Shown here: piece after piece, positions 1 through 64,000 of the stretch | How the letters are laid out: every line of letters starts with the position of its first letter | How positions within the stretch are numbered: the first letter of the stretch is position 1 | Assembly (NCBI GenBank): GCA_016214545.1 | Contig: JACROH010000001.1 | Coordinates: forward strand, 116,239-180,238 | DNA: 64,000 nucleotides | Direction of reading: 5' to 3' | Source of the DNA: Candidatus Lloydbacteria bacterium | GTDB lineage: Bacteria > Patescibacteriota > Minisyncoccia > Phycocordibacterales > 21-14-all-47-15 | The notes under the pieces: generated by a model | The model's input: the letters and a program-made list of their open reading frames with translations, nothing else | Databases searched by the model: none | Told to the model about the DNA's origin: nothing | Made by a program: the position numbers and the translations under genes

Positions 1-141
1 GAAGATGAGACCATCAAAAAAGGCCTTCGGCTCGGTGCGGAAGATTACTTGGTAAAATCAAGCCATGCACTTGCCGAGATTGTGGAGAAGGTCAAGAATT
101 TTTTTGCCGAGGGTAAGCATCTGAAATCTCAAACGCTCTAA
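1..141 (+). CDS. 3' end of a response-regulator (CheY-like receiver) domain protein; 5'-partial, runs off the window start
   Basis: Frame 1 translates EDETIKKGLRLGAEDYLVKSSHALAEIVEKVKNFFAEGKHLKSQTL and stops at TAA 139-141. The GA-DYLVK motif is typical of the last helix of receiver domains. Confidence 0.45.
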   Translation, partial: EDETIKKGLRLGAEDYLVKSSHALAEIVEKVKNFFAEGKHLKSQTL

Positions 142-177
142 AAATCTGCAGAAGTCAGACTTCTACAGAGAGTCTCC

Positions 178-2259
178 ATGTTTTCATTAAAAACGACTTC
201 ACGATTGGTGATAGGAATGCTCGTTGTTCAGATGCTCTATTCGTTTTTTCCTATCGGAGTTTTGGCTAGTACCGGAACTTTTAATTCTACCGCCGACGCC
301 TATCTCTCAAGCGGTTCGCCAAATGCCAACAACAGCACGGGCATCATTATGGACCTAATCAACACGAGAGATGGAGTCGTTCGCTTTGACACGAGCTCTA
401 TACCTTCGGGCTCGACGATTACTTCGGCAACGCTGACGTTGGTAGCGACCGCGGTCGGTAGCGCCACGTCGATTAAAAATTATGGGGCGCATCGCATATT
501 GGTTGATTGGACTGAAAGTACGGTTACCTGGAATACTCCCGGCAGTACGGCCGGGACCCATTTTGCGACTTCGCCGACGGATACGGTTGCCGTTTCTACC
601 GCCGGCTCATATAGCTGGAATGTGACGAGCGATGTGGCGAGTTTCATCGCCGGAAGCGCTACCAATTATGGCTGGCGTATTATTTGGTCTTCAAACACAA
701 GCGGCACCAATAAACAAGTTGATTTTGGAACAAAAGAAAATACTACGGCGTCTAATCGACCGGTTTTGAGCGTTACCTATACCACTCCCGACACTATCGC
801 GCCATCGGCGGTTTCAGACCTTGCCCTTTCGAGTCCTTCAAATTCTGCGATAACTGTTTCATGGACGGCTCCGGGAGATGATGCTTCCACCGGCACTGCG
901 GCGAGCTATGATTTACGCTATTCAACTTCTGCGATTACTTCCGGCAATTTCAGTTCAGCTACTGCGGTCACCGGTGAGCCAACGCCGTTAGTCGCTGGCA
1001 CTTCTCAATCAATGACGGTCACAGGTCTTTCTCCAAGCACCACCTACTATTTCGCCATCAAAACTTCCGATGAAGTTCCGAATACCTCGGCAATCTCAAA
1101 TGTTCCGAGCTTGGCAACGACGGCAACCCCCGACACTACCGCGCCATCGGCGGTTTCAGATCTGGCCGCGTCGGGCGCAACCGCGTCGTCAGTCCTTCTT
1201 TCGTGGACGGCTCCCGGTGATGACGCCTCCACCGGCACTGCGACAAGTTATGAAATCCGCTACTCCACAAGCAATATCACCGATGGAAATTATTCCGGAG
1301 CGACCCAGGTGAGTGGAGAGCCTGCGCCGCAAGCGGCGGGGGCCAGTCAATCAATGACGGTCACAGGTCTTTCTCCAAGCACTACCTACTATTTCGCTAT
1401 CAAAACTTCAGATGAGGTGCCGAATGCCTCGGCGATTTCGAATGTGCCGAGTTTGGCAACGACGGCAAGCGGCGGTGGGGGCGGCGGAGGAACAGAGACA
1501 TCAAGTTCGGGTGGTGCCGGGGCCGCCGTGTTGCCGACCAGGGTGGTCATTTCCGGGCAAGCATACCCGGGTGCAAAAGTGGATTTGCTCCGAAAAAGCA
1601 TTCAAGACGAGATATACCGAAATACGCCGGAAGCTATCTCAACCGTGTCCGCCGACGGCACTTTTTTCATACAGCTCACGGCGCTTCTCCAGGGGCAGTA
1701 TTTCTTTGCGCTTCGCATCGCAGATAAAGACGACAGAAAGACCGGCAACATCGCTTTTAACGTTGATTTGACGAGTGCAAATGAGCTTGTCGCGCGAGAT
1801 CTTTTTGTTCCGCCAACTATTGATTTTGAAACAGCTATCGTTCCGCTTGGAAAAGAAATAAAGGCACAAGGGTATGCCGCTCCCAAAAGCAGTGTTGTCG
1901 TCGAAATTGATGGTATACTGAAAGAGGAAGTGAAATCAGAAGAGGACGGCTTATGGTCTTTTGCGACAAGCACGGCGTCTTTCCGCATAGGGAATCATTA
2001 CGCGCGGGTAAAACAAACGGGCGCAAGCGGCAAAGAAAGCGAGTTCTCATCATCGCGCGCGTTTCGTGTCTCGCTTCTTGCTGTGCCAAAATCGGATTTA
2101 AATAATGACGACAAGATTACTATTGCCGATTGGAGCATCTTTCTTTTCAGGTGGGGCTCCAAAGATACGGCGTTAAGAAGTAAAATTGACATGAACAATG
2201 ACGGGAAAATTGACATTTCAGACTTGAGCATTTTTTTAAAAACGTTAAAGACGCTATAA
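178..2259 (+). CDS. Secreted multidomain surface protein: signal peptide, DNRLRE-like N-terminal domain, two tandem fibronectin-III-like repeats, Gly-rich linker, Ig-like region, C-terminal type-I dockerin
   Basis: 693-aa ORF with a hydrophobic N-terminus; two near-identical repeats (TTPDTIAPSAVSDLA...TTYYFAIKTSDEVPN). The C-terminus DLNNDDKITIADWSIF...DMNNDGKIDISDLSIF forms the duplicated Ca-binding dockerin motif. Confidence 0.85.
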   Translation: MFSLKTTSRLVIGMLVVQMLYSFFPIGVLASTGTFNSTADAYLSSGSPNANNSTGIIMDLINTRDGVVRFDTSSIPSGSTITSATLTLVATAVGSATSIKNYGAHRILVDWTESTVTWNTPGSTAGTHFATSPTDTVAVSTAGSYSWNVTSDVASFIAGSATNYGWRIIWSSNTSGTNKQVDFGTKENTTASNRPVLSVTYTTPDTIAPSAVSDLALSSPSNSAITVSWTAPGDDASTGTAASYDLRYSTSAITSGNFSSATAVTGEPTPLVAGTSQSMTVTGLSPSTTYYFAIKTSDEVPNTSAISNVPSLATTATPDTTAPSAVSDLAASGATASSVLLSWTAPGDDASTGTATSYEIRYSTSNITDGNYSGATQVSGEPAPQAAGASQSMTVTGLSPSTTYYFAIKTSDEVPNASAISNVPSLATTASGGGGGGGTETSSSGGAGAAVLPTRVVISGQAYPGAKVDLLRKSIQDEIYRNTPEAISTVSADGTFFIQLTALLQGQYFFALRIADKDDRKTGNIAFNVDLTSANELVARDLFVPPTIDFETAIVPLGKEIKAQGYAAPKSSVVVEIDGILKEEVKSEEDGLWSFATSTASFRIGNHYARVKQTGASGKESEFSSSRAFRVSLLAVPKSDLNNDDKITIADWSIFLFRWGSKDTALRSKIDMNNDGKIDISDLSIFLKTLKTL
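781..1470 (+). repeat. Internal tandem duplication (~345 bp x2, ~85% nt identity) encoding two FN3-like modules inside the dockerin protein gene
   Basis: Direct comparison of 781-1124 with 1125-1470: both carry acaggtctttctccaagcac(c/t)acctactatttcgc(c/t)atcaaaacttc and flanking similarity. Confidence 0.8.
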
Positions 2260-2263
2260 CCAT

Positions 2264-4024
2264 ATGGCAAAAAATTTTTTTACAGTATGTTTTTCACTCC
2301 TTGTCTTTTTCTGGTCGGCTTTTTCGGCAAATGCCGCCACTATTTCTCTTTTGCCGCAAGCGCGCGCTTTTGGCATCGGGCAGGAATTCAGCGTTGATAT
2401 AAAAATTGATACCGAAGAAGCATACATTAACGCAAGCCAGGCGACGGTGCGGTTTCCTGTTAGCGTGCTTGAGCTGGTAAGCGTTGATAAAACAAACTCT
2501 GCTTTTGGTTTTTGGGTTGAGGAGCCGAAAATCTCAAACGATGAAGGCACGCTCATGTTTACCGGCGGTACAACGAGCGGTGTTTCGGGCGGCTCTCTCC
2601 AGATTTTGAAATTGAAATTTAAAGCAAAAGGCACGGGACTCGCCGAGATTGCCCTGCAAGACGCGGCGATCACGGCTTCCGACGGCAAGGGAACGAACGT
2701 TCTCTCGGCACTCAAGGGGACGAGTGTTTCCGTGGGAACGCAAGTTGTTGTCCCGATTGCCCCTTCGGTTCCATCTTCTGTCAAACCATCTGCTCCCGCT
2801 GTCCCTGTCGCTCCGACTGTTGAACCGCAAAAAATAATCCGAGAGGCCGTTGTGGCGCAAAAATTGCCGGAGAAACCGCTGCTTCGGGTCCCGTTATATT
2901 CTGACGCAACCCGTTGGTACAATCACCAAGGAGAAGCGGCTGTCTTTTGGGATGTTCCATCGGACGCTATTGAGGCGGCCGTGGTCGTCGACCATAGCCC
3001 GTTAACGAAGCCGCAAAAGCCTGAACCAGAATTATTAACCGGCAAAAATCTCGGAGTTTTGAAAGAGGGAGAGTGGTATGTTCACGCGCGATTTAGGAAC
3101 AACATCGGATGGGGTGACACCGCGCACTTTAAGATTTCAATTGACGCAACGCCCCCACTGCCGTTTGAAATCAAAGATTCACTCACGAGCGATAATCCAA
3201 CCCCGGAAATAAAATACGAGGCGCACGACGCGCTCTCGGGGGTTTCTCACAATATTCTCTTTCTTGATGGTAAAGAATTCGTGAAAGGGACTACCACTTC
3301 TACCGTATTGCCACCGCTGTTGCCCGGTCCCCATATGGTACTGGTGCGGGTATTTGACTTGGCGGGCAACAGTGCCGAGAGCGATTTAAAATTTGAAATC
3401 TTGCCGCTTGCGACGCCAATCGTTGATTTTGTATCAAGTTCAATAATCCAGGGGGAGTCTCTGTATGCGTCGGGAAAATCAATTCCGAATGCATTTGTCG
3501 ATGTGCGTATAGTAGATAAGCGGCAGCGGGAAGTGATATCGGAGAGCGCAAAAAGTGATAATAGAGGCGATTGGAAAATTTCAATAAATGACCCCCTGCC
3601 AACCGGTACGTACACCATTTCTATCACGGCGCGCGATGAACGGGGAGCGAGGAGTTTCTCTGCGGATGTCGGGGCGCTCAAGGTGCATCCGAGAACCGTA
3701 TTATCATTGGGCGGAGTCGTCGACCTCGGCTGGTTTGAAATTCTCCTTATTTTGATACTCTTTATTACCTCGGCAACCGGACTCTTCGCATGGCAGTATG
3801 TTTCAAAAAATAAGACGCGCGAGGCATATAAAATGATTGTCGGCAGAGACGTCAATAAATTTGTAGACATGCTCGTTTCTTTTTTGAAAGAGTTTGAGAG
3901 CGCCGGAGATTTGAACGAAGACAGCCGTCGCGTAAAACAAAAAGCGCTCATAGAGCAGGCCAGAGAAACGGTTGCAAAAATGAAAAAATACATCGGCGAA
4001 GAAGTGAATAGACTGGGGAAGTAA
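2264..4024 (+). CDS. Membrane-anchored protein with N-terminal signal peptide and cohesin-like domain, C-terminal TM helix and cytoplasmic tail
   Basis: 586-aa ORF; N-terminal AATISLLPQARAFGIGQEFSVDIKIDT...LQILKLKFKAKGTGLAEIAL resembles type-I cohesin. Hydrophobic segment GWFEILLILILFITSATGLFAW near the C-terminus; start lies 5 bp after the dockerin gene stop. Confidence 0.8.
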   Translation: MAKNFFTVCFSLLVFFWSAFSANAATISLLPQARAFGIGQEFSVDIKIDTEEAYINASQATVRFPVSVLELVSVDKTNSAFGFWVEEPKISNDEGTLMFTGGTTSGVSGGSLQILKLKFKAKGTGLAEIALQDAAITASDGKGTNVLSALKGTSVSVGTQVVVPIAPSVPSSVKPSAPAVPVAPTVEPQKIIREAVVAQKLPEKPLLRVPLYSDATRWYNHQGEAAVFWDVPSDAIEAAVVVDHSPLTKPQKPEPELLTGKNLGVLKEGEWYVHARFRNNIGWGDTAHFKISIDATPPLPFEIKDSLTSDNPTPEIKYEAHDALSGVSHNILFLDGKEFVKGTTTSTVLPPLLPGPHMVLVRVFDLAGNSAESDLKFEILPLATPIVDFVSSSIIQGESLYASGKSIPNAFVDVRIVDKRQREVISESAKSDNRGDWKISINDPLPTGTYTISITARDERGARSFSADVGALKVHPRTVLSLGGVVDLGWFEILLILILFITSATGLFAWQYVSKNKTREAYKMIVGRDVNKFVDMLVSFLKEFESAGDLNEDSRRVKQKALIEQARETVAKMKKYIGEEVNRLGK

Positions 4025-4050
4025 AAATAGTATTAGTAGTACAAAAAGAA

Positions 4051-4089
4051 AAATCGCTAAAGCGTGTCTTTAGCGATTTTTCTTTTTTT
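4051..4089 (+). terminator. Rho-independent terminator after the cohesin gene
   Basis: aaatcgctaaag-cgtgtc-tttagcgattt hairpin followed by a T-run. Confidence 0.75.
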
Positions 4090-4140
4090 CCTCTGTCTTG
4101 CGACAGAGTCGGGCCGAAGCCGTTTGTATTTATATGATAC
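4090..4140 (+). repeat. Copy A of a ~50-bp motif: hairpin with TTGCGA loop, then GGCCGAAGCC..TTGTA.TTA.AT.ATAC
   Basis: cctctgtcttgcgacagagtcgggccgaagccgtttgtatttatatgatac; partner copy at 4610-4658. Confidence 0.7.
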
Positions 4141-4204
4141 TTGGCATTGTATCAAAGTCAAACAAAATTTTTGTTTTGCAGCTTTTTGATTTATACTGTT
4201 TGGT

Positions 4205-4588
4205 ATGAAAAAAGATTTTGATAGTTGGAATGGAGCGAAGAAAAAAACAAACGTGGAATATCCTCGCCTCTATACCGTTCGCGAGATATGGTGGTGCCGC
4301 CTCGGTGTAAATATCGGTTCTGAACAGGATGGAAATGGCCGCTCATTTCTCCGCCCAATTGTTATAATGCGTGCGTTTGGTCCAGAAACGTGTGTTGTTG
4401 TTCCTCTTACCACGTCAGAACAGAAACATCCGCTCCGTATTCCCGTTGGAAAGATACAAGAACGGAATGCATCAGCCTTGCTTTCTCAGGTTCGTGTTAT
4501 TGATACTCGTCGCTTGGTAGAAAAGGTGGGGTTTCTTGATAAGGAAACTTTTGAGCGCTTAAGAAAAGCCGTCAGAAATTTGTTCTGA
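4205..4588 (+). CDS. MazF/PemK-family toxin (mRNA interferase), apparently solitary
   Basis: 127 aa; RLGVNIGSEQDGNGRSFLRPIVIM...CVVVPLTTSEQ aligns with the MazF/PemK core (GSEQ.G.RP.vv.s / c.p.Tt). No antitoxin-sized ORF upstream or downstream. Confidence 0.8.
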   Translation: MKKDFDSWNGAKKKTNVEYPRLYTVREIWWCRLGVNIGSEQDGNGRSFLRPIVIMRAFGPETCVVVPLTTSEQKHPLRIPVGKIQERNASALLSQVRVIDTRRLVEKVGFLDKETFERLRKAVRNLF

Positions 4589-4600
4589 CGGCTTTTCTTT
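4564..4600 (+). terminator. Rho-independent terminator after the mazF-like gene
   Basis: aaaagccgtcagaa-atttgt-tctgacggctttt followed by a T-rich run. Confidence 0.75.
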
Positions 4601-4609
4601 TGCTGTTCT

Positions 4610-4658
4610 CCCTCTTGCGAGGGTAAGGCCGAAGCCACTTGTACTTACATATTATACC
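4610..4658 (+). repeat. Copy B of the ~50-bp motif (see 4090-4140)
   Basis: ccctcttgcgagggtaaggccgaagccacttgtacttacatattatacc shares the TTGCGA-loop hairpin, GCCGAAGCC and TTGTA.TTA.AT blocks with copy A. Confidence 0.7.
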
Positions 4659-4667
4659 TTATAATAT
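4639..4667 (+). promoter_or_regulatory. Candidate sigma70-type promoter (TTGTAC-17-TAATAT) for the downstream coiled-coil protein gene
   Basis: Hexamers at 4639-4644 and 4662-4667 with 17-nt spacing, about 70 nt upstream of ATG 4740. Confidence 0.5.
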
Positions 4668-4739
4668 GTAGAGTCAAGCGCATACGGTGCGTATCAGTGC
4701 GTATTGCAAAAAGGCCGAGAAAAGGGCTACAATATCATA

Positions 4740-5993
4740 ATGAAAAAACTATCCACAATCGCTCTCTCGTTGCTTTTGGTAGTCTCTTTTGTTTTGCCCT
4801 CTTCCGCTTTAGCCGCGGCAAGCCCTGGCGTGAAGCCCGGAAGTTTCTTTTATTTTTTTGACACCACTTTTGAAAAAGTGGGGCTCTTTTTTACATTCAA
4901 CCCCGAACAAAAAGCGAGAAAAGCGCTTGAGTATGCCGATGAACGATTGGCGGAAATAGAATCCGTCGCGGAAGAAAAAAATCCCGATGCGGTGAAGACG
5001 GCTCTCGCCGATTATGAAAACAACATCGCGCTCGCCACGGAAAAATCAAAAGAAATAAAAGACAAAGCGCAAGCGGAAAGCCTGCTTACCTCCATTGAAG
5101 ACAACGCTTCAAAAAATCAGGAGGCGTTATCGGCCGTTTTGATTAAAGTGCCCGAAGAAGCAAAGGCGGCGATAGAGCAGGCGATTGAAGCAAGCAAAAA
5201 AGGCCAGGAAGAAGCGGCAAAGCAGGTAGCGGAACTCAAAAAAGAAGTCTCGGAGCTCAAACAAGAGCTTGAGAACGTGAAAGAAAAGCTCAAAGAAAAA
5301 GAAACGGCGCCAAAAGCGGGCGATACTGCTGATGCGAATGACGCGAAAGATGAAGAGAAAGAGGCGGTAGAAGAACTCAAAAGCGAAATAAAAAATCTGA
5401 AACAAGAAATAGATGAACCGGAGGAAATAGAAAGTAAATTATTTAAAAAGCAGTCATATCTTGTTACTCCAAGTGGTGCAAAAGTTGATGAAAAAGGCAA
5501 TATCCTTAATCAAGACGAGCTAGATCTTATAATAGCGGATGTGGCAGAAAAGGATCGAGTGAAAAAAGAAAGTCTTTGGAGAAAAAAAATAGCTGAGAAT
5601 AAAATCTTAAAAGAAAAGCAAGATGAACAAAACATTATCGCAGACGAATTAAGAAGACTGGAAATCGTTGATAGTCTTAACAGAGAATATGGAATGAAAA
5701 TAAATAATTTAAAGAAACAACTTATTGAAATAAATATTTTGGATAATGGAATTAAAGCTACCGAGATACTTAGGTTTTACGGAAATAAAACATCACAATA
5801 CCCGGATTTTATCGATACTGATTTTAAAAAACAAGCAATAATAACAATCTATAATAAATTAGATAATATTAATCCTGTTAGTCGAAGTTCTGGTCACGTT
5901 ATAGAATTTATTAGAGAACAAACCTCTTCAATAAATACTCAAATATATTTACTTCAAAATGAACTAGAAAGGAAGCTTTTAGAAATTAAATAA
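4740..5993 (+). CDS. Secreted coiled-coil protein of unknown function with an AT-rich C-terminal module
   Basis: Start at the MKKLSTIALSLLLVVSFVLPSSALA signal peptide (ATG 4740, within the longer ORF 4704). Long E/K/A-rich heptad-like region; the last ~190 codons drop to ~30% GC. Confidence 0.8.
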   Translation: MKKLSTIALSLLLVVSFVLPSSALAAASPGVKPGSFFYFFDTTFEKVGLFFTFNPEQKARKALEYADERLAEIESVAEEKNPDAVKTALADYENNIALATEKSKEIKDKAQAESLLTSIEDNASKNQEALSAVLIKVPEEAKAAIEQAIEASKKGQEEAAKQVAELKKEVSELKQELENVKEKLKEKETAPKAGDTADANDAKDEEKEAVEELKSEIKNLKQEIDEPEEIESKLFKKQSYLVTPSGAKVDEKGNILNQDELDLIIADVAEKDRVKKESLWRKKIAENKILKEKQDEQNIIADELRRLEIVDSLNREYGMKINNLKKQLIEINILDNGIKATEILRFYGNKTSQYPDFIDTDFKKQAIITIYNKLDNINPVSRSSGHVIEFIREQTSSINTQIYLLQNELERKLLEIK

Positions 5994-6014
5994 GGCCGAT
6001 TATTACCTTCTAAC

Positions 6015-6050
6015 AAAACCAACCTTTTAAAAGGTTGGTTTTGTTTTGTT
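6015..6050 (+). terminator. Rho-independent terminator between the coiled-coil gene and pheS
   Basis: aaaaccaacctttt-aa-aaggttggtttt followed by gttttgtt. Confidence 0.7.
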
Positions 6051-6075
6051 GAAAATCTTCGCTATACTGAAGAAT

Positions 6076-6804
6076 ATGGAAAAAAGTGGGCATTTGCATC
6101 CGCTTACGCATGTTATCCGCCATATGGTGGGTATTTTTCGCGAGCTTGGGTTTCAGGTGGCAGAAGGGCCGGAAATTGAAACCGAACACTATAACTTTGA
6201 CGCGCTGAACATTCCCAAAGACCATCCGGCGCGGGATATGTGGGATACCTTTTGGCTTAAACCGCAAAATAGAGGTTTGCTTTTGCGCACGCACACGTCG
6301 CCTGTGCAGATTCGCTACATGGAAAAACATAAGCCGCCGATACGGATTATCGTGCCCGGTAAAGTGTTTCGGTATGAAGCGACCGACAGCACGCACGAAG
6401 CGCAGTTTTATCAGCTGGAAGGGCTTCTCATAGATAAAGATATTTCGCTCGCGCATTTGAAGGGCGTGCTTGGAAAGTTTTTTGAAGGGCTTTTTGGTAG
6501 GCAGACGGCAGTGCGTTTGCGCCCGAGCTACTTTCCGTTCGTTGAGCCGGGGGTGGAGGTGGACGTATCGTGTTTCAAGTGCGGAGGCAGGGGGTGCGGG
6601 CTTTGCAAAGAGAGCGGCTGGATTGAGATCATGGGGGCGGGCATGGTGCACCCGAACGTGCTCCGCGGCGTGGGCATAGACGAGCGGGAGTGGCAGGGCT
6701 TTGCCTTCGGCATCGGGATTGACCGCGTGGCGATGCTGAAATACGGTATAGACGATATCCGTCTCTTGTACCAAGGCGATTTGCGAGTGGTGAATCAATT
6801 CTAA
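6076..6804 (+). CDS. pheS: Phenylalanine--tRNA ligase alpha subunit (short form lacking the N-terminal coiled coil)
   Basis: Class-II aaRS motifs ([30 protein letters not shown]). The ORF opens at TTG 6046, but that overlaps the upstream terminator T-run, so ATG 6076 (MEKSGHLHP) is preferred. Confidence 0.85.
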
Positions 6805-6899
6805 ATGGAATCACGAATTATGAGTCATGAATTATGAATAAAATTCGTCTCGCTGTTTTTTATTCTTGATTCATAATTCCTGGTTCTTAATTCATAAAT
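6805..6899 (+). promoter_or_regulatory. pheS-pheT intergenic region with AT-rich inverted repeats (gaattatgaataa / ttattcttgattcataattc)
   Basis: Repeated gaattatga and attcataa words form a potential long stem-loop between the two subunit genes. Confidence 0.35.
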
Positions 6900-9320
6900 A
6901 TGGTTATCTCACACAATTGGCTACAATCATTTTTTAAGGAAAAACTGCCGGTGCCGGAAAAAGTGGCGGAGCTTTTGACGATGCGCTCTTTTGAGGTGGA
7001 GTCGTTTGAAAAAAGGGGAGACGATACTATTTTTGAAATTGATATTTTGCCCAATCGCGCGCATGACTGCCTCTCGCATCGCGGTGTGGCGCGTGAACTT
7101 GCGGCTTTGCTTAGTTTGAAATTGGAGGATGGAGGAAAAAAATCCTCGTTTGAACTTGTGAAAGTACCCCGCGCGCTCTCGGTTCGCATTGAAGACGAAA
7201 AATTGTGCCGCCGATACGTCGGGCGGACGATTGAGAATGTGAAGGTCGTCCCTTCGCCGGACTGGCTTCGCCTACGGCTGGAATCTATCGGACAAAAATC
7301 AATCAACAACGTAGTAGACGCGACCAATTACGTGATGTTTCATCTGGGCCAGCCGATGCACGCGTTTGATGCGGATAAGCTTGCCTCTCCGGACATCATC
7401 GTGCGCAAAGCGCGTAATGGGGAGCGTATTACCACGCTTGATAAAAAAGAAGTGACACTTTCTTCCGATACGCTCGTTATTGCCGACACTGAAAGCGTGC
7501 TTGCCATCGCGGGCATCAAAGGAGGCACGAAAGCGGAAGTGGACGAGTCAACAAAAAATCTTATTTTGGAGGCGGCCAATTTTGAGCCCTCAAATATAAG
7601 ACGGACGGCGCAGAAAACGGGCATTCGTACCGATTCTTCAAAGCGGTTTGAACAGGGGATTGCTACAGAGCTTGCGCTTGAGGCGATGGAGCTCGCAACC
7701 GAGCTTGTCGTTCAAATAGCGGGCGGCAAAGAAACGCGTGAGGGCGGCATGATAGACCAATACCCGCGCCCGGGCGCACAATATAAAGTCGGTGTGTCGC
7801 TTGAGGAAATAAACTCGCTCTTGGGGCTCTCGCTTCGCGAAGAAGAAGTTGCGAGCATTCTTCTACGTCTCGGTTTTCAATACGAAATTCTTGACCCGAT
7901 AAAAAAAGTGCTTGAACTTGCACCGACATTTGCGGGCGCGCCATACAAACATGGCGCAAGTGTCGTCTATGATGCGCCGCGTGCGTTTGATTGCTCATCA
8001 TTTACCGCATATCTTTTCGCGCAGGCGGGGGTGGCGATTCCGCGCATGTCTGTTGACCAGTATGTGTTTGGAAAAGAAGTGTCGCTTGAAGAAATTACCG
8101 CGGGCGATTTAATATTCTCAAACACGCATGAGGGGACACAGCATGAAAAAAGCATTGATTTTTTTCCGGGAACACCGGTATCGGAACATATTGACCACGT
8201 CGGGCTTTTTCTTGGAGATGGCATGGTGATTCACGCATCGCGCCATAACGGCTCGGGCGAAGTGCTGAGCGAGAAGCTCAAAGAAAGCAAGGCGTTTACG
8301 CATATTGTCGGTGTGCGCCGTGTGTATGAGGGCAGCAAGCGTTTTGCCGTGACGGCACCCAACGAACGGCTTGATATCCGCATCGCGTATGACCTGATTG
8401 AAGAAATCGGGAGGGTGCACGGCTATGGCGATATTCCGGAAGCTCTGCCGGCCGTCTTGCAAAAAAATGAAATTGAATCGTGTATTTTTTATCAAAACGC
8501 CGTTCGTGAAATTTTGGCGGACGAAGGATTTTCTGAAATCTACACGTATACGTTTGTGGGCAAGCAAGACGGCGTAACACAGCCCGAGCTTGAAAATCCG
8601 CTCGCTGCTGATAAAGCCTTTTTGCGCGGAACGCTTGCGACCGAATTTTTTGAAAAATTTGAAACCAACGCCTACTATGCCGATTTGCTCGGCATTGATA
8701 CGGTGAAGATTTTTGAAATCGGCAGAGTATTCTCCGCCCAAGGCGGAGATGATGAGGCAGAGAAGGAAGTCTTGGGCATTGGAGTGAAACGGGTGAAGAA
8801 AAACAAAAAAGCCATGTCGGCGGAAGATGCGCTCTCGGAGGCGCTTGAAAAACTTTTTCTTGTGCTTGGCCTTAATGAGTCGCTCGTGCCGGCAGAAGCA
8901 ATTCAAATAAATAAAGAGAAGATGAGCGCATTTATAGAACTGCCGCTTGAAAAACTTTTTGCAAATGTTGATAGAAACATAATCCAAAAACTTTTTGATG
9001 AACGCCGGATGTTTGCTCCGTCGCCCGATGTTTCCTACCGACCGCTTTCAAAATATCCTTTTATCGCGCGTGATATTGCGGTGTTTGTGCCGGAATCAGT
9101 TGATGCGGGGGCGATTGCTTCGCTCATCAAAAATACGGCAGGAGAAAATCTTGTCCGGTATTGGCTTTTTGACACGTTTGAAAAAGACGGGAAAAAATCG
9201 TTCGCATTCCGATTGATATTCCAATCATACGAAAAAACGCTTTCAGACGAAGAAGTAAATGCGGTCATGTCCCGAGTGTCTAAAGCTTTTGAAGCAAACG
9301 ACGGGTGGAAAGTCAGATAA
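6900..9320 (+). CDS. pheT: Phenylalanine--tRNA ligase beta subunit with an NlpC/P60 (C40 peptidase) domain inserted into the B5 domain
   Basis: N-terminal, B3/B4 (IFEIDILPNRAHDCLSHRGVAREL; VVDATNYVMFHLGQPMHAFD) and B5 (LEEINSLLGLSLREEEVASILLRLGF) regions are collinear with PheT. Residues ~333-480 read YKHGASVVYDAPRAFDCSSF...IPRMSVDQ...GDLIFS...HVGLFLGDGMVIHAS, the NlpC/P60 signature. PheT resumes at VTAPNERLDIRIAYDLIEEIGRVHGYGDIP. Confidence 0.9.
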   Translation: MVISHNWLQSFFKEKLPVPEKVAELLTMRSFEVESFEKRGDDTIFEIDILPNRAHDCLSHRGVARELAALLSLKLEDGGKKSSFELVKVPRALSVRIEDEKLCRRYVGRTIENVKVVPSPDWLRLRLESIGQKSINNVVDATNYVMFHLGQPMHAFDADKLASPDIIVRKARNGERITTLDKKEVTLSSDTLVIADTESVLAIAGIKGGTKAEVDESTKNLILEAANFEPSNIRRTAQKTGIRTDSSKRFEQGIATELALEAMELATELVVQIAGGKETREGGMIDQYPRPGAQYKVGVSLEEINSLLGLSLREEEVASILLRLGFQYEILDPIKKVLELAPTFAGAPYKHGASVVYDAPRAFDCSSFTAYLFAQAGVAIPRMSVDQYVFGKEVSLEEITAGDLIFSNTHEGTQHEKSIDFFPGTPVSEHIDHVGLFLGDGMVIHASRHNGSGEVLSEKLKESKAFTHIVGVRRVYEGSKRFAVTAPNERLDIRIAYDLIEEIGRVHGYGDIPEALPAVLQKNEIESCIFYQNAVREILADEGFSEIYTYTFVGKQDGVTQPELENPLAADKAFLRGTLATEFFEKFETNAYYADLLGIDTVKIFEIGRVFSAQGGDDEAEKEVLGIGVKRVKKNKKAMSAEDALSEALEKLFLVLGLNESLVPAEAIQINKEKMSAFIELPLEKLFANVDRNIIQKLFDERRMFAPSPDVSYRPLSKYPFIARDIAVFVPESVDAGAIASLIKNTAGENLVRYWLFDTFEKDGKKSFAFRLIFQSYEKTLSDEEVNAVMSRVSKAFEANDGWKVR

Positions 9321-9323
9321 TTC

Positions 9324-9875
9324 ATGCTAGAGAAAGATTTTGTTTTAAAAGTTCCATACTATTCGCAGCATCGTGATGTGAAAGACCCGACATGGCGGCA
9401 CCGTGCGTGTGGCATAGCCTGTTTTAAAATGGCGCTTGCGTATGCGGGGAAAGAAACGCCCCCACTTGATGAGATGATTCACGCGCATCGTGCGGCGGCG
9501 TACCAGGAAGGAGTGGGTTGGAAACACATGCCGCTCGTAGATATTGCGGTTACAGAATACGGCCTCAAAGATTCTTATCGAAAGGAGTATCGGGAGGTGC
9601 CGTTCGCAGAAGCTTTTTTGGGGCTTGTGTCGTCGCTAAAAAACAATTGCCCGCCGATTGTTTCCATCTTCCAAGACGAATCGCGCAAGGGCTCTCATTT
9701 GATTGTATTGACCGGATTCCGCGTTTCTCAAGACGGAGGATTTGAGGGTGTGCGCTATCACGACCCCGACTCTCTCATTGAAGAAGAGAAGAAAACGGAT
9801 CTCTCCATGGATATACCCGCGTTTGAAAAAAGATGGCGGAAGCTTGCGATTTTTATCGGTGCACAAAAGGCATAG
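9324..9875 (+). CDS. Peptidase C39-like (papain-fold) domain protein
   Basis: VPYYSQHRDVKDPTWRHRACGIACFKMALAYAG matches the C39-like / BtrH-type motif (YYSQ...W...CGpas.aM.l.y.G) with downstream His (GSHLIVLTGF) and Asp (HDPD). Start lies 4 bp after the pheT stop. Confidence 0.7.
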   Translation: MLEKDFVLKVPYYSQHRDVKDPTWRHRACGIACFKMALAYAGKETPPLDEMIHAHRAAAYQEGVGWKHMPLVDIAVTEYGLKDSYRKEYREVPFAEAFLGLVSSLKNNCPPIVSIFQDESRKGSHLIVLTGFRVSQDGGFEGVRYHDPDSLIEEEKKTDLSMDIPAFEKRWRKLAIFIGAQKA

Positions 9876-9894
9876 ATATTAAAAAGAACAAAAG

Positions 9895-9930
9895 AAAAAC
9901 CGCGAGCAAGAAAAGCTCGCGGATTTTAAA
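9895..9930 (+). terminator. Bidirectional rho-independent terminator
   Basis: aaaaaccgcgagc-aagaaaa-gctcgcggatttt between convergent genes. Confidence 0.7.
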
Positions 9931-10369
9931 AGATAAACGATAAAAAATAGGGTCCGGTAACGGTTGATAGAAACCAGCACACAAAGAACGCGTACACAAT
10001 CACCACATGGCATCGTTTCCAATACTTTTTCTCACACTGCCTTTCCCGATAGGCGGCAAACCCCGACAAGATAACCAGCACAATACAGGCAATGAATACA
10101 ATAGACGCCCACACATGAACGCGAATGATAAGGGTTGATATCTGCGAATATGTGGCGTGCTCGGCAATGCGGAGCATGTACCATATCGCGAATCCTTCGC
10201 AGGCGAAACCAAAAAGCGAGATGATGCCGTGCCATATTTTTCCTTCTCGCGCGCATTTCCAGGTGATGATGTAGAGGCAAAACGCAAGCCCCACCATTCC
10301 GGATACGATAATCGCTTCGCTCATTCTGCCGAGCCCCCTTTTAATTAAGTGTGTGATATAAAAAAACAA
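9926..10369 (-). CDS. Small integral membrane protein (about 4 TM helices), unknown function
   Basis: 147-aa ORF, strongly hydrophobic segments, sits in a gap between convergent terminators. Confidence 0.6.
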   Translation of the reverse strand: MFFYITHLIKRGLGRMSEAIIVSGMVGLAFCLYIITWKCAREGKIWHGIISLFGFACEGFAIWYMLRIAEHATYSQISTLIIRVHVWASIVFIACIVLVILSGFAAYRERQCEKKYWKRCHVVIVYAFFVCWFLSTVTGPYFLSFIF

Positions 10370-10458
10370 AGAACCCCTTTCTGTATTGTCCGTATGGGGA
10401 AGGGTTTGTCAAATTTGCGCTTCTTGAGTTTGAGGGCGGGGAAGTATATGATTATTAC

Positions 10459-11418
10459 ATGGAAACAATTTCACAAAAACCAAAAACATCGCCGAAAGAT
10501 TTTTTTATAAATCTTGGCGTCGTGGCCGCGCTCTATATGGGCGTGATAAGCGTTTTGAATCTTCTTTTTGATGTTATCAATCGTGTTTTTCCGGACCCGC
10601 TTTCGCCGTATGTCGACCCATACGCAGGCACAATCAAATGGACGATTGCGTCGCTCGTGATTGTCTTTCCGCTCTACCTCTGGCTTTCGCGAATTTTAAA
10701 TACTGATATTGAACGAAACCCAGAAAAACGGGAGCTCTCGGTGCGCAAATGGCTTGTATACTTGACCCTTTTTGTCGCGGGAGTAGCTATCGCGATTGAC
10801 CTCATCGTGCTTATCAACACGTTTTTGGGCGGAGAAATCACGACGCGCTTTCTTTTGAAGGTGTTTACGGTCGCGATTGTGCTCGGTGTCATTTTCAGCT
10901 ACTACCTCTCCGATATCAAAGGAAAATTTATCAACGGCAGTGGGCGAAAATATTTTGCGTGGGGGGCGTTGCTTTTTGTCGTTCTTTCTATTGCAACCGG
11001 TTTTTTTGTAATGGGTTCTCCTCAAACACAGCGCCTCCTTCGTTTTGACGAAACGCGCGTAGGGAATCTCCAAATGATTCAGTCGCAAATCGTAACCTAT
11101 TGGCAGCAAAAAGAAGTGCTCCCAAAGACGCTTGGTGACCTCAAAGATCCGATAAGCGGTTTTGTTATTCCGACTGACCCTGCGACGGGCGTTTCGTATG
11201 AATATGCGGCGACAGGAAAATTGTCGTTTCAGTTGTGCGCGGAATTTAGCCGCGACACGGCAGCAACAGCAGCCTCAAAAGCGGTTCGAGCGCCGGTGTA
11301 TCCGTACGGAGACTATGTCGGGGACGCGAGCAACGAAAATTGGCAGCACGGTGTCGGGCGAGTTTGCTTTGACCGAACCATTGACCCCGAGCGCTACCCG
11401 CCTCTCAAAAAACGCTAA
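10459..11418 (+). CDS. Integral membrane protein (multi-TM N-terminal half, soluble C-terminal half), unknown function
   Basis: 319-aa ORF with several predicted TM helices (LGVVAALYMGVISVLNLLF, LVYLTLFVAGVAIAIDLIVLI, FTVAIVLGVIFSYYL, ALLFVVLSIATGFFVMG). Confidence 0.7.
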   Translation: METISQKPKTSPKDFFINLGVVAALYMGVISVLNLLFDVINRVFPDPLSPYVDPYAGTIKWTIASLVIVFPLYLWLSRILNTDIERNPEKRELSVRKWLVYLTLFVAGVAIAIDLIVLINTFLGGEITTRFLLKVFTVAIVLGVIFSYYLSDIKGKFINGSGRKYFAWGALLFVVLSIATGFFVMGSPQTQRLLRFDETRVGNLQMIQSQIVTYWQQKEVLPKTLGDLKDPISGFVIPTDPATGVSYEYAATGKLSFQLCAEFSRDTAATAASKAVRAPVYPYGDYVGDASNENWQHGVGRVCFDRTIDPERYPPLKKR

Positions 11419-11519
11419 CGACTCTATTAGTTAGTAGTAGGCGTCTGGGCATAACCAAGAAACACCACTCCGCGGTTTGTCGGGGCGGTGTTTTCTGTTA
11501 GAATGAAAATCATCTGCGT

Positions 11520-13928
11520 ATGGAACAATACGACCACAAAAAAATAGAGAAGAAGTGGCAGAAGAAATGGACGGAGGAGGGGATATACAAGACGAGCGAC
11601 GAATCGGACAAGCCGAAAGAGTATGTGCTTGATATGTTTCCGTATCCGTCGGGCGAGGGGCTTCACGTGGGGCATCCGAAAGGATACATTGCCACCGATA
11701 TTTATTCGCGTTACAAAAAAATGCGCGGGTTCAACGTGCTTCATCCGATGGGGTGGGACGCGTTTGGCTTGCCCGCCGAAAACTACGCCTTGAAAAATAA
11801 AGTGCACCCGCGGCAGGCGGTAGAGAAAAATATTGCCCGCTACAAAGAACAGCTTTCAATCATCGGTTTTAATTACGATTGGGATAGGGAAATAAACACG
11901 ACCGACCCCGAATACTACCGATGGACACAGTGGATTTTTTTGCAGTTATTTAAAGTGGGTCTTGCCTACGAATCAAACGAGCCGATTAACTGGTGTCCGT
12001 CGTGCAAGACCGGACTTGCGAATGAAGATTTGGACAATGGGGCGTGCGAGCGGTGCGGGAGCGCGGTGGAAAAGAAACGCATCAGGCAGTGGGTGCTTCG
12101 CATTACCGATTACGCCGAGCGGCTTTTGAACGATTTGGACGAATTGAAAGAATGGCCGGAGCATATCAAAGAATTGCAGAGAAATTGGATTGGAAAGAGC
12201 GAGGGGGCGGAAATTGATTTTGGCATTGCGGGGCGCGATGAAAAAATCAAGATTTTTACCACGCGGCCCGACACGCTTTTTGGCGCGACGTATATGGTGC
12301 TTGCGCCGGAGCATCCTTTGGTTCTAAATAATGAATTAGGAATTTCAAATTATGAGGAAGTAAAAAAATATATTGAAGAGGCGGGCAAGAAAACTGAAAT
12401 TGAGCGAACGGCCGAAGGCAAGGAAAAAACAGGGGTTGAATTGAAGGGTGTCAAAGCAATCAATCCCGCCAACAAAGAAGAAATTCCTATTTTTATTGCC
12501 GACTATGTGCTTGCCGATTATGGCACGGGAGCGATTATGGCAGTGCCGGCACACGACGAGCGCGATTTTGCGTTTGCGAAAAAATATAAATTACCAATTC
12601 GTATGGTGATTTGCCCGCATTATCCCGCGCCGACATGCCCGGTGCTCGATGAGGCGTATATCGGGAACGGACATCTTGTGGAATCCGGTCAATTCAATGG
12701 TCTCCCCAACGAAGACGCCAAGAAAAAAATTACCGAATTTGTCGGAGGAAAAATGAAGACGACGTACAAACTCCGCGATTGGGTATTTTCACGCCAGCGA
12801 TATTGGGGTGAGCCGATACCGCTTATTCATTGCGAGAAATGCGGCGTGGTGCCCGTGCCCGAAAAAGATTTACCGGTGACATTGCCCGAGGTGGAGCATT
12901 ACGAGCCGACCGGCACGGGGGAATCACCGCTTGCGAATATTTCGGAATGGGTGAATGTCCTCTGCCCCACATGCGGCGGGAAAGGGAAGCGCGAGACGAA
13001 TACGATGCCGCAGTGGGCGGGCTCGTCGTGGTATTACCTCCGCTACATTGACCCGAAAAATCAAGATGCTTTTGTTGATACAAAAAAAGAAAAATATTGG
13101 TCGCCCGTTGATATGTATGTCGGCGGCGCGGAACACGCCACACGGCATCTCATCTATGCGCGATTTTGGCACAAGTTTTTATACGACCAAGGGTTTGTGT
13201 CGCAAAGCGAGCCGTTTATGCGCTTGAAAAGTCCCGGGCTTATCGCAGGCGCCGATGGCAGAAAGATGAGCAAGCGTTTCGGTAACGTGATAAACCCCGA
13301 TGACGTGGTCGCTACCTATGGCGCTGATACTCTTCGTTTGCATGAGATGTTTATGGGCCCGTTTGAGCAAGGCGCGGCATGGAGCGAGGAAAGTATCATC
13401 GGCCCGCGGCGGTTTGTGGAAAAAGTATGGCGGCAAGCCGCGCGGATAGGCGGCACAACGGACGCGTCTCTTTTGTCAAAGCTCCACCAGGCAATCAAAA
13501 AGGTGGGCGAGGGAATTGAACTTTTCCGATTTAATACGGCTATCAGTACCATGATGATTTTTATGAACGAGGCGGAAAAATCGGGAACGATAGGGCAGGG
13601 GGAGTATGAATTATTTTTGAAAATAGTAAGCCCCTTCGCGCCCCACGCCGCCGAAGAATTGTGGCGCGAGGTGCTTGGCCATAAAAAATCTATTCACCTT
13701 GAGCCGTGGCCAGTATACGATGAGTCAAAAATAGTGTCCGAAGGGTTTACTATCACGGTGCAGGTGAACGGCAAAGTGCGCGATACATTCATGATTGAAA
13801 CCGAGCTCTCGGAAGATGAAGTGAAAGACCAGGCCCTCGCGCTTGAAAAAATCAAGAGGTGGATTGATGGGCAAGCAATCAAAAAAATCATTTACGTGAA
13901 GAACAAAATCGTGAATATTGTAGTCTAA
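11520..13928 (+). CDS. leuS: Leucine--tRNA ligase
   Basis: 802 aa; HIGH-type motif PYPSGEGLHVGHPKGY and KMSKS motif KMSKRFGNV; CP1/editing region present. Confidence 0.95.
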   Translation: MEQYDHKKIEKKWQKKWTEEGIYKTSDESDKPKEYVLDMFPYPSGEGLHVGHPKGYIATDIYSRYKKMRGFNVLHPMGWDAFGLPAENYALKNKVHPRQAVEKNIARYKEQLSIIGFNYDWDREINTTDPEYYRWTQWIFLQLFKVGLAYESNEPINWCPSCKTGLANEDLDNGACERCGSAVEKKRIRQWVLRITDYAERLLNDLDELKEWPEHIKELQRNWIGKSEGAEIDFGIAGRDEKIKIFTTRPDTLFGATYMVLAPEHPLVLNNELGISNYEEVKKYIEEAGKKTEIERTAEGKEKTGVELKGVKAINPANKEEIPIFIADYVLADYGTGAIMAVPAHDERDFAFAKKYKLPIRMVICPHYPAPTCPVLDEAYIGNGHLVESGQFNGLPNEDAKKKITEFVGGKMKTTYKLRDWVFSRQRYWGEPIPLIHCEKCGVVPVPEKDLPVTLPEVEHYEPTGTGESPLANISEWVNVLCPTCGGKGKRETNTMPQWAGSSWYYLRYIDPKNQDAFVDTKKEKYWSPVDMYVGGAEHATRHLIYARFWHKFLYDQGFVSQSEPFMRLKSPGLIAGADGRKMSKRFGNVINPDDVVATYGADTLRLHEMFMGPFEQGAAWSEESIIGPRRFVEKVWRQAARIGGTTDASLLSKLHQAIKKVGEGIELFRFNTAISTMMIFMNEAEKSGTIGQGEYELFLKIVSPFAPHAAEELWREVLGHKKSIHLEPWPVYDESKIVSEGFTITVQVNGKVRDTFMIETELSEDEVKDQALALEKIKRWIDGQAIKKIIYVKNKIVNIVV

Positions 13929-14034
13929 AGACCGGGGGTGTTTTGGTTGATTTGACATTTTTTGGCAGGTTATTTAGGATACGGGCATCAAGCCATAGTT
14001 TATCGTTGCAAGCGTAGGATTTTTTAGCATATAT

Positions 14035-14634
14035 ATGACAGGAAACAACCCCTATCAAAAAACAATATCCGGAGGAGCGGCAGAACGCGATGGTGCGTTC
14101 CCCGTTTCAGCGAAACGAGGCGGCTGTGCCAAGCACCTTGTTGTTTTTTTGCTCGGATTTGCGCTTGGTTTTGGAAGTCTTTGGCTGTGGAATAAAAATA
14201 ACGCTGTCTCTTTGAACAAAAACTCCAATGAGACAAAAGGAATTTTGTTTCCGGCAAAGGAAGCAAAAGAAAATGTCGACGGAGCCGCAAACGAAAAAGA
14301 CCGTAATCGCATCGTTGTTGTTTCTCAGGAAGCGGGCAGTCTGGTTGTCATTACGGAAGTGCAGGCGGAAGCGCCGACATGGGTGGCGATACACGAAGAC
14401 GTTGACGGAAAGCCGGCGAATATTCTCGGAGCGCAGTTATTTGATGCCGGAGTTCATTCGGGCACCGTCGCCCTCTTGCGCAACACCGAACCGGGCCGCA
14501 CCTACCATGCTCTTCTCTACAAAGACAACGGAGACCGTGTATTTGACTATGTTGTTGATTTGCCGGTTGAAAGCGCTTCAGAAATGGTCGTTTCCGCATC
14601 ATTCGCCACTACGCCTCCATCGATACCGTTATAA
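14035..14634 (+). CDS. Hypothetical membrane-anchored/secreted protein
   Basis: 199-aa ORF with an N-terminal TM (LVVFLLGFALGFGSLWLW), then a soluble domain; terminator immediately downstream. Confidence 0.6.
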   Translation: MTGNNPYQKTISGGAAERDGAFPVSAKRGGCAKHLVVFLLGFALGFGSLWLWNKNNAVSLNKNSNETKGILFPAKEAKENVDGAANEKDRNRIVVVSQEAGSLVVITEVQAEAPTWVAIHEDVDGKPANILGAQLFDAGVHSGTVALLRNTEPGRTYHALLYKDNGDRVFDYVVDLPVESASEMVVSASFATTPPSIPL

Positions 14635-14669
14635 AAAACCCGCCCCTTGCACGAGGGCGGGCTTCTTTT
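14633..14669 (+). terminator. Rho-independent terminator
   Basis: aaaaaacccgcccc-ttgcacga-gggcgggcttcttttt. Confidence 0.8.
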
Positions 14670-14690
14670 TGAGATGAATTGCGGGAGATG

Positions 14691-14719
14691 TTGACAAATA
14701 AAACTAAAACCTATATAGT
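14691..14719 (+). promoter_or_regulatory. Near-consensus sigma70 promoter TTGACA-17-TATAGT
   Basis: ttgaca 14691-14696, 17-nt spacer, tatagt 14714-14719, 22 nt upstream of ATG 14742. Confidence 0.65.
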
Positions 14720-14741
14720 TTAAATAATAAATAATACAAGT

Positions 14742-15773
14742 ATGTCAATCATTATTTTTAAGCCGAAGCAAGTTACGAAGAAATTTTTGGCCGTGCTGCC
14801 GGAGCGTATTCGCGTTGTGGTTTCAGAACGGTTTGGATTAGGCCCCGACGGGACAAGAAAAACACTTGAGTCTATTGGTCAAAAATATGGCGTTACCCGA
14901 GAGCGTATCCGCCAAATTGAAGACTTCGGGCTTAAAAGCATACAAAAATCAGACGTATACAAAGACGAACAGGCGGTTTTTGATAATCTGAGAGAGGCGC
15001 TTGTTGAATACGGCGGAGGAGTGGCGCCGGAGAATCATTTTTTCAATCATGTGTCCAAAGACGAATCGACCCAAAATCATTTGCACCTCCTTTTAGTGTT
15101 GGGCGAGCCGTTTGAAAAAAAGAAGGAAGATGAAAAATTTGTACACCGATGGATTGTGGAAGAATCAATGGCAAAAACAGTGCACGATGCGCTTGAGCGG
15201 CTGGTTTCCGGTTTGAAAGAAGATGAGTTAATCACCGAAGATGATTTGCTCGAACGTTTCTACGGACACTTGAGCGGGGTGCCGTCAGAGTATCGCAATG
15301 AGACGATTGCCCGCCGATGGCTCTCTCTTTCAAAAATGATTGGTACGAATCCGCTTGGCGAATGGGGGATCGCCTCGTCTCCAAATGTGAATGCCCGCGG
15401 AATGCGCGACTATGCATTTTTGGTTATTCGCCGGCACGGTTCTCCCATGCACTTCACTGAAGTGGCAAAAGAAATCACCAAACTTTTCGGCAAAAAAGCG
15501 CACACCGCGACCTGTCACAATGAATTGATCAAAGACGGACGGTTTGTGCTTGTCGGACGGGGACTTTACGCTCTTACCGAATGGGGGTACGCACGCGGCA
15601 TCGTGCGCGATGTCATCAGCGATGTGTTAAAAGAACACGGCGCACTTTCAAAAGAAGAAATTATCGACAAAGTAATGCAAGAACGGTACGTCAAGCCGAA
15701 CACGATTATTGTGAATCTCCAAAACGGAAATTACTTCAAAAAAACCGATGAGGGCGATTACACCTTAGCGTAA
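14742..15773 (+). CDS. Sigma-70 region-4-like HTH domain protein (DNA-binding, function unknown)
   Basis: RFGLGPDGTRKTLESIGQKYGVTRERIRQIEDFGLKSI is a sigma-70 region-4-type helix-turn-helix; a second winged-helix-like segment lies near the C-terminus. Confidence 0.75.
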   Translation: MSIIIFKPKQVTKKFLAVLPERIRVVVSERFGLGPDGTRKTLESIGQKYGVTRERIRQIEDFGLKSIQKSDVYKDEQAVFDNLREALVEYGGGVAPENHFFNHVSKDESTQNHLHLLLVLGEPFEKKKEDEKFVHRWIVEESMAKTVHDALERLVSGLKEDELITEDDLLERFYGHLSGVPSEYRNETIARRWLSLSKMIGTNPLGEWGIASSPNVNARGMRDYAFLVIRRHGSPMHFTEVAKEITKLFGKKAHTATCHNELIKDGRFVLVGRGLYALTEWGYARGIVRDVISDVLKEHGALSKEEIIDKVMQERYVKPNTIIVNLQNGNYFKKTDEGDYTLA

Positions 15774-15795
15774 GCTGCATCATCCTTTAGCAAAT

Positions 15796-15845
15796 AAAAA
15801 CCCCCGCTTTTCTTTAAAAAAGGACACAAAAGCGGGGTTTTTTAA
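15796..15845 (+). terminator. Rho-independent terminator
   Basis: aaaaacccccgcttttc...aaaagcggggtttttt. Confidence 0.8.
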
Positions 15846-15886
15846 TTTGCTACATTTTCGGCCGTCAATCTGCTATACTTTTATTA

Positions 15887-17116
15887 ATGGATGCGTTTAT
15901 TCAAGAAACTCTTGCGAGAATCGTTGTCTCGTCTTTTCAAACAGCTCCGTATTGGCTTACGATAGTCCTCGGATTTGCTTTTTGGCAGATGTGGCTTTCG
16001 TATATTCACACGCGAAATATTGCCAACCTGCAGTGGACGATGCTTGAAATAAAGATACCGCGGGAGATTTCAAAATCTCCGCTCGCGATGGAGCTTGTGC
16101 TCAATGCACTGTATCAAAAAGGCTCAATTTCAAACCTCCTTCAAAAATATGTGCAGGGAAATCTGCGCCCGTGGTTTTCGCTTGAGCTCGTTTCTCTTGA
16201 GGGGAAAGTACATTTTTTTATCTATACTCAAAAATTTTTCAGCAAATTAATCGAAACACAAATTTATGCGCAATATCCGACCGTAGAAGTAACGAGCGCC
16301 GAAGACTATACGACAAAGATACCCTACGGGCATCCGGGCTCCGATTGGCAGATGTGGGGAGGGGAATTTACGCTCACCAAACCGGATCCGTATCCGATTA
16401 AAACGTATGTGGATTACGGACTGCACAAAGACCCGAAAGAAGAATTTAAAATCGACCCTATTACGCCGATACTTGAATATTTGGGTTCCATAGGCAAAGG
16501 AGAACAAATTTGGATTCAAATTATGGTGCGTCAGGCCGAAGAGCGTTTCAAGAAGCCGGGGACATGGTTTGAAAAGCGGGGGTGGAAAGATGAGGCAAAA
16601 GATTTGACCGCAAAATTATTGAAAGAAGCTGCAGAACGGACAAAGAAATTGACCGGCGCCGATAAACCGGGACCGATTATTCAGACAAAGGCCGACGAAG
16701 AGGTGATTTCCGCCATTGAGCGAAGCACGTCAAAATTCGGATTCGATTGCGGTATTCGGGGCGTGTATCTTGCGCGCGAAGGGGTATTCAATTCAGTGAA
16801 TGTGCCCGGCCTCGTTGGTTCGTTGCGTCAGTTTAACTCCGAGCACTTGAACGGTTTCAAGCCGGCGAGAACGACGAGCCTTGATTATCCGTGGCAAGAT
16901 ATAAAAAATTTAAGACTTGGCCGCATGAAAGCGCGCATGTTTGATGCGTATCGCCGGCGCAGTTATTTTTATCCTCCGTATGATCGGAAGCCGTTTATTC
17001 TTAATTCGGAAGAGCTCGCAACCATGTATCATTTCCCGGGCAAGGTTGCCGAGACGCCTTCTTTCACGCGCATCGAATCGCGCCGAGCCGAGCCGCCGCA
17101 AGACCTTCCTATATAG
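15887..17116 (+). CDS. Hypothetical protein with an N-terminal TM segment, unknown function
   Basis: 409-aa ORF; hydrophobic stretch YWLTIVLGFAFWQMWL; no recognisable catalytic motifs. Confidence 0.7.
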   Translation: MDAFIQETLARIVVSSFQTAPYWLTIVLGFAFWQMWLSYIHTRNIANLQWTMLEIKIPREISKSPLAMELVLNALYQKGSISNLLQKYVQGNLRPWFSLELVSLEGKVHFFIYTQKFFSKLIETQIYAQYPTVEVTSAEDYTTKIPYGHPGSDWQMWGGEFTLTKPDPYPIKTYVDYGLHKDPKEEFKIDPITPILEYLGSIGKGEQIWIQIMVRQAEERFKKPGTWFEKRGWKDEAKDLTAKLLKEAAERTKKLTGADKPGPIIQTKADEEVISAIERSTSKFGFDCGIRGVYLAREGVFNSVNVPGLVGSLRQFNSEHLNGFKPARTTSLDYPWQDIKNLRLGRMKARMFDAYRRRSYFYPPYDRKPFILNSEELATMYHFPGKVAETPSFTRIESRRAEPPQDLPI

Positions 17117-17120
17117 CCAT

Positions 17121-18113
17121 ATGTTTCCGGAACAAGAGCCATTGGCCGCACCGAAGAAAAAATTTTTTTTTGAAACGCAGAGCGCATGGGCGGGTCTTTT
17201 TTTTGTTGCCGCTCTGCTTCTTTTTTATGCGGTTTCGTTTGCTCCGCCTAAAACATTTCCTTCTCAGATATTTATTTCCATCCACCGCGGAGATACGATA
17301 AACGAGGTGGCTACCCAATTCAAACAAATCAATCTGGTGCGCTCTTCGTTTTATTTCAAATTATTGGCGCATTGGTTTGGCGGCTCCACCGGCGTTATCG
17401 CGGGAAAATATTATTTCAATGAGCCGCTGTCGGTCTTTGGTGTGGTGTATCGGGTTCTCACCGGAGCCTACGATATAAAACCGCAAAAAATACTTATACC
17501 GGAAGGTACGACTGTAAAAGATATCGCCGATACGATAGCTGGTGTTTTTCCCGATTTTGACCGCGAATCTTTTTTACGGCTTGCAAAAGATAAAGAAGGG
17601 TATTTGTTTCCGGATACGTATCATTGGTTGCCCGATGTTTTGCCGGCACAAGTCATCGCGGACATGCAAGAAAATTTTCACAAACGGATAACGCCGCTTG
17701 CGCCAGCTATTTCTGTATTTGGAAAAACGGAAAAAGACGTGATTATCATGGCGTCGCTCATTGAAGAGGAGGCGCGGCAGACGGAGACGCGGAAAATCGT
17801 ATCTGGTATTTTATGGAAACGCCTCGCGCTCGGCATGCCGCTTCAGGTGGACGCGGTGTTCCCGTACATCAATGGGAAGAATACATTTCAATTGACCGTG
17901 GAAGATTTGAAAGTAGACCATCCGTATAATACCTATACCCGCAAAGGGCTTCCGCCCGGCCCCATCTCAAACCCGGGGCTTGATGCCATCATTGCGGCAA
18001 TTACGCCCATCGCTTCTCCGTATCTCTATTATCTTTCCGACAAAGACGGGAATATGCACTACGCGCGCACCTTTGCAGAGCACGTAGCGAACAAAGAAAG
18101 ATATTTGAGATAA
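17121..18113 (+). CDS. mltG: Endolytic murein transglycosylase MltG (YceG-like)
   Basis: N-terminal TM, then YceG-like core ending ...TRKGLPPGPISNPGLDAIIAAITP. Start taken at ATG 17121 inside the longer ORF 16941, which would overlap the upstream gene. Confidence 0.85.
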   Translation: MFPEQEPLAAPKKKFFFETQSAWAGLFFVAALLLFYAVSFAPPKTFPSQIFISIHRGDTINEVATQFKQINLVRSSFYFKLLAHWFGGSTGVIAGKYYFNEPLSVFGVVYRVLTGAYDIKPQKILIPEGTTVKDIADTIAGVFPDFDRESFLRLAKDKEGYLFPDTYHWLPDVLPAQVIADMQENFHKRITPLAPAISVFGKTEKDVIIMASLIEEEARQTETRKIVSGILWKRLALGMPLQVDAVFPYINGKNTFQLTVEDLKVDHPYNTYTRKGLPPGPISNPGLDAIIAAITPIASPYLYYLSDKDGNMHYARTFAEHVANKERYLR

Positions 18114-18128
18114 ACAGAAGGGAACATC

Positions 18129-19490
18129 ATGAAAAAAGTCCATTGTATTGGCATCGGGGGAATTGGCGTGTCGGCGTTGGCACGATTTTTTCTGTCGCGC
18201 GGAATGCGGGTGAGCGGTTCGGACGGTAAAGACGGCTCGTGGAGGAAGTCTATTGAAGACGCGGGAGTGAAAGTTTTTATTGGACACGATGCGAAAAATA
18301 TTCCTCTCGATTGTGATTTGATTATTTATTCGTCAGCGGTGCCAGAAGACAATGCCGAAAGAAAAGAGGCGTTCCGTCGCAATATTCCGCAAAAGACTTA
18401 TGCGGAAGGGCTCGGCGAAGCGATGAAAGAATACGAAACGCGGATTGCCGTATCGGGGACGCACGGCAAAACGACGGCCACCGCGCTTTTGGGGCTTCTC
18501 TTTGAAGGGGCAAAGAAAGATCCGATGGTGATTGTCGGCGGGAAAGTCCCTTCGTGGAAGAGCAACTTCAGGAACGGGTGGGGAAGTGTTGCCATTGCCG
18601 AAGCGTGCGAATACGAAAGGGCGTTTGACGCGCTTTCTCCTACGGTTGCGATTGTGAACAATATTGAAGCCGACCATCTTGATTACTACCGCGATATTTT
18701 GGATGTTGAAAATGCCTTTGGAGATTTTGTGGAGAGACTGCCAAAAAACGGACTGCTTATCTACAACGCGGATGACGAGCGGGTACGGAGAATCGCTCTT
18801 CTGGCCAGATGCCGTGGCGCTTCTTTTGGCGTAAAAAATGATGCTGATGTTGTCGCGAAAAACAGGACGATGGGGGATGGAGGGCAGAGTTTTGATGTAT
18901 GGAGAAGGGGGGCGTTGCTTGGGCGCGTGATGCTCCATGTCCCCGGGGTTTTCAATATTTCAAACGCGCTCGCGGCACTTTCGTGCGCTCTTGAGCACGG
19001 CGTGCCGTTTTCGGAAGCAAAAAAGACGCTTGAATCTTTTGTAGGCAGCTGGCGGCGATTTGAAAAAACGGGAGAGATTGACGGCAAGCCGATGATTTCC
19101 GATTACGCGCATCATCCGACGGCGGTACGCGGAACCATAGAGGCGGCGAAAGAATTTTTCCCAGGCAAAAAAATACTCGCGGTATTTCAGCCGCACCAGC
19201 GTGATCGGACGCTCAAACTCTTTGATGAATTTGCTCGTGCCTTTGACGATGCGGATGGCGTCATTCTTTCCGAAATTTATGATGTCGCGGGCCGAAACGA
19301 AGCCGAAAAAGACATAAGCTCTTGCGAGCTTATGTCTGCCATTCAAAAAAGAAATCTAAAACAGGATGTTGCATACGCTCGTGATGTAGCGGAAACAAAA
19401 AAAATGATTCAGAAAAAAATAAATGATTTTGACGTCCTGCTCATTATGGGGGCGGGGGATATTGATACTATTGCAAGGAATATTTTTTGA
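18129..19490 (+). CDS. murC: UDP-N-acetylmuramate--L-alanine ligase
   Basis: MKKVHCIGIGGIGVSALARFFLSRGMRVSGSD Mur-ligase N-terminus; ATP-binding GTHGKTTATALL. Confidence 0.9.
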   Translation: MKKVHCIGIGGIGVSALARFFLSRGMRVSGSDGKDGSWRKSIEDAGVKVFIGHDAKNIPLDCDLIIYSSAVPEDNAERKEAFRRNIPQKTYAEGLGEAMKEYETRIAVSGTHGKTTATALLGLLFEGAKKDPMVIVGGKVPSWKSNFRNGWGSVAIAEACEYERAFDALSPTVAIVNNIEADHLDYYRDILDVENAFGDFVERLPKNGLLIYNADDERVRRIALLARCRGASFGVKNDADVVAKNRTMGDGGQSFDVWRRGALLGRVMLHVPGVFNISNALAALSCALEHGVPFSEAKKTLESFVGSWRRFEKTGEIDGKPMISDYAHHPTAVRGTIEAAKEFFPGKKILAVFQPHQRDRTLKLFDEFARAFDDADGVILSEIYDVAGRNEAEKDISSCELMSAIQKRNLKQDVAYARDVAETKKMIQKKINDFDVLLIMGAGDIDTIARNIF

Positions 19491-19521
19491 TTTGTAAAGA
19501 GTTTCATGTTAGTTTAGATAA

Positions 19522-20073
19522 ATGAAGAAGCACAACCTCGCTTTTATAGACCTTGAAACCACGGGCTTTTCGCCGGAGAAGCATGAGATTATTGAAATCG
19601 GATGCGTGTTGGCAAAACAAACACAGCGCGACGGAAAAGGCCCCGAGCTTGAAAAAATAACCGAATTTGATATCAAAGTGAAACCGACGCGGTTGAAAGA
19701 CGCAGACCCGGAAGCGCTTGATGTGAATGGCTACAACGACGCCGACTGGCTCTTTGCCACGGATCTGAAATCGGCGATGCAGGCGTTGTCCGACAAAACC
19801 GAAAACGCCAACATGGTGGCGCAGAATGTGTCGTTTGACGCCGGCTTTCTTGATAAGGCGTTTTTTCTGACTGGCGTGGAAAATAAAATGCGGCGTTTCA
19901 GAATAGATACGCTCTCGATGTTTTTTGCAAAATATTACGACGACCCGACGGTACAGCAGTACTCGCTCAAATATATGTGCGAACGTTTTGAAATCGAAAA
20001 TCCCAAAGCTCACACCGCGCTCTCCGACGCACGTGCGACCTTTGAAGTCTATAAAAAATTAATGGGGGCATAA
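19522..20073 (+). CDS. DnaQ-like 3'-5' exonuclease (DEDDh family)
   Basis: LAFIDLETTGFSPEKHEIIEIG Exo I motif; QNVSFDAGFL Exo II; HTALSDARAT Exo III. Confidence 0.85.
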   Translation: MKKHNLAFIDLETTGFSPEKHEIIEIGCVLAKQTQRDGKGPELEKITEFDIKVKPTRLKDADPEALDVNGYNDADWLFATDLKSAMQALSDKTENANMVAQNVSFDAGFLDKAFFLTGVENKMRRFRIDTLSMFFAKYYDDPTVQQYSLKYMCERFEIENPKAHTALSDARATFEVYKKLMGA

Positions 20074-20112
20074 AAAAATCCCCTGCGTGCTGGAGAAGAG
20101 CAGGGGATTGAA
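20074..20112 (+). terminator. Probable intrinsic terminator
   Basis: aaaaaaatcccctgc...gcaggggatt hairpin with a weak T-run. Confidence 0.55.
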
Positions 20113-20143
20113 TTTATTTAACTGGTAACTGGCGGCTGGCGGT

Positions 20144-20328
20144 TCAAAAATATTTAATGAAATGCCCTCCGCTTGAGCCGTCCGAGTTCTTGATTTCCAA
20201 GAATCCGCATGGCATGTTTTGAGCGAGACAGAGCAGTCTTGCTCGTTTGGGGATATATCCAAATCTGTTCAGGTCCCAATAAAGCACGGCCTTTTTCGCT
20301 TCCTTGGGATTGAATAACCCAATCATCA
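20144..20328 (-). CDS. Possible small hypothetical protein (61 aa); low confidence
   Basis: Minus-strand ORF MPTMMIGLFNPKEAKKAVLYWDLNRFGYIPKRARLL... fills the 300-bp gap between the exonuclease gene and mnmA. The track ORF 20144-20683 is longer but would overlap mnmA. Confidence 0.3.
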
Positions 20329-20414
20329 TAGTAGGCATTGTCGTCTGGCCTTTCGTGAAAAATATTTTTAGATAATTAAAGAAATCTAAGTATATTATAC
20401 AGCATAAATATAAT

Positions 20415-21509
20415 ATGTCAAGTATCGCTGTTAAAAACAAAAAGAGGGTATTTGTCGGACTTTCCGGCGGGGTTGATTCGTCGGTCGCCGCGGCGCTCTT
20501 AAAAAAAGAAGGATACGATGTGACGGGTGTGTTTATCAAAACATGGCATCCGGATTTTTTGCCGTCCGCCTCGTCTCCGAGTCGAGACGGGTGCACGTGG
20601 AGAGAAGAGCGGCTTGACGCGATGCGTGCCGCCGCACATTTGGATATTCCGTTTCTCACGTTTGATTTTGAAAATGAATACAAAAAAAATGTCGCGGATT
20701 ATTTTATCAGCGAATACAAAATGGGGAGAACGCCCAATCCTGATGTCATGTGCAACAAAGAAATTAAATTTGGCGCATTTTTAAAAAAAGCGAGAGCAAT
20801 GGGAGCGGATTTTGTGGCCACCGGACACTATGCGCGGAAAGACGGCGCGGAGCTTCTTACCGGAGTTGATACCGGCAAAGACCAGGCATATTTTTTATGG
20901 ACACTCTCGCAAGAGCAATTGAGCCGTTGCTTGTTTCCCATCGGCAAATATAAAAAAAATGACGTGCGGAAGCTTGCAAAAAAATTCGGGCTGCCGACCG
21001 CGGAGAAAAAAGATAGCCAAGGTATCTGTTTTCTTGGCAAGACCGACATGAAAGAATTTTTAGCACACTACATGACGCCACGTGTTGGGTCTGTGGTGAG
21101 CGAACAAGGAAAGACCATCGGTACGCACCAAGGGGCGTTCTTTTATACCTTGGGAGAACGGCATGGATTTACCATTACCGCTCATAACGACCGGGCAAAA
21201 CCATACTATATTGTTAAGAAAGACTTGGAAAATAACACTATAATGGTTTCACACGTTATCCACAGCGGAGACAAGCATTTTTCACATAAAGAAATAAATT
21301 TGGAGAATGTCAATTGGATTTCCGGCATTGCCCCCGACGAAAGCAAACAATATACGGCGCACATTCGCTACCACGGAGAGTTCTTGCCGTGCCAAATAAA
21401 AGAGAGCGGCAAGAAAGTTATTTTTAAAAAGCCGTGTCTCGCGGCATCGGGTCAATCAGTTGTCGTATATGACGGCGATGTTTGTCTGGGCGGCGGTATT
21501 GTCGCGTAA
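20415..21509 (+). CDS. mnmA: tRNA-specific 2-thiouridylase MnmA
   Basis: VFVGLSGGVDSSVAAALLKKEGYDVTGVFIK PP-loop; catalytic Cys region and C-terminal barrel conserved. Confidence 0.9.
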   Translation: MSSIAVKNKKRVFVGLSGGVDSSVAAALLKKEGYDVTGVFIKTWHPDFLPSASSPSRDGCTWREERLDAMRAAAHLDIPFLTFDFENEYKKNVADYFISEYKMGRTPNPDVMCNKEIKFGAFLKKARAMGADFVATGHYARKDGAELLTGVDTGKDQAYFLWTLSQEQLSRCLFPIGKYKKNDVRKLAKKFGLPTAEKKDSQGICFLGKTDMKEFLAHYMTPRVGSVVSEQGKTIGTHQGAFFYTLGERHGFTITAHNDRAKPYYIVKKDLENNTIMVSHVIHSGDKHFSHKEINLENVNWISGIAPDESKQYTAHIRYHGEFLPCQIKESGKKVIFKKPCLAASGQSVVVYDGDVCLGGGIVA

Positions 21510-21565
21510 GATTAAAAGACGGAGTCCGCTTTGAATTCTTTCTTTTCTGGGATACTATTTTGAAT

Positions 21566-23338
21566 ATGCAGTCAGGAGAAATCCGCAATAGATTTTTAAC
21601 TTTTTTCAAAAAACGGGAACATGCGATTATCCCAAGTGCTTCGCTCGTGCCTGAAAATGACCCTTCCGTGCTTTTTACGACGGCCGGCATGCAGCCCTTG
21701 GTGCCGTATCTTTTAGGAGAACCGCATCCGGCGGGAAAGCGATTGGCGAATGTGCAGAAGTGTGTCCGCACGCAAGACATCGATGAGGTGGGAGACGCGA
21801 CGCACGATACTTTTTTTGAAATGCTCGGCAACTGGTCGCTCGGTGATTACTTCAAAGAAGAAACGATTAAATGGAGTTATGAATTTTTGACCTCAAAAGA
21901 GGAGGGGCTCGGGCTTGATCCGTCGCGGCTCTACATTACCGTCTTTGGCGGGAACGATTCGGTAAAAGAAGCTGATGAAGAATCAAAAAAAAACTGGATG
22001 TCGCAAGGGATTTCTGAGCGCCGTATATACACCATGGAAGGGGAGACAAACTGGTGGAGCCCGGGAGATAATGGCCCCTCTGGCCCCGATACGGAAATGT
22101 TTTATGATGTGACCGAAAAGGGTCTTGGAGATTTGACCAAAGAAGAATTTATGCGCGCCGATGAAGAGCAAAAGGTGGTTGAGATCTGGAACGACGTATT
22201 CATGGAGTATGAGAAGAAAGGCGGAAAAGTAACGGGCAAATTGAAGAATAAAAACGTAGATACGGGGGCGGGGCTTGAACGGCTTGCGATGGTGATGCAG
22301 GGGAAAGACAACATTTTTGAGACGGATTTGTTCAAACCGCTCATGAACGCGATTGAAATGCGCGCGATGTCTAACGGCGCGCGCGCGAAACGGATTCTTG
22401 CCGACCATGTTCGCACGGCGGTCTTTATGATCGGCGACGGCGTGCTTCCGTCAAACACCGACCGCGGGTATATTTTACGGCGGCTCATTCGCCGCGCGGT
22501 GCGGTATGTTGATGTGCTCGGCATGAAAGAAGGAGCCCTCGCGGCGCTTTCCGATGTGGTGGTTGAAACGTATGCCGGTGTTTATAAAAATCTTTCTTCG
22601 GAGAAAGTGCACATTGGGCAGACGATTGCCGACGAATCTGCGAAATTCCGACAGACGCTTGAACGGGGGATGCGCGAGTTCGAAAAAATAAGCGCAAGCG
22701 GTATTTCCGGGAAAGAAGCCTTTGCGCTTTTTTCAACGTATGGATTTCCTTTTGAATTAACGCTTGAACTCGCCGCCGAACAAAATATTACGGTTAATAA
22801 AAAAGAATTTGAAGAAGAATTGCAGAAACACCAAGCGCTTTCACGTGCGGGTGCGGAGAAAAAATTCAAAGGAGGGTTGTCCGGGCACGGAGAAATGGAA
22901 ACCAAATATCACACAGCGACGCACCTTTTACATCAGGCGCTGCGGTTGGTGTTGGGAGAGCATGTTATTCAAAAAGGAAGCAACATTACGCCGGAGCGGC
23001 TCCGCTTTGATTTCTCACATCCTGAAAAATTGACGGACGAAGAAAAGAAAAAAGTGGAGGATATTGTAAACGAAGAGATAGCCCGCGCTTTGCCGGTCTC
23101 ATACGAAGAATTGCCGATAGAAGAAGCGCGCGCCCGCGGCGCTATCGGCGCATTTGGCGACAAATACGGCGAGATGGTGAAAGTCTATACAATAGGAAAT
23201 GAAAAAACGGGTGTCTTCAGCGCTGAGTTTTGCGGTGGCCCGCATGTTAAAAATACATCCGAGCTCGGGCATTTCAAAATAACCAAAGAAGAAGCGGTCG
23301 CGCAAGGGATACGGCGCATCAAGGCGGTGCTTGGGTAA
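21566..23338 (+). CDS. alaS: Alanine--tRNA ligase, short form (catalytic plus editing domains, no C-Ala domain)
   Basis: N-terminus FLTFFKKREHAIIPSASLVPENDPSVLFTTAGMQP...CVRTQDIDEVG...HDTFFEMLGNWS; editing-domain HTATHLLHQ and CGGPH motifs. Start at ATG 21566 inside ORF 21482. Confidence 0.9.
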   Translation: MQSGEIRNRFLTFFKKREHAIIPSASLVPENDPSVLFTTAGMQPLVPYLLGEPHPAGKRLANVQKCVRTQDIDEVGDATHDTFFEMLGNWSLGDYFKEETIKWSYEFLTSKEEGLGLDPSRLYITVFGGNDSVKEADEESKKNWMSQGISERRIYTMEGETNWWSPGDNGPSGPDTEMFYDVTEKGLGDLTKEEFMRADEEQKVVEIWNDVFMEYEKKGGKVTGKLKNKNVDTGAGLERLAMVMQGKDNIFETDLFKPLMNAIEMRAMSNGARAKRILADHVRTAVFMIGDGVLPSNTDRGYILRRLIRRAVRYVDVLGMKEGALAALSDVVVETYAGVYKNLSSEKVHIGQTIADESAKFRQTLERGMREFEKISASGISGKEAFALFSTYGFPFELTLELAAEQNITVNKKEFEEELQKHQALSRAGAEKKFKGGLSGHGEMETKYHTATHLLHQALRLVLGEHVIQKGSNITPERLRFDFSHPEKLTDEEKKKVEDIVNEEIARALPVSYEELPIEEARARGAIGAFGDKYGEMVKVYTIGNEKTGVFSAEFCGGPHVKNTSELGHFKITKEEAVAQGIRRIKAVLG

Positions 23339-23414
23339 ATCGGCTGTCCGCGATAACGACAGGCAATCCACATGCCTGTGATTTTTCTTTTGGCATGCGT
23401 GATATAATACTCAC

Positions 23415-24632
23415 ATGAGTCCGCTCTCTTTTTCTGCACATAAACCATACACGTCGGTGGCGCTGCTTGATATCGGGAGCACCAGTGTCGGTGCGGCGCT
23501 GGTGCGCCTTTCAGAACAAACCGACGGCGCCTTTCCGCCGACCGTTGTTTGGAGTCGAAGAAAAGAAATCCCGTTTCAGCAGGCGGTTGATTCCGACCAC
23601 TTTTTTCAGCGCATATCGGGGGCTTTAAAGGCGGTCCTGGAGGCGATGTCGACCGAAGCAAAAGAATCTCCGCAGGCTTTTTTTTGTACTTTTTCATCGC
23701 CGTGGTATGCGGCGCAAACGCGTATTGCCAAGAGTACTTTTCCGCAATCCTCCATCATTACTCCTCAGATCGTCAATTCGCTGGTCGATGCCGAGGCCGC
23801 GGCTTTTGAGGCGGCATACGCATCGCATATGCCGGCCGAGTCGTCCGGGCGCGCCGCGTTGCTGGAGCAAAAAATCATGCGTGTGCGTCTGAACGGATAT
23901 GCGGTAGAAAAACCGTATGGAAAATCTGCGCAAGAGGTTGATGTCGCGTTGTATATCAGCATGAGCCCGCAATTTTTTTTGGATGAAGTAAATCGGCTTG
24001 TTGGGGAAGTGTTTCATCGCGGCATTGACCAATATCATTCGCTCGCGTTTGTGTCGTTTTCAGCGCTGCGCGACATCTTTCCGGAGCGTGAACATTTTCT
24101 TATGTGCGACATCGGCGGGGAGATTACCGACCTCTCGCTCGTTAAAAATAATCTCTTGGTGGAGACGGTCTCTTTTCCAAAAGGACGAATGACGCTTATG
24201 CGCGATGCCGTCTCACGGCTTAAACGGCAGCCCGAAGAAGTGCTCTCGATGCTCACGCTTCATTTTGAGGGATTGCGCGGGGAGGACGCGCTCTCTCCAA
24301 GGCTCAATGAGATTATTGAGCAAGGCAGAAAAGAGTGGCTCGAGGCGTTTTATGCAGCGATGACGGAATTAAGAAATCGCAACTTTCTTGCGGGCGATAT
24401 TGAGATAACGGCGCACCCGCTTATGCGCCAATGGATAGGTTCGGCGCTATCTTCCGCAACTCCTCCTCTTGGCGCCGTAGGCAATGTAAAACTCAATCCG
24501 CATTTTATAGATGCTCCTTTTTTACGCACGTTTGTTTCATTTCAGGATGCTGCTCGGCAATTTGACGCGTTTCTCGGGCTTGAAGCGGTGTTTGCGGAGA
24601 AAATATTGAATCTTGCAGGGAAAGCGGTATAA
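23415..24632 (+). CDS. Actin-like ATPase (ASKHA superfamily; FtsA/PilM/Ppx-like fold) of unknown role
   Basis: Phosphate-1-like VALLDIGSTSVGAALV and phosphate-2/adenosine-like MCDIGGEITDLSLV motifs. Confidence 0.65.
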   Translation: MSPLSFSAHKPYTSVALLDIGSTSVGAALVRLSEQTDGAFPPTVVWSRRKEIPFQQAVDSDHFFQRISGALKAVLEAMSTEAKESPQAFFCTFSSPWYAAQTRIAKSTFPQSSIITPQIVNSLVDAEAAAFEAAYASHMPAESSGRAALLEQKIMRVRLNGYAVEKPYGKSAQEVDVALYISMSPQFFLDEVNRLVGEVFHRGIDQYHSLAFVSFSALRDIFPEREHFLMCDIGGEITDLSLVKNNLLVETVSFPKGRMTLMRDAVSRLKRQPEEVLSMLTLHFEGLRGEDALSPRLNEIIEQGRKEWLEAFYAAMTELRNRNFLAGDIEITAHPLMRQWIGSALSSATPPLGAVGNVKLNPHFIDAPFLRTFVSFQDAARQFDAFLGLEAVFAEKILNLAGKAV

Positions 24633-24732
24633 TAAATAAAAAGGTTACTCATCTAATTTTTATTATTACAATTATATGGCAAAAAACATTCTTCAAGACG
24701 TAATCGCATCTCGAAAAAAAGGAGTTACCGTG

Positions 24733-25944
24733 ATGGATACCGTCGCACGAGCGGCTGTAGAAGAACACTATGGCGAACAGGGTTTTCGAAAATATGCTAT
24801 ATGGATTGTTGTTGCCGTAGCCGTGCTCTTTCTCATCATTTTTTCTTCTTTTATTGTTTTATCCGGGGCTACCATAACACTGACTCCACGAAGCCAGGAT
24901 GTTTCAGTTGATGCCACATTTTCTGCGCATAAGCGTGCGCTCGATAGCCAAGTGGAATTACCCTTTGACATAATGACGATTGAGGAAACGGCTGAAAAAG
25001 CGGTGCCGGCAACCGGCTCTGAAACCATTCATCAAAAAGCTTCGGGTGAAATAATTGTTTACAATAATTACAGCGCCCAAACTCAGAAATTTGTAAAAAA
25101 TACGCGCTTTGAAACGCCTGACGGCAAAATATACCGCGTCCAAAAATCAATAGCGGTCCCCGGGAAAACGGGTTCAGGAACCAGTGCCGTGCCGGGCTCT
25201 GTTGTGGCAACGGTCTATGCCGATGAGGAAGGAGACGCTTTCAACATCGGGCTTTCCGATTTCACTCTGCCGGGCCTAAAGGGGACCCCGATGTTTAGCG
25301 GCATCTATGCGCGTTCTAAAACGCCGATGACCGGAGGATTCTCGGGGGTACGGAAAATTATTTCCGATACGGACCGTCAGGCGGCTGAAACTGAATTAAG
25401 AAAAATAACTCAAGACAAGCTCACCCAGCGTGTTCATCAGGAGAAGCCGGAGGGGTTTGTTCTTTACGATGACGGGGTATCAATTGAATTTATAAGCGAC
25501 AATAAAGAGGGTGACACAAACGCCGCCTCAAATACCGTAACCATGCGAATGCGTGCCGTGCTGCGCGGTATTATGTTCAACGAGCGTGATTTGAGTCAGT
25601 ATATTGCCAAAAAGACAGTCGACAACTTTGACGGCGGAGCGGTGACTGTCCCAAATATGGCATCCTTGCGTTTTGTTTTACTCAACAAAGAAAAGCTATC
25701 GTTATCTGACGCGCAGTCGATATCATTCGGGCTTTCAGGTCCGGCCCGGATTGTCTGGTCAATAGACGGAGATTCATTAAAAGAAAAGCTTGCCGGAACC
25801 CCGAAAAGCGATTTCCAAAAAATTATGGGAAGCTTTTTGAATATTGAGCGGGCTGGAGTATCGATTAAGCCGTTTTGGAAAACAAATTTTCCTGAAAATA
25901 GCCAAAAAATAAAGGTGGAAATAGTAACACCGGCTTCTCAATAA
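24733..25944 (+). CDS. Single-pass membrane protein with a large extracytoplasmic domain, unknown function
   Basis: ORF 24676-25944; preferred start ATG 24733, preceded by aaggag at -8. TM IWIVVAVAVLFLIIFSSFIVL. Confidence 0.65.
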   Translation: MDTVARAAVEEHYGEQGFRKYAIWIVVAVAVLFLIIFSSFIVLSGATITLTPRSQDVSVDATFSAHKRALDSQVELPFDIMTIEETAEKAVPATGSETIHQKASGEIIVYNNYSAQTQKFVKNTRFETPDGKIYRVQKSIAVPGKTGSGTSAVPGSVVATVYADEEGDAFNIGLSDFTLPGLKGTPMFSGIYARSKTPMTGGFSGVRKIISDTDRQAAETELRKITQDKLTQRVHQEKPEGFVLYDDGVSIEFISDNKEGDTNAASNTVTMRMRAVLRGIMFNERDLSQYIAKKTVDNFDGGAVTVPNMASLRFVLLNKEKLSLSDAQSISFGLSGPARIVWSIDGDSLKEKLAGTPKSDFQKIMGSFLNIERAGVSIKPFWKTNFPENSQKIKVEIVTPASQ

Positions 25945-26131
25945 TCTCAAAAAAATGTCGACCATGGTTCTCTCGGCCGGCTTGAAAACATGAAGAATCG
26001 AAGCTTTTGCGGGCGGGTAGAGAAAGGTGTTGACGCCAAAGGCTTCTTTTGCTATAGTCTTTGAAGCGGTATTTTCCGCGGTCTTTTTATTTTGTGACCC
26101 CATTAATTTAGGTCCGCTTTTTTTTACAAAC

Positions 26132-26344
26132 TTGAGTATACAAAAAAACAACGAAGAAAGAGGGACGGTCATTGAGGCGTTGCCGGACACCTTATTTAAA
26201 GTGGCGCTTTCGAACAAGCAAGAAGTTCTTGCGTATTTATCCGGTAAAATGCGCATGAATCGGATCAAAGTAATGGTTGGTGATACGGTAACGGTTCTGC
26301 TTGACCCATACGGCGGAAAAGGCAGGATTACCAGACGAGAATAA
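26132..26344 (+). CDS. infA: Translation initiation factor IF-1
   Basis: GTVIEALPDTLFKVALSNKQEVLAYLSGKMRMNRIKVMVGDTVTVLLDPYGGKGRI matches the IF-1 S1-like fold. Probable TTG start at 26132 within ORF 26027. Confidence 0.75.
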   Translation: MSIQKNNEERGTVIEALPDTLFKVALSNKQEVLAYLSGKMRMNRIKVMVGDTVTVLLDPYGGKGRITRRE

Positions 26345-26401
26345 TCAATGGCGAACATATTGCTCCGGCACGGGGCTTGCCAAACAAAACATTTACATAC
26401 T

Positions 26402-26515
26402 ATGAAAGTAAGAACATCGGTAAAAAAAATATGTGCGCAATGCAAAATTATACGGCGCCGAGGAAGCGTGCGGGTTATTTGCATGAATCCGAAGCATAAG
26501 CAAAAACAAGGATAA
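26402..26515 (+). CDS. rpmJ: 50S ribosomal protein L36
   Basis: [37 protein letters not shown] read directly from the sequence (37 aa, below the ORF-track cutoff). Confidence 0.85.
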
Positions 26516-26521
26516 AAACAT

Positions 26522-26902
26522 ATGAGAATTTTAGGTATCACTATTCCTGAAAATAAGAGGTTGGAAATAGGGCTGACTGCTTTGTACGGCATAGGCCGTT
26601 CTCGCGCGCAGAAAATTTTGGATTCCGTTCATGTTGACTATGGAACCAGGCCGAAAGATATTTCCACTGATATTGAAAATCAAATCCGGAAAGAAATAGA
26701 ATCGCTCAAACTCGAAGGAGACCTTAAACGCGAAGTGGCGGGGAATATTAAACGCTTGAAAGATATTAAAAGCTATCGCGGCACACGGCACGCAAAACGG
26801 CTCCCGTCTCGCGGGCAGCGAACGAAGACAAATTCGCGCACGGTGCGGGGGAATGTTAGAAAAACCATGGGGTCAGGACGCAAAAAGGCTGAAAAGACAT
26901 AA
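26522..26902 (+). CDS. rpsM: 30S ribosomal protein S13
   Basis: MRILGITIPENKRLEIGLTALYGIGRSRAQKIL. Confidence 0.95.
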   Translation: MRILGITIPENKRLEIGLTALYGIGRSRAQKILDSVHVDYGTRPKDISTDIENQIRKEIESLKLEGDLKREVAGNIKRLKDIKSYRGTRHAKRLPSRGQRTKTNSRTVRGNVRKTMGSGRKKAEKT

Positions 26903-26914
26903 TTTATAATACAT

Positions 26915-27349
26915 ATGGGAAAAAAACGTATTGTTAAAAAAGCAGGCGAAGGACTAAACAGCGAACTTAAAAATCGCGCGCTTTCGCGTGCGTCGAAAAG
27001 GAAAGTTGTTAATGGTGTTTTGCACGTACAGGCAACTTATAACAATACGAAATTACTGCTTGCCGATGAAAAAGGGAATACGCTCGCGTGGTCTACCAGC
27101 GGCGCTTTGGGGTTTAAAGGGGCAAAAAAGGGGACACCCTTTGCTGCGGCAAAAATCGGGGAACTGATCGGCGAAAAGGCGGCTTTGATGGGGATGAAAG
27201 AGGTGCAGGTTGTTATCAAGGGAGTCGGCTCGGGGAGAGAGTCGGCGGTGCGGGCATTCGCAACAAAAGGTATTGGAATTGCCTCATTAAAAGACACTAC
27301 GCCGGTTCCCTTCAACGGTCCGAAACCGCGTAAGCCGCGTCGCGTATAA
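26915..27349 (+). CDS. rpsK: 30S ribosomal protein S11
   Basis: GVLHVQATYNNTKLLLADEKGNTLAWSTSGALGFKGAKKGTPFAA. Confidence 0.95.
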   Translation: MGKKRIVKKAGEGLNSELKNRALSRASKRKVVNGVLHVQATYNNTKLLLADEKGNTLAWSTSGALGFKGAKKGTPFAAAKIGELIGEKAALMGMKEVQVVIKGVGSGRESAVRAFATKGIGIASLKDTTPVPFNGPKPRKPRRV

Positions 27350-27377
27350 CGTGTATAAGATTGTCTAAATATTATTT

Positions 27378-28025
27378 ATGGCACAAGAAACATCACAAGC
27401 AGTATGCAGAAAATGCCGGCGAGCCGGAGAAAAACTTTTCCTAAAAGGAGAGAAGTGTTTTACGCATAAGTGTATTTTTGAGCGGCGGCCTCATTCGCCG
27501 GGGATGTTAGACTCACAGCGCAAGCATCGTTCTACGGTGTCGGAATACGGCTCGCAATTGCGTGAAAAACAGAAAATCAAAAATGCATACGGATTGCGGG
27601 AACAACAGTTTGTGAATTATGTACGAAGCGCGTCCGGCAAGCGGGGAGGCGATCCGACAAAAGAACTGTTTTCTTCCCTTGAGTCGCGTTTAGACCGCGT
27701 GGTGTATCGGCTTGGACTTGCGTCGTCGCAAGCGATGGCGCGTCAGATGGTCGGGCATGGGCACGTGCTGGTAAACGGAAAGCGGACAACCGTGCCGTCT
27801 TATCGCTTGCGAAGCGGCGACACTGTAAGCGTTCGGCAGGGGAGCAAAGATTCGCCGCTCTTTGTCGGTGATGCGGTAAAAAATCGCGTTGAAAAGCAGC
27901 TGTTGCCGCCGTGGCTTTCCTTTGATGCGAAAAAATTTGAAGGGTCGGTGCGCGCGCATCCGTCGCTTGATGCGACTGTGATGCCGTACGATTTGAAAGC
28001 GGTTATTGAATTTTACAGCCGATAA
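27378..28025 (+). CDS. rpsD: 30S ribosomal protein S4
   Basis: CRKCRRAGEKLFLKGEKCFTHKC zinc-finger N-terminus; S4 domain SRLDRVVYRLGLASSQAMARQMVGHGHVLVNG. Confidence 0.95.
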   Translation: MAQETSQAVCRKCRRAGEKLFLKGEKCFTHKCIFERRPHSPGMLDSQRKHRSTVSEYGSQLREKQKIKNAYGLREQQFVNYVRSASGKRGGDPTKELFSSLESRLDRVVYRLGLASSQAMARQMVGHGHVLVNGKRTTVPSYRLRSGDTVSVRQGSKDSPLFVGDAVKNRVEKQLLPPWLSFDAKKFEGSVRAHPSLDATVMPYDLKAVIEFYSR

Positions 28026-28090
28026 AAAACCCTAAAGAATTTAAAAAACCACTCTATTATAAATTATACGATTATTTCAATACAATTATT

Positions 28091-29092
28091 ATGTCAGAGC
28101 ACAACATCATCTTACCCTCAAAGCCGAAGATTGTTTCCGAAGAAGGTTTCGCGGGAGTCTATGAAATAGACGGCTTGTATCCGGGATATGGACACACGCT
28201 GGGGAATTCATTGCGAAGAATCATTCTTTCTTCGTTGCCCGGAGCTGCGATTACTTCGGTAAAAATCGATGGCGTAAGTCATGAATTTTCCACATTGGAA
28301 GGCATGAAAGAAGACGTTATTGTGCTCCTGCTCCATTTAAAGAAGGTGCGTTTCAAGATGGTCTCAAATGAGCCTCAAACGGCGACCATTTCGGTAAAGG
28401 GCGCAAAAAACATAACTGCCGGAGACATAAAAACTCCGGGGCAGCTTGAAGTGTTGAATCCGGATCTCCCTGTCGCGACGCTGACCGATAAAAAATCGGA
28501 ATTGCATGTTGAGCTCCGCGTTGAAAAAGGGCTTGGGTATATACCCAAAGAAGTGTTGCAGGAAGGAAAAGTCGATGTTGGGGTGATTGCCGTTGATGCG
28601 TCTTTCACTCCCATTCGTCGGGTAAGCTACGAAGTTGAAAATATGCGCGTTGGCGACAGGACCGACTATAATCGTCTGCGAATCTCTATTGAAACGGATG
28701 GCACCATCACTCCACATGAAGCTTTGGAAAAATCAATCATTATCATGATTGAGCAGTTGAAAGCCATTGTTGGATTTCAGGAAGAAGCTCCGTTTGTCGC
28801 CGCTTCGTCGGGAGAATCAATTACTGATTCCGAGCAAAAAAACGAGTTGTCGGCGTCGAGTGAAACAAAAAAGTCGACAAAAGCGCCGGATACTGAATTT
28901 TTAAAGACCCGTATCGAAAAATTGCCGTTCTCGACACGTACCATGAATGCTCTTGATACGGCAAATATCAGAACGGTTGGCGGATTGGTCAGAAAAAAGG
29001 AAGAAGATTTGAAAGTTATTAGCGGACTCGGCACCAAAGGTATCGAAGAAATAAAAGAAGTGCTTGGAACGTACGGGATAACGTTGAAATAG
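28091..29092 (+). CDS. rpoA: DNA-directed RNA polymerase subunit alpha
   Basis: N-terminal GYGHTLGNSLRRIILSSLPGAAITSVKIDGV and C-terminal domain LPFSTRTMNALDTANIRTVGGL. Confidence 0.95.
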   Translation: MSEHNIILPSKPKIVSEEGFAGVYEIDGLYPGYGHTLGNSLRRIILSSLPGAAITSVKIDGVSHEFSTLEGMKEDVIVLLLHLKKVRFKMVSNEPQTATISVKGAKNITAGDIKTPGQLEVLNPDLPVATLTDKKSELHVELRVEKGLGYIPKEVLQEGKVDVGVIAVDASFTPIRRVSYEVENMRVGDRTDYNRLRISIETDGTITPHEALEKSIIIMIEQLKAIVGFQEEAPFVAASSGESITDSEQKNELSASSETKKSTKAPDTEFLKTRIEKLPFSTRTMNALDTANIRTVGGLVRKKEEDLKVISGLGTKGIEEIKEVLGTYGITLK

Positions 29093-29121
29093 CCAAGAAA
29101 GAAGAAAAATAGAAACAGCAT

Positions 29122-29481
29122 ATGAGGCACCATAATACCATACGAAAATTTGGACGAGTAAAGAATCAGCGTGAGGCGCTGCTTCGTTCCCTTGCCCGCG
29201 CACTTATTATCGAAGGGAAGATAGTAACCACTGAGGCAAAGGCAAAAGAATTGCGTCCGTTTATAGAAAAGCTGGTCACCAAGGCGAAACAAGCGACCCT
29301 TGTTTCGCGACGGTTGATTATTGCGCGGCTTGGCGGCGGAGGGAAAAAGAAGCCTGCAAAAATGCTTATTGATGACATTGCGCCAAAGTATAAAAATCGA
29401 CCGGGCGGTTATACGCGCATTATTAAAATGATGCCGCGCAAAAGTGACGCGAGCAAAATGGCTGTTATTGAATTTGTATAA
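29122..29481 (+). CDS. rplQ: 50S ribosomal protein L17
   Basis: MRHHNTIRKFGRVKNQREALLRSLARALIIEGKIVTTEAKAKELRPFIEKL. Confidence 0.95.
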   Translation: MRHHNTIRKFGRVKNQREALLRSLARALIIEGKIVTTEAKAKELRPFIEKLVTKAKQATLVSRRLIIARLGGGGKKKPAKMLIDDIAPKYKNRPGGYTRIIKMMPRKSDASKMAVIEFV

Positions 29482-29490
29482 TTTTTATAT

Positions 29491-29844
29491 ATGGAAACAC
29501 CCCTTCACACATTAGATGCCACGGAAAAATCAATCGGACGCGTAGCCAGTGCCGCCGCGACCATTTTAATGGGGAAGCATACGCCGGCGTTTAAAAAGAA
29601 CGTAGTTTCAAAAGAACGAGTGCATATTATCAATGCCTCCAAGGCGCGATTCTCACAGAAGAAATTAAAAGGAAAAGTGTACGTGCACTATACTGGAAGC
29701 CCGGGCGGTTTAAAAATGCGCCATGCTGAAAAAGTTATCGAACAAAAAGGGTATTCTGAATTATTCAAAAAGGCGGTCTATGGGATGCTCCCTTCGAATA
29801 AATTGCGCACCGAGCGCATGAAGCTTTTGCGTGTGACCGAATAA
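29491..29844 (+). CDS. rplM: 50S ribosomal protein L13 (short form)
   Basis: GRVASAAATILMGKHTPAFKKNVVSKERVHIINASKARFSQKKLKGKVYVHYTGSPGG. Confidence 0.9.
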   Translation: METPLHTLDATEKSIGRVASAAATILMGKHTPAFKKNVVSKERVHIINASKARFSQKKLKGKVYVHYTGSPGGLKMRHAEKVIEQKGYSELFKKAVYGMLPSNKLRTERMKLLRVTE

Positions 29845-29855
29845 TACTGATATTT

Positions 29856-30266
29856 ATGGCAACAAAATTAAAAAAAGAAACAGAAAAATACATTGAGACG
29901 GTCGGCAGGCGCAAAACGGCAACGGCGCGCGTGCGTATTACCCCTGCGGTCAAACAATCGGTTGTTGTGAACGGCAAACCGCTTGCGGAATACTTTAAGA
30001 CCAAGGAATTGCAAGAGTCGGTGCTTGATGCGCTCGGCAAAGCGAAGGAGATTTTTTCCGTTGTGGCACAGGTGAATGGCGGCGGTATTACCGGGCAGGC
30101 AGAGGCGGTGCGTCATGGAATCGCGCGTGCGTTGGTTGCCCATAATGAAGAATTGCGCAAAAAATTGAAGCGTGCCGGGTATTTGAAGCGTGACCCGCGA
30201 ATGAAAGAGCGAAGAAAATTCGGACTCAAGAAGGCCCGCAAGAGCCCTCAGTGGAGCAAGCGTTAA
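29856..30266 (+). CDS. rpsI: 30S ribosomal protein S9
   Basis: GRRKTATARVRITP...GGGITGQAEAVRHGIARAL...KRDPRMKERRKFGLKKARKSPQWSKR. Confidence 0.95.
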   Translation: MATKLKKETEKYIETVGRRKTATARVRITPAVKQSVVVNGKPLAEYFKTKELQESVLDALGKAKEIFSVVAQVNGGGITGQAEAVRHGIARALVAHNEELRKKLKRAGYLKRDPRMKERRKFGLKKARKSPQWSKR

Positions 30267-30350
30267 TATAGCGGTTCAAGAGAATTGCAAAAAAGCGGAA
30301 CGAGAAATCGTTTCGTTTTTTTAATGCGTAGGTTTTTTCTGCAAGGAAAT

Positions 30351-30390
30351 AAAAAACCCGTAAGCGCAAGCGCTTACGGGGGAGCGGGGT
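30351..30390 (+). terminator. Bidirectional rho-independent terminator
   Basis: aaaaaacccgtaagcgcaagcgcttacggggg, A-run upstream and T-rich downstream; serves rpsI (+) and the minus-strand zinc-ribbon gene. Confidence 0.75.
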
Positions 30391-30399
30391 TATTGTGAC

Positions 30400-30681
30400 T
30401 TAAACGGGATTGGTCGACACGTGCTCTCTCTTTCTACAGAGAGTTCCGCCGTGTATCTTGGGCTTTCCTCGACGCTGCTCTTTTTCTTGTATTCTTGCTA
30501 TTGAGTCGGCCAGATTGCGGCATTTTTCACATGCATTGAGGATTGTTGTCTGCAATCCCAGCATGCGCGGCGTGTTGCCGCATTTCGCGCACTTTTTGTT
30601 CAGCACACTGGCGCTTTCTTCTTTTACCGTCGTCTCATTAGCTGCGATTTCTGGATCAGCAAACCTTCTTTTCATGCTCAT
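30400..30681 (-). CDS. Small zinc-ribbon protein (CxxC...CxxC), hypothetical
   Basis: 93 aa with KKCAKCGNTPRMLGLQTTILNACEKCRNL; RBS aaggaaagg about 10 nt upstream of the minus-strand ATG. Preferred over the overlapping plus-strand ORF 30410-30742. Confidence 0.5.
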   Translation of the reverse strand: MSMKRRFADPEIAANETTVKEESASVLNKKCAKCGNTPRMLGLQTTILNACEKCRNLADSIARIQEKEQRRGKPKIHGGTLCRKREHVSTNPV

Positions 30682-30808
30682 GTCAGAGTCCTTTCCTTTG
30701 GGTTGGTTTTATTTTATACAGGTACAAACAAAGTGCCTCTGACACCATAACATGCATATAAAAAAATGCAAGTACCCGTCCTTTTTTTAGACTATCCCCA
30801 AAAGGTTG

Positions 30809-31357
30809 TTACAAATATGCTTGCGCGGAAGTTTCTTCTTGCCGGTGGAAAATCTCAAAAAATTTTGCCAGTTCAGGAAGGAAATCTTTCTCCCATGGCA
30901 TAAGATTTTCTCCGTAGGCGAGGCGTTTTTCGGGCGGAATATGCTCAAGCAAGGCATGCGCTTTTGAGCACCATACCACGATCTCTCGCGCGGAAGCGGT
31001 CTGGCCGTTCGAGGCTTCTCTTAAGAGGCCAATCCTCGGGTTGACACGACCGATTATTTTTCCGAATCGTATGGCTGATTCCAATACGCCAACGCTTGGC
31101 GGTGGTATTTTTGTTCGAAATTCCGGATGGGCAATTCTTTCAAAATGCATAATAATCGGCGGAAAAAATTTCAAGAGGTCTCGGTAGAGACCCCGAGGAA
31201 TTTCTCCGAACGCGGGTTTTTCCCCCGACTTTGATACCGCACATATTTTTTCAGTCTCAAGCATGTGCTGTATCGCGTCTCTTATGCATACGGCTCCGTA
31301 TGCTCCGATGATGGGGGGCCAGCAGAAATCTTTATTCAATGACAATATCATCTCCAT
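30809..31357 (-). CDS. Hypothetical protein
   Basis: 182-aa ORF divergent from the glycosylase gene; no recognisable motif. Confidence 0.6.
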
Positions 31358-31434
31358 GCGCGTGGTATCCTTTCAAGAAGTGGTGTGATGACAATGAAAT
31401 GAACCCCTGTATCTCTTTAGGAGCATACGATATT

Positions 31435-31974
31435 ATGACCAATATGCAACTGCGCCATATTCTTAGCGATTCTTTTTTTTGCCGCGATACGCGTATTGTC
31501 GCGCGGGAGCTTTTGGGGAAATTTTTAGTGCGCCGTATAGGAAAAGAAGAAATAGCGCTCATGATTACCGAAACGGAAGCGTATGACGGTCCGCATGACA
31601 AAGCGTCGCATGCGCATCGCGGAGAAACGCCCCGCAACGAGGTGATGTTTCGGGAAGCCGGATTTTGGTATGTGTATTTGGTGTACGGGGTGTACCACAT
31701 GCTGAATATTGTGACGGGGGAAAGGGGGTATCCCGCGGCAGTACTTATTCGCGGAGCGGGGGAGTACGATGGTCCCGGGAAATTGACGAAAGCGCTCCGT
31801 ATCAACCGACAACAAAACGGCAAAAAAGCGAGGCGGTCAAGCGGACTTTGGATTGAAGACCGAGGGGTTGTCATCCCAAAGCTGGGAATACAAAAAGCAC
31901 CTCGCATCGGGGTTGCATACGCGGAGGAATGGGCAAAAAAACCGTATCGGTTTCTTTTGAGGGCCGGAGAATAA
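31435..31974 (+). CDS. DNA-3-methyladenine glycosylase (Mpg/AAG family)
   Basis: [21 protein letters not shown]...[66 protein letters not shown]. Start at ATG 31435 avoids overlap with the divergent gene. Confidence 0.8.
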
Positions 31975-31976
31975 AA

Positions 31977-32014
31977 AAGAGTCTGCCAATGGTATTGGCA
32001 GACTCTGAACACTT
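31977..32014 (+). terminator. Bidirectional terminator
   Basis: aaaaagagtctgccaatggtattggcagactct hairpin between convergent genes. Confidence 0.75.
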
Positions 32015-32018
32015 TCTT

Positions 32019-32330
32019 TTACGGATCGGGGAGCAAATTGTCGTTTCGTTCTCGGGCCATATTCTGGGCCTCTTTTTTTTGTTGGTCGGTCCTGTGTTGA
32101 GACCGGCGAATAACATTTGCGATTTTCACTCCTCTTTTTACGGCTGCTCCGCGCCTTCCTAGCTCACTGCAGATGGCATGGTAATGGGCAGTATTATCGC
32201 TCATTTTTTCTTGAGCGAGTACTTGCTTTACCGCTGCTGTTATTTCCAAACCATCTGATTTTCTCAATGCCGCCGCTTTGTCGGCGAGTCTTTTTACAAC
32301 ATTGCTGTCAATTCTGAGTCTCTTCACCAC
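32019..32330 (-). CDS. Small hypothetical protein, possibly DNA-binding; GTG start
   Basis: 103-aa ORF beginning VVKRLRIDSNVVKRLADKAAALRK with aaaggagg 5 nt upstream of GTG 32330; sits in a gap between terminators. Confidence 0.5.
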   Translation of the reverse strand: MVKRLRIDSNVVKRLADKAAALRKSDGLEITAAVKQVLAQEKMSDNTAHYHAICSELGRRGAAVKRGVKIANVIRRSQHRTDQQKKEAQNMARERNDNLLPDP

Positions 32331-32517
32331 TGGCTCCTCCTTTGTTTTGTGATTGATGTGAAATACAATGGGTATTCTTTATATATAGTAACCTAATCTA
32401 TATATTTTGTCAAATATTTTACAGCTCACTAAGCAGTCTTTTCCGTTATCTGCAATAGTTGAGACCGTAAAAAGGTTGCCGTTTTTTATGTTTTTATGCG
32501 CCGTCGGGAGAGTTTAA

Positions 32518-32967
32518 TTAAAAAAGAGAATCAACGACCTCTTTAACGTCGGCCCCGTCGGCTTTTCCGGCAGTCTCTTTCATGATGGCGCCCATGAGGA
32601 TTCCTTTTTTTGAAGCATCAGTAATTCCGAGTGCTGTCTTTTTTGCTTCGGCGATTTTTCGGATTTCATCTTTTCCCATCATGGTGGGGAGATAGACTTC
32701 AATAATACGTAATTCCGCTTCCTCGGCTTTTACCAGGTCTCCGCGGCCGCCTTGTCTAAATTGCTCAATGGAGTCTTTTCGTTGTTTGACTTGGCGTTTA
32801 ATGACGGCGAGGGCATCGATGTCGGAAATGGCCTCTTGAGGCGGTTTGCCTTTTGCAACAAGCTCGTTGGTAAACGCAGCGAGCAACCCCCGGAGCGCGT
32901 CTCGTTTCAAGGTGTCTTTTGAAAGCATTGCTTGTTTCATTTCTTCTTTAATTTGTATCTGAAGCAT
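32518..32967 (-). CDS. GatB/YqeY domain protein
   Basis: MLQIQIKEEMKQAMLSKDTLKRDALRGLLAAFTNELVAKGK...IIEVYLP typical of the YqeY family. Confidence 0.9.
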   Translation of the reverse strand: MLQIQIKEEMKQAMLSKDTLKRDALRGLLAAFTNELVAKGKPPQEAISDIDALAVIKRQVKQRKDSIEQFRQGGRGDLVKAEEAELRIIEVYLPTMMGKDEIRKIAEAKKTALGITDASKKGILMGAIMKETAGKADGADVKEVVDSLF

Positions 32968-33053
32968 ATAAATTCAGTATAGCATACCGTGTTTGAAATG
33001 GATTCGTGCCAATGACAGTTGCCTTTTTTGTTTTTCATAGTATAATTATTTTT

Positions 33054-33493
33054 GGCTTTGTGTCGGGTAGTTGCCCCGCTCCGCGAAAAGCGGGACGGGG
33101 AGGAAAGTCCGAACACGGGCGCGTTGAAAGACGCGCGAGCAGGGTAGCGGGTAACGCCCGTCGTCCGCAAGGATAGAGGTGCGAGCAGAGACGCTTTGAT
33201 TCGAAAGGATCAAAGCTCCGACGGCAACGTCGGAGAGTCCCGATGGCAACATCGGGGGTGAAACGGCAAAATCCTTACCTCCGTGCAAGGCCGTGCCCCG
33301 CTTTTATGGCGGGGAGTGCCGCTTGAGGCGTTTGGCAACAAACGTCCCAGATAAATAACTATCGCCGAGCACCACTTTTGACGAAAGGTTTAGGTGTTAA
33401 AAAGTGATTCTGTGAGAATCACTTTTAATAACAGCTTTATTTTGTTTCAAAAGTGGTGCTCGGTACAGAATTCGGCTTATAGACACAAAGCCT
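33054..33493 (+). ncRNA. rnpB: RNase P RNA (bacterial type A) with an AT-rich insertion helix
   Basis: -10 tataat at 33041-46. P1 gctttgtgtc (5') pairs gacacaaagc (3'). Conserved GGGAGGAAAGTCCGAACAC, GCAGGGTAGCGGGTAACGCCCGT, GGTGAAACGGCAAAATCC and 3' ACAGAATTCGGCTTAT blocks. 14-bp stem 33366-33379/33451-33464 encloses ~70 nt of AT-rich sequence. Strong terminator follows. Confidence 0.85.
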
Positions 33494-33504
33494 TGAAGAT
33501 TCAT

Positions 33505-33545
33505 GAAAACCCGCGGCGCGTTAGCGCGCCGCGGGTTTTCGCGAG
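33505..33545 (+). terminator. Rho-independent terminator of rnpB
   Basis: gaaaacccgcggcgcgttagcgcgccgcgggttttc. Confidence 0.85.
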
Positions 33546-33737
33546 AGGAAAATTCTTTTCGGGGAAGATTTTAATCAGCTATTCTGTTTGTCCACATAAG
33601 AGTCTATTTAAAATCTAAGACTGGGCATTGTGTAAAATACATAATTTCTTTATACTATTGGTATCCTTGCTTTGCGCGATTGGGGGCATCTCCCGCTTGC
33701 GTTTATTATTACTATATTATTTTTTATCGTCACTTTT

Positions 33738-36170
33738 ATGGATATTAAATTTCCTGTTCAAAAGCCTGAAATGTATCGCCCTGCCGATGCGTTGCCGCCA
33801 AACGAGGCGTCTGTCTCGCCGATTGGCGGCGAGCAGAAAGAAGACATGCTTGATACGATTTCTTTTTGGATAGTGCTCGGTCTCGCCTTTTTACTGCCGA
33901 TATTTTTTCTTCCGATCGGACACCTATCGATTTTGTTCAGCAAGAATATTCTTCTTAGTATGGCGATGTTCATTACGTCGACCCTGTGGTTTTTTGCCCG
34001 TCTCAAAAAAGGGGAATTTGTTATACCAAAGACTTTTCTTTTTGCCGCCGGCGCGATTATTCTTCTTGTCTTTTTAATATCGAGTTTTCTTTCGTCGGTG
34101 CCGCAGGTTTCTTTTTTGGGGGTTGGGTCTGAAATAGGCACCTTTTTCTCGCTTGCCATTCTGTTCTCGCTTTTCTTTTTCGCATCATTGTTTTTCCAAT
34201 CGAAAAAACGCATTCTCTTGCTTTATACGGCTCTTGCCGCGGCCTTTTTTGTGGTTGCCTTATTTCAAATCGTGCGTTTGTTTGGAGGGGTAACGGCAAT
34301 ACCGCTTGATTTCTTTGCCAATGCAACATCAAATCTTCTCGGCGGATGGAATGAGCTCGGTGTTTTTTTTGGAATGGCGGCCATATGGGCGCTCTTGTCT
34401 CTTGGAATGTTTTCATCGCACGGACGTTTCCGATGGTTTTTGTATTTTTTGCTTGCCGCCTCGCTCTTTCTCGTGGGAGTTGTTAATTTTACGCTTGTGT
34501 GGGAAGTGTTGGGCTTCTTTGCCTTGGTAATATTCGTATACACGTTTTCATTTAAAAAAGATTTTGGGCGAATCGGCGGCAGCACAGAGAAATTGCGCGG
34601 GGTTCCGATTGCGCCGCTGGTTCTTTTGGGGCTTTCGGTTCTTGCTATTTTAGGGTCTTCGTTTGTTGGAAATTTTGTTTCATCAAAATTCCACATTGAG
34701 TATGTCGAAGCGCGCCCGACGTTAGGGACAACGGTTATGCTCTTTAAAGAGACCATTGCCGAGCATCCGATCTTTGGTATTGGTCCAAACCGCTTTATCA
34801 ATCAATGGCTCTTGTCAAAGCCCGATGGTGTGAACGCGTCTCCTTTCTGGGATGTTAATTTTTCTTTTGGCATAAGCACCATTGCTACCTTTGCGATAAC
34901 CACGGGGATTGCCGGTTTATTGGCGTGGATTGTTTTCTTGGGCGGCATTATTCTTGTCGGGTTTCGTACCCTTTTCGCCTTTTCTGCCGACCGACTTTCT
35001 CATTACCTTGTCGTCTCTTCTTTCTTCCTCTCACTCTACCTGTGGATATTTATGTTCTTGTACGTGCCAAGCAATGCGATGGTTGCTCTTACTTTTCTTG
35101 TAACCGGAGCATGGATAGGGCTCCTTACCTCGCTTGGGATCTACAAGCAGTTTCGTTTTTCATTTGCAAAAAATCCGCAGCGGAGTTTTGTTTCCGTGCT
35201 GACACTCCTCGTTTTGATTATTGGTTCAATTACCGGCGGCTACATGATGTGGCAAAAATTTAATGCGGCCGTTTTGTTTGAGAAAAGCGCCGTCTCATTT
35301 GCTTCCGGTGATATAGCCGATGCGTCGGCGTCAATGAATCGCGCCGCTAAGCTCGGAAATCATGCGGTTTATTATCGTTCGCTTGCCGACCTCAATATTG
35401 CCGAACTTGGCGTTATTATTAATGAAAAAAATCTCTCGGTAGACGAAGCGCGCTCTCGGTTTCAAACGACTCTCGGTTTAGCTATCGATAATGCTCGGCA
35501 GGCAATCATGTACGACCCGACTGATTATCTCAACCTTATTTCGCTTGCGCGCGTGTATGAATCGGTCGTTCCGCTTGGTATCGCAGGGGCTTATGATAAT
35601 GCGAAACGGGCGTATGAAGAGGCGCTGAAATATAATCCAAAAAGCCCTGTGATGGAGCTTAATCTCGCGCGGCTCGCGTTATCGCAGGGAACCAAGGGGC
35701 ACGACGAAGCGCGGGCGCATATCGCACAAGCGCTGGCGCTTAAAAATAATTATACGGATGCAATATTTCTTTTGTCGCGGATTGAGGCGGATGAAGGAAA
35801 AATTGCCGATGCTATTTCCTCTGCTGAGATTGCTTCGCTTATCTCGCCCAACGATACCGGCCTCTTTTTGCACCTCGGATTGCTTCGATATACAAATAAA
35901 GATTACGAAGGCGCCATCTCAGCTCTTGAGCGGGCGGTTCAATTACAGCCAAATTATGCCAACGCAAAATATTTTCTCGGCTTAAGTTATGCGCAGGTCG
36001 GCAAAACCTTCAATGCCATCATTCAATTTGAAGATATTGCCAAATCAAATCCTGAGAACTCCGATGTGAAAAAAATTATTGCGAATTTAAGAGCCGGAAA
36101 GGCGGCTTTTGCCGCCGGAGAAGCGCCGACTCCGGATAAAAGAAAAACGCCCCCCATTCAAGAGCAATAA
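33738..36170 (+). CDS. O-antigen ligase (Wzy_C)-like polytopic membrane protein fused to C-terminal TPR repeats
   Basis: ~11 TM helices in the first ~500 aa; C-terminal YNPKSPVMELNLARLALSQG..., ALKNNYTDAIFLLSRIEADEG, LQPNYANAKYFLGLSYAQVG TPR-like repeats. Start at ATG 33738 within ORF 33672. Confidence 0.8.
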   Translation: MDIKFPVQKPEMYRPADALPPNEASVSPIGGEQKEDMLDTISFWIVLGLAFLLPIFFLPIGHLSILFSKNILLSMAMFITSTLWFFARLKKGEFVIPKTFLFAAGAIILLVFLISSFLSSVPQVSFLGVGSEIGTFFSLAILFSLFFFASLFFQSKKRILLLYTALAAAFFVVALFQIVRLFGGVTAIPLDFFANATSNLLGGWNELGVFFGMAAIWALLSLGMFSSHGRFRWFLYFLLAASLFLVGVVNFTLVWEVLGFFALVIFVYTFSFKKDFGRIGGSTEKLRGVPIAPLVLLGLSVLAILGSSFVGNFVSSKFHIEYVEARPTLGTTVMLFKETIAEHPIFGIGPNRFINQWLLSKPDGVNASPFWDVNFSFGISTIATFAITTGIAGLLAWIVFLGGIILVGFRTLFAFSADRLSHYLVVSSFFLSLYLWIFMFLYVPSNAMVALTFLVTGAWIGLLTSLGIYKQFRFSFAKNPQRSFVSVLTLLVLIIGSITGGYMMWQKFNAAVLFEKSAVSFASGDIADASASMNRAAKLGNHAVYYRSLADLNIAELGVIINEKNLSVDEARSRFQTTLGLAIDNARQAIMYDPTDYLNLISLARVYESVVPLGIAGAYDNAKRAYEEALKYNPKSPVMELNLARLALSQGTKGHDEARAHIAQALALKNNYTDAIFLLSRIEADEGKIADAISSAEIASLISPNDTGLFLHLGLLRYTNKDYEGAISALERAVQLQPNYANAKYFLGLSYAQVGKTFNAIIQFEDIAKSNPENSDVKKIIANLRAGKAAFAAGEAPTPDKRKTPPIQEQ

Positions 36171-36202
36171 TTTCAACCCGCTCTCTTTGAGTAATCGCAT
36201 CA

Positions 36203-37882
36203 ATGGTTAGACAATTTTTTACTGTTTTTCACAAAGAATGGAGCGGTCTTCACGAGGCCGCTTATCTTCTCGGGCTTTTCGCGTTTTTATCGCAGGTTCT
36301 TGCGTTGTTTCGTGACCGCTTGCTTGCCGGATCGTTTGGTGCGGGGGCCAATCTTGATATTTATTATACGGCTTTCCGTATCCCCGATTTTTTGTATATT
36401 GCCGTTGCGTCACTCGTATCAGTGACCGTTCTTGTTCCATTTTTTATTAAACATCTCGAAACCGAGAATACAGGCTCCGCGAAGAAATTTATCAATGATG
36501 TTTTCACGGTATTTTTTCTTGTGCTGGTTGGGGTGAGTATCGTTACGTTTCTCTTGATGCCGTGGCTGGTGAAGCTGATTGCTCCCGGGTTTCTTTCGTC
36601 CCAACATGAAACATTGATTTTTTTGTCGCGCGTACTGCTTCTTTCACCGCTTTTGCTCGGCCTTTCAAATTTGTTCGGGTCGATTACTCAATCGTACCGT
36701 CAATTTTTTGTTTATGCCTTGAGCCCGATTCTTTACAATATCGGGATCATTGTGGGTATCATTTTTTGGTCTCCGGCTCACGGCATAGCCGGTGTGGTGT
36801 ATGGGGTCCTCTTGGGCGCTCTTTTGCACCTGTTGGTGCAAATCCCCGCAGTGGCAAAAAAGGGGCTCCTTCCGTCTTTCTCTTTCCGTATTAATTTGCA
36901 GGAAATAAAAGAAGTAACGCTTTTGTCTTTGCCCAGAACCTTTGTGCTCTCGACGCAGCAGTTAATCATGATTATTTTTCTTGCACTAGCCTCGTTGCTC
37001 GGAGAAGGGGCGATTTCGGTGCTCAAATTCTCTTTTAACTTGCAATCGGTTCCGCTTTCCATTATCGGGGTGAGCTATTCGGTGGCGGCGTTCCCGACAC
37101 TGGCTCAACTTTTTTCCAATGGAGACAAGGAAGCTTTTGCAAAACAAATCATGGTGGCGGCCAAGCATATTATTTTCTGGTCGCTGCCGGTGCTCGTGCT
37201 TTTTATCGTGCTTCGCGCGCAGATCGTGAGAAGTGTTTTGGGAACCGGTGCGTTCGGATGGACTGAAACACGCCTAACAGCGGCGGCGCTTGCGCTCTTT
37301 GCGGTCTCTATTGTTGCGCAAAGTCTTGTCTTTCTTTTTGTGCGCGGCTACTATGCATCAAATCATACGCAAAAACCGGTTATTATTAACAGCGTTGCCG
37401 CCATTATCACGGTCGCGCTGGCTTTTTTCTTGCTGAAATTTTTTGAAGCAAATAATTTTTTTCGGTTTTTTGTCGAAGACCTGTTTCGTGTTTCCGATGT
37501 TGCCCATACGTCCGTGCTGATGCTCCCGCTGGCGTTTTCTATCGGCTCGATTGTGAATGCACTCCTATTTTGGGTTATTTTCAAAAAAGATTTTCCCGCT
37601 TTTTCAATGTCTATGGCGTATTCGCTCTATCATAGTTTTGCCGGCTCGGTGGCAATGGGTTTTGTGGCGTATCAAATGCTTGGCGTGCTCGATAATTTTT
37701 TTGACGTCACGACTTTTTGGGGTATCTTATTGCAGGGGTTTTTTGCGGGGGTTGCGGGCATCATTGTCGGCGTTTGTCTGCTTTATGTGCTTGAAAATAA
37801 AGAAGTCAGAGAAATTTGGGAATCCTTTCATCATAAATTCTGGAAAGCGAAAGTGGTTGCGCCGGACCAGCCGGAACTGTAA
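36203..37882 (+). CDS. murJ: Lipid II flippase MurJ (MviN)
   Basis: SQVLALFRDRLLAGSFGAGANLDIYYTAFRIPDFLYIAVASLVSVTVLVPFF; 14-TM topology. Confidence 0.9.
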   Translation: MVRQFFTVFHKEWSGLHEAAYLLGLFAFLSQVLALFRDRLLAGSFGAGANLDIYYTAFRIPDFLYIAVASLVSVTVLVPFFIKHLETENTGSAKKFINDVFTVFFLVLVGVSIVTFLLMPWLVKLIAPGFLSSQHETLIFLSRVLLLSPLLLGLSNLFGSITQSYRQFFVYALSPILYNIGIIVGIIFWSPAHGIAGVVYGVLLGALLHLLVQIPAVAKKGLLPSFSFRINLQEIKEVTLLSLPRTFVLSTQQLIMIIFLALASLLGEGAISVLKFSFNLQSVPLSIIGVSYSVAAFPTLAQLFSNGDKEAFAKQIMVAAKHIIFWSLPVLVLFIVLRAQIVRSVLGTGAFGWTETRLTAAALALFAVSIVAQSLVFLFVRGYYASNHTQKPVIINSVAAIITVALAFFLLKFFEANNFFRFFVEDLFRVSDVAHTSVLMLPLAFSIGSIVNALLFWVIFKKDFPAFSMSMAYSLYHSFAGSVAMGFVAYQMLGVLDNFFDVTTFWGILLQGFFAGVAGIIVGVCLLYVLENKEVREIWESFHHKFWKAKVVAPDQPEL

Positions 37883-37894
37883 CCTATCACTAAC

Positions 37895-39691
37895 ATGCAA
37901 AATACGATACGCAATTTTACGATTATCGCGCATATTGACCATGGTAAATCGACGCTTGCCGACCGCATGCTTGAGGTGACGAAAACCATCGAAAAGCGGA
38001 AAATGAAAGCGCAGGTGCTCGACAGCATGGAATTGGAGCGTGAGCGGGGAATTACCATCAAGATGCAGCCGGTGCGGATGTCTTTTGTGCACGACGGAAT
38101 TCCATATACATTGAACCTCATCGACACTCCCGGGCATATTGATTTTTCATATGAAGTCTCTCGCGCGCTGAAAGCGGTGGAGGGGGCGCTTCTTTTGGTT
38201 GATGCAACGCAGGGTATTCAGGCGCAGACTATCACAGTGCTTGAAATGGCGCGCGCCGCGGGGCTTGCCATTATTCCGGCGGTTACCAAAATTGACATGC
38301 CGAACGCACGCATTGAAGAAGTGAAACAAAATGTCGCGATGCTTCTCGACATAGAACCGGAAACGATTCTTGAAGTGTCGGGGAAAACGGGGCAAGGAGT
38401 AACGGAACTTTTGTCGGAAGTGATTGTGCGTGTGCCTCCGCCGAAATCGGCTTTTTCGGAACCTTCATTCCGCGGGGGCGGGCGTGCGCTCATTTTTGAT
38501 TTTGAATACTCGACGCACCGCGGGGTAATTTTGTATGTCCGCGTGACCGATGGGCAATTCAAAAAAGGCGATTCGCTTATGTTTATTGCCGCAAAAAAAT
38601 CATTTCAAGCGATAGAGGTTGGCGTGTTTATTCCGGAAAAAGAACCGGAAGATGTGCTGTCGTCGGGGAATATCGGCTATATTGTCACGGGGATTAAGCA
38701 GCCAAACATTGCATCGGTGGGGGATACGGTTACGTCTGCGCGGAATCCGCTTCCGCCGATTGCGGGCTATGCACTGCCATCGCCGGTTGTGTGGGCCTCG
38801 GTATATCCGGAAAGCCAGGATGATTTTACTTCATTGAAGGGCGCGCTTGAGCGGCTAAAACTCTCCGATTCGTCGCTTTCGTTTGAAGAAGAGTCGTCGG
38901 GGACGCTCGGGCGCGGCTTTCGATTGGGGCTTCTCGGAATGCTCCATTTGGAAATCATCACCGAACGTCTGCGCCGGGAATTTCAATTGGAGCTTGTGGT
39001 AACCTCGCCCACCATTACCTATAAAATAATTTTTGGGAAGGGGAAAGAGACCATGGTGTATTCGCCCTCGCTTTTTCCGGACCATGGGGCATACGAAGAA
39101 GCGTTTGAGCCGTGGGTGCGAGCGCGCATCATTACGCCGTCTGAATATGTGAGTGCGATGATGCCGATACTGCACGACCACGAAGCGACGCTTGAAACCT
39201 CGGAAAGCTTCTTAGGAGAACGAGTTTCTTTTGAAATCAAGATGCCGCTTCGGGAGCTTATGCGTAATTTTTTTGACGAGCTCAAGAGCGTCTCTTCCGG
39301 ATTCGCATCGCTTTCGTATGTCATTGAAGAATTTCGAAAGGCGGACGTGGCGCGGCTTGATGTCTTAGTGGCTGATGAGGTCGTCCCCGCTTTTTCTCAG
39401 GTAGTGTCTCATCGGCGGGCGGAAGAAGAAGCGAGGAAAAGCGTTGAAAAACTGCGCGCCATTCTTCCGCGGCAGCTTTTCGTGGTAAAAATCCAGGCAA
39501 AGGCGCTGGGCAGGATTATCGCTTCAGAAACGCTCTCGGCAATGCGGAAAGACGTTACCGGGTATCTCTACGGAGGCGATATTACGCGCAAAATGAAACT
39601 GCTCGAGAAACAAAAACGGGGAAAGAAAAAAATGAAATCGCGCGGACTTAAAAAAAGAGCGGCACGTACAACAAAACCATTCCGAGAATGA
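37895..39691 (+). CDS. lepA: Elongation factor 4 (LepA)
   Basis: IRNFTIIAHIDHGKSTLADR G1 motif, DTPGH G3, LepA-specific C-terminal domain; TGA stop. Confidence 0.95.
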   Translation: MQNTIRNFTIIAHIDHGKSTLADRMLEVTKTIEKRKMKAQVLDSMELERERGITIKMQPVRMSFVHDGIPYTLNLIDTPGHIDFSYEVSRALKAVEGALLLVDATQGIQAQTITVLEMARAAGLAIIPAVTKIDMPNARIEEVKQNVAMLLDIEPETILEVSGKTGQGVTELLSEVIVRVPPPKSAFSEPSFRGGGRALIFDFEYSTHRGVILYVRVTDGQFKKGDSLMFIAAKKSFQAIEVGVFIPEKEPEDVLSSGNIGYIVTGIKQPNIASVGDTVTSARNPLPPIAGYALPSPVVWASVYPESQDDFTSLKGALERLKLSDSSLSFEEESSGTLGRGFRLGLLGMLHLEIITERLRREFQLELVVTSPTITYKIIFGKGKETMVYSPSLFPDHGAYEEAFEPWVRARIITPSEYVSAMMPILHDHEATLETSESFLGERVSFEIKMPLRELMRNFFDELKSVSSGFASLSYVIEEFRKADVARLDVLVADEVVPAFSQVVSHRRAEEEARKSVEKLRAILPRQLFVVKIQAKALGRIIASETLSAMRKDVTGYLYGGDITRKMKLLEKQKRGKKKMKSRGLKKRAARTTKPFRE

Positions 39692-39834
39692 CGATAATAC
39701 CGATAATAGCCCAGATGCCGTGCGCTATTTTTTTGTATTTTTTATTAAACATGGCCGGTGTCTGATTCTTTTTGAGCTCGATTATTCTGTGTGCTATACT
39801 ATAGCACATTATCACGGTTACGCGCTATTTTACC

Positions 39835-40212
39835 ATGTCAATAAACGATTTTCGAAAAAAAAGACAATTAAAACGCATTCTGTATTCAACGGGGGCCCTC
39901 GTGGTTCTTGGTGTTATAGTCTTTTTCCTTGGTCATGCGACGTGGGATGTGTATCAAAAAGCGAAGCTTACGGATGAGCGGCGGCAAGAAGCATTAAATG
40001 AGCTCACGCGCCTAAAGAAACAAGAAGCAACCCTTAAAGAGCAATTACAGCGTTTGCAAACGGACCGCGGCATCGAAGAAGAGGTGCGCACAAAATTCAA
40101 TGTTGCAAAAGAAGGGGAGAAGGTCATCACGATTACTTCGCCGCAAAACGGGGAAGAAAGCGGTACCTCGCAGGCAGCCCCTTGGTGGAAGCGAATTTTT
40201 GGTATTCAGTAA
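39835..40212 (+). CDS. Septum formation initiator (FtsB/DivIC-like) protein
   Basis: N-terminal TM (LYSTGALVVLGVIVFFLG), then coiled coil NELTRLKKQEATLKEQLQRLQTD and RGIEEEVRTKFNVAKEGEKVI. Confidence 0.7.
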   Translation: MSINDFRKKRQLKRILYSTGALVVLGVIVFFLGHATWDVYQKAKLTDERRQEALNELTRLKKQEATLKEQLQRLQTDRGIEEEVRTKFNVAKEGEKVITITSPQNGEESGTSQAAPWWKRIFGIQ

Positions 40213-40218
40213 TTTTTT

Positions 40219-40289
40219 GCGGGTATAGTTTAGTGGCAGAATGGTTGCTTCCCAAGCAACAGATCGGAGTTCGATTCTCCGTACCCGCA
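40219..40289 (+). tRNA. tRNA-Gly (anticodon CCC)
   Basis: Cloverleaf folded by hand: acceptor GCGGGTA/TACCCGC, anticodon stem GTTGC/GCAAC with loop TTCCCAA, T-arm CGGAG-TTCGATT-CTCCG, discriminator A; no encoded CCA. Confidence 0.9.
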
Positions 40290-40309
40290 TCATGAGCCCT
40301 GCGAATGAG

Positions 40310-40467
40310 GTGGGTACAGCAAGCCAACTGCTTGGCTTGCGTGGAGAATCGAAAAGCGGAGCCATATTGCCAACAAGCAATGGCGAGCTGGGGTCGAGAG
40401 TACTTAGCAGATTTTGAGCGTAGCGAAGAAATCGCTTAGTAACTCGTGACCGATTCTCCGTACCCAC
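40310..40467 (+). other. tRNA-like element / degenerate tRNA-Gly paralog with a ~100-nt internal segment
   Basis: 5' GTGGGTA (40310-16) and 3' TACCCAC (40461-67) form a perfect 7-bp acceptor-like stem that differs from tRNA-Gly by a compensatory pair. 3' side repeats the tRNA-Gly T-loop (cgattctccgtaccc). Internal 7-bp hairpin gcaagcc/ggcttgc and a 9-bp long-range helix ggagaatcg/cgattctcc. No T-arm. Confidence 0.3.
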
Positions 40468-40601
40468 ATAAAAATAATAAAGAGTCAGGCGCGAAGAGGG
40501 AGCCGTTTATTGACATTTTAGTATCTTTACGTATAATATTTTTTAGGCTAGTTTAAAGTTTTTTATCTTTGTCATAAAATAAATAACTGAAAGGGAAAAT
40601 T

Positions 40602-40880
40602 ATGCCCACTCCTGTTTGGAAAGAGGGGTACGTTCCGCTTGAGAAAGGGGAATTGGTAGTCTTGATATGGCGGTGGGGACAGCCAAACAAAACGGAAGTT
40701 GACGCGGTCAGTGTATCCTCGGATGAGCTGCTCCATCATCCGTGCGGAGGGCGTCTCATCGTAAAGCCGGTGGAGAAAAATAAAGAACTCTCTTGTCAAA
40801 AATGTGGTTTTTGGACGGTCTTTCCGGAAGAAATAAAAACTCTGGGAGAACTCAAGAGTTTCCTTGCAAAAGAATCTTGA
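40602..40880 (+). CDS. Small zinc-ribbon-like protein, hypothetical
   Basis: 92 aa; HHPCGG...CQKCG pattern; RBS gaaaggga upstream; first gene after the tRNA-Gly region. Confidence 0.55.
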   Translation: MPTPVWKEGYVPLEKGELVVLIWRWGQPNKTEVDAVSVSSDELLHHPCGGRLIVKPVEKNKELSCQKCGFWTVFPEEIKTLGELKSFLAKES

Positions 40881-40923
40881 TTGCATAAAGTGTTTTTCCA
40901 AACGGTATTGAAAGGAGCGTACA

Positions 40924-41532
40924 ATGGAAGAAAGACAGAAAAAGATTATTTTTTTGAAAGGTAAAAAAGTTAATCTCCGTCCGTTGCGTAAAGCAACCGA
41001 CTTTGAATCGTGTCTTCGTTGGATTAACGATTGCGAAGTGAATCAGTATCTTGCTACCTATCTTCCAATGTCAGAACAAAAAGAGGAAGAATGGTTCGAT
41101 AAAACCTCAAAAAGCAGTGACAATATCGTTTTTGCGATTGAGGTTTCGGATGTCCTGAATGGCGGCATGCCTATCGGACTCATCGGGCTTCACAACATTA
41201 ATTGGAAAGACCGCACGGCTGTAACCGGAGCGGTAATCGGAGAAAAAGAATATTGGAATCAGGGTTATGGCACTGATGCCAAAATGTTGATCCTCGAGTA
41301 TGCCTTTAATACGCTCAATCTTCACAAGATTTGTTCCTCGGTAGTGGAGTTTAATAAGCGAAGTTTGCAGTACAATCTGCACTGTGGTTACAAACTTGAG
41401 GGAACAGAGCGCAAGCAGGTCTTCAAAAGAGGCAGATATTGGGATAAGTATATTTTGGGAGTGTTCAAAAACGATTGGCTACCGGTTTGGAGGACGTACC
41501 AAAAAACCGGAAAAGTAAAAGAAAAAATATAA
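40924..41532 (+). CDS. GNAT-family N-acetyltransferase (RimJ/RimL-like)
   Basis: VNLRPLRKATDFESCLRWINDCEVNQYL...GLIGLHNINWKDRTAVTGAVIGEKEYWNQGYGTDAKMLILEYAFNTLNLHKI matches the Acetyltransf_3 / RimL pattern. Confidence 0.85.
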   Translation: MEERQKKIIFLKGKKVNLRPLRKATDFESCLRWINDCEVNQYLATYLPMSEQKEEEWFDKTSKSSDNIVFAIEVSDVLNGGMPIGLIGLHNINWKDRTAVTGAVIGEKEYWNQGYGTDAKMLILEYAFNTLNLHKICSSVVEFNKRSLQYNLHCGYKLEGTERKQVFKRGRYWDKYILGVFKNDWLPVWRTYQKTGKVKEKI

Positions 41533-41534
41533 TC

Positions 41535-41653
41535 TTTTCAAAAAAGCCGCTACAATGTAGCGGCTTTTGTTTTTTTCTGGATTCATGCTATCGTACGGGA
41601 AGTTAAAAAAGAACATTGAAAAATCAAAGGAAAGGAGAAGGAAGATGAATATT
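41535..41653 (+). repeat. 119-bp module copy 1: terminator hairpin, promoter-like region, RBS, ATG AAT ATT
   Basis: ttttcaaaaaagccgctacaatgtagcggcttttgtttttttctggattcatgctatcgtacgggaagttaaaaaagaacattgaaaaatcaaaggaaaggagaaggaagatgaatatt; 100% identical to 42566-42684. Confidence 0.9.
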
Positions 41654-42502
41654 TTAGACTTAGATTGTCTGAAACGTTTACAGAATTGGGTAGCTGACAA
41701 CGAGCGCCGTATGCGCGGAGCGGGTCCTCGTTGGGAAATGTATAAAAGATTAGCTCGCGACCTGGTGGATAAAGGAGATTGGTTTTGGATTCCGCTTGAT
41801 AGCGGGACACAAATACCGCTTATTGATGCACTGCTCTACCTAGCAGAGATTTCTGACCGAAAATCGATTCCAAGATTAAAGAAACTTGTCAAAAGATATA
41901 CCGCCCCATCTCCAAACTCAAAAAACGAGGACGAGTGGCGAGCATGCCGAGGAGGTGGCTTTGTGAAGGCGCTCTATGGGCCAGCCGATGAGATACCCAA
42001 GGAGGTTCAAAGGCGGGCAATTGAATCGCTTCTCAGGTTACTTTCTCTCCCGGAAGCAAAGAAATATACAGAAGAGCTGTTTGACGAAATTGATATAGAA
42101 AGCTTAGACTGGAGAACCATAAAGACGCTAACGGGTTTCATCGAAAAAAATAAAATGGCGGAATTTTCCTCGAGGGTATTAAAATTAGGCAAAACCATGA
42201 AATTTATTTTTGATGGATGTTCCAAGTCGTTTAATAGTTTATATGGGTATGAAGAGTTAGTTTTTTGTGCCTTTAATATCTCGGAAGAGAACGCAGAAAA
42301 AAAAGAAGCGTGGTGGATTCTAATTGAAGAATATAATCATCCCGACGGTTATGATAAATACAAAAGATCACATGACAGGATCGATCTTATTTTGTGTGAA
42401 ATCGTGGACCGTGAACGCCGAGAAGGACAATCGAGAACAGAGCCTCTCCTTGATCAAAGACGTCTTGCGAAAGACATGCCTTATTACAGAAAACATTACT
42501 GA
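41645..42502 (+). CDS. Hypothetical protein A (285 aa), first gene driven by the duplicated module
   Basis: Starts MNILDLDCLKRLQNW at the module ATG; RBS aaggagaagg; ~42% GC; no recognisable domain. Confidence 0.7.
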   Translation: MNILDLDCLKRLQNWVADNERRMRGAGPRWEMYKRLARDLVDKGDWFWIPLDSGTQIPLIDALLYLAEISDRKSIPRLKKLVKRYTAPSPNSKNEDEWRACRGGGFVKALYGPADEIPKEVQRRAIESLLRLLSLPEAKKYTEELFDEIDIESLDWRTIKTLTGFIEKNKMAEFSSRVLKLGKTMKFIFDGCSKSFNSLYGYEELVFCAFNISEENAEKKEAWWILIEEYNHPDGYDKYKRSHDRIDLILCEIVDRERREGQSRTEPLLDQRRLAKDMPYYRKHY

Positions 42503-42565
42503 ATAAACTTCAAAAAACAGGAAAGGTGCCTGAAAAAAGATCCGTAATAAAGAAAGTTTTTTAAA

Positions 42566-42684
42566 TTTTCAAAAAAGCCGCTACAATGTAGCGGCTTTTG
42601 TTTTTTTCTGGATTCATGCTATCGTACGGGAAGTTAAAAAAGAACATTGAAAAATCAAAGGAAAGGAGAAGGAAGATGAATATT
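42566..42684 (+). repeat. 119-bp module copy 2 (identical to copy 1)
   Basis: Exact repeat 1,031 bp downstream of copy 1, again ending in ATG AAT ATT, which starts gene B. Confidence 0.9.
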
Positions 42685-42942
42685 ATTGGCGGATTTTTGT
42701 GTTCAGTTGGTCTGCATAAATTTGAAAAGGAACCGTCCCTGAAGGAGCCGATTAAAATGACGGGTGTGCACTTTGCCTTTTGGAGTGAGGCTGTTCAAAA
42801 AGGCGTCAAGAAGTGCTTAAGGGATGGTTGCGAAGCCACCAAGAAGGTATGGAGGCTAGGAATATATGGCCCCGGTGGCATGGCGAGTGAATGGGAGACA
42901 CTTGATGAAAAGAAAGAGAGGAAGAAAGATGAGTCCTATTGA
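42676..42942 (+). CDS. Hypothetical small protein B (88 aa)
   Basis: Starts MNIIGGFLCSVGLHKF at the module ATG; Cys/His scattered; KK/E-rich tail. Confidence 0.55.
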   Translation: MNIIGGFLCSVGLHKFEKEPSLKEPIKMTGVHFAFWSEAVQKGVKKCLRDGCEATKKVWRLGIYGPGGMASEWETLDEKKERKKDESY

Positions 42943-43189
42943 AAAAGGACCTACAGTAGTTACCATGCAATTTGATTGGGCGAATCACAGACACATTTTA
43001 GAAATGACCACATGCCGTGGGTCTGATCATTATTCTGGCGATAGAGAAGGGGAGGTGTGCTCGCTATGCCAGGAAGCCGCGAATCAGTCAGGAATTCCCC
43101 ACAAGGAACATTTCAAACATCCCCGTGACTGCAAATGTTTCCAGTGTGTGTTTTGTAAATGTTCAAAAGTCAACGAGCGCGATAAATAA
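42929..43189 (+). CDS. Hypothetical Cys-rich small protein C (86 aa), translationally coupled to B
   Basis: ATG 42929 overlaps the end of B by 14 nt; CRGSDHYSGDREGEVCSLCQ and HPRDCKCFQCVFCKC clusters suggest metal binding. Confidence 0.45.
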   Translation: MSPIEKGPTVVTMQFDWANHRHILEMTTCRGSDHYSGDREGEVCSLCQEAANQSGIPHKEHFKHPRDCKCFQCVFCKCSKVNERDK

Positions 43190-43205
43190 TCTGCAATCTG
43201 CCAAT

Positions 43206-43246
43206 TTTTCAAAAAAGCCGCTACATTGTAGCGGCTTTTGTTTTTT
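43206..43246 (+). terminator. Third copy of the module hairpin only (1 mismatch); bidirectional terminator for gene C and the convergent dCMP deaminase gene
   Basis: ttttcaaaaaagccgctacattgtagcggcttttgtttttt. Confidence 0.8.
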
Positions 43247-43254
43247 ATTCTTCC

Positions 43255-43755
43255 TCACGTCATATTATTTTTTTGGTAACGAGTTTCTGTCGCCATGCCC
43301 GTAATTTTGTCAAATTGAATGTTGCTTATTCCCAACGTTTCGGTAACCAGGCGGCACCCATCGCACGCCCAATAGTGCCCGACGAGACAGAGTGTTGCTC
43401 CCGCAAGGGTTGCCCGCTCTTCCTTTGTAAATGCCTGAAGAACCTCATCTTTTGAGGGCCGAAGGTGACTCGCGAATACCGCCAATTCTTCCGGTTTTCG
43501 ATTTGGTCTGATGTTGAGACACGCCATTACCTCTGCGTGTAATGGCTGGCACAATTCATAATTGGTTCCGGTTTTGACGGTTATTCTCGGGCATACCGAT
43601 ACCGACTCGCCGTGAGAAAGCCCCAGAGGAGCGCATAGATTGCAGCCAGTGGAGAGTATCTCATTATTTTTGACAATAATGGCGCCCGTTTTTGTTTTTA
43701 AACAGGTGGAATGCTTGCTAAACCGACTTGCTATCTCAAAGAACCTTTTAGACAT
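43255..43755 (-). CDS. dCMP deaminase (ComEB-like cytidine/deoxycytidylate deaminase fold)
   Basis: MSKRFFEIASRFSKHSTCLKTKTGAIIVKNNEILSTGCN...PLHAEVMA...ACDGC: H(A)E and CxxC zinc-binding motifs. Confidence 0.85.
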   Translation of the reverse strand: MSKRFFEIASRFSKHSTCLKTKTGAIIVKNNEILSTGCNLCAPLGLSHGESVSVCPRITVKTGTNYELCQPLHAEVMACLNIRPNRKPEELAVFASHLRPSKDEVLQAFTKEERATLAGATLCLVGHYWACDGCRLVTETLGISNIQFDKITGMATETRYQKNNMT

Positions 43756-43827
43756 AGTGCTTCCTCCAAAATAGAGATTTCTATTTTTATGCTATACTAT
43801 GTATATCATATTTAACAATTAATCATA

Positions 43828-44070
43828 TTGCCTTATATGAAAAACGTATCAATTTACACGACGCCGACCTGCGGATATTGCCGAATGGCGAAAGATTTTT
43901 TTAAAGAGCATAATATTGCCTATATTGAATATGACGTCGCGGCCGATACGGAGAAACGCAAAGAAATGATAGACAAGAGCGGACAAATGGGGGTGCCGGT
44001 CATGTTTATCGGAAAGGACATGATCATCGGTTTCAATGAAGAAAAAATAAAATCGGCGTTGGGGATATAA
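43828..44070 (+). CDS. Glutaredoxin/NrdH-like redoxin
   Basis: VSIYTTPTCGYCRMAKDFFKEHNIAYIEYDV...GQMGVPVMFIG with CGYC active site. Confidence 0.8.
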   Translation: MPYMKNVSIYTTPTCGYCRMAKDFFKEHNIAYIEYDVAADTEKRKEMIDKSGQMGVPVMFIGKDMIIGFNEEKIKSALGI

Positions 44071-44133
44071 TCAGTACAACAAAAAACTCGCCAAGAAATG
44101 GCGAGTTTTTTGTTTCATCATGCTTTATTGTTA

Positions 44134-44205
44134 TGCCCCCGGCAGGAATTGAACCTACATCTATCCCTTAGGACGGGACTGTTCTATCCGTTGAACTACA
44201 GGGGC
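44134..44205 (-). tRNA. tRNA-Arg (anticodon CCT)
   Basis: Reverse complement folds: acceptor GCCCCTG/CGGGGGC (one G-U), D-arm GTTC/GAAC, anticodon stem GTCCC/GGGAT with loop GTCCTAA, T-arm GTAGG-TTCAATT-CCTGC. Confidence 0.85.
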
Positions 44206-44274
44206 GCAAGGTATTATAACTCTAGCACTATAGCATATCCGCCTTGTTTTTTATAGATTTTTTAGTATTATTGG

Positions 44275-44541
44275 ATGATGGAACCGGATATACAAAAGCT
44301 GCTCAAAGAAAATCTGGCGTTGTCGGAGGAGAACAATAAGATACTAAAACGCCTACAGAGTAACATGCGATGGGGGAGATTTTTGCATGCCGTATATTGG
44401 GTTATTATTATCGGTTCGGCATTTGGCGCGTATTATTTTGCACAGCCGTATATCAATCAGCTTATGCAGATGTATGGGAAGCTGCAAAGTATCGGCGGTT
44501 CCGTTTCTCCGAATATATTGGACGCGCTCAAATCTTTTTAA
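44275..44541 (+). CDS. Small hypothetical membrane protein (88 aa)
   Basis: ORF between two tRNA genes with one TM helix (FLHAVYWVIIIGSAFGAYYFA). Confidence 0.45.
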   Translation: MMEPDIQKLLKENLALSEENNKILKRLQSNMRWGRFLHAVYWVIIIGSAFGAYYFAQPYINQLMQMYGKLQSIGGSVSPNILDALKSF

Positions 44542-44593
44542 GGTTTTTACCGGAGTAGCTGTTTTGGTTAGCGGTTCCATTCAAATATTTTTT

Positions 44594-44667
44594 GCCGAGG
44601 TAGCTCAGTTGGTTAGAGCATTTGCCTGAAGAGCAAAGGGTCGGCGGTTCGACTCCGCCCCTCGGCA
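44594..44667 (+). tRNA. tRNA-Phe (anticodon GAA)
   Basis: GCCGAGG-TA-GCTCAGTTGGTTAGAGC-A-TTTGC-CTGAAGA-GCAAA-GGGTC-GGCGG-TTCGACT-CCGCC-CCTCGGC-A, then CC. Confidence 0.9.
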
Positions 44668-44725
44668 CCGAACGAAGTAAAACGAAGTGAGGAGACGAGG
44701 GGGCTTTGTGCTGCGCGTAGCGGAC

Positions 44726-44754
44726 ATTGACATCGTTAATATGATGTGCTAAAT
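44726..44754 (+). promoter_or_regulatory. Candidate sigma70 promoter TTGACA-17-TAAATT
   Basis: ttgaca 44726-31, 17-nt spacer, taaatt 44749-54, upstream of the gene starting at 44842. Confidence 0.55.
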
Positions 44755-44841
44755 TAAAAACAGCTAAAAAGTTCTTTGTTGATTCTGCATCATCGGTGCC
44801 ATCATCGAAAAATCGAAAACCCACAACAAAAGGAGATCACA

Positions 44842-45480
44842 ATGTCTAAGGCCGTAGAAAGCGTTCGTCTAATTGCAGTGCAGTTCAGTTTTTCAAACCC
44901 CCGGGCAATTCCGTCAACGATAAGGAGGCTTAATGCCGAAACTGCGGCAGAAAGCGCGAGGAGACGGCTCAAAAATGAGCACGGCGACGGTTATGTTATT
45001 CTCAAACCGACGGAAAATTGCTCGCTCGCGAAGCTTCCTGGTGAACTCAGTACGGCCGGATATACATTGGTAGATGCATTTTACCAAGAACGCCTCAAAT
45101 CCGGGAGATTGTATCATATGGTGCGCTTTCTGTTTTCGCGTGAAAAGCCGGCGATATATGACTCGACAAACATGCAAAGGGCGCTGAATGAGATTGATTT
45201 CAAGGATATGTGCAACAGTGCTTTGTGGCGGGCGCAGGTATTTTCAAATCTTTTCTACGGACACGAAAAGATGCCTACCGGTGAGCGTGTTGTGAATATC
45301 GCTCTCGTGGCGCGGCAGCCGCTCTTTCGCCCTGATGGCACACCGGTAATGGTCTGGCAAAAGGGTGAGGATGGCGAAAGGATTGGAGATAGCCCGCGGC
45401 CATTAAGTGCAGAGTATTATCTCCGCATCAAAGAAGTTGTTGCCGATGTGGCGTTGACGGCCACGGAGAGTGCCGATTAA
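44842..45480 (+). CDS. Hypothetical protein (212 aa)
   Basis: ATG 44842 preceded by aaaggag RBS, within ORF 44776; no known motif; strong terminator downstream. Confidence 0.75.
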   Translation: MSKAVESVRLIAVQFSFSNPRAIPSTIRRLNAETAAESARRRLKNEHGDGYVILKPTENCSLAKLPGELSTAGYTLVDAFYQERLKSGRLYHMVRFLFSREKPAIYDSTNMQRALNEIDFKDMCNSALWRAQVFSNLFYGHEKMPTGERVVNIALVARQPLFRPDGTPVMVWQKGEDGERIGDSPRPLSAEYYLRIKEVVADVALTATESAD

Positions 45481-45496
45481 ACAACAACCCAAAACG

Positions 45497-45530
45497 AAAG
45501 GCCCGAGACATAATCTCGGGCCTTTTTTAT
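45497..45530 (+). terminator. Rho-independent terminator (bidirectional)
   Basis: aaaggcccgagacataatctcgggccttttttat. Confidence 0.8.
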
Positions 45531-45557
45531 GCAGACTCGTTTTTGTTTATGGCGTCT

Positions 45558-46046
45558 TTAGAGTGATTTGACTCTGATTTTTGTCGTCTTTTCTTTATTT
45601 AATTTTGGAAGGCGAATGGTGAGGAGGCCGTGTTTTTCGAGCGCTTCGGAATTATCGACGTCGATTTCTTGCGGCAAAAGAACGGTGCGCGAGAAAGAGC
45701 CCCAATATAATTCTTTGTAAAAATAATTATCGTCTCTTGCGCTACGCGAACCATCGCGCCGGCCTTTGATGGTGACCATGTCGCGGTTGATGGATATGTT
45801 CAAATCTTCCGGTTTTACGCCGGCAACCATCGTTTGTATGATGATGTCTTCAGGGGTCTGGTATACATCGACGGTAAGCTGTCCCTCTCCGTTGTCTTCC
45901 TCAATCCAGCCGCCCGTGTCTTTTTCGCGATCCTTTTTTTCCACAGCTCCTCGTATGTGAAGCTCGCGTTCCTCGAGCTCGTTTTCTGTGCTTGGGTTGA
46001 GGCTGCCGGTGAGTTTTTCAAAAAATGACTTTTTATTTTCAAACAT
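45558..46046 (-). CDS. Hsp20/alpha-crystallin family small heat-shock protein
   Basis: Alpha-crystallin domain: VDVYQTPEDIIIQTMVAGVKPEDLNISINRDMVTIKGRR...FSRTVLLPQEIDVDNSEALEKHGLLTIRLPK. Start at MFENKK within ORF 45558-46079. Confidence 0.9.
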   Translation of the reverse strand: MFENKKSFFEKLTGSLNPSTENELEERELHIRGAVEKKDREKDTGGWIEEDNGEGQLTVDVYQTPEDIIIQTMVAGVKPEDLNISINRDMVTIKGRRDGSRSARDDNYFYKELYWGSFSRTVLLPQEIDVDNSEALEKHGLLTIRLPKLNKEKTTKIRVKSL

Positions 46047-46177
46047 AATTATTTTTAGTGAATAAGAAATAAAAAACAACGCCGTGCGGCCGTCCTTTTC
46101 TTATCCTAATATGCTCCTAGTATAACACGGCTGTTCTGATGTAAACAACCGAATCTGTGCATAAAAGCGGCGTATCT

Positions 46178-46876
46178 TTATTCGTTGTTTGCCGGCTTTA
46201 TTTTTTTTACTTTTTCAAATAAATATAAGAGAAGGATAATGCCCGACCACAGCACGGAAAGAATAATAAAAGTGCTTTTATTTTGAGTTTGCAGAATAAA
46301 ATAATTAAAGGCGGCGTGCACGGCAATTGCAACCGCGATTCCCAGAACAGTGGCGATAATTTTTATTGCTCGGCGTTTGTAGAAGACAAGGCCCAATGCA
46401 ATGCCGATGGAACCCGATGCTACCACATGAAGAAGAGTCGCACCGAGGAAACGCAGATTCCCGGTAATTAGCCCTCCCATGAATTCGCCGTTATTGAATG
46501 AGGCCAACATAAAGAGTACATTCTCCAAAGCCGAAAAACCAAGCGCAACGGTGATGAAGTATATGGGCGCATCAACCGGCTCGTCGAAGAATCGGGTTCG
46601 CAAGTCGGCATAGACGGTGACCGCATACTTTACGATTTCTTCTATGAATGCCCATGCCAAGATAAGTAGCAATCCTCCGCTAAGCCGTGCATAGGCGAAT
46701 TGCTCTAAAGGAAAGACCAGAACGACGCTTGCCATGCCGGCAATGAAAGAAAAGAGGATGAGCCCGCGTGGCTCCGGACGCGCGGCATCTTCTTTTAGCC
46801 AAAACCATAACCACAAAAGCGCCGGAAGAATGCCTCCTATGAGCGCATAAAAAAGAATTTGCGGAGAGAAGGTCAT
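46178..46876 (-). CDS. PrsW-family intramembrane protease
   Basis: Multi-TM protein with FIEEIVKYA (EExxK), FSALENVLF and LLHVVASG motifs typical of PrsW/CPBP-type glutamic proteases. Confidence 0.8.
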   Translation of the reverse strand: MTFSPQILFYALIGGILPALLWLWFWLKEDAARPEPRGLILFSFIAGMASVVLVFPLEQFAYARLSGGLLLILAWAFIEEIVKYAVTVYADLRTRFFDEPVDAPIYFITVALGFSALENVLFMLASFNNGEFMGGLITGNLRFLGATLLHVVASGSIGIALGLVFYKRRAIKIIATVLGIAVAIAVHAAFNYFILQTQNKSTFIILSVLWSGIILLLYLFEKVKKIKPANNE

Positions 46877-49074
46877 GATGTAATCGGTTTGGTGTCAGGC
46901 CACGGTGCGGCAATCAAAAGATTTTTTGTGCCCGGCATAACCGACCAGACGGCTTCGGTCACAAACGGCGCAAAAGGATGCAGCATGATTATGCAGTCGG
47001 TAAAAATATAGAGGAGCGTGTATTGTGCGGAGATTTTATCTTGCCCGTTCGCATCGTCTTTAAGCCGCGGTTTTGTTTGTTCGATAATAACATCGGCGAA
47101 AGTATGCCAAAAATAATGATACAGTTTTTCTGATGCGAGATGCAGGCGGTATGCTTCAATGTCCGCGGTGATTTCTTTGGTGAATGTTTCAAATTCTGAA
47201 AGGGTGCGCGCGTCTATTTCGGAAAGGGCAGGGGCGGCGTTGATTGACATACTATTTGTGTTTGATAATACGAAACGCGCGGCGTTCCAGATTTTATTTG
47301 CAAAATGTTTATAGCCGCGGATTTTATCTTCCGAAAGGCTGATGTCGTTGCCCGCCGGCGCGCCTATTAAAAGCGAAAGACGCGTCGCATCGGCGCCGTA
47401 TTTTTCAATCATATCAAGCGGGTTAATGGTGTTGCCGAGCGATTTGCTCATTTTGCGGCCTTTTGCATCGCGCACGAGCCCGTGCAGATAGACCGTCTTG
47501 AACGGAACGTCGCCGAGGAGGTATCCGGACATAAGAATCATTCGCGCAACCCAAAAGAAAATAATATCGTATCCGGTTTCAAGGAGGCTGGTGGGATGAA
47601 ACATTTTAAAATCAGCATTTTCTGTATCAGGCCAGCCAAGCGTTGAAAAGGTCCACAAGCCCGACGAAAACCAAGTATCGAGCGTATCGGGGTCTTGAGT
47701 CCATCCGCTTTCTTTGGGGGTTTCTCCGGCGTGGATCTGGCTATCTTTATACCAAACCGGAATCCGATGTCCGTACCAAATTTGGCGCGAGACGCACCAG
47801 TCATGCAGGTTGTTTATCCAATTAAAATAAATTTTTTCGAATCTATCGGGGATAATTTGTATTTGTTTGCTTTCCACCACGTGCCGCATGAGGCGCTTTA
47901 AAGTGGTGGTGGCGCCGGAAGAGATGCCTTCAATCGAGGAGCGGGGAAGCGTAAATTCTTTATCTACCGCGACAAACCACTGCTTTTTTATTTGCGGTTC
48001 AATGACTCCTCCGCCGCGGCTGTTTATCGCAATATTATGAACATACTTTTCATCCACTTTTTCAAGCAAGCCTTTTTCTTTTAATTTTTCCACGATAAGG
48101 GGGCGCGCTTTTTTGATGTGCTGTCCCGCGAATTCCCCGGCAACGGGCAGAAGGATACCGCGCTCGTCGATGATTTGTTCTTTATCGAGGTCGTGTCGTT
48201 CCGCAATCTCAAAATCAGTCGTATCATGCCATGGGGTAATGGTCATAACGCCGGTACCGAATGTCATATCAATCGCGCTGTCTTTGACTATCGTGGCCGT
48301 GATCGGACCATTTATCCATTCAAGCTCTATTTTTTGGCCGTCTTTGTATTTGGCATATCGCGCGTCATCGGGATGCATGACGACGTATTTGTCTCCGAAT
48401 TTTGTTTCAGGACGTGATGTGCCGATAGTAAACGGACCATAGGTAAGATAATAGAAGGGCGCGGTTTCTTCCTGCCACTCGATTTCATCATCAGAGACGG
48501 TGGTTTGCAGTTTTGGGTCCCAGTTGACGATGCGTGCGCCGCGGTAAATGAGACCGTCGTCGTACATTTTTTTAAACGCGGTGTTGACCGCGCGGCCGCG
48601 CTTCTCGTCAAGCGTGAAGGCTTCGCGGGACCAGTCAACCGATGCCCCCATTTTTTTTATTTGATTTACAATCGTGTCGTGGCTTTCTTGCGCAAATGTT
48701 TCCACTTGTTTTAAAAATACTTCGCGCTCGAAATCATGCCGCGTTTTCTTTTCTTTTTTATAGATATCGGCTTCCACACGGGATTGGGTGGCGATGGCCG
48801 CATGGTCGGTGCCCGGAACCCAAAGCGTTTTGTGGCCCCGCATGCGCTTGTAGCGGACAATACTGTCCTCAATGGCGAGCATGGCCGCGTGCCCTATGTG
48901 AAGGGTGCCGGTTACATTTGGCGGAGGCAGCACTATTGAAAAACGCGGACCGTCTTCGCTGCCGGTTTTTTCCGGCGTAAAAAAGCCGCTTTTTTGCCAT
49001 GTTTCATACAGGGCGTCCTCGTGCTCTTTGGGGTTGTAGGGCTTAAGCAATCGTTCGTCCATAACGTCTTTCAT
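46873..49074 (-). CDS. valS: Valine--tRNA ligase (compact form)
   Basis: PPPNVTGTLHIGHA HIGH motif, KMSKSLGN, editing-domain and anticodon-binding regions present. Confidence 0.95.
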   Translation of the reverse strand: MKDVMDERLLKPYNPKEHEDALYETWQKSGFFTPEKTGSEDGPRFSIVLPPPNVTGTLHIGHAAMLAIEDSIVRYKRMRGHKTLWVPGTDHAAIATQSRVEADIYKKEKKTRHDFEREVFLKQVETFAQESHDTIVNQIKKMGASVDWSREAFTLDEKRGRAVNTAFKKMYDDGLIYRGARIVNWDPKLQTTVSDDEIEWQEETAPFYYLTYGPFTIGTSRPETKFGDKYVVMHPDDARYAKYKDGQKIELEWINGPITATIVKDSAIDMTFGTGVMTITPWHDTTDFEIAERHDLDKEQIIDERGILLPVAGEFAGQHIKKARPLIVEKLKEKGLLEKVDEKYVHNIAINSRGGGVIEPQIKKQWFVAVDKEFTLPRSSIEGISSGATTTLKRLMRHVVESKQIQIIPDRFEKIYFNWINNLHDWCVSRQIWYGHRIPVWYKDSQIHAGETPKESGWTQDPDTLDTWFSSGLWTFSTLGWPDTENADFKMFHPTSLLETGYDIIFFWVARMILMSGYLLGDVPFKTVYLHGLVRDAKGRKMSKSLGNTINPLDMIEKYGADATRLSLLIGAPAGNDISLSEDKIRGYKHFANKIWNAARFVLSNTNSMSINAAPALSEIDARTLSEFETFTKEITADIEAYRLHLASEKLYHYFWHTFADVIIEQTKPRLKDDANGQDKISAQYTLLYIFTDCIIMLHPFAPFVTEAVWSVMPGTKNLLIAAPWPDTKPITS

Positions 49075-49178
49075 ATTAACACGATTTGCGTTCTATAAAA
49101 AATGAGGTATCTTTATCACAGATTCACGATGGGTGCCGTATCAAGCAGCGCTTAGTCCCTTACTTAAAGGAGGATGTC

Positions 49179-49403
49179 GTGGAAAGACAGGAGACCCCGC
49201 AAGAAATGTATGAAAGAATGAGAAGAGAAAGAAAAGAGAGGGAAAAACCGGCGGAAGACAAAAAAGATATTTTTATGATTATGTTTATTTCTTTGGCTAT
49301 CATCGGCCTTCTGGTTATTGCCGTCATGGGTTCTAAAAAAGAGCCGCCAAAAGAATTCGGGCTAATCAAAAGTATGATGAAGCAGAATAACGGGGCGAAA
49401 TAA
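49179..49403 (+). CDS. Small hypothetical membrane protein (74 aa); GTG start
   Basis: aaggagg RBS 5 nt upstream of GTG 49179; single TM IFMIMFISLAIIGLLVIAVMG. Confidence 0.4.
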   Translation: MERQETPQEMYERMRRERKEREKPAEDKKDIFMIMFISLAIIGLLVIAVMGSKKEPPKEFGLIKSMMKQNNGAK

Positions 49404-49412
49404 AATTTGTAT

Positions 49413-50648
49413 TTATGTCCGCGGTAGAAATATCGCGGGCATTTTTTGTGCATCGATTCGCACGTTCCCGAGGGCTTTCAGTGCTGAAAGTTTTTTTGTT
49501 TTTACGCGCATTTTTTTTGCCGCCGGCTTTTTTTTGAAATAGGCGGCGAGCGCGATCATCGCGGCATTGTCGCCGGTGAATGAAGAGTCGGGGAGCCTCA
49601 GGGTGATATTTTCTGCATGGCGCGCCGTTGCTTCTTCAAGCGTCTTTCTGATTGCCGTATTTGCCGAAACGCCGCCGCCGACTAGGAGCATCCGCGGCGA
49701 GTGTTCCGATATTGCTCGCATTGTTTTTGAAACAATCACTTCTGCCGCCGCCGACTCAAATTCGTGGCAAATTTCCGCGATGAGCCCCCCAGTCAGCGGG
49801 ACTTTTTTCTTTTGTAAATCATCAAGCAAATATCTGACCGCTGTTTTGAGTCCCGAAAATGAAAAATTGCAATCATCGGAATGAAGCATCGGGCGCGGAA
49901 GAGAAATGCCCAATTTTTTTCCGCTTGGGTCAAACATTCCTGCGCGCTTTGAAACTTCCGGTCCGCCCGGATAGGGGAGCGAGAGCATGCGAGCCGCCTT
50001 ATCAAATGCTTCGCCCACCGCATCGTCTCGCGTCTGACCGATGACGCGATAGGTATCCCACCGCTTCATCAACACAAGCTCGGTGTGGCCTCCTGAAATG
50101 AGGAGCGCAAGAACGGGAAAGGGAAGGCTCGGAACGCGGAAAGTATCGCCCCGCATGAAAGGAGAAAACAAATGACCTTCCATATGGTTTACCGGAATGA
50201 TGGGGATGTTCCACGCGAGGGAAAGAGCTTTTGCAAAATTGATGCCGACCCAGAGCGCCGGTTCAAGCCCCGGACCGTAGGTGACCGCGATGGCGTCGAT
50301 GGCGGGTTTTTTGATGTTTGGTATTTCTTTTAAAAACGGCTCAAGCAACCCCGGTTCTTTTTCAAACAGCTTCTCCGCAAAAGAAAAATTTTGTTTGTGT
50401 GGCACCGGTTTCTTTTTTGAAAACAGACGGGCTTTTTTGAGCGCGGCAACAAGAAGTGGCACGAGATTTTTTGCATGCTCGCGCTTTGCGAGCGACGGGA
50501 ACACGCCGCCATACGGCGCATGAATTTCGATTTGCGAATGCACCATGTTTGCCAATATGCGCGCTTTGGTGCTCTTGCCAACAGCCGCAATATCAAGAAT
50601 CGCGATAGCGGTTTCATCACAGCTTGTTTCTATGGCTAAAATTTTCAT
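49413..50648 (-). CDS. tsaD: tRNA N6-adenosine threonylcarbamoyltransferase TsaD (Kae1/Gcp family) with short insertions
   Basis: MKILAIETSCDETAIAILD N-terminus; HMEGHLFSPFM; GGGVSAN near the C-terminus. Confidence 0.9.
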   Translation of the reverse strand: MKILAIETSCDETAIAILDIAAVGKSTKARILANMVHSQIEIHAPYGGVFPSLAKREHAKNLVPLLVAALKKARLFSKKKPVPHKQNFSFAEKLFEKEPGLLEPFLKEIPNIKKPAIDAIAVTYGPGLEPALWVGINFAKALSLAWNIPIIPVNHMEGHLFSPFMRGDTFRVPSLPFPVLALLISGGHTELVLMKRWDTYRVIGQTRDDAVGEAFDKAARMLSLPYPGGPEVSKRAGMFDPSGKKLGISLPRPMLHSDDCNFSFSGLKTAVRYLLDDLQKKKVPLTGGLIAEICHEFESAAAEVIVSKTMRAISEHSPRMLLVGGGVSANTAIRKTLEEATARHAENITLRLPDSSFTGDNAAMIALAAYFKKKPAAKKMRVKTKKLSALKALGNVRIDAQKMPAIFLPRT

Positions 50649-50660
50649 TTTTTTGTGGGG

Positions 50661-51911
50661 TTATGTCTTGTGGCGGGCGCGGTGCGGTTTTTGGGGAATA
50701 AGCGCAAACGAAAGTCCGCTATGCGAATGATGTTCCCGCATCTTTATTTGATACACTGCCCAGATGATAAGTATCGGAATAGCGCCGATAATAATAGTCA
50801 TTGAGGGGCCGACCAATCCGTAAGCGATACCCGCAAAAACCGGACCGATTGCCCAGCCCAAATCCTGAAAGAAACCGATGACGCCCGCAATTACACCGTC
50901 GCTCGCATGCTCTCGGTCGAGCGAATGAAGCCACGACCAAAGCGAAAGCCCGGCCATTTCGTCGCCGGTCGTCGCCAAAAATCCAAAGAGAAGAAAGAGC
51001 CACCCGAAGTTTAACCCAAGAAGCATGCCCGAGATTGAAAAAATCAGAAGTCCAAAAAATACGAGAGTGCGCTTATTTGCTTTGTCGGCAAGACTGCCTA
51101 ATAAAAATCCCAAAGCGACGACCGCGAAGTCAAAAATACCGAGCCCTAACCCAAGGAGCTTTGCATCGGCTTGGTGTGCGATGACTAAGGGCACCACAAA
51201 CCAAATGACGCCGTAGAATATCGAGCCGGCGAGGTCGAGCATGATGAGCATGCTGCTTGCCGGGTTAAGCCGCCTCATCGCTTGGATGGTCGTGTGAATA
51301 AAATGTCGGCGGATGTAGTGGTGTTGCGTTGGAAGTTTTGTTTCTGCGTGTACGGATACTCGGTCTTTCGGGCTGAAAAAAAGCGCAATGAAAGAAACAA
51401 ACAGGAACGCGAATATGACGTAGCCCATGTAGCTATAATGCGGAGCAAACAAAAGCACAAACGGCAGCGCCGCGCTTCCCAACATCATGCCGATTGAGCC
51501 GGCGACATCCCGCAAAGAAATAAATTTTCCGGCGGATTCTTTCGGTGCGTGCGAGAGGATATATGCGTTGACGCCGGAGCCGTAAAAAAGCCATCCAAAA
51601 ATACTAAAAAAAATACTCAAGAAATAGGTGTTGATGGTGAGTCCGTAGCTGATGCATAATGCGGCAACGAGAAAAAGAAACGTAGTAATTTTGAGAAACC
51701 GCAAATAGCCGTAGCGGTCAAGCAGGTGCCCTGCGGGCACATCAAGCAAAAGCTGCACCAAAGAACTGCCTCCCATGAGGATGCCCACAAGCCATAGTGG
51801 TAAGAATTTTTCTCCTAACGGCGAAATGAGCGAATAATGCAGCCCGCCTCCGAATTTGAAAAAGATTAAAAAAATCCAAAACGGAAAAAATTTCCAAAAA
51901 ATTTGTTTCAT
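50661..51911 (-). CDS. MFS transporter
   Basis: 416 aa, ~12 TM helices, typical MFS loop motifs (LLDRYGYLRFLK). Confidence 0.85.
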   Translation of the reverse strand: MKQIFWKFFPFWIFLIFFKFGGGLHYSLISPLGEKFLPLWLVGILMGGSSLVQLLLDVPAGHLLDRYGYLRFLKITTFLFLVAALCISYGLTINTYFLSIFFSIFGWLFYGSGVNAYILSHAPKESAGKFISLRDVAGSIGMMLGSAALPFVLLFAPHYSYMGYVIFAFLFVSFIALFFSPKDRVSVHAETKLPTQHHYIRRHFIHTTIQAMRRLNPASSMLIMLDLAGSIFYGVIWFVVPLVIAHQADAKLLGLGLGIFDFAVVALGFLLGSLADKANKRTLVFFGLLIFSISGMLLGLNFGWLFLLFGFLATTGDEMAGLSLWSWLHSLDREHASDGVIAGVIGFFQDLGWAIGPVFAGIAYGLVGPSMTIIIGAIPILIIWAVYQIKMREHHSHSGLSFALIPQKPHRARHKT

Positions 51912-51921
51912 ATTGAATCAG

Positions 51922-51994
51922 TGGGCGATACAGGATTCGAACCTGTGGCCTTTCGCACGTCAAGCGAACGCTCTACCAACTGAGCTAACCGCCC
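51922..51994 (-). tRNA. tRNA-Val (anticodon GAC)
   Basis: Reverse complement GGGCGGT-TA-GCTC-AGTTGGTAG-AGC-G-TTCGC-TTGACGT-GCGAA-AGGCC-ACAGG-TTCGAAT-CCTGT-ATCGCCC-A. Confidence 0.85.
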
Positions 51995-52148
51995 GTCATT
52001 GTAATTATAGATTATTACGGATATTTTTGTGTATTGTTTCGACTTTATCTACCAAAACAACTAACCGCCCCTTTATTTTTACGACTTGTCTGGCAGGACA
52101 GCCAATTGCCCTCGCACGAGATTACTATACTATCACATTAGCCGATTT

Positions 52149-52781
52149 TCAATTTCGTTCTTTGGGCTGGTCGGGTTGAGAGCGGGAGCGCCGATATTGC
52201 CGATAGAGCCAATATCCGCAATAAGCAATTATGCCCAAGGCTATAAATATGTCGACGCTTTCGCTGTATTTTTTTATTTCCCCCCAATTGCTTCCGAGCA
52301 CATATCCCACATACGCCAAAAAAGAATTCCACATGCTGGCGCCAATGGTCGTGTAGAGGGTGAAGCGCATCAAAGGCATTTCGCCGATGCCGGCCGGTAT
52401 GGAAATCAAATGTCTCACGACGGGGATAAACCGGCTGATGAAAATGGCCTTATTCCCGAATCGATTAAAAAAAAGTTCCGTCATCAGCAGATGTTTTTCA
52501 TTGAGAAAAAAATAATTTCCATAACGGAGAATGAACGCTCTGCCGCCGTAGAACCCGATGGCATACGACGCGAGCGATCCTGCGATGCTGCCGGCCGTGC
52601 CTGCCAAAACGATAGGCCAAAAAGACATGCCGCCGGAAAACCACAAAAAGCCTGCGAACGGCATCACGGCCTCGCTCGGGACGGGGAAAATCATACTCTC
52701 GAGAATCATGAGAAAAAAAATTCCCATGTATCCGCCCGCGTTTATGGTAGAAACAAAAAAGTTGAGGAGGTATTCGGTCAT
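52149..52781 (-). CDS. DedA-family (VTT/SNARE-associated domain) membrane protein
   Basis: GYMGIFFLMILESMIFPVPSEAVMPFAGFL...GSIAGSLASYAIGFYGGRAFI. Confidence 0.85.
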   Translation of the reverse strand: MTEYLLNFFVSTINAGGYMGIFFLMILESMIFPVPSEAVMPFAGFLWFSGGMSFWPIVLAGTAGSIAGSLASYAIGFYGGRAFILRYGNYFFLNEKHLLMTELFFNRFGNKAIFISRFIPVVRHLISIPAGIGEMPLMRFTLYTTIGASMWNSFLAYVGYVLGSNWGEIKKYSESVDIFIALGIIAYCGYWLYRQYRRSRSQPDQPKERN

Positions 52782-52783
52782 GG

Positions 52784-53131
52784 TTAAGCGCTTGCTTCCG
52801 AGCCGGCTTCTTTTTTCGTTTGTTTAATTGCTTGGCGCAATTCCATTTCAGGATGTTTGAGGATTGCGCGTACTACGTCTTTAATGTCGGCGCTGTCCAC
52901 CATCTTTTTTCCGTCTTCGCTCCAAAACGGAATTTTGTCCCACGCGTGGACACGCGTGCGTCCCGTTTCTTTTCCTGTTTCGTCGAAGCGGGGGATTTCA
53001 AAAAATTCACCGGTATATTCAATGCCAAATTCTTTGGCGATATTTTCTCCCCATTCTTGCCGAGCGCGCTGTTCCGCGCGGTTTCGTTCGTCCTCGGCGC
53101 TCACTCTCGGGGCTTGTTCGTGATTTTTCAT
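52784..53131 (-). CDS. Hypothetical protein (115 aa)
   Basis: ORF immediately upstream of the dedA-like gene on the same strand; charged, no TM. Confidence 0.6.
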   Translation of the reverse strand: MKNHEQAPRVSAEDERNRAEQRARQEWGENIAKEFGIEYTGEFFEIPRFDETGKETGRTRVHAWDKIPFWSEDGKKMVDSADIKDVVRAILKHPEMELRQAIKQTKKEAGSEASA

Positions 53132-53264
53132 ATACCTCTTTTATACACGCCTTTCCGGCAAACAACAAGGTATTTCTCGCCAGCCTCTGGGGCTTTTGCC
53201 AAGAGGACGAAGTGGATAAAATCGCTTCTCTTGGCAAAAATGAAAGTGGTATAATAGATACATT

Positions 53265-53510
53265 ATGAAACAATCAACAATCGTTATTTTGGTTGTCGTT
53301 TTTATCGCTCTGGCCGCTTGGCTTTTTGTGAGCAAAAAACAGGCAATCGCACCCGAAGCTCTGAAAGACGCCTCATTGGGCGGAGCGCTTTCGGAGGGAA
53401 CAGGAGTGGGAGGCACGCAGCCGCTCGAGAAATTACCAAACGTGAATCCATTTAATTCGGTCGAAACGAATCCGTATAAACAAGGATATACCAATCCTTT
53501 TGCTCGATAA
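53265..53510 (+). CDS. Small secreted/membrane-anchored hypothetical protein
   Basis: MKQSTIVILVVVFIALAAWLFVS signal/anchor, then short soluble tail. Confidence 0.55.
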   Translation: MKQSTIVILVVVFIALAAWLFVSKKQAIAPEALKDASLGGALSEGTGVGGTQPLEKLPNVNPFNSVETNPYKQGYTNPFAR

Positions 53511-53521
53511 TAGATATTAGT

Positions 53522-55648
53522 ATGAAAAAAATAAATTTTAATTTTGCCGTATCTAATTTTGCCGTTCTTTTGGCGGCGGCTTTTCTTTCTTTTTCGGGCA
53601 TAGCCGCACATGTGGCAACTGCGGCCGATAACGCCTGGGCGGATTACATAAATTCAGGTAAGACCTTTTATGTAATATTTGATGCCGCTACCTTTGATGA
53701 TTCCGGCTGGCAGGGAGCGAAAGACCCGATGGGCACGCTCAAGGCGGGCGAAACCTACACCGTCGTCTATAATCCCGCGACCACCAATTGGGCGGTGACC
53801 GGCTACAACGAAGGCACTGGCGGGAGTCTTTCTTTCGGATATAAAACGACCAGCCCGAAAGACGGGAAACTAAATCTTTGGGGGAGAGTGTACGCGTTTA
53901 ATGCTTCGGGAGAAGTCGTTGACAGTGCTTATGGTCTTGTCGGGCACTTGAGCAAGACGGCAAAGCCGCAAAGCGTTTATCCGATAAAAGAGCTCGGTAG
54001 CTGCAAGAGCGAAGCCGACTGCAAATCATACTGCGATAATCAAAACAATATTTCGGCCTGTGTTTCCTACGGCGAGAAAAATGGTCTTCTCACTAAAGAG
54101 CAAGCCGAACAATCAAAAAAATTTGCCGATGTGCTGAAAGGAGAGGGTCCGGGCCAGTGTAATTCAAAAGCCTCATGCGAAGCTTTTTGCAGTGATTTGA
54201 AAAATATTGATTCCTGCCTTTCTTTTGCCGAAAAGCACGACCTGATTCCGGCCGGGGCGCTCAAAGAAGCCAAACAGGTGGCGCAGGCGCTTAAATCCGG
54301 AGCCACGATGCCCGGAGGCTGTAAAAACAAAGAGTCTTGCTCAAATTATTGCGCCGTTTCAACTCATGCCGAAGAGTGTCTTGGATTTGCCGAGAAGGCC
54401 GGTTTTGTGAGCGCGGAAGAAGCGAGCCTTGCAAGAAAAGTGTTGCCACTTATCAATTCGGGCGAATCGCCGGGCGGGTGCAAGACGAAAGCTGAATGTC
54501 AAAAATATTGCGACAATGATAGCAATACAACCGAATGTTTGAATTTTGCCGAAAAAGCGGGGCTCATTAGCCCTGAAGATGCGGCAATAGCAAAGAAAGT
54601 GGGAGGAAAAGGCCCGGGCGGATGCCGTTCAAAAGATACGTGCGATGCGTTTTGCAATAACCTCGGCAATCAGGAAGTGTGTTTCCAGTTTGCCAAAGAG
54701 CACGATATTATTCCTTCCGACAAACTGAAAGAAATAGAAGATGGCATGGGAAGAATGCGTGCCGGATTGAAGCAGTCGCCGAAAGAGGTTATTCAATGTT
54801 TGAAGGATAATTTCGGAGAAAATGTCATCGGGCAAATCGAAAGCGGTAAATTTATGCCCGGACCTGAAATGGGAGCAAAAATAAAAGATTGCTTTGAAAA
54901 AAATATGGGCAAAATGGTAGAACAGCTGCAAGGGGCGCTCAATCAGGCGCCGCCCGAAACGGTTGCTTGTCTTGAAAAAGGGCTGGGAGAATCCGGAGAG
55001 CTAGAAAAAATAAAAGCGGGAGAAGCGCCAAAACCGGAACAGGGCGATGTGCTCAGAAAATGTTTTGAAAATATGCGGGTGGAAGGAATGAAGAAGTTTC
55101 AGGAAGGATTGGGCCAAATGCCGGAAGAGGCGCGGGCGTGCATAGAAGAAAAGCTCGGAAAAGATAAAGTATCGGCCATTGAGAGAGGCGAGGATGTCGA
55201 GATCGGACCCGAAATCGGGCAAGTAATGCAAGGATGTGCGGGGACGATTAAAGAATCGGCGCTCAAAATGATGGAAGATCGATTGAGTGGTGCGCCGCCT
55301 GAAATTCGCGATTGCATCAAATCAAAAATAGGTGATGTGTCGAAAATGACGAGTGCGCCGTCGAATATCCAGGAGATTATTGCCGGTTGCATGGCAAACT
55401 TCAAGCCGAATATCCCCGCAAGCTTTAAACCTGAAAATATACCGGAAGGGCTCAAGCCGGGAGATATTCCAAACGGGGAAGACTTCAAGATTCCTTCAGG
55501 AAACTTTGGCCCGTCATCGGGTGAGGGCAGTGCGCCTTCTGCCGGAGTCGCGCCGGCGGCCGACTGCAGTCTTTTTGCCTCGGTGCCGTCATGCTCCTAT
55601 GTGCCTGAAGCGGCACGAGACATGTGTGAAAAGTGCAAAGGGGATTAA
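53522..55648 (+). CDS. Secreted protein with five tandem ~53-aa 4-Cys repeats, then a second set of Cys-containing helical repeats
   Basis: Signal peptide MKKINFNFAVSNFAVLLAAAFLSFSGIAAHVATA. Repeats C-x5-C-x3-C-x7/8-C-x3-AEK (CKSEADCKSYC..., CNSKASCEAFC..., CKNKESCSNYC..., CKTKAECQKYC..., CRSKDTCDAFC...), later E..C(L/I)..K.G repeats. Confidence 0.8.
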   Translation: MKKINFNFAVSNFAVLLAAAFLSFSGIAAHVATAADNAWADYINSGKTFYVIFDAATFDDSGWQGAKDPMGTLKAGETYTVVYNPATTNWAVTGYNEGTGGSLSFGYKTTSPKDGKLNLWGRVYAFNASGEVVDSAYGLVGHLSKTAKPQSVYPIKELGSCKSEADCKSYCDNQNNISACVSYGEKNGLLTKEQAEQSKKFADVLKGEGPGQCNSKASCEAFCSDLKNIDSCLSFAEKHDLIPAGALKEAKQVAQALKSGATMPGGCKNKESCSNYCAVSTHAEECLGFAEKAGFVSAEEASLARKVLPLINSGESPGGCKTKAECQKYCDNDSNTTECLNFAEKAGLISPEDAAIAKKVGGKGPGGCRSKDTCDAFCNNLGNQEVCFQFAKEHDIIPSDKLKEIEDGMGRMRAGLKQSPKEVIQCLKDNFGENVIGQIESGKFMPGPEMGAKIKDCFEKNMGKMVEQLQGALNQAPPETVACLEKGLGESGELEKIKAGEAPKPEQGDVLRKCFENMRVEGMKKFQEGLGQMPEEARACIEEKLGKDKVSAIERGEDVEIGPEIGQVMQGCAGTIKESALKMMEDRLSGAPPEIRDCIKSKIGDVSKMTSAPSNIQEIIAGCMANFKPNIPASFKPENIPEGLKPGDIPNGEDFKIPSGNFGPSSGEGSAPSAGVAPAADCSLFASVPSCSYVPEAARDMCEKCKGD

Positions 55649-55740
55649 AAAAAGACCTGATAATGTTGATTTAAAAATACCCGTATGCCGCTGGTGTACG
55701 GGTATTTTTATTTGGCTTCAAATCGCGAAGTTTCAATCTG

Positions 55741-55758
55741 CGGAGAGGGAGGGATTCG
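55741..55758 (+). repeat. 18-bp exact direct repeat of the tRNA-Ser 3' end (cggagagggagggattcg); att-like
   Basis: Identical to 55941-55958, exactly 200 bp away, on the side beyond the tRNA 3' end. Confidence 0.7.
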
Positions 55759-55940
55759 GTCAGGAGTCGGTTATTTTTATACTACGCTTCGCTTCGTTAA
55801 AAATATACCGCTCACGACCCTGGCTCGGCGGAAAGAAAAGTTTTGCAAACTTTCCTCCGCCTCCGCCTTTCTAATCCCTCCTCGCGTCGATAGACGCCAA
55901 ATTTTGATAGCTATGAAAACGCTATCAAAATTTGTCGTTA

Positions 55941-56027
55941 CGGAGAGGGAGGGATTCGAACCCTCGATCCAGTTACCCGGATGCCGGTTTTCGAAACCGG
56001 TGCCTTCGACCACTCAGCCACCTCTCC
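55941..56027 (-). tRNA. tRNA-Ser (anticodon CGA), long variable arm
   Basis: Reverse complement GGAGAGG-TG-GCTGAGTGGTCGAAGGC-A-CCGGT-TTCGAAA-ACCGG-CATCCGGGTAACTGGATC-GAGGG-TTCGAAT-CCCTC-CCTCTCC-G. Confidence 0.85.
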
Positions 56028-56089
56028 ATCGGAGCCTATAATAGCACGCCCTTGTGTTTTTTTGAATGTTTGTTATGATAAAGCGCATT

Positions 56090-56407
56090 ATGACATTTGC
56101 TATTATAGAAACGGGCGGCAAGCAGTATCGCGTCTCGGACGGCGATGCTTTGATGATAGAAAAATTGCCGGGTGAATATAAAGAGGGCGATTCGGTCGTG
56201 TTTGATAAAGTGCTTCTTTTTGACGATGGCAAAACAACGAAAGTCGGAGCACCCTATATTGAAGGGGCGACTGTTGAAGCGTCTTTTGAAAAAGTTGGTA
56301 GGGCAAAGAAAGTAACGGTCATCAAATACAAACAAAAGAGCCGCTATTTCAAAAAGAGAGGACACCGCCAGCCGTTTACGAAAGTAAAAATCGATAAAGT
56401 AAAATAA
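56090..56407 (+). CDS. rplU: 50S ribosomal protein L21
   Basis: [26 protein letters not shown]...; start at ATG 56090 within ORF 56066. Confidence 0.9.
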
Positions 56408-56408
56408 C

Positions 56409-56441
56409 AAAAAAATTCCGCTCACAAGCGGAATTTTTTTA
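56409..56441 (+). terminator. Bidirectional rho-independent terminator
   Basis: aaaaaaattccgctcacaagcggaattttttt between rplU (+) and recR (-). Confidence 0.8.
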
Positions 56442-57059
56442 ACCTCTATTTTTGAGAGCGTTTTTAAACGTGTCGGTGTCGGAGTATTCAAGCTCGGTGC
56501 CGGTGGAGAGGCCGCGGCCGAGAGCGGAAAGTCGGAGCGAATATTTTTTCACGAGCGGCTCAAGTGTTTTTGCGACATACTGTGCGGTATTTTCTCCCTC
56601 GCGTGTTGCTCCCATGGCAAGGATGATTTCTTTGAGCGCGCCGCTTGCGGCTTGTTTGTCCGCTTCTTCTACAAGCTCCTTGATGCTTATTTTTTCATTC
56701 GGGTTTGGCTCAAGTATCGGCAGGGAGCCGCCCAAAAGAAAATAGCGGCCGTGGTAGGCGTTTGTTTTTTTGATTGCTTCAAAATCGGTTTCTTTTTCAA
56801 CGACAAGCAGTGTTGCATTGTCGGTATTTGGAGAAGCGCAGATATCGCACAAGATGGAAGTGGTGCCTCCGCGCATGAAAAATCTTCGGCACGAAACGCA
56901 TTGCGATACGGCTTCATCAAGCGTCAAAATCTGTGCCGCGAGCATTTTGCGAAAAACACTCCCGCTTGAGAGCAAAAAATAGACAAATCGCTTCGCCTGC
57001 CGCGGCCCGATCCCCGGGAATTTCAAAAAATATTCAGCGAGTTTTTCGATGGGATTCAT
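56439..57059 (-). CDS. recR: Recombination protein RecR
   Basis: MNPIEKLAEYFLKFPGIGPRQAKRFVYFLL HhH; C4 zinc finger CVSCRRFF...CDICA; Toprim region. Confidence 0.9.
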   Translation of the reverse strand: MNPIEKLAEYFLKFPGIGPRQAKRFVYFLLSSGSVFRKMLAAQILTLDEAVSQCVSCRRFFMRGGTTSILCDICASPNTDNATLLVVEKETDFEAIKKTNAYHGRYFLLGGSLPILEPNPNEKISIKELVEEADKQAASGALKEIILAMGATREGENTAQYVAKTLEPLVKKYSLRLSALGRGLSTGTELEYSDTDTFKNALKNRG

Positions 57060-57186
57060 GCAAAAAGTATAGCGTATTTATCATAAGCGAGCTACGTTTG
57101 ACTTTTATCTTATTTTTGGCATGCTTAGTGGCAGATTAGACCGTACGAATTGTTTTTTAAAACCGCTATCAAGGAGGAGGCTTCAA

Positions 57187-57837
57187 ATGAACAAGACAAG
57201 TAATACTGAATCTGAATCGCCAACTATTGCCTGCAGAGAGGCGCGGTTGTTGTTGCCGGGAATGGGGATGCGAGCTGCGGAACGAGATGGATTTTCCACC
57301 GAGGAAGTCTCTGCGTATCAACATTACTTAGGATGCTCTGAGTGTACCGAGCTGGGGATGTCGTCTCTCGCACGTGTGCCTATGACTTGCCAACGGGCTG
57401 CTGAAATTGCCGCAAGCGCTATAGACCAAACAGGCTTATTTTTTGATTCTGGGACAGTCCTTGAAACAGCGGCGCGAGAGCATATTTATGGGCGCGGATT
57501 CAAGAGAACCTCTTTTGCTTTTGGTTCGATTTATAAACGGGGGACAGCTTGCACATGCTCTCTTTGTAAAAAGATAGCTCAGTATTGGTGTAGTATCCCT
57601 TTTAGCTCGTCGTATGACGGGGACACCGAAGGAGTAAAATTTTTACCCCGTCTTATTTCTTGGTTCTACGAGCTTTCCTTGCCGCTGGATGTTTTGTTTG
57701 AAATCCAGGAGAAAGAGATAAAGAAGATGATTTCATCTGCCGTTAGACATGCAGAAAAAGAGGCTATTCTTTTGCATGTGGAGATATTGCAGGGAATGGT
57801 TCTCGAAAAGAAAGAAAAAAAACCAAAAAAATCTTGA
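57187..57837 (+). CDS. Hypothetical Cys-containing protein (216 aa)
   Basis: ATG 57187 preceded by aaggaggagg RBS, within ORF 57121; CSECTELG and CTCSLCKK motifs; no known family. Confidence 0.65.
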   Translation: MNKTSNTESESPTIACREARLLLPGMGMRAAERDGFSTEEVSAYQHYLGCSECTELGMSSLARVPMTCQRAAEIAASAIDQTGLFFDSGTVLETAAREHIYGRGFKRTSFAFGSIYKRGTACTCSLCKKIAQYWCSIPFSSSYDGDTEGVKFLPRLISWFYELSLPLDVLFEIQEKEIKKMISSAVRHAEKEAILLHVEILQGMVLEKKEKKPKKS

Positions 57838-57847
57838 GGAAAAAATG

Positions 57848-57876
57848 AAACCGCTCATAACGAGCGGTTTTTTTAT
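57848..57876 (+). terminator. Bidirectional terminator
   Basis: aaaccgctcataacgagcggttttttt between convergent genes. Confidence 0.75.
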
Positions 57877-57879
57877 TGA

Positions 57880-59262
57880 TTAAAAATCTCCGAATGAGTC
57901 ATCGGCGCTTTTCAGGACTTGCGAGCCGCCGAATCCGCTTTTGTCAACGCTCAAGAAAGTGCTCTTTTTGTCGTCGAAGTAGAGATCCACTTTTCCGGTC
58001 GGGCCGTTGCGGTGCTTTTCGATGAGAATCTCCGTAACATTTTGTCTTTCAGAATTTTCATCTCGGTCTCGGTGAATAAACATCACCACGTCGGCGTCTT
58101 GTTCAATACTGCCCGAATCGCGCAAGTCGGAAAGACGAGGACGCCCGCCGCGCTGTTCAACAGCGCGATTAAGCTGCGAGAGGGCAAGCACCGGCACGTC
58201 TAATTCGCGCGCGAGCGCCTTGAGCGAGCGCGAAATCTCCGTAACCTGCTGCACCATTGAATCGGAGTTTCGTGAGCCGGTTGACGGTGTCATGAGCTGG
58301 AGATAGTCAACGACGATGAGCCCCAGGCCGTGCTCGCTTTTTAATCGGCGCGCGACCGAGCGCATGTTCAAGATATTGTTGCCGGCCTGGTCGTCGATGT
58401 ATATCGGCGCGTGCGCCAGACGGTCGAGTGCATCGCGCAAGTGGGTAAATTCTAAGTCGGCGTTTAATTTTCCGGTACGGAGTTTCCATGCGTCCACCTT
58501 TGATTCTGCCGCGAGCATGCGGTCAACGAGTTGTTGTGAGCTCATTTCAAGCGAGAAGATGCCGACGGGGATATTGTGTTTGGTTGCCGCGAGCCGCGCG
58601 ATATCAAGGGCGAGAGATGTCTTTCCGACGGATGGCCGCGCGGCAAGAATAATCAAATCGGATTTTTGCAAGCCGGCGAGTTTGTTATCGAGCTCCGGAA
58701 AACCGGTCGGTACGCCGCGCATTTCGTCGCCTGCTTTGTGCAGTCTATCAAGCCGCTCCCATGCCTCGGCGAGCGTTTCTTTCAGCGCGACAAACTGATG
58801 CCTGACCCCCGTGTTGGTTACTTCAAAGATTTTTTTCTCCGCTTCGTCGAGCACGTGCTCTATTTCTTTTTCTTCCTGATAGCCCAAATCGGCAATATGG
58901 TCGGCGGCGGCGAGCAAATTTCGCAAAATATGCTTTTTTCTGACGATATCTCCGTAGTGCTTGATGTTGGTAGAGGAAGGGACGGTGTTGACAAGCTCGG
59001 TCAGATACGAGCTTCCGCCGACGCTTTCAAAAATTTTCTGCTCTTTTAATTTTGCAGCGAGCGAAATCAAATCAATCGGCTCGTTTTTGCCGAAGAGGGC
59101 GAGCATTGCCTGATAGATTTTGGCGTGCTTGTCGACGTAGAATGTGTCGGGCGTGATGAACGCGACGATGTCGTTTATCGTTTGCGGACGGAGCATGATG
59201 GCGCCCAGGAGCGCTTTTTCGGATTCAATATTTTGCGGCGGGATTTTGAGAGCGTCTGACAT
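57880..59262 (-). CDS. dnaB: Replicative DNA helicase DnaB
   Basis: N-terminal PPQNIESEKALLGAIML; Walker A GARPSVGKTSLAL; RecA-like C-terminal domain. Confidence 0.95.
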   Translation of the reverse strand: MSDALKIPPQNIESEKALLGAIMLRPQTINDIVAFITPDTFYVDKHAKIYQAMLALFGKNEPIDLISLAAKLKEQKIFESVGGSSYLTELVNTVPSSTNIKHYGDIVRKKHILRNLLAAADHIADLGYQEEKEIEHVLDEAEKKIFEVTNTGVRHQFVALKETLAEAWERLDRLHKAGDEMRGVPTGFPELDNKLAGLQKSDLIILAARPSVGKTSLALDIARLAATKHNIPVGIFSLEMSSQQLVDRMLAAESKVDAWKLRTGKLNADLEFTHLRDALDRLAHAPIYIDDQAGNNILNMRSVARRLKSEHGLGLIVVDYLQLMTPSTGSRNSDSMVQQVTEISRSLKALARELDVPVLALSQLNRAVEQRGGRPRLSDLRDSGSIEQDADVVMFIHRDRDENSERQNVTEILIEKHRNGPTGKVDLYFDDKKSTFLSVDKSGFGGSQVLKSADDSFGDF

Positions 59263-59504
59263 GGTGCTAGTCTAGCACAAAATTATTTGTGCGAAAGAGG
59301 TTTTTTGCTTAACAAACTGGACAAAGTGTTCGTAAAGTGGGGATGAGGATTGATTGATATTTCTTCAGGATTCTCGGCGGGTATTACCGGGGGGTTTGAC
59401 AAACTTGTATAATATGCTACTCTTTAAAAAGAGCTAAATATTCTTTGAAATGCAGGATATCTTACCACACTAAATTTTTTCTTTTTGGGAAGGGGCCATA
59501 ATAT

Positions 59505-60035
59505 ATGTATTACTTTGCTTACGGATCAAATATGGATACGAAACAATTGGAAACAAGATTCGGGGGATTGAAGAATAAAAAATTTTCCGTCATCGGGAGT
59601 GCGATACTATTAAACTATGCGATTAAGTTTAACAAAAGAAGTAGCAAAGATGGAAGCGGCAAGGCCAACATTGTCCCCCATCGAAAATCAAAAGTTGAGG
59701 GTGTGATTTTTGATTTGACCGGAAAGCAGTTTAGTGAGCTAGACACTTACGAAGGTGGTTATCACCGCGATAACATGTTAATTAGCCTAGGTAACCAATC
59801 TATAATAATTGCCACTGTGTATGTGGCTGATACCGATGCATTGTGCGACGGGTTGCGTCCGACGAAAGAGTATCTCAATAAAATTCTAAAAGGAGCGAAA
59901 AATTTTCAGTTGTCCCGCTCGTACCAGAAAAAGTTATCAAAATTTAATAGCCACTTGCGAGGAGGTCACCATGGAAATCTGGACGTTAAATGCCAAAAGA
60001 AACGCTTACTTAAAAACCCCGATTGCCGAGGATAA
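59505..60035 (+). CDS. Gamma-glutamylcyclotransferase-like (AIG2/GGCT fold) protein with a basic C-terminal tail
   Basis: MYYFAYGSNMDTKQLETRFGG... YGSN hallmark plus downstream E; ~39% GC, lower than neighbours. Confidence 0.7.
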   Translation: MYYFAYGSNMDTKQLETRFGGLKNKKFSVIGSAILLNYAIKFNKRSSKDGSGKANIVPHRKSKVEGVIFDLTGKQFSELDTYEGGYHRDNMLISLGNQSIIIATVYVADTDALCDGLRPTKEYLNKILKGAKNFQLSRSYQKKLSKFNSHLRGGHHGNLDVKCQKKRLLKNPDCRG

Positions 60036-60074
60036 AAAAAAGCTTTAATGTGTGAGCTAGAGGTGGTGTTGTGT

Positions 60075-60338
60075 ATGAACAAACCACGACTACAATACGG
60101 GGATTATTTTATTGTTTTTTCTGAAGAAGAAAAACAGAGGATTAGGGAGGCAACCTTGCAGTTATTGGGGCTAAAAAGTGAGGCCACTTTCCTTAATTAT
60201 CTCATGTGTCATTATTTTAAGGGAGGAATATACGCTGCTTATATAACAGATAATCCAAGAGACATGAGAAACCTGATTGTGGATGCGGACCCGAACAAGC
60301 CCAATAAGAACATTCTTGTCGTGGTAGTCGAAAAATAA
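60075..60338 (+). CDS. Small hypothetical protein (87 aa)
   Basis: ATG 60075 with gaggtgg RBS, within ORF 60048; co-oriented with the GGCT-like gene in the same AT-rich pocket. Confidence 0.45.
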   Translation: MNKPRLQYGDYFIVFSEEEKQRIREATLQLLGLKSEATFLNYLMCHYFKGGIYAAYITDNPRDMRNLIVDADPNKPNKNILVVVVEK

Positions 60339-60351
60339 GGAGCAAACAAAT

Positions 60352-60391
60352 CAAATCCACTTAGACGCTGGGCGTCTAAGTGGATTTTTTT
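60352..60391 (+). terminator. Bidirectional rho-independent terminator
   Basis: aaatccacttagacgctgggcgtctaagtggattttttt. Confidence 0.8.
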
Positions 60392-61770
60392 ATTGAGAAG
60401 CCGTCTTTGGTGTCGCTCATTTCGTAGCCCAGGCTTGCGATTTTTTTGCGGAGTTCGTCCGCTTTGGCGAAGTCGCCTGATTTTCGCGCGGACTCACGCT
60501 CTTCCGCGAGTTTTTTTATTTCTTCCGGTATCGGTTCTTCCGCGGTGTGTTCTTTCGCACGCGTCAAATCAAGCCCCAAGACGCGGTCAAAATCGAGCAA
60601 GGTCGCTTTTTTATCGGCAGAAGAAATGGAATCGTCTTTTACGAGTTCCCAAACGAGGGCGATTGCGCGCGGGGTGTCTAAATCCTCGGAAACTATACCA
60701 GCGAATCTTTTTTGATATGGAGAGTTGATTGAGCCTCCGTCTTTGTATCCCACGACATTTCTATATAATTTTTCAAGCGCTGTTTGCGCGGCTTTCACGG
60801 CGTCTTCAGTGAAGTTGATCGTTTTTGTGTAATGCGCGGTGAGAAGCCAATAGCGATAGGCGAGCGGACTTATTCCTTTTTCAACGAGTGTCTTAAGGCG
60901 AATAAAATTTTCCGTCGATTTTGCCATTTTACCTTCGGGCACATTCACAAATCCGCTGTGCATCCAGTAATGGACGAACGGCTTGCCGGTGGAGCTCTCC
61001 GATTGCGCGATTTCGTTGGTGTGGTGCACTGGGATATGGTCAATACCACCGGTGTGAATGTCAAATGTTTCGCCGAGATACTTCATGCTCATCGCGGAGC
61101 ACTCAATGTGCCAGCCGGGGAAACCCAAGCCCCATGGGCTCTCCCATTCTTGCTCGCGTTTTGCTCCGTCTTTTGGAGAGAATTTCCAGAGTGCGAAATC
61201 GGTCACGTTTCTTTTTTCCGGATTTTTTTCTATTCGCGCGCCTTCTTTGAGTCCCTCTATGTCTAGTTGCGCAAGCGCGCCGTATTCTGGGAAGGTGCTC
61301 GTGTCAAAATAGATGCCGTCGCTTGTGCGATAGGCATGCCCGCCTGCTTCCAGTTTTTTAATAAGCGCAATCTGTTCGGGAATATGCTCGGTTGCTCTAG
61401 GGTACTTATCGGCGCGTTCGATATTGAGCATATCCATATCGTGGTAAAAAGCGCGTATGTATATGCTTGTAATTTCCTGCGCGCTTTTACCTTCGCGCTT
61501 GGCGCTCTTTTCAACTTTATCCTCACCTTCATCGGCATCTGATGTGAGATGCCCGACATCAGTAATATTGATTATCTGATTCACCTTAAAATTTTCATAC
61601 TCAAACATTCGCCGCAAGGTGTCGGCGAAAACATATGCGCGGAGATTGCCGATATGCGCGTAGTTATAGACCGTCGGCCCGCAATGGTACATTGAAACAT
61701 ACCCCTGCGTGAGGGGCTCAAACGTCTCCTTTTTTCTCGTCAGTGTGTTGTAAAGCAAAATCATGCCCAA
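60376..61770 (-). CDS. cysS: Cysteine--tRNA ligase
   Basis: YHCGPTVYNYAHIGNLRAY HIGH region; KMAKS motif; zinc-binding Cys/His. Confidence 0.95.
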   Translation of the reverse strand: MGMILLYNTLTRKKETFEPLTQGYVSMYHCGPTVYNYAHIGNLRAYVFADTLRRMFEYENFKVNQIINITDVGHLTSDADEGEDKVEKSAKREGKSAQEITSIYIRAFYHDMDMLNIERADKYPRATEHIPEQIALIKKLEAGGHAYRTSDGIYFDTSTFPEYGALAQLDIEGLKEGARIEKNPEKRNVTDFALWKFSPKDGAKREQEWESPWGLGFPGWHIECSAMSMKYLGETFDIHTGGIDHIPVHHTNEIAQSESSTGKPFVHYWMHSGFVNVPEGKMAKSTENFIRLKTLVEKGISPLAYRYWLLTAHYTKTINFTEDAVKAAQTALEKLYRNVVGYKDGGSINSPYQKRFAGIVSEDLDTPRAIALVWELVKDDSISSADKKATLLDFDRVLGLDLTRAKEHTAEEPIPEEIKKLAEERESARKSGDFAKADELRKKIASLGYEMSDTKDGFSIKKST

Positions 61771-61813
61771 ATCTTATTTCGTCTTCGCTCGGACGAAATA
61801 CCGGTTAATACCT

Positions 61814-62731
61814 TTATATCCACTTTTTATGTTTGAAAAATATAAACATGAAAATGGTCGCTAGCCCCATGCCGCTCAAAATAATCCAAAAATCATTGGG
61901 CATTCCGACGATAGGGAGCATCTGAGTGTTCATTCCAAAAATAGACGATATGAGCATGAGCGGGAAGGTGACAAACGCCATCACGGTGAGGGTCTTCATT
62001 ACCTCGTTTGTTTTCGTGGTGAGAAGCGCATCGTTGGTATCACGGAGCCCAAGGAGCGTCTCGCGGTTGCTTTCGAGGATGTTTGAAATTTTGTAATATT
62101 CACCGGAAATCGCGTGCAGATAGTAGGCGAAATCTTCACCAAAAAATTTTTTTCCCGCCACTTCAAACGACGCCAATACTTCCTGGTGCGGGCGGGTCGC
62201 CTGTCTGAAATTGAGAAGATTGCGGTTTACTTTTGAAATCTCAAATACCATTTGTTTTTCTTCCCCGTGGAAAATGCGGGACTCGATGTCTTTTAGGTCG
62301 GTTGTCACCGAATCAAGCTCTTCTTCGAGGAATTTGTAGAGCTGGCGCACGAGATAGAAGAATAAAAATCCGGCGTGGTCGCCCAAATTGCTTTTATCGA
62401 GGATGGAGTTTACTTCAAACGCTTTTGAAAATTCATAAAGTGTATCGATACGCTTGTAGTGTGTTGTAATCAAAAAATTTTTCCCAATAACAAAATCAAT
62501 TTCTTGGTCGGTGTTGTTTTGCTCGGGCGAGCGCGCAAAAAAGGGGAAATGCAAGATAAGGTAGATGAGGTTGTGGTGGAGCTCCACTTTCGGGCGGAGG
62601 GTCGGCGAAAGAAGCTCGTTGGCGACAAGCGGATTGATGCCGTATTCGTCGGCTAGGGATTGAATCTCTTCAGAGGTTGGATTTTCAATATCAATCCAGG
62701 TGAGTTTTTTGTGTAGGTGTTTGGTAATCAT
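61814..62731 (-). CDS. corA: Magnesium/cobalt transporter CorA
   Basis: C-terminal two TM helices with FGMNTQMLP (GMN motif). Confidence 0.9.
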   Translation of the reverse strand: MITKHLHKKLTWIDIENPTSEEIQSLADEYGINPLVANELLSPTLRPKVELHHNLIYLILHFPFFARSPEQNNTDQEIDFVIGKNFLITTHYKRIDTLYEFSKAFEVNSILDKSNLGDHAGFLFFYLVRQLYKFLEEELDSVTTDLKDIESRIFHGEEKQMVFEISKVNRNLLNFRQATRPHQEVLASFEVAGKKFFGEDFAYYLHAISGEYYKISNILESNRETLLGLRDTNDALLTTKTNEVMKTLTVMAFVTFPLMLISSIFGMNTQMLPIVGMPNDFWIILSGMGLATIFMFIFFKHKKWI

Positions 62732-62835
62732 GATGTAGTGTTTCTTCGTGCAGAATTATCCATCGTTACTTTATATCAAGTATACTGTTTCGGCTGTTTG
62801 ACCACAAGTAGATAGTTTGCGATAATACATCGCAA

Positions 62836-64000
62836 ATGAATACGCGCAGTAAATTGGGAATGATTTTTTTGGCCCTGGCCGTTGTGGGGGTCGCTTTTTT
62901 CGTTGGTGTATATGCCGGATACCATGAACGCCCGGAGGTAAATAAAATTACCTCTCTTCTTAATAAAGAAGAACCTTTGGTGGCGGCAAGCGGGGCCGAC
63001 TTTGACGCCTTTTGGAAAGTATGGAATGTACTTAATGAAAAATATATTGCCGCGACTTCAACTATTCCTTCCGACCAAGAAAAAGTATGGGGGGCGATAG
63101 CGGGGCTCGCGTCTTCCTATGGCGACCCGTATACCGTCTTTTTCCCGCCAAAAGAGGCGACTATATTTCAAAGCGATGTGAACGGCAATTTTGGCGGCGT
63201 TGGGATGGAAATCGGGATACGTAATGGCGTTCTCGCGGTTATTTCTCCTTTGAAGAATACGCCGGCAGAAAAAGCGGGGCTCAAGGCGGGGGATACCATT
63301 CTCGAAATAAACGGAGTCAGGAGCGTTGATACTCCGGTTGATGAGGCGATACAAAAAATTCGCGGTAAGCAAGGCACCTCGGTGAAGCTCAAGATTGGGC
63401 GCGAAGGCATCTCGCCGTTTGAAGTTTCTATCACGCGCGATATCATCAACATCCCCGTTATCGATACCAAGCTTCGCTCCGATGGAGTGTTCGTCATTTC
63501 ATTGTATACTTTTGCCGCGACCTCTCCCGATGCGTTTCGAGGTGCGCTTCAAGAGTTTACCAAGAGCGGTTCCGACAAGCTCATTCTTGATTTGCGGGGG
63601 AATCCGGGCGGATTTCTTGAGGCGGCGGTGGATATTGCAAGCTGGTTTTTGCCGCAAGGCAAAACAGTAGTGCGCGAGAATTTCAAAGACCATGACAATG
63701 AACAGGTGTACCGAAGCAAAGGATATGATATATTCACCGATAAGCTCAAAATGGCGATTTTGATAAACGGGGGCTCGGCATCGGCATCGGAAATTTTAGC
63801 CGGTGCGCTTCGCGAGCATGGGAAGGCCGTGCTCGTCGGCGAAAAATCATTCGGCAAGGGCTCGGTGCAAGAATTGGTGCCCATTACGAGCGATACATCG
63901 CTTAAAGTGACTATCGCCCGATGGCTTACTCCAAACGGTGTTTCCATTTCAGAAGAAAAATTGGCTCCGGATTATGAAGTAAAAATGACTGCCGAAGATG
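62836..64000 (+). CDS. Carboxyl-terminal processing protease (S41 family, Ctp/Prc-like); 3'-partial, runs off the window end
   Basis: ATG 62836; N-terminal anchor LGMIFLALAVVGVAFFVGV; PDZ region; catalytic GGSASASEILAG...GEKSFGKGSVQ Ser-Lys dyad. Absent from the ORF track because no stop lies within the window. Confidence 0.85.
   Translation, partial: MNTRSKLGMIFLALAVVGVAFFVGVYAGYHERPEVNKITSLLNKEEPLVAASGADFDAFWKVWNVLNEKYIAATSTIPSDQEKVWGAIAGLASSYGDPYTVFFPPKEATIFQSDVNGNFGGVGMEIGIRNGVLAVISPLKNTPAEKAGLKAGDTILEINGVRSVDTPVDEAIQKIRGKQGTSVKLKIGREGISPFEVSITRDIINIPVIDTKLRSDGVFVISLYTFAATSPDAFRGALQEFTKSGSDKLILDLRGNPGGFLEAAVDIASWFLPQGKTVVRENFKDHDNEQVYRSKGYDIFTDKLKMAILINGGSASASEILAGALREHGKAVLVGEKSFGKGSVQELVPITSDTSLKVTIARWLTPNGVSISEEKLAPDYEVKMTAED

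Follow-up and report, generated by a model that had tools for sequence, protein, structure and literature searches.

In this study, we report that the MazF/PemK-type toxin gene at positions 4205–4588 of the window, that is, of the whole 64,000-nucleotide stretch of DNA that was analyzed, faces a convergent gene for a small structured RNA and that this RNA gene, as far as sequence comparison can tell, is the near-obligate partner of a clade of MazF/PemK toxins in Patescibacteria which have neither MazE nor an SD motif. Given that the RNA accompanies almost every one of these toxins, and that they have no protein antitoxin, it is most likely the antitoxin of the clade. The window contains one full module, consisting of mazF and the RNA gene behind it (copy 2), and one orphan RNA gene (copy 1). 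No Rfam 15 family reached its gathering score anywhere in the window, a search of positions 3950–4760 at E <= 10 returned spurious terminator-like hairpins only, and a full-text search of the literature yielded no account of this RNA and none of a MazF with an RNA antitoxin. The small-RNA family is most likely previously undescribed.

The toxin gene, located on the plus strand, encodes a protein of 127 amino acids (aa) whose residues 26–127 match the Pfam family PF02452 PemK_toxin (E 2.9e-16; 60 bits versus a cut-off of 23.1), which bears out the mazF-like nature attributed to this ORF in the preliminary description of the window. Profile matches in the PDB were MazF, EndoA or PemK without exception, the nearest solved relative being EndoA/MazF of B. 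subtilis (4MDX, profile E 1.7e-10). The motif G-x-E-Q-x-G...R-P of the toxin aligns with GSEQGG-VRP of EndoA; the catalytic Arg of this loop (R50) was invariant across 72 diverse members, and a conserved Thr (T69) was invariant within the close clade of the toxin. Its sequence thus places the window toxin in the MazF/PemK family (PF02452), with the catalytic Arg and the Thr kept. One search retrieved 772 homologs, nearly all of them 125–127 aa long. Ahead of the PemK domain, and outside the Pfam domain, the protein carries a conserved N-terminal extension of 25 residues which is predicted to be disordered. The AlphaFold2 model, built from close homologs only, was poor (pLDDT 64 overall and about 40 in the 25 N-terminal residues) and is usable just as family confirmation; with it, Foldseek retrieved MazF structures at a TM of about 0.3, and CptIN only as a faint fold match. 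A probable −10 box (TATACT, 4192–4197, plus strand), recognized from the sequence, lies 7 nt before the ATG of mazF, so that the toxin mRNA is predicted to be leaderless or nearly so. None of 56 genes of the toxin family had an SD-like motif, and TANNNT was found 5–9 nt before the start in 25 of them, versus 7.3 expected. Leaderless mRNAs are seemingly used by the source organism.

No plausible protein antitoxin ORF was found next to mazF in the window, in agreement with the preliminary description, which had considered the gene solitary, without a partner antitoxin ORF. Nor was there a shared upstream antitoxin of the MazE/PemI type, since the ORFs upstream of about 100 family genes were heterogeneous and mutually unrelated, and no defence-system model was matched by PADLOC. 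The same description had taken the identification of an overlooked adjacent antitoxin as a reason to abandon its interpretation. In effect there is such a candidate, but it is an RNA and not a protein.

Two copies of a composite motif had been described on either side of mazF, each following a terminator, and both observations hold. The sequence GGCCGAAGCC occurs exactly twice in the 64 kb (at 4112 and 4627, versus 0.18 expected), as does the composite CTTGCGA..GGCCGAAGCC (versus 0.00 expected). With filters off, a covariance model recognized the same two copies only, with 77.3 and 67.2 bits, the next match (19 bits) being an ordinary terminator, and inverted repeats with a T-run are present at 4038–4092 and 4561–4599. 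On the minus strand, either copy of the motif constitutes a separate gene for a structured RNA, with a predicted transcript of about 80–90 nt. The preliminary description had offered a repeated regulatory RNA element as a fallback; in this it pointed in the right direction, but it read the plus strand and the functional strand is the minus one.

Copy 2, the cognate partner of mazF, extends over 4555–4642 on the minus strand, starting at the A at 4642 (5′-ACAAGUG) and with an approximate 3′ end. It consists of hairpin P1 (4627–4636, GGC-UUCG-GCC), hairpin P2 (4610–4623, CCCUC-GCAA-GAGGG), an A-rich linker (4600–4609) and P3, a bidirectional terminator common to mazF and the RNA (4561–4599) which is formed by a 17-bp inverted repeat without mismatches and the T-run behind it. 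The last ~9 codons of mazF and its stop codon (4586–4588) lie within the stem of this terminator, and therefore the two predicted transcripts overlap in antisense by about 40 nt. The promoter identified by a promoter scan on the minus strand (4649–4677) has a −35 box TTGACT (4677–4672), a 17-nt spacer and a −10 box TAATAT (4654–4649). The covariance-model match of copy 2 spans 4642–4542 (67.2 bits, E 1.2e-15) and its minimum free energy fold is −41.8 kcal/mol (z −7.3).

Copy 1 (4036–4127, minus strand) starts at the A at 4127 (5′-ACAAACG) and is an orphan without a toxin gene behind it. Its P1 is at 4112–4121, its P2 at 4091–4108 (CUCUGUC-GCAA-GACAGAG) and its P3/terminator at about 4041–4087, within the long inverted repeat with T-run at 4038–4092; this terminator is shared with a 586-aa Big_13/cohesin gene which ends at 4024. 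The promoter (4134–4161, minus strand) matches 10 of 12 positions, with a −35 box TTGACT (4161–4156), a 16-nt spacer and a −10 box TATCAT (4139–4134). Copy 1 gave the higher-scoring covariance-model match of the two (4127–4025, 77.3 bits, E 2e-18) and a fold of −40.2 kcal/mol (z −9.2). Together with its flanks, it is 82% identical in DNA to the RNA behind a 130-aa PemK2 (locus L122). The syntenic sister genome GCA_016181845.1 still keeps intact the PemK2-type module matching copy 1, with this 82% identity over the RNA gene and its flanks. By these comparisons, copy 1 is the leftover of a second, PemK2-type module. At L122, the PemK2 module adjoins a duplicated 5′ fragment of pheS.

The same order of elements is found throughout the family: a near-consensus sigma-70 promoter, a 5′-ACAA(R)UG start, P1 (a UUCG-capped hairpin of 3 bp), P2 (4–10 bp, capped by GNRA or UUCG), an A-rich linker and P3, the bidirectional terminator, for which the toxin gene provides its last ~9 codons and its stop codon. 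The promoter consensus is cTTGACa-17-(TG)cTAtAaT-6 nt-T|A, and in 81 unique members the minus-strand −35, extended −10 and −10 elements lie at a constant distance from ACAA, with a variable spacer sequence. The 5′ module, which does not overlap the toxin gene, is the most conserved part, the residues of ACAA being present in 81/81 (A), 77/81 (C), 81/81 (A) and 77/81 (A) members. It must be noted that ACAA/GGCUUCGGCC/GCAAG could not vary among the copies from the genome scan, being imposed by the search pattern; the only unbiased set is that of the protein-retrieved loci, in which the toxins have 45% or more identity to the query. In many members the linker contains ACA (AGAACA, CAAACA), so that ACA-like motifs are present in both single-stranded segments, and that of the linker may be cut by the toxin instead of inhibiting it.

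All three helices covary. Of the cells in the alignment, 87.7% were paired versus 74.6% in shuffles, none of 500 shuffles reached the observed values, and pairing fell to 42–58% when the partners were slid against each other. Changes on both sides were seen in 23 of 25 pairs, including all 16 pairs of P3, even though these are coding. P1 shows a flip of its middle pair, G-C (44) in some members and C-G (33) in others, and the arms of P2 comprise 29 distinct sequences, with GNRA and UUCG loops interchanging. Regarding the strand, the UUCG and GCAA tetraloops are present on the minus strand only, and P3 contains 116 G.U versus 35 A.C pairs, an excess which favours the minus (RNA) strand. RNAalifold on the raw MAFFT alignment recovered P1 alone, because P2 arms of unequal length are left-justified in that alignment; the structure was instead obtained from a vote of single-sequence folds, after which the covariance model was built and the family realigned to it. 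The attributes of an independent bacterial sRNA gene, namely promoter, start, covarying structure and intrinsic terminator, are all present, and its expression is predicted.

The association with the toxin was examined from both sides. Among 88 PemK genes at 80 loci, fetched by MazF protein similarity and without regard to the RNA, the RNA was convergent at the 3′ end of 83; four of the 88 had no model match, and in three of those four a diverged RNA of the same architecture was found. Conversely, a DNA-pattern scan blind to the protein gave about 99 bona fide RNA copies, 84 of them with a convergent PemK-like ORF, versus 0 of 20 chance hits, and PF02452 was matched by 71 of 72 unique partner ORFs. 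In 78 of the 83 family pairs the stop codon of mazF falls at the same columns of the P3 stem, a register which is fixed despite protein divergence among the toxins down to about 32% identity. The pairing is kept in unrelated genomic contexts, and modules occur at varied sites and in tandem arrays, often with several copies per locus. Diverged toxin paralogs are accompanied by RNAs with other 5′ single-stranded sequences. Degraded or missing toxin genes adjoin 22 of 97 assessable RNA genes, and these orphan RNA copies retain an intact promoter and fold. In viral contigs, specific patterns led to four loci, of which only one had a model score; this match lies inside a phage terminase gene and is thus a chance match, so that no evidence of phage-borne copies was obtained.

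The explanation that we consider best, with a confidence somewhat above even, is that the RNA is an antitoxin which acts on the MazF protein itself and neutralizes it in a type III-like manner, with 3′ antisense possibly adding to this effect. The RNA would be made constitutively and in excess from its near-consensus promoter, keeping the RNase harmless. Its single-stranded 5′-terminal ACAA may fill the substrate groove of MazF as an uncleavable substrate or as a product mimic; it would, by analogy, resemble the UACAU site of the closest characterized MazFs, given that EndoA/NdoA of B. subtilis binds UACAU (PMC6562991), and, as ACAA comprises the first transcribed nucleotides, there would be no upstream nucleotide to supply the attacking 2′-OH. 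As for the rigid hairpins, P1 and P2, they would be gripped by the conserved and clade-specific N-terminal extension of MazF, for which disorder is predicted; in addition, type I-like control of the toxin mRNA may come from the ~40 nt over which the RNA is antisense to the 3′ end of mazF. Direct binding and inhibition of the toxin protein is suggested by the conservation of the 5′ module, by the orphan copies and by the ACA-like 5′ end. The more specific proposal, in which a single, separately transcribed convergent RNA replaces MazE in this clade across the Patescibacteria and inhibits a true MazF through a tetraloop-clamped 5′ ACAA and also by 3′ antisense, is put forward tentatively. It would be a new kind of toxin-antitoxin pairing, a type I/III hybrid, and would give a true MazF an RNA antitoxin for the first time.

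Other readings of the same data must be weighed. The RNA may be a purely cis-antisense, type I-like antitoxin whose terminator region pairs with the 3′-terminal part of the toxin mRNA (last codons, stop codon and terminator) and leads to RNase III-type decay or blocks the completion of translation, the 5′ module serving for stability or RNase recruitment only. The position of the stop codon within P3 and the convergent layout with a shared terminator match those of 3′-overlapping type I systems and therefore antisense may be the main mechanism; the obligatory ~40-nt overlap, the covariation of 16/16 P3 pairs though coding and the precedent of 3′-end pairing in txpA/RatA, bsrG/SR4 and yonT/SR6 of B. 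subtilis (PMC6562991) argue in the same sense. We nevertheless regard this possibility as rather doubtful, since it leaves unexplained the deep conservation of the non-overlapping 5′-ACAARUG and of the UUCG of P1, as well as the intactness of orphans whose P3 can pair with no mazF mRNA. Furthermore, the complementary 3′ segment is locked within very stable hairpins in both RNAs, the translation start region of mazF shows no complementarity to the RNA beyond that of shuffled sequences (−13.8 kcal/mol in both cases), and, unlike this 127-aa RNase, the type I toxins known so far are small peptides of the membrane. It is unlikely, in turn, that the RNA is a partner of MazF without being its antidote, acting as a preferred substrate or sensor, as a cofactor that modifies or directs the RNase or as a trans-acting regulator of other genes which just travels with the toxin gene. 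Linkage and conservation prove partnership and not the direction of the effect, and the ACA-like motifs in both single-stranded segments would suit such a role, but without an inhibitor a cell could hardly keep a MazF whose catalytic motifs are intact and for which there is no other candidate antitoxin, the pattern of decay (RNA kept, toxin lost) suits an antidote, and there is no variable guide-like segment besides the structural stems.

The tandem arrays, the varied sites of the modules, the pheS fragment beside the PemK2 module of L122 and the cassette idea of the preliminary description would be in line with a DNA-level element, either attC-like or another recombination site, with mazF as a mobile cassette and the hairpins as recombination substrates. 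We find this very improbable in view of the −35, extended −10 and −10 elements conserved at fixed spacing, the strand-specific stable tetraloops, the asymmetry of G.U over A.C and the absence of integrases or recombinases from the neighbourhoods seen and of copies from viral contigs. Still less credit is given to a generic plus-strand repeat, regulatory or associated with promoters; in this reading the toxin cassette would have been inserted between two of its copies, as originally proposed. A TTGTAC-17-TAATAT promoter can indeed be read on the plus strand of copy 2; however, what is read as its −35 corresponds, in reverse complement, to the conserved 5′ end of the RNA (T|ACAA), and its −10 falls in the AT-rich spacer, which varies across the family, the conserved promoter being that of the minus strand. 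In addition, the DUF5667 gene downstream has its own promoter (TTGCAA-18-TACAAT, 7 nt from its ATG), the window has just two copies of the motif and none at other promoters, and the motif accompanies mazF into unrelated contexts. The comparative data contradict the insertion, given that copy 2 belongs to mazF (83 of 88 homologous genes) and copy 1 is the PemK2 leftover. Finally, a small protein antitoxin translated from the minus-strand unit, starting at an AUG or GUG at nt 5–7, is the reading to which we attach the least probability. RUG occupies positions 5–7 in 76 of 81 close-clade members and the organism seemingly uses leaderless mRNAs, but the ORFs comprise between 2 and 82 codons and share no conserved peptide outside the RNA-constrained part, the P1 flip turns Ala-Ser-Ala into Pro-Ser-Gly, and in the wider set ACG or AGG stands in place of the start codon in 38 of 107 members. 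An RNA-encoded peptide was rejected on these three grounds.

In textbooks, MazF/PemK exemplifies the type II toxins, whose defining trait is a protein antitoxin. If the RNA antitoxin proposed here is true, a large MazF clade (772 homologs) relying on a conserved small RNA would blur the boundaries between types I, II and III, a natural RNA inhibitor of MazF would be at hand, and hundreds of "solitary" or "orphan" MazF genes of the CPR would gain a partner. Patescibacteria have tiny genomes and, to our knowledge, few known defence systems and almost no characterized regulatory RNAs. In this regard, the RNA would count among the first sRNA families that are specific to Patescibacteria, widespread and backed by covariation; given its occurrence in multiple copies and arrays, the module may be a major one for stress or defence in these bacteria. 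Two short synthetic genes would suffice for a direct test of the model in E. coli.

With respect to known systems, the window module resembles type II MazEF/PemIK (NdoA/EndoA-NdoAI of B. subtilis, 4MDX and 4ME7) in its homologous toxin with the motifs kept, and differs in that a convergent sRNA takes the place of MazE/PemI, that the mRNA of the toxin lacks an SD, being probably leaderless, and that the toxin bears the extra 25-aa N-terminal extension; the adjacent, co-transcribed protein antitoxin of a type II operon is not encoded beside the window mazF. Likeness to type III systems (ToxIN, CptIN, TenpIN) resides in an RNase toxin beside a structured non-coding RNA gene, without protein antitoxin, and in a strong terminator between the RNA unit and toxin expression. 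In contrast to type III antitoxins, which are tandem direct repeats located upstream, co-directional and processed by the toxin, the window RNA is a single unit, convergent, downstream and with its own promoter, and no tandem repeats were found in 3800–4900. The named families of type III toxins are ToxN/AbiQ, CptN and TenpN, and the only Pfam match of the window toxin is PF02452, so that by sequence neither the repeat array nor the toxin family of type III is present here. ToxN-type toxins nevertheless share a MazF/Kid-like fold. In SymE/SymR of E. coli, a cis-antisense RNA controls a sizeable toxin associated with RNA cleavage and not a membrane peptide. SymR, however, overlaps the 5′ end and the SD of symE, whereas the window RNA overlaps the 3′ end of mazF; SymE has an AbrB (MazE-like) fold and not that of MazF, and SymR (named in PMC6562991) has no likeness in sequence or structure to the window RNA. 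The gene layout is the same as that of the type I systems of B. subtilis (txpA/RatA, bsrG/SR4, bsrE/SR5, yonT/SR6), in which an sRNA driven by its own promoter is likewise convergent with the toxin gene and overlaps its 3′ end, with the terminator involved. In these systems the toxins are small hydrophobic peptides, the overlaps are of about 75–125 nt and the binding of SR4 begins at the terminator loop (PMC6562991), while in the window the overlap is just the ~40-nt shared terminator and a deeply conserved 5′ module lies outside it. The toxin likewise departs from the small (<60 aa) hydrophobic peptides of type I, being a 127-aa homolog of soluble-type RNases of a type II family, and the cis-antisense overlap with the toxin mRNA which is characteristic of type I is present between the predicted transcripts.

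The toxin gene (4205-4588, plus strand) encodes a protein of 127 aa which matched PF02452 (E 2.9e-16), retained the MazF catalytic loop and Thr, and had a 100% identical counterpart in a Candidatus Lloydbacteria MAG. As the preliminary description held, it is solitary and lies between two copies of a composite motif (copy 1, ~4036-4127; copy 2, ~4555-4642), each after a terminator. In pattern counts over the 64 kb, GGCCGAAGCC was found only at 4112 and 4627 (0.18 expected) and the composite CTTGCGA..GGCCGAAGCC only at these two sites (0.00 expected). An inverted repeat with a T-run stood ahead of copy 1 (4038-4092, 3' of a 586-aa Big_13/cohesin gene) and of copy 2 (4561-4599, at the mazF end). 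The ORF search also bore out that no protein antitoxin ORF adjoins mazF. Upstream, positions 178-4024 encode two large predicted surface proteins of 693 and 586 aa, the latter with Big_13 and weak cohesin matches, and homologs of both were syntenic in L122 (GCA_016181845.1, a sister genome).

Read on the minus strand, the two copies had an identical order of parts, and from its sequence the composite motif reads as an opposite-strand gene. Each copy comprised a putative promoter (TTGACT as the −35 box, a spacer of 16-17 nt, and TATCAT or TAATAT as the −10 box), the RNA 5' end ACAA(AC/GU) 6 nt past the −10 box, a first hairpin (P1, GGC-UUCG-GCC), a second one (P2) 3 nt further with a GCAA loop, an A-rich linker, and a long hairpin followed by a U-run. 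The P2 stems, of 7 and 5 bp in copies 1 and 2, respectively, were wholly unlike in sequence, and the UUCG and GNRA tetraloops were present in the minus-strand orientation only. The predicted folds of copies 1 and 2 reached −40.2 kcal/mol (z −9.2) and −41.8 kcal/mol (z −7.3), respectively, and neither copy matched Rfam. In 81 unique family members the sigma-type promoter consensus was cTTGACa, 17 nt, (T)TGcTAtAaT, 6 nt, T|ACAA, with an unconserved spacer sequence. Given the set distance of the boxes from ACAA, the invariant A is the predicted transcript start. The 5' heptamer was ACAAGUG in 40 and ACAAAUG in 31 of the 81. An [AG]UG triplet occupied RNA positions 5-7 in 76/81 close-clade members (GTG at 4636-4638, minus strand, in the window) and opened ORFs of 2-82 codons; ACG or AGG replaced it in 38/107 members of the wider set, and secondary structure gives no explanation for the conservation of U6-G7.

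One protein search returned 772 homologs of the toxin, almost all of 125-127 aa, from Parcubacteria-group genomes. At the four loci obtained by exact protein look-up the motif was always directly 3' of the toxin gene, in differing genomic contexts. A protein-blind DNA scan with the pattern ACAANNGGCTTCGGCCN{6,12}GCAAG, one genome per species, yielded at least 119 loci; 128 pattern matches (the 119 scan loci, the window and the four look-up loci) were inspected. Among the matches listed, ~99/128 combined a promoter upstream with a stem of 4 bp or more, and these genuine copies were nearly all from Patescibacteria (Paceibacterota/Parcubacteria groups, Saccharibacteria, Uhrbacteria, Magasanikbacteria and others), while ~20 chance matches from other phyla had neither promoter nor stem. 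Also among the matches listed, a convergent PemK-like ORF accompanied 84/99 genuine copies vs. 0/20 chance matches, its stop codon lying 39-62 nt from the RNA 5' end in the 84 copies. Of 72 unique partner ORFs, 71 matched PF02452, and identity with the window protein spanned 32-85%. Genuine-looking copies were also seen on contigs not labelled Patescibacteria, L174 (4532-4622, Alphaproteobacteria MAG, 1.29-Mb contig) and L136 (4638-4714, Chitinophagaceae MAG), with the PemK partner intact in one and degraded in the other; they could reflect horizontal transfer or a binning/labelling issue.

Since the pattern makes ACAA, GGCUUCGGCC and GCAAG invariant by construction, a second set of 80 metagenomic loci was chosen solely for similarity of the MazF protein (45-78% identity), and a covariance model derived from the pattern-scan set was run against it. 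A convergent 3' RNA was found at 83/88 PemK genes in these loci, together with four orphan RNAs; of the remaining five genes, one was at a contig end and four gave no model match. Three of these four had a diverged RNA of like architecture and other 5' sequences, e.g., ACAUAUUU-GGC-AUUC-GCC. RNA-less toxin genes are rare. Judged from these sequences, the predicted RNA is a near-obligate partner of the MazE-less MazF clade. Distant PemK paralogs in three homolog loci, L259 (~4222-4340), L311 (~1144-1260) and L324 (~5157-5270), all minus strand, had a convergent RNA that again combined a strong promoter with a small P1 and a GNRA-capped P2 but differed in its 5' single-stranded sequence and P1 loop (AUUC, GAAA), which indicates a family wider than the model detects. 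With filters off, the model found only copies 1 and 2 in the whole window, which excludes a generic promoter-associated element. A weak match at 33483-33591 was merely the terminator after the RNase P RNA (class A, 33055-33495, plus strand, 118.5 bits); the window also holds five tRNA genes (40219, 44134, 44594, 51922 and 55941).

Covariation was measured on the model-aligned set against 500 shuffles and slid partners. Standard pairs filled 87.7% of cells, compared with 74.6% after shuffling and 42-58% for slid partners; both-sided changes occurred at 23/25 pairs (shuffle mean, 15.5), and none of the 500 shuffles attained the observed values. The middle pair of P1 was G-C in 44 sequences and flipped to C-G in another 33, GGC-UUCG-GCC alternating with GCC-UUCG-GGC. 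The P2 arms had 29 differing sequences, with GCAA (27), GAAA (7), GUAA (3) and UUCG (9) loops among 61 parsable folds. P3, the bidirectional terminator hairpin common with the toxin gene, covaried at all 16 pairs, and its excess of G.U (116) over A.C (35) pairs implies selection on the RNA strand at least equal to that on the mRNA strand. At the sequence level, both the predicted RNA gene architecture and its covariation are established.

The complement of the mazF stop codon fell in the same three P3 columns in 78/83 pairs. By this fixed position, the last ~9 codons, the stop and the next bases serve mazF as its own terminator, and the predicted transcripts overlap over a fixed ~40 nt at their 3' ends. 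None of 56 family toxin genes had an upstream Shine-Dalgarno motif, and a −10 box lay 5-9 nt before the start codon in 25/56 (7.3 expected), as does TATACT (4192-4197, plus strand) in the window. The DUF5667 gene has its own promoter within 4704-4740 (TTGCAA-18-TACAAT), ending 7 nt before its ATG (~4741); both genes seem leaderless. No conserved upstream protein antitoxin was found, the ORFs upstream of family toxin genes being heterogeneous and mutually unrelated. The first 25 toxin residues (4205-4279; M-x-K-D-F-x-x-W-x-x-x-K; pLDDT ~40, very low model confidence), a clade-specific N-terminal extension that the Pfam domain does not cover, are highly conserved and a candidate RNA-binding arm.

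In L122, which is syntenic, the Big_13 gene is followed by a mazF with 85% identity to the toxin of the window and its RNA, then by a 43-aa ORF repeating the N-terminus of pheS, a 130-aa PemK (38% identity to the window toxin) with another RNA, and finally pheS-pheT. Window 4025-4215, copy 1 with its flanks, was 82% identical to the L122 stretch that begins at the 3' end of the second PemK, takes in its RNA and promoter, and ends at the following start codon; copy 1 is therefore the orphan RNA of a module of this second type, its toxin gone. Thus, the earlier view of a mazF cassette dropped between two regulatory repeats gives way to a toxin with its cognate convergent small RNA (copy 2), as at 83/88 homologous genes, plus one orphan RNA; from the alternative then offered, a repeated regulatory RNA, the RNA survives. 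In L122 the pheS duplicate (4559-4690) lies directly upstream of the second module and the true pheS starts beyond it, an arrangement suggestive of a cassette that inserted at the 5' end of pheS and duplicated its target. This region is syntenic with window ~4600-6100, where the DUF5667 gene (~4740-5993) stands instead. Tandem arrays of two to four head-to-tail modules, each toxin with its own convergent RNA, were seen at L324 (2494-5156), L284, L294, L171, L150 and L182, and the orphan RNA and full module of the window form a shortened array of this kind. Among 97 assessable RNA genes, 75 were beside an intact-looking toxin, 13 beside a fragment or interrupted toxin and nine beside none; an antidote is expected to leave this pattern of decay, the RNA being kept while the toxin is lost.

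We infer that the RNA is the antitoxin of this clade. Direct neutralization of the MazF protein by the RNA is favored, because the best-conserved part of the RNA lies outside the mRNA overlap, orphan RNAs are intact though they have no mazF mRNA to pair with, the RNA has no complementarity to the toxin start region, the RNA 5' ends differ at diverged toxin paralogs, and the closest characterized MazFs bind single-stranded UACAU (PMC6562991). An RNA starting at ACA would lack the U^A step and hence would not be cleavable there. A type I-like action, by antisense pairing with the 3' end of the mazF mRNA, remains a strong alternative: the conserved stop-in-stem register fits it, and in the B. subtilis precedents pairing involves the 3' end and starts from a terminator loop (PMC6562991). 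Direct neutralization and type I-like control may operate together.

No description of the module was found in Rfam or by full-text literature searches; it is widespread in Patescibacteria and amenable to experiment. With the antitoxin role of its RNA as proposed, it belongs to the RNA-antitoxin TA systems. It differs from type II systems in having no protein antitoxin, their defining feature, and from type I systems in that its toxin is no small peptide. In contrast to type III systems, it has no tandem repeats, its toxin is not of the ToxN class and its RNA is convergent instead of upstream. In terms of this presumed function, the module resembles a type I or type III system that has a type II toxin at its core.

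Follow-up and report, generated by a model that had tools for sequence, protein, structure and literature searches.

An NlpC/P60 cysteine peptidase domain nested in the B5 domain of phenylalanyl-tRNA synthetase beta in 'Candidatus Lloydbacteria' and related Parcubacteria

Why should an essential aminoacyl-tRNA synthetase subunit harbor, within one of its core domains, what looks like a complete cell-wall peptidase? This question is raised by the pheT gene in a 64,000-nucleotide stretch of DNA (hereafter the window) from 'Candidatus Lloydbacteria', whose PheT protein is found in identical form at NCBI on a 270,910-bp contig. A preliminary description had read an intact NlpC/P60 domain inside the B5 domain of PheT, followed by a C39-like papain-fold gene; it proposed a functional link between both, and suggested profile searches, structure prediction and alignment with relatives as checks. 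The features of the locus are the following:

6046..6804, + strand: pheS, minimal PheRS alpha subunit reduced to the catalytic core, without the N-terminal coiled coil (Pfam tRNA-synt_2d, E=6e-103, aa 9-252)
6900..9320, + strand: pheT, PheRS beta subunit of 806 aa, without B2 (EMAP/tRNA_bind) and with the nested peptidase (TIGR00472; T. thermophilus alignment)
7206..7724, + strand: B3/B4 editing domain; N143, H154 and E224 correspond to T. thermophilus (Tth) N250, H261 and E334 (Pfam B3_4, E=2.5e-66; residue mapping)
7767..7895, + strand: N-terminal half of B5 (helices and first hairpin strand)
7896..8336, + strand: nested NlpC/P60 (C40) cysteine peptidase domain, aa 333-479, with S1-signature residues Y349, D364, S366, R382 and S384
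7992-7994, 8196-8198 and 8232-8234, + strand: NlpC/P60 catalytic codons for Cys365, His433 and His445
8121..8195, + strand: family-specific beta-hairpin loop of ~25 residues, aa 408-432 (a gap in alignments to 7cfl, 4xcm and 4fdy)
8337..8432, + strand: C-terminal half of B5, with acidic D492, D498, E501 and E502 (Pfam B5, aa 476-509)
8433..9317, + strand: catalytic-like module (B6/B7) and FDX-ACB anticodon-binding domain (B8) (tRNA_synthFbeta, E=2e-12; FDX-ACB, E=1.7e-21)
9324..9875, + strand: C39_2-like cysteine peptidase of 183 aa, without signal peptide (Peptidase_C39_2, E=5e-10)
9366-9368, 9408-9410, 9696-9698 and 9762-9764, same gene: putative catalytic codons for Gln15, Cys29, His125 and Asp147
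9900..9922, no strand assigned: GC-rich hairpin of 8 bp with 7 G-C pairs (consensus match only; called on the minus strand)

The operon partner pheS lies directly upstream of pheT and probably starts at the ATG at 6076; short PheS genes (231-251 aa) homologous to it precede pheT in related loci. The C39 gene does lie directly downstream, as had been described, starting 3 nt past the pheT stop codon and not 4 bp (a trivial difference). The hairpin is located between the end of the operon and a convergent gene (9926-10369, minus strand), and is likely a terminator that may act bidirectionally; promoter and terminator scans of the region gave matches no more numerous than in shuffled sequence.

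The PheT profile TIGR00472 matched the protein with 476.9 bits (cutoff 402.65) in two stretches flanking the insert, and Pfam recognized B3_4, a split B5, NLPC_P60, tRNA_synthFbeta and FDX-ACB. The protein is collinear with T. thermophilus PheT (2iy5_B), query 41-329 corresponding to Tth 152-436 and query 480-800 to Tth 440-775, and ~147-150 residues (7896-8336) stand where the Tth B5 has a 3-residue hairpin turn. Together with the NLPC_P60 match (PF00877, aa 346-415, E=1.4e-18, 67.3 bits for a 23-bit cutoff), this alignment and its resumption at query 480 confirm the insertion in B5. The B2 domain is absent (PF01588 gave no match and Tth 40-151 is skipped in the alignment); it is kept in only 2/120 homologues, and its loss is also common to insert-less relatives, which likewise lack the PheS coiled coil. 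N143, H154 and E224, which we take from the PheRS editing literature to be the editing-site residues, are intact in 21/21 insert-bearing PheTs. Equally conserved in 21/21 are D492, D498, E501 and E502 of B5 (Tth D452, D458, E461 and E462), presumably the Mg2+ site shared with the alpha subunit that is listed in UniProt. The insertion has affected neither the canonical editing site of PheT nor its acidic cluster in B5. Since the B3/B4 site is intact, the insert is not a substitute for editing, and we ruled out this role.

The Pfam match covers only model positions 1-67 of 105 because the loop at aa 408-432 interrupts the domain; the rest, including both histidines, is present, so the domain is complete and catalytic-looking, as had been claimed, although the profile match itself is partial. 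The insert matched 34 P60 chains of the PDB at E<0.01, and C365, H433 and H445 fall in register with the triads of the solved P60 enzymes 7cfl and 4xcm, as anticipated from the translation. It has the papain-like alpha+beta fold in non-permuted order (Cys helix first), and an AF2 model (pLDDT 92.5) places it and B5 as two nested folds, each of them complete in the prediction. The loop, which follows the GDLIFS strand and precedes the catalytic His, has no counterpart in canonical P60 enzymes, yet its length and sequence are conserved over 120 homologues; its strands are predicted by the model.

Among the best 120 homologues, Cys365 and His433 were found in 120/120 and His445 in 115/120, and the Cys and first His are present in all 110 full-length inserts of two collections. 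The S1 signature for gamma-D-Glu consists of Tyr226, a hydrophobic residue at 228, Asp237, Ser239 and a small residue at 257 (PMC2954226). Four of the five positions have their equivalent in the window (Y349, D364, S366 and S384), in a mapping by motif equivalence, without ligand-structure superposition. Counts in the family are similarly high: Y349 in 119/120, D364 in 116/120, S, A or T at 366 in 120/120, a small residue at 384 in 120/120, and R382 in 116/120. The exception is the Trp228 equivalent (S1/S2): the window has a His there, and only ~60% of the family have a hydrophobic residue. Mean conservation of the insert (0.66) compares with 0.72 for B3/4 and 0.67 for FDX-ACB. The alignment indicates that strong purifying selection acts on both the Cys-His-His triad and the S1 signature, and sequence and fold together suggest a catalytically competent enzyme, permanently nested in the B5 hairpin.

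The closest functional parallels would be the cytosolic gamma-D-Glu-diamino acid endopeptidases of the YkfC type (YkfC of B. subtilis/B. cereus, DPP VI of B. sphaericus and YkfC of Chlamydia trachomatis). Unlike these, the insert carries the extra ~25-residue hairpin loop, is not a free protein but sits inside a domain of a tRNA synthetase, and has a C39-like rather than a ykfABCD-type partner. Pfam detected no SH3b domain in PheT, and position 383, the Asp256 equivalent, is M, I, V or L in 116/120 sequences and never Asp. With an essentially hydrophobic 383 and no SH3b, the free-L-Ala gating mechanism of YkfC is absent from the insert, which by its sequence may be YkfC-like in action yet outside the YkfC subfamily. 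Secreted DL-endopeptidases (C. difficile Acd24020, B. subtilis LytE/CwlO and E. coli MepS) are exported and act on the sacculus, whereas the insert is locked in a cytoplasmic synthetase subunit without export signal.

The insert, with its PF00877 match, is present in 120/120 of the closest PheT homologues, down to 44% identity, in Parcubacteria/Paceibacteria. A search with the insert alone retrieved 86 clusters (50% identity) at E<=1e-30, mostly of PheT length, and in a neighbor-joining tree of PheT minus the insert, built without support values, insert-bearing and insert-less genes are interleaved. The insertion is therefore lineage-wide across a broad Parcubacteria/Paceibacteria clade. Misassembly had been a concern, but the chance that a chimera, a frameshift or an annotation artefact explains this architecture is negligible: the reading frame is unbroken across pheT, GC content and composition are even with no break at the insert, the nested fold is modeled with confidence, and the same arrangement recurs in these 120 homologues and in ~90 non-redundant loci from independent assemblies. 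We thus rejected an assembly chimera. Our literature searches for a PheT/NlpC-P60 architecture found no published description in the searchable literature.

The downstream gene does encode a C39-like protein of papain fold, its match to Peptidase_C39_2 (PF13529; 40.5 bits, cutoff 24) lying, like that of PF00877, above the cutoff. Q15, C29 and H125 do not vary among 30 sequences, and D147 is invariant in 15 and present in at least 90% of 30. A C39 gene was found at 18/20 insert-bearing and 0/60 insert-less species loci (Fisher p=5e-16), its divergent members lie downstream of insert-bearing pheT in 4/4 cases, and two proteins (P0215 and P0227) fuse B5-NlpC/P60 with C39. This co-occurrence, reciprocal synteny and fusion sustain the functional link that had been proposed: the nested domain shares its transcript and its inheritance with a cytoplasmic C39-like peptidase, and is occasionally fused to it. 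It is nonetheless a frequent and not an obligatory partner, being absent from 2/20 species loci, from 17/58 (~29%) informative metagenome PheT loci and from 8/10 informative loci of the stand-alone B5-NlpC genes described below, where gyrB directly follows. On the strength of these metagenome loci we dropped the idea of an obligate partner.

All 132 members of this C39 subfamily are single-domain Patescibacteria proteins of 160-217 aa; none of these matches came from outside Patescibacteria or was fused to an informative domain. Peptidase_C39 proper (PF03412) scored below threshold, and the neighbors are pheT and gyrB, not transporters. Contrary to Peptidase_C39_2/YvpB-like proteins and the double-glycine C39 domains of PCAT transporters, the enzyme is single-domain and cytoplasmic, and belongs to a subfamily that is confined to Patescibacteria and syntenic with pheT; lacking any association with PCAT ABC transporters, it does not belong with the double-glycine leader peptidases. 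We also considered that C39 could excise the insert at its boundaries, and dropped this candidate given that neither junction has a conserved Gly-Gly-type motif in the 120-sequence alignment.

Some relatives have a single-chain PheRS of 382-389 aa (PheS core plus the anticodon domain FDX-ACB) and, beside it, B5-NlpC/P60 as a stand-alone protein whose triad is intact, often without C39. The B5-NlpC/P60 unit persists as a separate gene where the remaining PheT has been lost. It adjoins the single-chain PheRS in 12/14 stand-alone loci with available DNA and on the P0183 contig, in both orientations, including divergent ones; cassettes L081 and L083 are not adjacent to PheRS. Both B5 halves are always retained in these proteins, but the B5 acidic residues are degenerate or lost, and in one sub-clade D364 and R382 are both replaced by Ser. 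The flanks of the stand-alone loci match those of pheT loci (glycosyltransferase ... gyrB).

What would such an enzyme do inside PheRS? Of the options initially put forward, moonlighting in peptidoglycan or peptide processing fares better, provided that it takes place in the cytoplasm. From sequence and model we tentatively favor, with slightly less than even confidence, a cytoplasmic gamma-D-glutamyl endopeptidase for salvage or turnover of peptidoglycan peptides, merely hosted in PheT. The domain would cut the gamma-D-glutamyl-(diamino acid) bond in peptidoglycan-derived or precursor-type stem peptides, freeing the diamino acid and L-Ala-D-Glu for reuse, as cytosolic YkfC does in Bacillus and Chlamydia; this would be valuable to organisms that go on building a wall with minimal biosynthetic capacity. 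The C39-like enzyme would be an accessory on the same substrate, acting upstream or downstream (e.g. removing an N-terminal blocking group or splitting the product), and PheT would be merely a constitutively expressed scaffold. Supporting this reading are the lineage-wide insert, its conserved triad and S1 signature next to intact editing residues, the linkage with C39, the stand-alone forms that keep the triad while their B5 acidic residues degenerate, and the presence of MurC and MurJ in the window, from which it follows that the organism makes peptidoglycan. There is also a precedent in genome-reduced Chlamydia for a cytosolic NlpC/P60 recycling peptidase (PMC9928106), and B5 has no assigned catalytic role (PMC3275996), so that its hairpin could tolerate an insertion. 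Against it stand the variable Trp228 equivalent and the stand-alone sub-clade with two Ser replacements. In YkfC, Asp256 and SH3b determinants keep the cytosolic enzyme off UDP-MurNAc-peptide precursors; their absence here leaves the sparing of precursors unexplained. The family-specific loop and/or B5 may replace the substrate gating of the SH3b domains. A pure passenger model gives no reason why an essential synthetase subunit became the host, nor does it account for the remnant adjoining single-chain PheRS, and the loci without C39 imply that a two-enzyme pathway is not obligatory as drawn.

We consider it quite unlikely that, in a chemistry coupled to PheRS, the nested Cys hydrolase acts on the product of the adjacent synthetase, be it by hydrolyzing mischarged or modified aminoacyl-tRNA(Phe) or aminoacyl-adenylate as extra proofreading, or by capturing Phe as a thioester and passing it on to an acceptor, for instance a stem peptide. 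The insertion beside the B5 acidic cluster, the constant retention of both B5 halves and the position of the remnant next to a PheRS that lacks an editing domain speak for it, and enzymes of this superfamily with a Cys-His site are able to act on esters and thioesters, as LRAT-type members do. However, the canonical editing site, intact in all insert-bearing PheTs, leaves no gap to fill, the acidic B5 residues that presumably contact the alpha subunit are gone from the stand-alone forms, some cassettes (L081 and L083) lie away from PheRS, and the adjacency can be explained by descent, since the flanks match. A P60 domain that acts on tRNA would, to our knowledge, be without precedent. The S1 signature, moreover, fits recognition of gamma-D-Glu and not of aminoacyl-adenosine (PMC2954226). 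The editing or acyl-transfer activity advanced in the preliminary description thus found no positive evidence. A specific form of it, which we regard as very unlikely, is that the nested thiol intercepts an amino acid (Phe or a near-cognate one) from the Phe-AMP or Phe-tRNA that is formed within a few nanometres of it, and either hydrolyzes this amino acid, as a second, papain-type editing site, or transfers it onto a gamma-D-Glu stem peptide in the S1 groove.

Unlikely too, if less so than any coupling to PheRS, is that the two proteases form a module with no relation to peptidoglycan that processes proteins or peptides. Here the C39-like enzyme would cut at a specific leader or N-terminal sequence, in the manner of double-glycine peptidases, AvrRpt2 and ACTMAP. 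NlpC/P60 would trim the product or remove a conjugate from it, or else act on some other cytoplasmic substrate with a gamma-glutamyl or isopeptide linkage. We give only a very slim chance to a non-hydrolytic role, either as a muropeptide or ligand sensor through which the state of the wall would bear on the activity or stability of PheRS, or as a structural brace making up for the tRNA-binding elements that are missing (B2 and the coiled coil). Inactive peptidoglycan-binding P60 domains are known (the NCBIfam RipD model describes one), and extra surface could help a PheRS without these elements, but insert-less relatives lack them as well and need no compensation, and the near-absolute conservation of nucleophile and histidines in >100 divergent sequences, stand-alone forms included, is a signature of catalysis.

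The domains added to aminoacyl-tRNA synthetases mostly serve tRNA binding or editing, or signaling in eukaryotes, and a complete, selectively maintained peptidase of the peptidoglycan type in a core domain of a bacterial synthetase is outside this pattern. The host shares with the beta subunit of bacterial (alpha-beta)2 PheRS (T. thermophilus, E. coli and S. haemolyticus PheT) collinear B1, B3/B4, B5, B6/B7 and B8 domains and the conserved editing and acidic residues, but differs in missing B2 and the PheS coiled coil and in bearing a 147-residue enzyme in the B5 hairpin. The single-chain PheRS of some relatives has the architecture of the mitochondrial type, which has no partner comparable to the B5-NlpC remnant. 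As a surviving piece of PheT with its own gene, this remnant resembles CtdA, a free B3/B4-like canavanyl-tRNA deacylase that is a single PheT domain (PMC12449066, PMC12268091); CtdA, however, retains the tRNA-editing function of that domain, while B5-NlpC is kept for a foreign passenger enzyme.

In public annotation such PheT genes are labeled 'C40 family peptidase' or 'PheT-related protein', and mislabeling of essential genes could distort metabolic reconstructions and essential-gene counts of CPR bacteria. The series from full PheT with insert, through single-chain PheRS with a B5-NlpC remnant and loss of C39, to B5-NlpC::C39 fusions represents a natural experiment in reductive evolution, and in some lineages the passenger enzyme has been more indispensable than most of its host. 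Should chemistry coupled to PheRS be real, an activity of this kind would be new among synthetases: with interception by the nested thiol, the pairing of B5-NlpC with an editing-less single-chain PheRS would be a continuing functional partnership, and with transfer PheRS would be a direct aminoacyl donor for the modification of cell-wall precursors. If, instead, the salvage function holds, the recycling of wall peptides would count among the core needs of these bacteria, which are ultra-small and poor in biosynthesis.

The genes pheS and pheT and a Peptidase_C39_2-like gene (hereafter C39) form a compact operon on the + strand:

6046-6804, +: pheS, catalytic core only; the probable true start is the ATG at 6076
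6900-9320, +: pheT, which scores above the cutoff of the curated bacterial PheT model
9324-9875, +: C39 gene of 183 codons, starting 3 nt past the pheT stop (Peptidase_C39_2, E=5e-10)
9900-9922: GC-rich hairpin, then a convergent membrane-protein gene
44594-44669: tRNA(Phe) gene, elsewhere in the window and not part of the operon

Pfam recognises B3_4, tRNA_synthFbeta and FDX-ACB on PheT, together with a B5 domain in two pieces that flank an NlpC/P60 domain (E=1.4e-18). Given these matches, the PheT model and the Peptidase_C39_2 hit, the preliminary description, which had read a PheT with a nested NlpC/P60 domain and a downstream C39-like gene from the translation, was correct, its coordinates included. 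The host enzyme is a minimal PheRS (regions 6046-6804 and 6900-7019): PheT is missing the B2/EMAP domain, and PheS (~242-252 aa) has no N-terminal coiled coil, the element that binds tRNA in T. thermophilus. Insert-less relatives show the same losses, and PF01588 is kept in only 2 of the 120 closest PheT homologues (P0032 and P0047; ~900 aa). Another truncated synthetase is found in this genome, an AlaRS of only 618 aa (21482-23338) with catalytic and tRNA_SAD editing domains and apparently no C-terminal C-Ala.

Several genes around the operon deserve mention in their own right. Just upstream lies a PemK/MazF-family toxin gene (4205-4588; Pfam E=3e-16), with no evident antitoxin among adjoining ORFs of 60 aa or longer. 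DUF5667 and DUF5671 proteins are encoded on either side (4704-5993 and 10459-11418), the DUF5671 protein being a multi-pass membrane protein. Two large secreted or surface proteins occupy 178-4024, the first with CBM96, fibronectin-III and dockerin-like modules, the second with a bacterial Ig domain and a weak, below-threshold cohesin-like match; the combination hints that this CPR bacterium may have a surface assembly of the cohesin-dockerin type.

Aligned residue by residue, the window PheT and T. thermophilus PheT (2iy5_B) are collinear both before and after the insert, residues 41-329 corresponding to 152-436 and residues 480-800 to 440-775. Hence ~147 residues (aa 333-479, nt 7896-8336) stand where the B5 beta-hairpin has a three-residue turn. 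Insert-less relatives carry 0-2 residues at this point, and nearly all of them 0. The insert is an autonomous domain nested within an intact B5. Its sole extra element compared to canonical P60 enzymes is a ~25-residue hairpin loop (aa 408-432), directly before the catalytic His, whose length and sequence are conserved throughout the family.

The insertion is lineage-wide: PF00877 lies inside PheT in 120/120 best homologues, at identities down to 44%, under labels that include Yonath-, Campbell-, Terry-, Nomura- and Taylorbacteria, Paceibacterota and Minisyncoccia. Searching 1.84 billion representatives with the insert only, we obtained 86 clusters (50% identity) at E<=1e-30, most of them proteins of ~780-810 aa matched at residues ~335-480. 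Two contig collections gave 110 full-length-insert loci, which reduce to about 90 once made non-redundant at 95% identity. NCBI has an identical protein, encoded on a 271-kb 'Candidatus Lloydbacteria' MAG contig and named 'C40 family peptidase', a mislabel of this PheT gene. The probability of an assembly or annotation artefact is negligible. Many TPA metagenome bins with this Parcubacteria-type PheT bear the title 'uncultured Candidatus Saccharibacteria bacterium' (DNA loci L005-L008, L011, L019-L022, L025 and others); this is probably a generic or incorrect label, and record titles alone are therefore unfit for inferring the taxonomic spread of the insert.

Conservation was compared between the insert and its host. 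Mean column conservation is 0.66 for the insert, 0.72 for the B3/B4 editing domain, 0.67 for the anticodon domain and 0.46 for the catalytic-like module. Cys365 and His433 of the triad are found in 120/120 homologues and His445 is His in 115/120, and none of the 110 full-length-insert loci lacks Cys or the first His. These patterns show the insert to be under selection as an enzyme. In YkfC, a cytosolic NlpC/P60 gamma-D-Glu-diamino acid endopeptidase, the gamma-D-Glu (S1) site consists of Tyr226, a hydrophobic residue at 228, Asp237, Ser239 and a small residue at 257, and Arg255 is part of the hydrogen-bond network supporting it (YkfC-ligand structure, PMC2954226). We mapped these residues by motif equivalence, the Cys-to-Arg and His-to-His spacings being identical.

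YkfC specificity residues and their equivalents in the insert (120 homologues)
Tyr226: Y349, 119/120
Trp228 (hydrophobic): position 351, variable; His in the window
Asp237: D364, 116/120
Ser239: S366, S/A/T in 120/120
Arg255: R382, 116/120
Asp256 (YkfC-specific): position 383, Asp in none, hydrophobic in nearly all
Ser257 (small): S384, small residue in 120/120

Because of Asp256 and a tyrosine of the SH3b domain, YkfC accepts only peptides whose N-terminal L-Ala is free (PMC2954226). The window PheT has no SH3b domain. Since the S1 residues are mostly kept but Asp256 and SH3b are absent, the insert falls outside the YkfC subfamily and is a P60-type enzyme whose gamma-D-Glu pocket is predicted to be largely intact.

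The host looks like a fully functional beta subunit, as judged from its residues. N143, H154 and E224, equivalent to T. thermophilus N250, H261 and E334, which we take to be the PheRS editing site in B3/B4, are conserved in 21/21 insert-bearing PheTs, and this rules out the insert as a replacement for editing. Equally invariant in the 21 proteins are D492, D498, E501 and E502 of B5, presumably the Mg2+ site shared with the alpha subunit, per UniProt annotation. As a separate observation, the E334 equivalent, kept in all 21, is Ser, Val or Thr in 6 of 17 insert-less CPR PheTs (among L019-L040, L051 and L077; Paceibacteria), so editing may be degenerating in some insert-less lineages.

The suggestion of a functional link between the insert and C39 was borne out by genomic context. 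Among species-dereplicated genome loci, a C39 homologue lies downstream of 18/20 insert-bearing pheT genes, and none occurs within 6 kb of 60 insert-less pheT loci, close Paceibacteria relatives included (Fisher p=5e-16). On a neighbour-joining tree of PheT minus the insert (crude, without support values), insert-bearing and insert-less states are interleaved and C39 follows the insert. The reverse search began with four C39 members that are among the most divergent (about 25-27% identity); each proved to be downstream of an insert-bearing pheT, one with an intervening gene and one with a ~870-bp gap. In two proteins (P0215 and P0227), B5-NlpC/P60 and the C39-like domain are fused into one chain. 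The C39 subfamily comprises 132 hits, all single-domain and confined to Patescibacteria. In a non-dereplicated metagenome set, 17/58 informative PheT loci have no C39 nearby; C39 is a real partner, yet not an obligatory one. In L087, a gene for an FAD-dependent oxidoreductase (HI0933-like; 3579-4820) lies between pheT(NlpC) and the C39 gene.

Hits of the insert-only search also included proteins of ~200-233 aa, with their own start and stop, made of the N-half of B5, NlpC/P60 and the C-half of B5. In L084 and 11 other metagenome loci with DNA sequence available, and on the P0183 contig, such a gene directly adjoins, co-directionally or divergently, a single-chain PheRS of 382-389 aa, a PheS core fused to an FDX-ACB anticodon domain and devoid of B3/B4 (L084 4853-6001; L142, L143, L149, L156, L159, L161, L164, L166, L168, L169, L172). 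Mitochondrial-type PheRS has the same architecture, here seen in some Patescibacteria. Without B3/B4, these bacteria would be unable to edit Tyr-tRNA(Phe) in cis. The flanks are those of full-length pheT (glycosyltransferase ... pheS - [pheT or remnant] - C39 - gyrB), which identifies the stand-alone genes as remnants of PheT left in place; the L081 and L083 cassettes are not adjacent to PheRS. C39 is found in some of these loci (L081-L084, L156, L164) and is cleanly absent from eight others, with gyrB immediately downstream. In 14/14 stand-alone proteins examined the Cys-His-His triad is kept and the B5 acidic residues have degenerated. In one sub-clade (L084, L142, L143, L149, L156) the family-specific loop contains a further conserved segment of 19 residues, IHT[DE]GxY[FY]SQVLGxEVxEE; another, which includes the fusions, carries paired D364S and R382S. 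Such differences suggest that the sub-clades have diverged in their substrate or partner.

The folded insert is part of a cytoplasmic protein and is linked to C39, a second cysteine peptidase that is likewise cytoplasmic. MurC and MurJ, both encoded in the window, show that the organism builds peptidoglycan. We tentatively favour, at slightly less than even probability, a reading in which the insert would act in the cytoplasm on wall-derived or precursor-type peptides, salvaging them or turning them over by cleavage at gamma-D-Glu-diamino acid bonds; cytosolic YkfC does so in Bacillus and in genome-reduced Chlamydia (PMC2954226, PMC9928106). C39 would process the same substrate, and PheT would be only a scaffold that is constitutively expressed and tolerates insertions, B5 being an HTH-like domain to which no catalytic role has been assigned (PMC3275996). 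This salvage reading is weakened by the variable S2 position and by the lack of a known gating that would spare UDP-MurNAc-peptide precursors, and it does not account for the remnant staying beside the PheRS gene even after inversion.

That persistent adjacency to an editing-less single-chain PheRS, like the location of the insert near the B5 acidic cluster, would instead fit an activity coupled to PheRS: additional proofreading, or transfer of the aminoacyl group via a thioester. We consider it quite improbable: the canonical editing site is intact, the pocket is of gamma-D-Glu type, the B5 acidic residues are lost in stand-alone forms and, to our knowledge, there is no precedent. A pair that processes proteins or peptides and has nothing to do with the wall, suggested by the structural neighbours of C39 but not by the character of the P60 domain, is unlikely, and a non-catalytic sensor or brace, at odds with the conserved triad, very unlikely indeed.

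The family of every component is known already, and so are cytosolic wall-peptide peptidases. The literature searched, including the 2023 papain-like peptidase classification and the AARS Online paper, held nothing on this architecture; most subscription journals were outside its coverage, so absence is not proof. What appears to be undescribed is an aminoacyl-tRNA synthetase subunit with a complete peptidase inside one of its core domains, the C39 partner that co-evolves with this peptidase, and an evolutionary series whose end point is a stand-alone B5-NlpC remnant next to a single-chain PheRS in bacteria. There the module has survived its host, and its retention does not depend on the synthetase-related parts of PheT.

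Follow-up and report, generated by a model that had tools for sequence, protein, structure and literature searches.

The interval at positions 40290-44133 fills the space between the tRNA-Gly(CCC) and tRNA-Arg(CCT) genes within the window, the whole 64-kb stretch of DNA that was analysed. The source organism is a Candidatus Lloydbacteria MAG (CPR/Parcubacteria), a tiny-genome groundwater bacterium. The ORFs listed in an initial annotation of this DNA (ZnR, GNAT, A, B, C, deaminase and glutaredoxin) are all present as described there (Table 1). The deaminase, said to form a convergent pair with the glutaredoxin, instead converges on C and is transcribed away from the glutaredoxin. The orientation of tRNA-Arg is the same in the sibling locus L008; in L001 a different sequence lies on the opposite strand.

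Table 1. Features of the interval and of the second tRNA-trailer element in the window
Feature	Position	Strand	Basis or remark
tRNA-Gly(CCC)	40218..40291	+	ARAGORN; Rfam tRNA, 68.1 bits
Element left arm	40310..40351	+	Sequence; antisense to tRNA-Gly 3′ end
tRNA-trailer element, sub-type B	40330..40473	+	Covariance-model match
Element right arm	40451..40469	+	CGATTCTCCGTACCCACAT; 18/19 identical to tRNA-Gly 3′ end
Sigma-70-type promoter	40510..40537	+	TTGACA-16-TATAAT, 12/12 consensus; upstream of ZnR-GNAT
ZnR	40602..40880	+	92-aa zinc-ribbon-like ORFan (HHPCGG...CQKCG); private to this genome
GNAT N-acetyltransferase	40924..41532	+	Acetyltransf_3; Pfam 1.5e-23; NCBIfam
Module copy 1	41535..41653	+	Bidirectional terminator hairpin 41542-41568, U-tract, conserved leader, RBS, ATGAATATT
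A	41645..42502	+	285 aa; HEAT-like alpha-solenoid, uncharacterised family; cassette gene
Module copy 2	42566..42684	+	Precedes B; all 119 nt as in copy 1
B	42676..42942	+	88 aa; small Cys/His protein (C9, H14, C47, C52); best of six frames
C	42929..43189	+	86 aa; Cys/His-rich ORFan; overlaps B by 14 nt
Terminator hairpin copy 3	43203..43246	+	Hairpin 43213-43239; shared with convergent deaminase
dCMP-deaminase-like zinc deaminase	43255..43755	-	166 aa; Pfam PF00383, 32.7 bits (cut-off 25)
Glutaredoxin	43837..44070	+	YruB/NrdH-like, CGYC motif; family searches; sibling comparison
tRNA-Arg(CCT)	44134..44205	-	tRNA call; sibling comparison
tRNA-trailer element, sub-type A	55736..55892	-	139.6 bits
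tRNA-Ser(CGA)	55940..56028	-	

The low GC content reported between the two tRNA genes was confirmed, with GC and tetranucleotide scans in agreement. GC content is 0.419 in the interval, whereas the window averages 0.467 (sd 0.016, 3.8-kb windows), and only 0.8% of the 3.8-kb windows in the 64 kb reach so low a value. Its tetranucleotide deviation lies in the top 0.8% of such windows, and the most deviant of them, starting at 40501, overlaps the interval. As a mark of accessory genes the low GC holds for the cassettes carrying A, B and C (0.42), but the sibling-conserved glutaredoxin (0.37) and GNAT (0.40) are equally low.

A codon model derived from 24 genes of the host was applied to all six frames of each ORF, and the annotated frame scores best for every ORF of the interval. 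In codon usage, A, B and C lie under the 5th percentile of host gene windows, while the score of ZnR is host-like (0.206). C, which is absent from the NCBI annotation, has the weakest score (-0.05), yet its own frame is the best of six. ZnR forms a singleton cluster with no match in the libraries searched; B is likewise a singleton in 90%-identity clustering, with no homologue in family, phage or PDB searches; and a large protein search detected no homologue of C. The status of these three as genes therefore rests on frame-specific codon scores alone. The description of A, B and C as lacking a recognisable family holds for B and C, but the representative library contains 35 relatives of A, and its fold is confidently assigned as HEAT-like. 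A is a putative HEAT-like protein-binding scaffold, and B and C are putative small zinc-binding proteins. The deaminase contains an HAE motif at residues 73-75 and a CxxC motif at 131-134; further matches are to the PHROG dCMP deaminase and, weakly, to PDB entries 2hvv and 4p9c.

The tRNA-Gly gene is followed by a structured element, here termed the tRNA-trailer element. What it copies is the last 18 nt of the tRNA (40272-40289, T-loop C56 to discriminator A73). The left arm is split into GTGGGTAC (40310-40317), a 25-nt hairpin insert (40318-40342) and GGAGAATCG (40343-40351), and the fold has a dG of -76.5 kcal/mol (z = -6.75). A compensatory change is seen relative to L001, with GTGGGTAC/GTACCCAC here and GCGGGTAC/GTACCCGC there. 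The sub-type B element is a three-way junction of P1 (the arms), P2 and P3, and scored 80.2 bits (E = 2e-20) against model R1, which was built without this copy. In L001 and L010, a match to the sequence past the right arm (TAAAAATAA..AGAG) comes immediately after tRNA-Gly. The sub-type A element of the window lies 48 nt downstream of tRNA-Ser(CGA), whose 3′ end it repeats without a mismatch over the 18 nt of its right arm.

The pattern, found behind 17 tRNA species, was matched in 38 metagenome contigs, with about 32 of the matches being genuine elements. Members of the family are approximately 150-160 nt long, with a left arm, a conserved three-way-junction core and a right arm, and show strong covariation. 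The arms always copy the preceding tRNA from the T-loop C56 to the discriminator. No protein is encoded, and tandem arrays occur. Literature searches turned up no description of such elements. The partial duplicate that the initial annotation noted is real, as a 19-nt copy of the end of tRNA-Gly, and is the right arm of this widespread structured DNA/RNA element.

The locus was compared with about six sibling or related loci (L001, L003, L008, L010, L011 and L016), in which the segment between tRNA-Gly and the glutaredoxin has six different contents, bearing out a variable locus among close relatives. In L001 the tRNA is followed by the element, a cytidine deaminase gene (cdd), GNAT, a terminator, a deaminase remnant and the glutaredoxin; in L008 by GNAT, a leader, ORF X, a terminator and the glutaredoxin; and in L011 by an element fragment, a terminator, the deaminase and the glutaredoxin. 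It is followed directly by the glutaredoxin in L010, by MscS in L003 and by an unrelated gene in L016. GNAT, deaminase and glutaredoxin occur at the siblings' locus in varying combinations, with amino acid identities of 83% and 76%, 82%, and 88-95%, respectively. GNAT is resident in L001 and L008, and the glutaredoxin is kept in all siblings that reach that far. The deaminase, with its 82% orthologue in L011 and a remnant of about 50 nt of its 3′ end in L001, is ancestral at the locus. Only the ZnR ORF, A and B-C are private to this genome relative to the siblings compared. Positions 40470-40873, which include the consensus promoter, are specific to it and have no homology to the siblings; the position of ZnR is taken by cdd in L001 and by nothing in L008.

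Another feature, missed in the initial annotation, is a 119-nt direct repeat with 100% identity between its copies, as is the third terminator hairpin. The end of the module, ATGAATATT, supplies the first three codons of A. Its leader is 78% identical to that of L008, where it stands before an unrelated 116-aa ORF, X; the orthologous leader/terminator slot of L008 holds an unrelated membrane-protein gene. The hairpin and leader have no further copies in the window, and the leader is overlapped by only weak sigma-70-like matches. Relative to L001, positions 41578-43205 are a clean insertion with terminator copies at both bounds. The third terminator, also found in L001, L008 and L011, is the ancestral one.

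The single islet of unrelated genes, about 3.8 kb long, that had been proposed is not upheld, because orthologues of GNAT, deaminase and glutaredoxin occupy the same locus in siblings. The interval is best read, with a probability of about 0.6, as a mosaic recombination hotspot in the chromosome rather than a single integrated island. Included in that reading and its probability are two tandem cassettes, A and B-C, each behind an identical 119-nt terminator-plus-leader module and placed precisely where the GNAT terminator lies. Neither an enzyme nor an intermediate of recombination was identified.

The integration of an island of about 3.8 kb into the tRNA-Gly 3′ end by an integrase, with the partial duplicate as its att scar, was the implicit model of the initial annotation. 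The low GC and deviant tetranucleotides, the direct repeat of the tRNA 3′ end, the tRNA-adjacent position and the private ORFans would all suit it. However, the repeat lies only 179 nt from the tRNA rather than at the islet's opposite end, no other copy occurs within +/-3 kb, and no integrase is present among the interval genes. Because it is so close to the tRNA, lacks an integrase or distal copy and is the right arm of an element seen after 17 tRNA species, the duplicate marks no island boundary. With GNAT, deaminase and glutaredoxin also present in siblings without the other genes, the integrase model is largely refuted and very improbable. Marginally less credence still is given to the GNAT as a TacT/AtaT-like toxin neutralised by ZnR, B or C, an analogy suggested by the small ORFs that adjoin it and the promoter it has in common with ZnR. 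The protein belongs to Acetyltransf_3; its best named matches are PseH, SpeG and RimJ, and its matches among solved structures are SpeG/diamine acetyltransferases (1.5e-11). The orthologues in L001 and L008 occur without ZnR, A, B or C. The family search of the interval found neither an RHH nor any other antitoxin domain, as the initial annotation had said of RHH, and PADLOC gave no match. By sequence, the enzyme is SpeG/RimJ-like, and the toxin analogy fails.

The tandem order GNAT-R-A-R-BC (R being the module) comes from a single MAG assembly that had to span perfect repeats of 119 nt. In an independent Logan assembly the breaks fall precisely on these repeats, with A in a contig of 972 nt and B-C in another of 1545 nt; the two could therefore represent alternative alleles of one leader/terminator slot in co-existing strains, concatenated by the assembler, and the L008 slot does hold one cargo only. 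Against this, unique sequence after A runs into the repeat, so that A must lie upstream of a module copy, and the tandem is the only linear path using all edges. A strain mixture is unlikely. Somewhat less likely still is an origin of ZnR, A, B and C as phage-derived morons or as an uncharacterised anti-phage/anti-defence set in a defence-island-like hotspot. Their small, Cys-rich ORFans, atypical codon usage and hotspot location are consistent with it, as is a homologue of A (L013) whose contig is crowded with small hypothetical genes. However, no match was found in PHROG, PADLOC, INPHARED or IMG/VR, and the homologues of A in L014 and L015 sit amid housekeeping genes.

On the mosaic reading, tRNA-Gly is followed by an element of about 150-160 nt whose right arm copies C56 to the discriminator, after which the genome-specific segment brings the consensus promoter and the zinc-ribbon ORFan. 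The SpeG/RimJ-type GNAT is a resident of the locus, and the cargo cassettes A and B-C have entered, one behind the other, precisely at its terminator. The divergent deaminase/glutaredoxin pair, of nucleotide metabolism, is ancestral, with tRNA-Arg next. The repeated hairpin/leader modules may let cargo swap and stack by homologous or unequal recombination following DNA uptake, and the cargo would be expressed from the resident leader.

Among known systems, tRNA-adjacent islets and hotspots include tRNA-linked islands and the tycheposon cargo arrays of Prochlorococcus. The locus resembles these in its variable low-GC genes of atypical codon usage directly downstream of a tRNA, its tRNA 3′-end copies and a content that varies between close relatives. 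It differs in having no integrase or island-flanking att pair, in its partly resident content, and in a tRNA copy that sits in a small structured element instead of an island end. As in integron arrays, a repeat that forms a hairpin stands between tandem one- or two-gene cassettes at a single locus; unlike integrons, there is no intI, the hairpin is a canonical GC-stem/U-tract terminator without R''/R' GTTRRRY boxes, and every cassette brings a leader and RBS of its own. Promoter-early stem-loops (PeSL) are mobile regulatory cassettes of T4-type phages. Here too, small ORFans are each bracketed by a repeated module of terminator stem-loop and expression signal, and the repeats give homology for modular shuffling and tandem stacking; in contrast to PeSL, the setting is a bacterial chromosome with only three module copies, all at one locus, and the module promoter is only putative.

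CTX-phi-type elements have a folded-hairpin attP and target dif, and MITE/REPIN are miniature elements. The tRNA-trailer element shares with these a target copy, short spacer, inverted copy, structured loop and direct copy, together with tandem arrays and the lack of an encoded protein. Unlike CTX-phi, it targets the T-loop-to-3′-end of many tRNAs, with arms that match each one; it differs from all of them in its conserved covarying three-way-junction core, and no recombinase was identified. Its multi-helix junction with highly conserved junction nucleotides, variable hairpin tips and a closing P1 helix is similar to riboswitch-type P1-switching aptamers and tRNA-like minihelix RNAs. It is set apart from these by its position 3′ of a terminator-like hairpin after the tRNA, not in a 5′ UTR, and by the lack of a match in Rfam 15. 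As in P1 switching, one P1 strand could instead base-pair with the 3′ half of the tRNA.

The short copy of the tRNA-Gly 3′ end at the start of the low-GC islet between tRNA-Gly(CCC) and tRNA-Arg(CCT) had been read in the initial annotation as a partial tRNA duplicate. It is the right arm of a structured element of ~150-160 nt, referred to here as the tRNA-trailer element. Since such an element recurs after many tRNAs, the duplicate is not an island boundary. The Gly element folds at -76.5 kcal/mol (z = -6.75), far better than shuffled sequences, with a closing helix in which GTGGGTAC...GGAGAATCG is paired with CGATTCTCCGTACCCAC. Between its right arm and the tRNA-Gly 3′ end, 18/19 positions agree. 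The covariance model of the family, R1, recovers this copy with 80.2 bits (E = 2e-20), although it was absent from the R1 seed. The homologous element of L001, a sibling locus, has perfect 17-bp arms (z = -9.2) and a compensatory stem difference relative to the window.

When all tRNAs of the window were scanned for copies of their own ends, the same arrangement was found after tRNA-Ser(CGA). Here, core motifs that also occur in the Gly element of L001, namely AAAGGCGGAGG, CCGAGCCAGGG and GACTCCTGAC, stand before an exact 18-nt copy of the tRNA-Ser 3′ end. It was this second element that led to the recognition of the tRNA-trailer family. Sibling comparison shows that the element is dynamic. The same tRNA-Gly is followed by a type-B copy in the window and by a type-A copy in L001; the element is truncated in the related locus L011 and absent from L008, L010 and L016. 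In L016, the tRNA is directly followed by the sequence found behind the right arm of L001. An exact 15-mer shared by the tRNA-Gly 3′ end and the arm of the element, CGATTCTCCGTACCC, is also present inside the conserved coding sequence of a MurC-like ORF. The number expected by chance is ~0.02 at ≤2 mismatches; the match is probably a coincidence.

When metagenomes were scanned for the core pattern, 38 contigs matched, of which ~32 were genuine; L019, L029, L044 and L045 were excluded as false positives. Members of the family are defined by a three-way junction core (AAAGGCGGAGG...CCGAGCCAGGG...CTGAC) and by P1 arms matching positions C56 to 73 of the upstream tRNA. The order of parts is constant. 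The tRNA is followed by a palindromic, often terminator-like hairpin of ~45 nt (H0), a left arm of 9-17 nt antisense to the tRNA 3′ end, CGAAA, helix P2 (GGC-GGA-GGC, a variable hairpin, GCC-GA-GCC), AGGG, helix P3 and the right arm. In P3, the strands that close a variable hairpin are TCGTGAG/CTCCTGAC or the covarying CAGTGAC/GTCACGC. The block of identity between tRNA and right arm always starts at the T-loop C56 and usually spans 18 nt, up to the discriminator.

The three-way junction was obtained by RNAalifold from 17 copies, with compensatory changes in 16/24 pairs; the same 17 copies were used to build R1. Across 44 R1 matches (40 distinct sequences from 29 sources), 95.1% of cells pair, against 73% after shuffling and 33-47% with the partners slid. 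Double changes are seen in 22/24 pairs of these matches, a count that leans towards structure as the alignment is fitted to the model. More than half of the matches (24/44) lie 39-67 nt after a tRNA on the same strand, representing 17 tRNA species (Ser with three anticodons, Gly with three, Glu and Leu with two each, Trp, Lys, Met, His, Val, Tyr and Pro). The other 20 comprise seven in tandem behind another copy, one at a contig edge and 12 with no tRNA called nearby. No recurrent protein family was found beside the elements. Viral-contig scans with the core pattern and the type-B arm gave no matches, nor did a 41-nt tRNA-Gly pattern searched in metagenomes.

No description of the element was found in the literature or in curated RNA families, and nothing in Rfam 15 overlaps the elements at E ≤ 1 in the window and seven element-bearing loci. 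Several known systems were weighed and dismissed as explanations. The published group I intron of Patescibacteria tRNAs concerns position 35/36 and is unrelated; the element is also far too small for a group I intron. A type II hammerhead has a similar junction order, but the CUGANGA/GAAA core is lacking and Rfam gives no match. A primer-binding site of the retroviral type is contradicted by the lack of a CCA complement, and guide RNAs of IS200/IS605 or IS110 by the lack of a linked transposase. One reading, with a probability of about 0.35, is that the Gly and Ser elements may represent an undescribed class specific to tRNA 3′ flanks in CPR-type bacteria, acting either as mobile DNA or as a cis-acting RNA. 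As mobile DNA, the element may be a protein-less miniature that homes to any tRNA 3′ end by base-pairing or templated copying, the 18-bp duplication being the result. Its tandem arrays may arise via rolling-circle-like multiplication or unequal crossing-over, and such elements may seed hotspots like the islet. As a cis-acting RNA, its left arm may toggle between the tRNA 3′ half and the right arm as a decoy, and tRNA maturation may in this way be coupled to a junction that binds a ligand or protein. The ratio of G-U to A-C pairs is 14:4 in the core helices and 12:12 in P1, a weak hint from sequence of an RNA or single-strand role for the tRNA-sense strand.

The tRNA-trailer family, widespread and with strong covariation, is of more consequence than the islet itself. 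If mobile, it would represent a new way of targeting tRNA genes, and many short att-like tRNA-fragment calls in CPR genomes would not be island scars. Should it be a functional RNA, the family would constitute a new class tied to tRNA biogenesis, in organisms whose regulatory repertoires are minimal.

The tRNAs, low GC and ORFs described for the islet in the initial annotation were all borne out by ARAGORN, Rfam, GC windows and ORF calls. The GC content is 0.419, compared with 0.467 ± 0.016 across all 3.8-kb windows of the 64 kb, and just 0.8% of these are as low; the region is also a tetranucleotide outlier of the 64 kb. Low GC is not peculiar to accessory DNA, as the conserved glutaredoxin (Grx, 0.37) and GNAT (0.40) segments are comparable with the cassettes of proteins A and B-C. 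Under a codon model derived from 24 long ORFs of the host, the annotated frame was the top-scoring frame of every islet ORF. The zinc-ribbon ORFan (ZnR, 0.21) and GNAT (0.23) have host-like scores. The 5th percentile of host 90-codon windows is 0.15, and four ORFs score below it: A (0.11), B (0.08), C (-0.05) and the deaminase (0.02). The source contig carries proteins MBI5004715-20. All islet proteins form singleton clusters at 90% identity; close relatives are present for LepA and Grx.

Sibling loci were anchored on relatives of LepA and DivIC and then compared at the DNA level; a DivIC scan of genome contigs gave three loci only. The content 3′ of tRNA-Gly differs in each relative compared, so that the accessory, variable character proposed for the locus stands. 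The idea of a single islet does not: at least four independent insertions or deletions separate these relatives, which rules out one 3.8-kb island. GNAT, the deaminase and Grx are recurrent residents, being shared among siblings in varying combinations, and ZnR with its consensus promoter, A and B-C are specific to this genome. The window and L008 have tRNA-Arg(CCT) in one orientation, and the closest sibling, L001, has it inverted and with a different sequence; the hotspot thus reaches the tRNA-Arg gene itself. Fragments of the window-type tRNA-Gly in L010 and L016 suggest that the tRNA-Gly gene was replaced there by an incoming element. The islet is an ordinary strain-variable hotspot beside a tRNA and of modest interest.

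Features of the window and of related or element-bearing loci
Sequence	Feature	Position	Strand	Remarks
Window	MurC-like ORF	18129-19490	+
Window	15-mer of tRNA-Gly 3′ end	18781-18795	-	inside MurC-like ORF
Window	RNase P RNA	33055-33495	+	bacterial class A
Window	tRNA-Gly(CCC)	40218-40291	+	ARAGORN, Rfam
Window	Low-GC islet	40290-44133
Window	Gly element, folded region	40310-40468
Window	Gly element, R1 match	40330-40473
Window	tRNA-Gly 3′ copy	40451-40469		179 nt downstream
Window	ZnR	40470-40873		genome-specific segment holding ZnR and its consensus promoter
Window	119-nt repeat, first copy	41535-41653
Window	Insertion relative to L001	41578-43205
Window	119-nt repeat, second copy	42566-42684
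Window	tRNA-Arg(CCT)	44134-44205	-	ARAGORN, Rfam
Window	Conserved hypothetical gene, 88 aa	44275-44541		membrane helix; flanks tRNA-Phe; syntenic in L001
Window	tRNA-Phe	44594-44669		ARAGORN, Rfam
Window	Conserved hypothetical gene, 213 aa	44839-45480		flanks tRNA-Phe; syntenic in L001; absent from L008
Window	Second element, sub-type A	55736-55892	-	right arm an exact 18-nt copy of tRNA-Ser 3′ end
Window	tRNA-Ser(CGA)	55940-56028	-
L001	Content after tRNA-Gly			LepA 95% aa; structured element, cytidine deaminase (cdd), GNAT (83% aa), terminator, deaminase remnant (~50 nt of 3′ end of 166-aa deaminase), Grx (95%), then a different tRNA-Arg (+)
L001	tRNA-Arg	14767-14841	+
L001	Extra insertion, ~116 nt	14900-15015		immediately upstream of 88-aa gene
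L003	Content after tRNA-Gly			MscS
L008	Content after tRNA-Gly			GNAT (76%), own terminator, window-homologous leader, uncalled ORF, common terminator hairpin, Grx, tRNA-Arg (-)
L008	Uncalled ORF, 116 aa	7566-7913	+	predicted membrane helices; fills leader/terminator slot between GNAT and Grx
L008	tRNA-Arg	8352-8425	-
L010	Content after tRNA-Gly			Grx directly
L010	5′ fragment of window-type tRNA-Gly	3755-3771		GCGGGTATAGTTTAGTGG; just upstream of complete tRNA-Gly(CCC) of other sequence type
L011	Content after tRNA-Gly			first 41 nt of window's element, terminator, deaminase (82% aa), Grx
L016	Content after tRNA-Gly			unrelated minus-strand gene
L016	5′ fragment of window-type tRNA-Gly	~1466-1470		just upstream of complete tRNA-Gly(CCC) of other sequence type
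L015	Larger A-family protein	3224-7261
L018	Type A then type B units	4546-5101		after tRNA-Lys
L024	172-nt unit in tandem	1-271	-	each bounded by tRNA-Trp 3′ copy
L036	Type A then type B units	345-900		after tRNA-Lys

A repeat search of the islet revealed a perfect 119-nt direct repeat, overlooked in the initial annotation, before A and before B-C. This module contains an intrinsic terminator hairpin (12-bp stem and U-tract), a leader of ~60 nt, a strong RBS and ATGAATATT. As both copies end in ATGAATATT, A and B share the start M-N-I. The hairpin occurs a third time, on its own, 3′ of C and there serves the convergent deaminase; neither hairpin nor leader was found elsewhere in the 64-kb window, and a viral-contig scan with the terminator pattern gave no matches. 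Relative to L001, the cassette region is cleanly inserted, with a copy of this terminator on either side. Over ~65 nt, the leader of L008 shares 78% identity with that of the window, a divergence similar to that of the flanking genes; it precedes different cargo which likewise ends at the shared hairpin. The segment from leader to terminator would represent a resident expression slot, within which cargo may be swapped and stacked. The simplest mechanism would be recombination, homologous or unequal, between copies of the module. The contigs of an independent Logan assembly end precisely at the 119-nt repeats, and the tandem order of the cassettes is therefore provisional. The islet offers a clean example of ORFan exchange in tiny CPR genomes via stacked cassettes behind a reusable terminator-leader module, without an integrase.

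An island targeted to the tRNA by an integrase would account for the position of the islet and for the tRNA copy. No integrase domain, tyrosine or serine, is encoded by the seven islet ORFs (ZnR, GNAT, A, B, C, the deaminase and Grx), and the siblings are mosaic rather than differing by one unit. Flanking attL/attR repeats are also lacking, the sole extra tRNA-Gly 3′ copy within ±3 kb being the element arm. Cassettes behind a repeat recall an integron; intI is absent among the ORFs and no GTTRRRY boxes were seen by inspection. The islet repeat is AAAAGCCGCTACAATGTAGCGGCTTTT followed by a U-tract, i.e. an intrinsic terminator, and not an attC with R″/R′ core sites. The analogy previously drawn between the GNAT with its small neighbours and the AtaT/TacT toxins fails. 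No link of the GNAT to TacT/AtaT emerged, and a type II toxin-antitoxin system of the TacAT/AtaRT/KacAT/ItaRT kind is rejected. Its top 25 PDB matches are all SpeG, diamine or AAC(6′) acetyltransferases, with no TacT or AtaT chain among them. There is no adjacent RHH antitoxin, ZnR has no RHH match in the family search, and the orthologous GNATs lack small partners: that of L001 is preceded by cdd, that of L008 by no gene.

The GNAT belongs to Acetyltransf_3 (1.5e-23); its top NCBIfam matches, PseH, SpeG and RimJ, are all under the equivalog cut-offs, and its nearest solved structures are SpeG/diamine N-acetyltransferases. The deaminase carries HAE at residues 73-75 and ACDGC at 130-134, and scores 32.7 bits with PF00383 (cut-off 25). 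It matches the dCMP deaminase PHROG (1.7e-10) and is weakly similar to solved dCMP deaminases. These motifs and matches assign it to the cytidine/deoxycytidylate deaminase superfamily (dCMP deaminase/ComEB-like), the substrate assignment being putative. Grx has a CGYC motif, 71.8 bits with PF00462 and 88.9 bits with TIGR02196 (cut-off 88.55), by which it is classed as a YruB/NrdH-like glutaredoxin. From established knowledge of these families, Grx and the deaminase plausibly serve dNTP metabolism.

Protein A (285 aa) is predicted to consist of stacked antiparallel helix pairs, which place it among the HEAT/ARM alpha-solenoids. A single-sequence AF2 prediction was of no use (pLDDT 41). For the A model, Foldseek against PDB and BFVD returned nothing significant. 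Relatives of A were found by a full HMMER search, while a word-indexed search of 5.8 billion proteins gave self matches only; the genomic contexts of the homologues are short or inconsistent. The A family also occurs as a domain in larger proteins of 401-1345 aa (P0039, P0042, P0044 and P0047), which have no match in Pfam. The 1345-aa member adjoins a TPR/Sel1 protein and a PMT_2 glycosyltransferase.

B (88 aa), C (86 aa) and ZnR are small Cys/His proteins. Together with A, they have no match in PADLOC, PHROGs, NCBIfam or Pfam. For these three proteins, tblastn against phages gave nothing significant and PDB sequences gave spurious low-complexity matches only. The lack of homologues refers, for C, to the word-indexed search of 5.8 billion proteins, where only self matches were returned, and, for B and ZnR, to the singleton clusters and the family, phage and PDB searches.

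Elsewhere in the window, the RNase P RNA (118.5 bits) probably carries insertions, as its ~440 nt exceed the 367 positions of the model.
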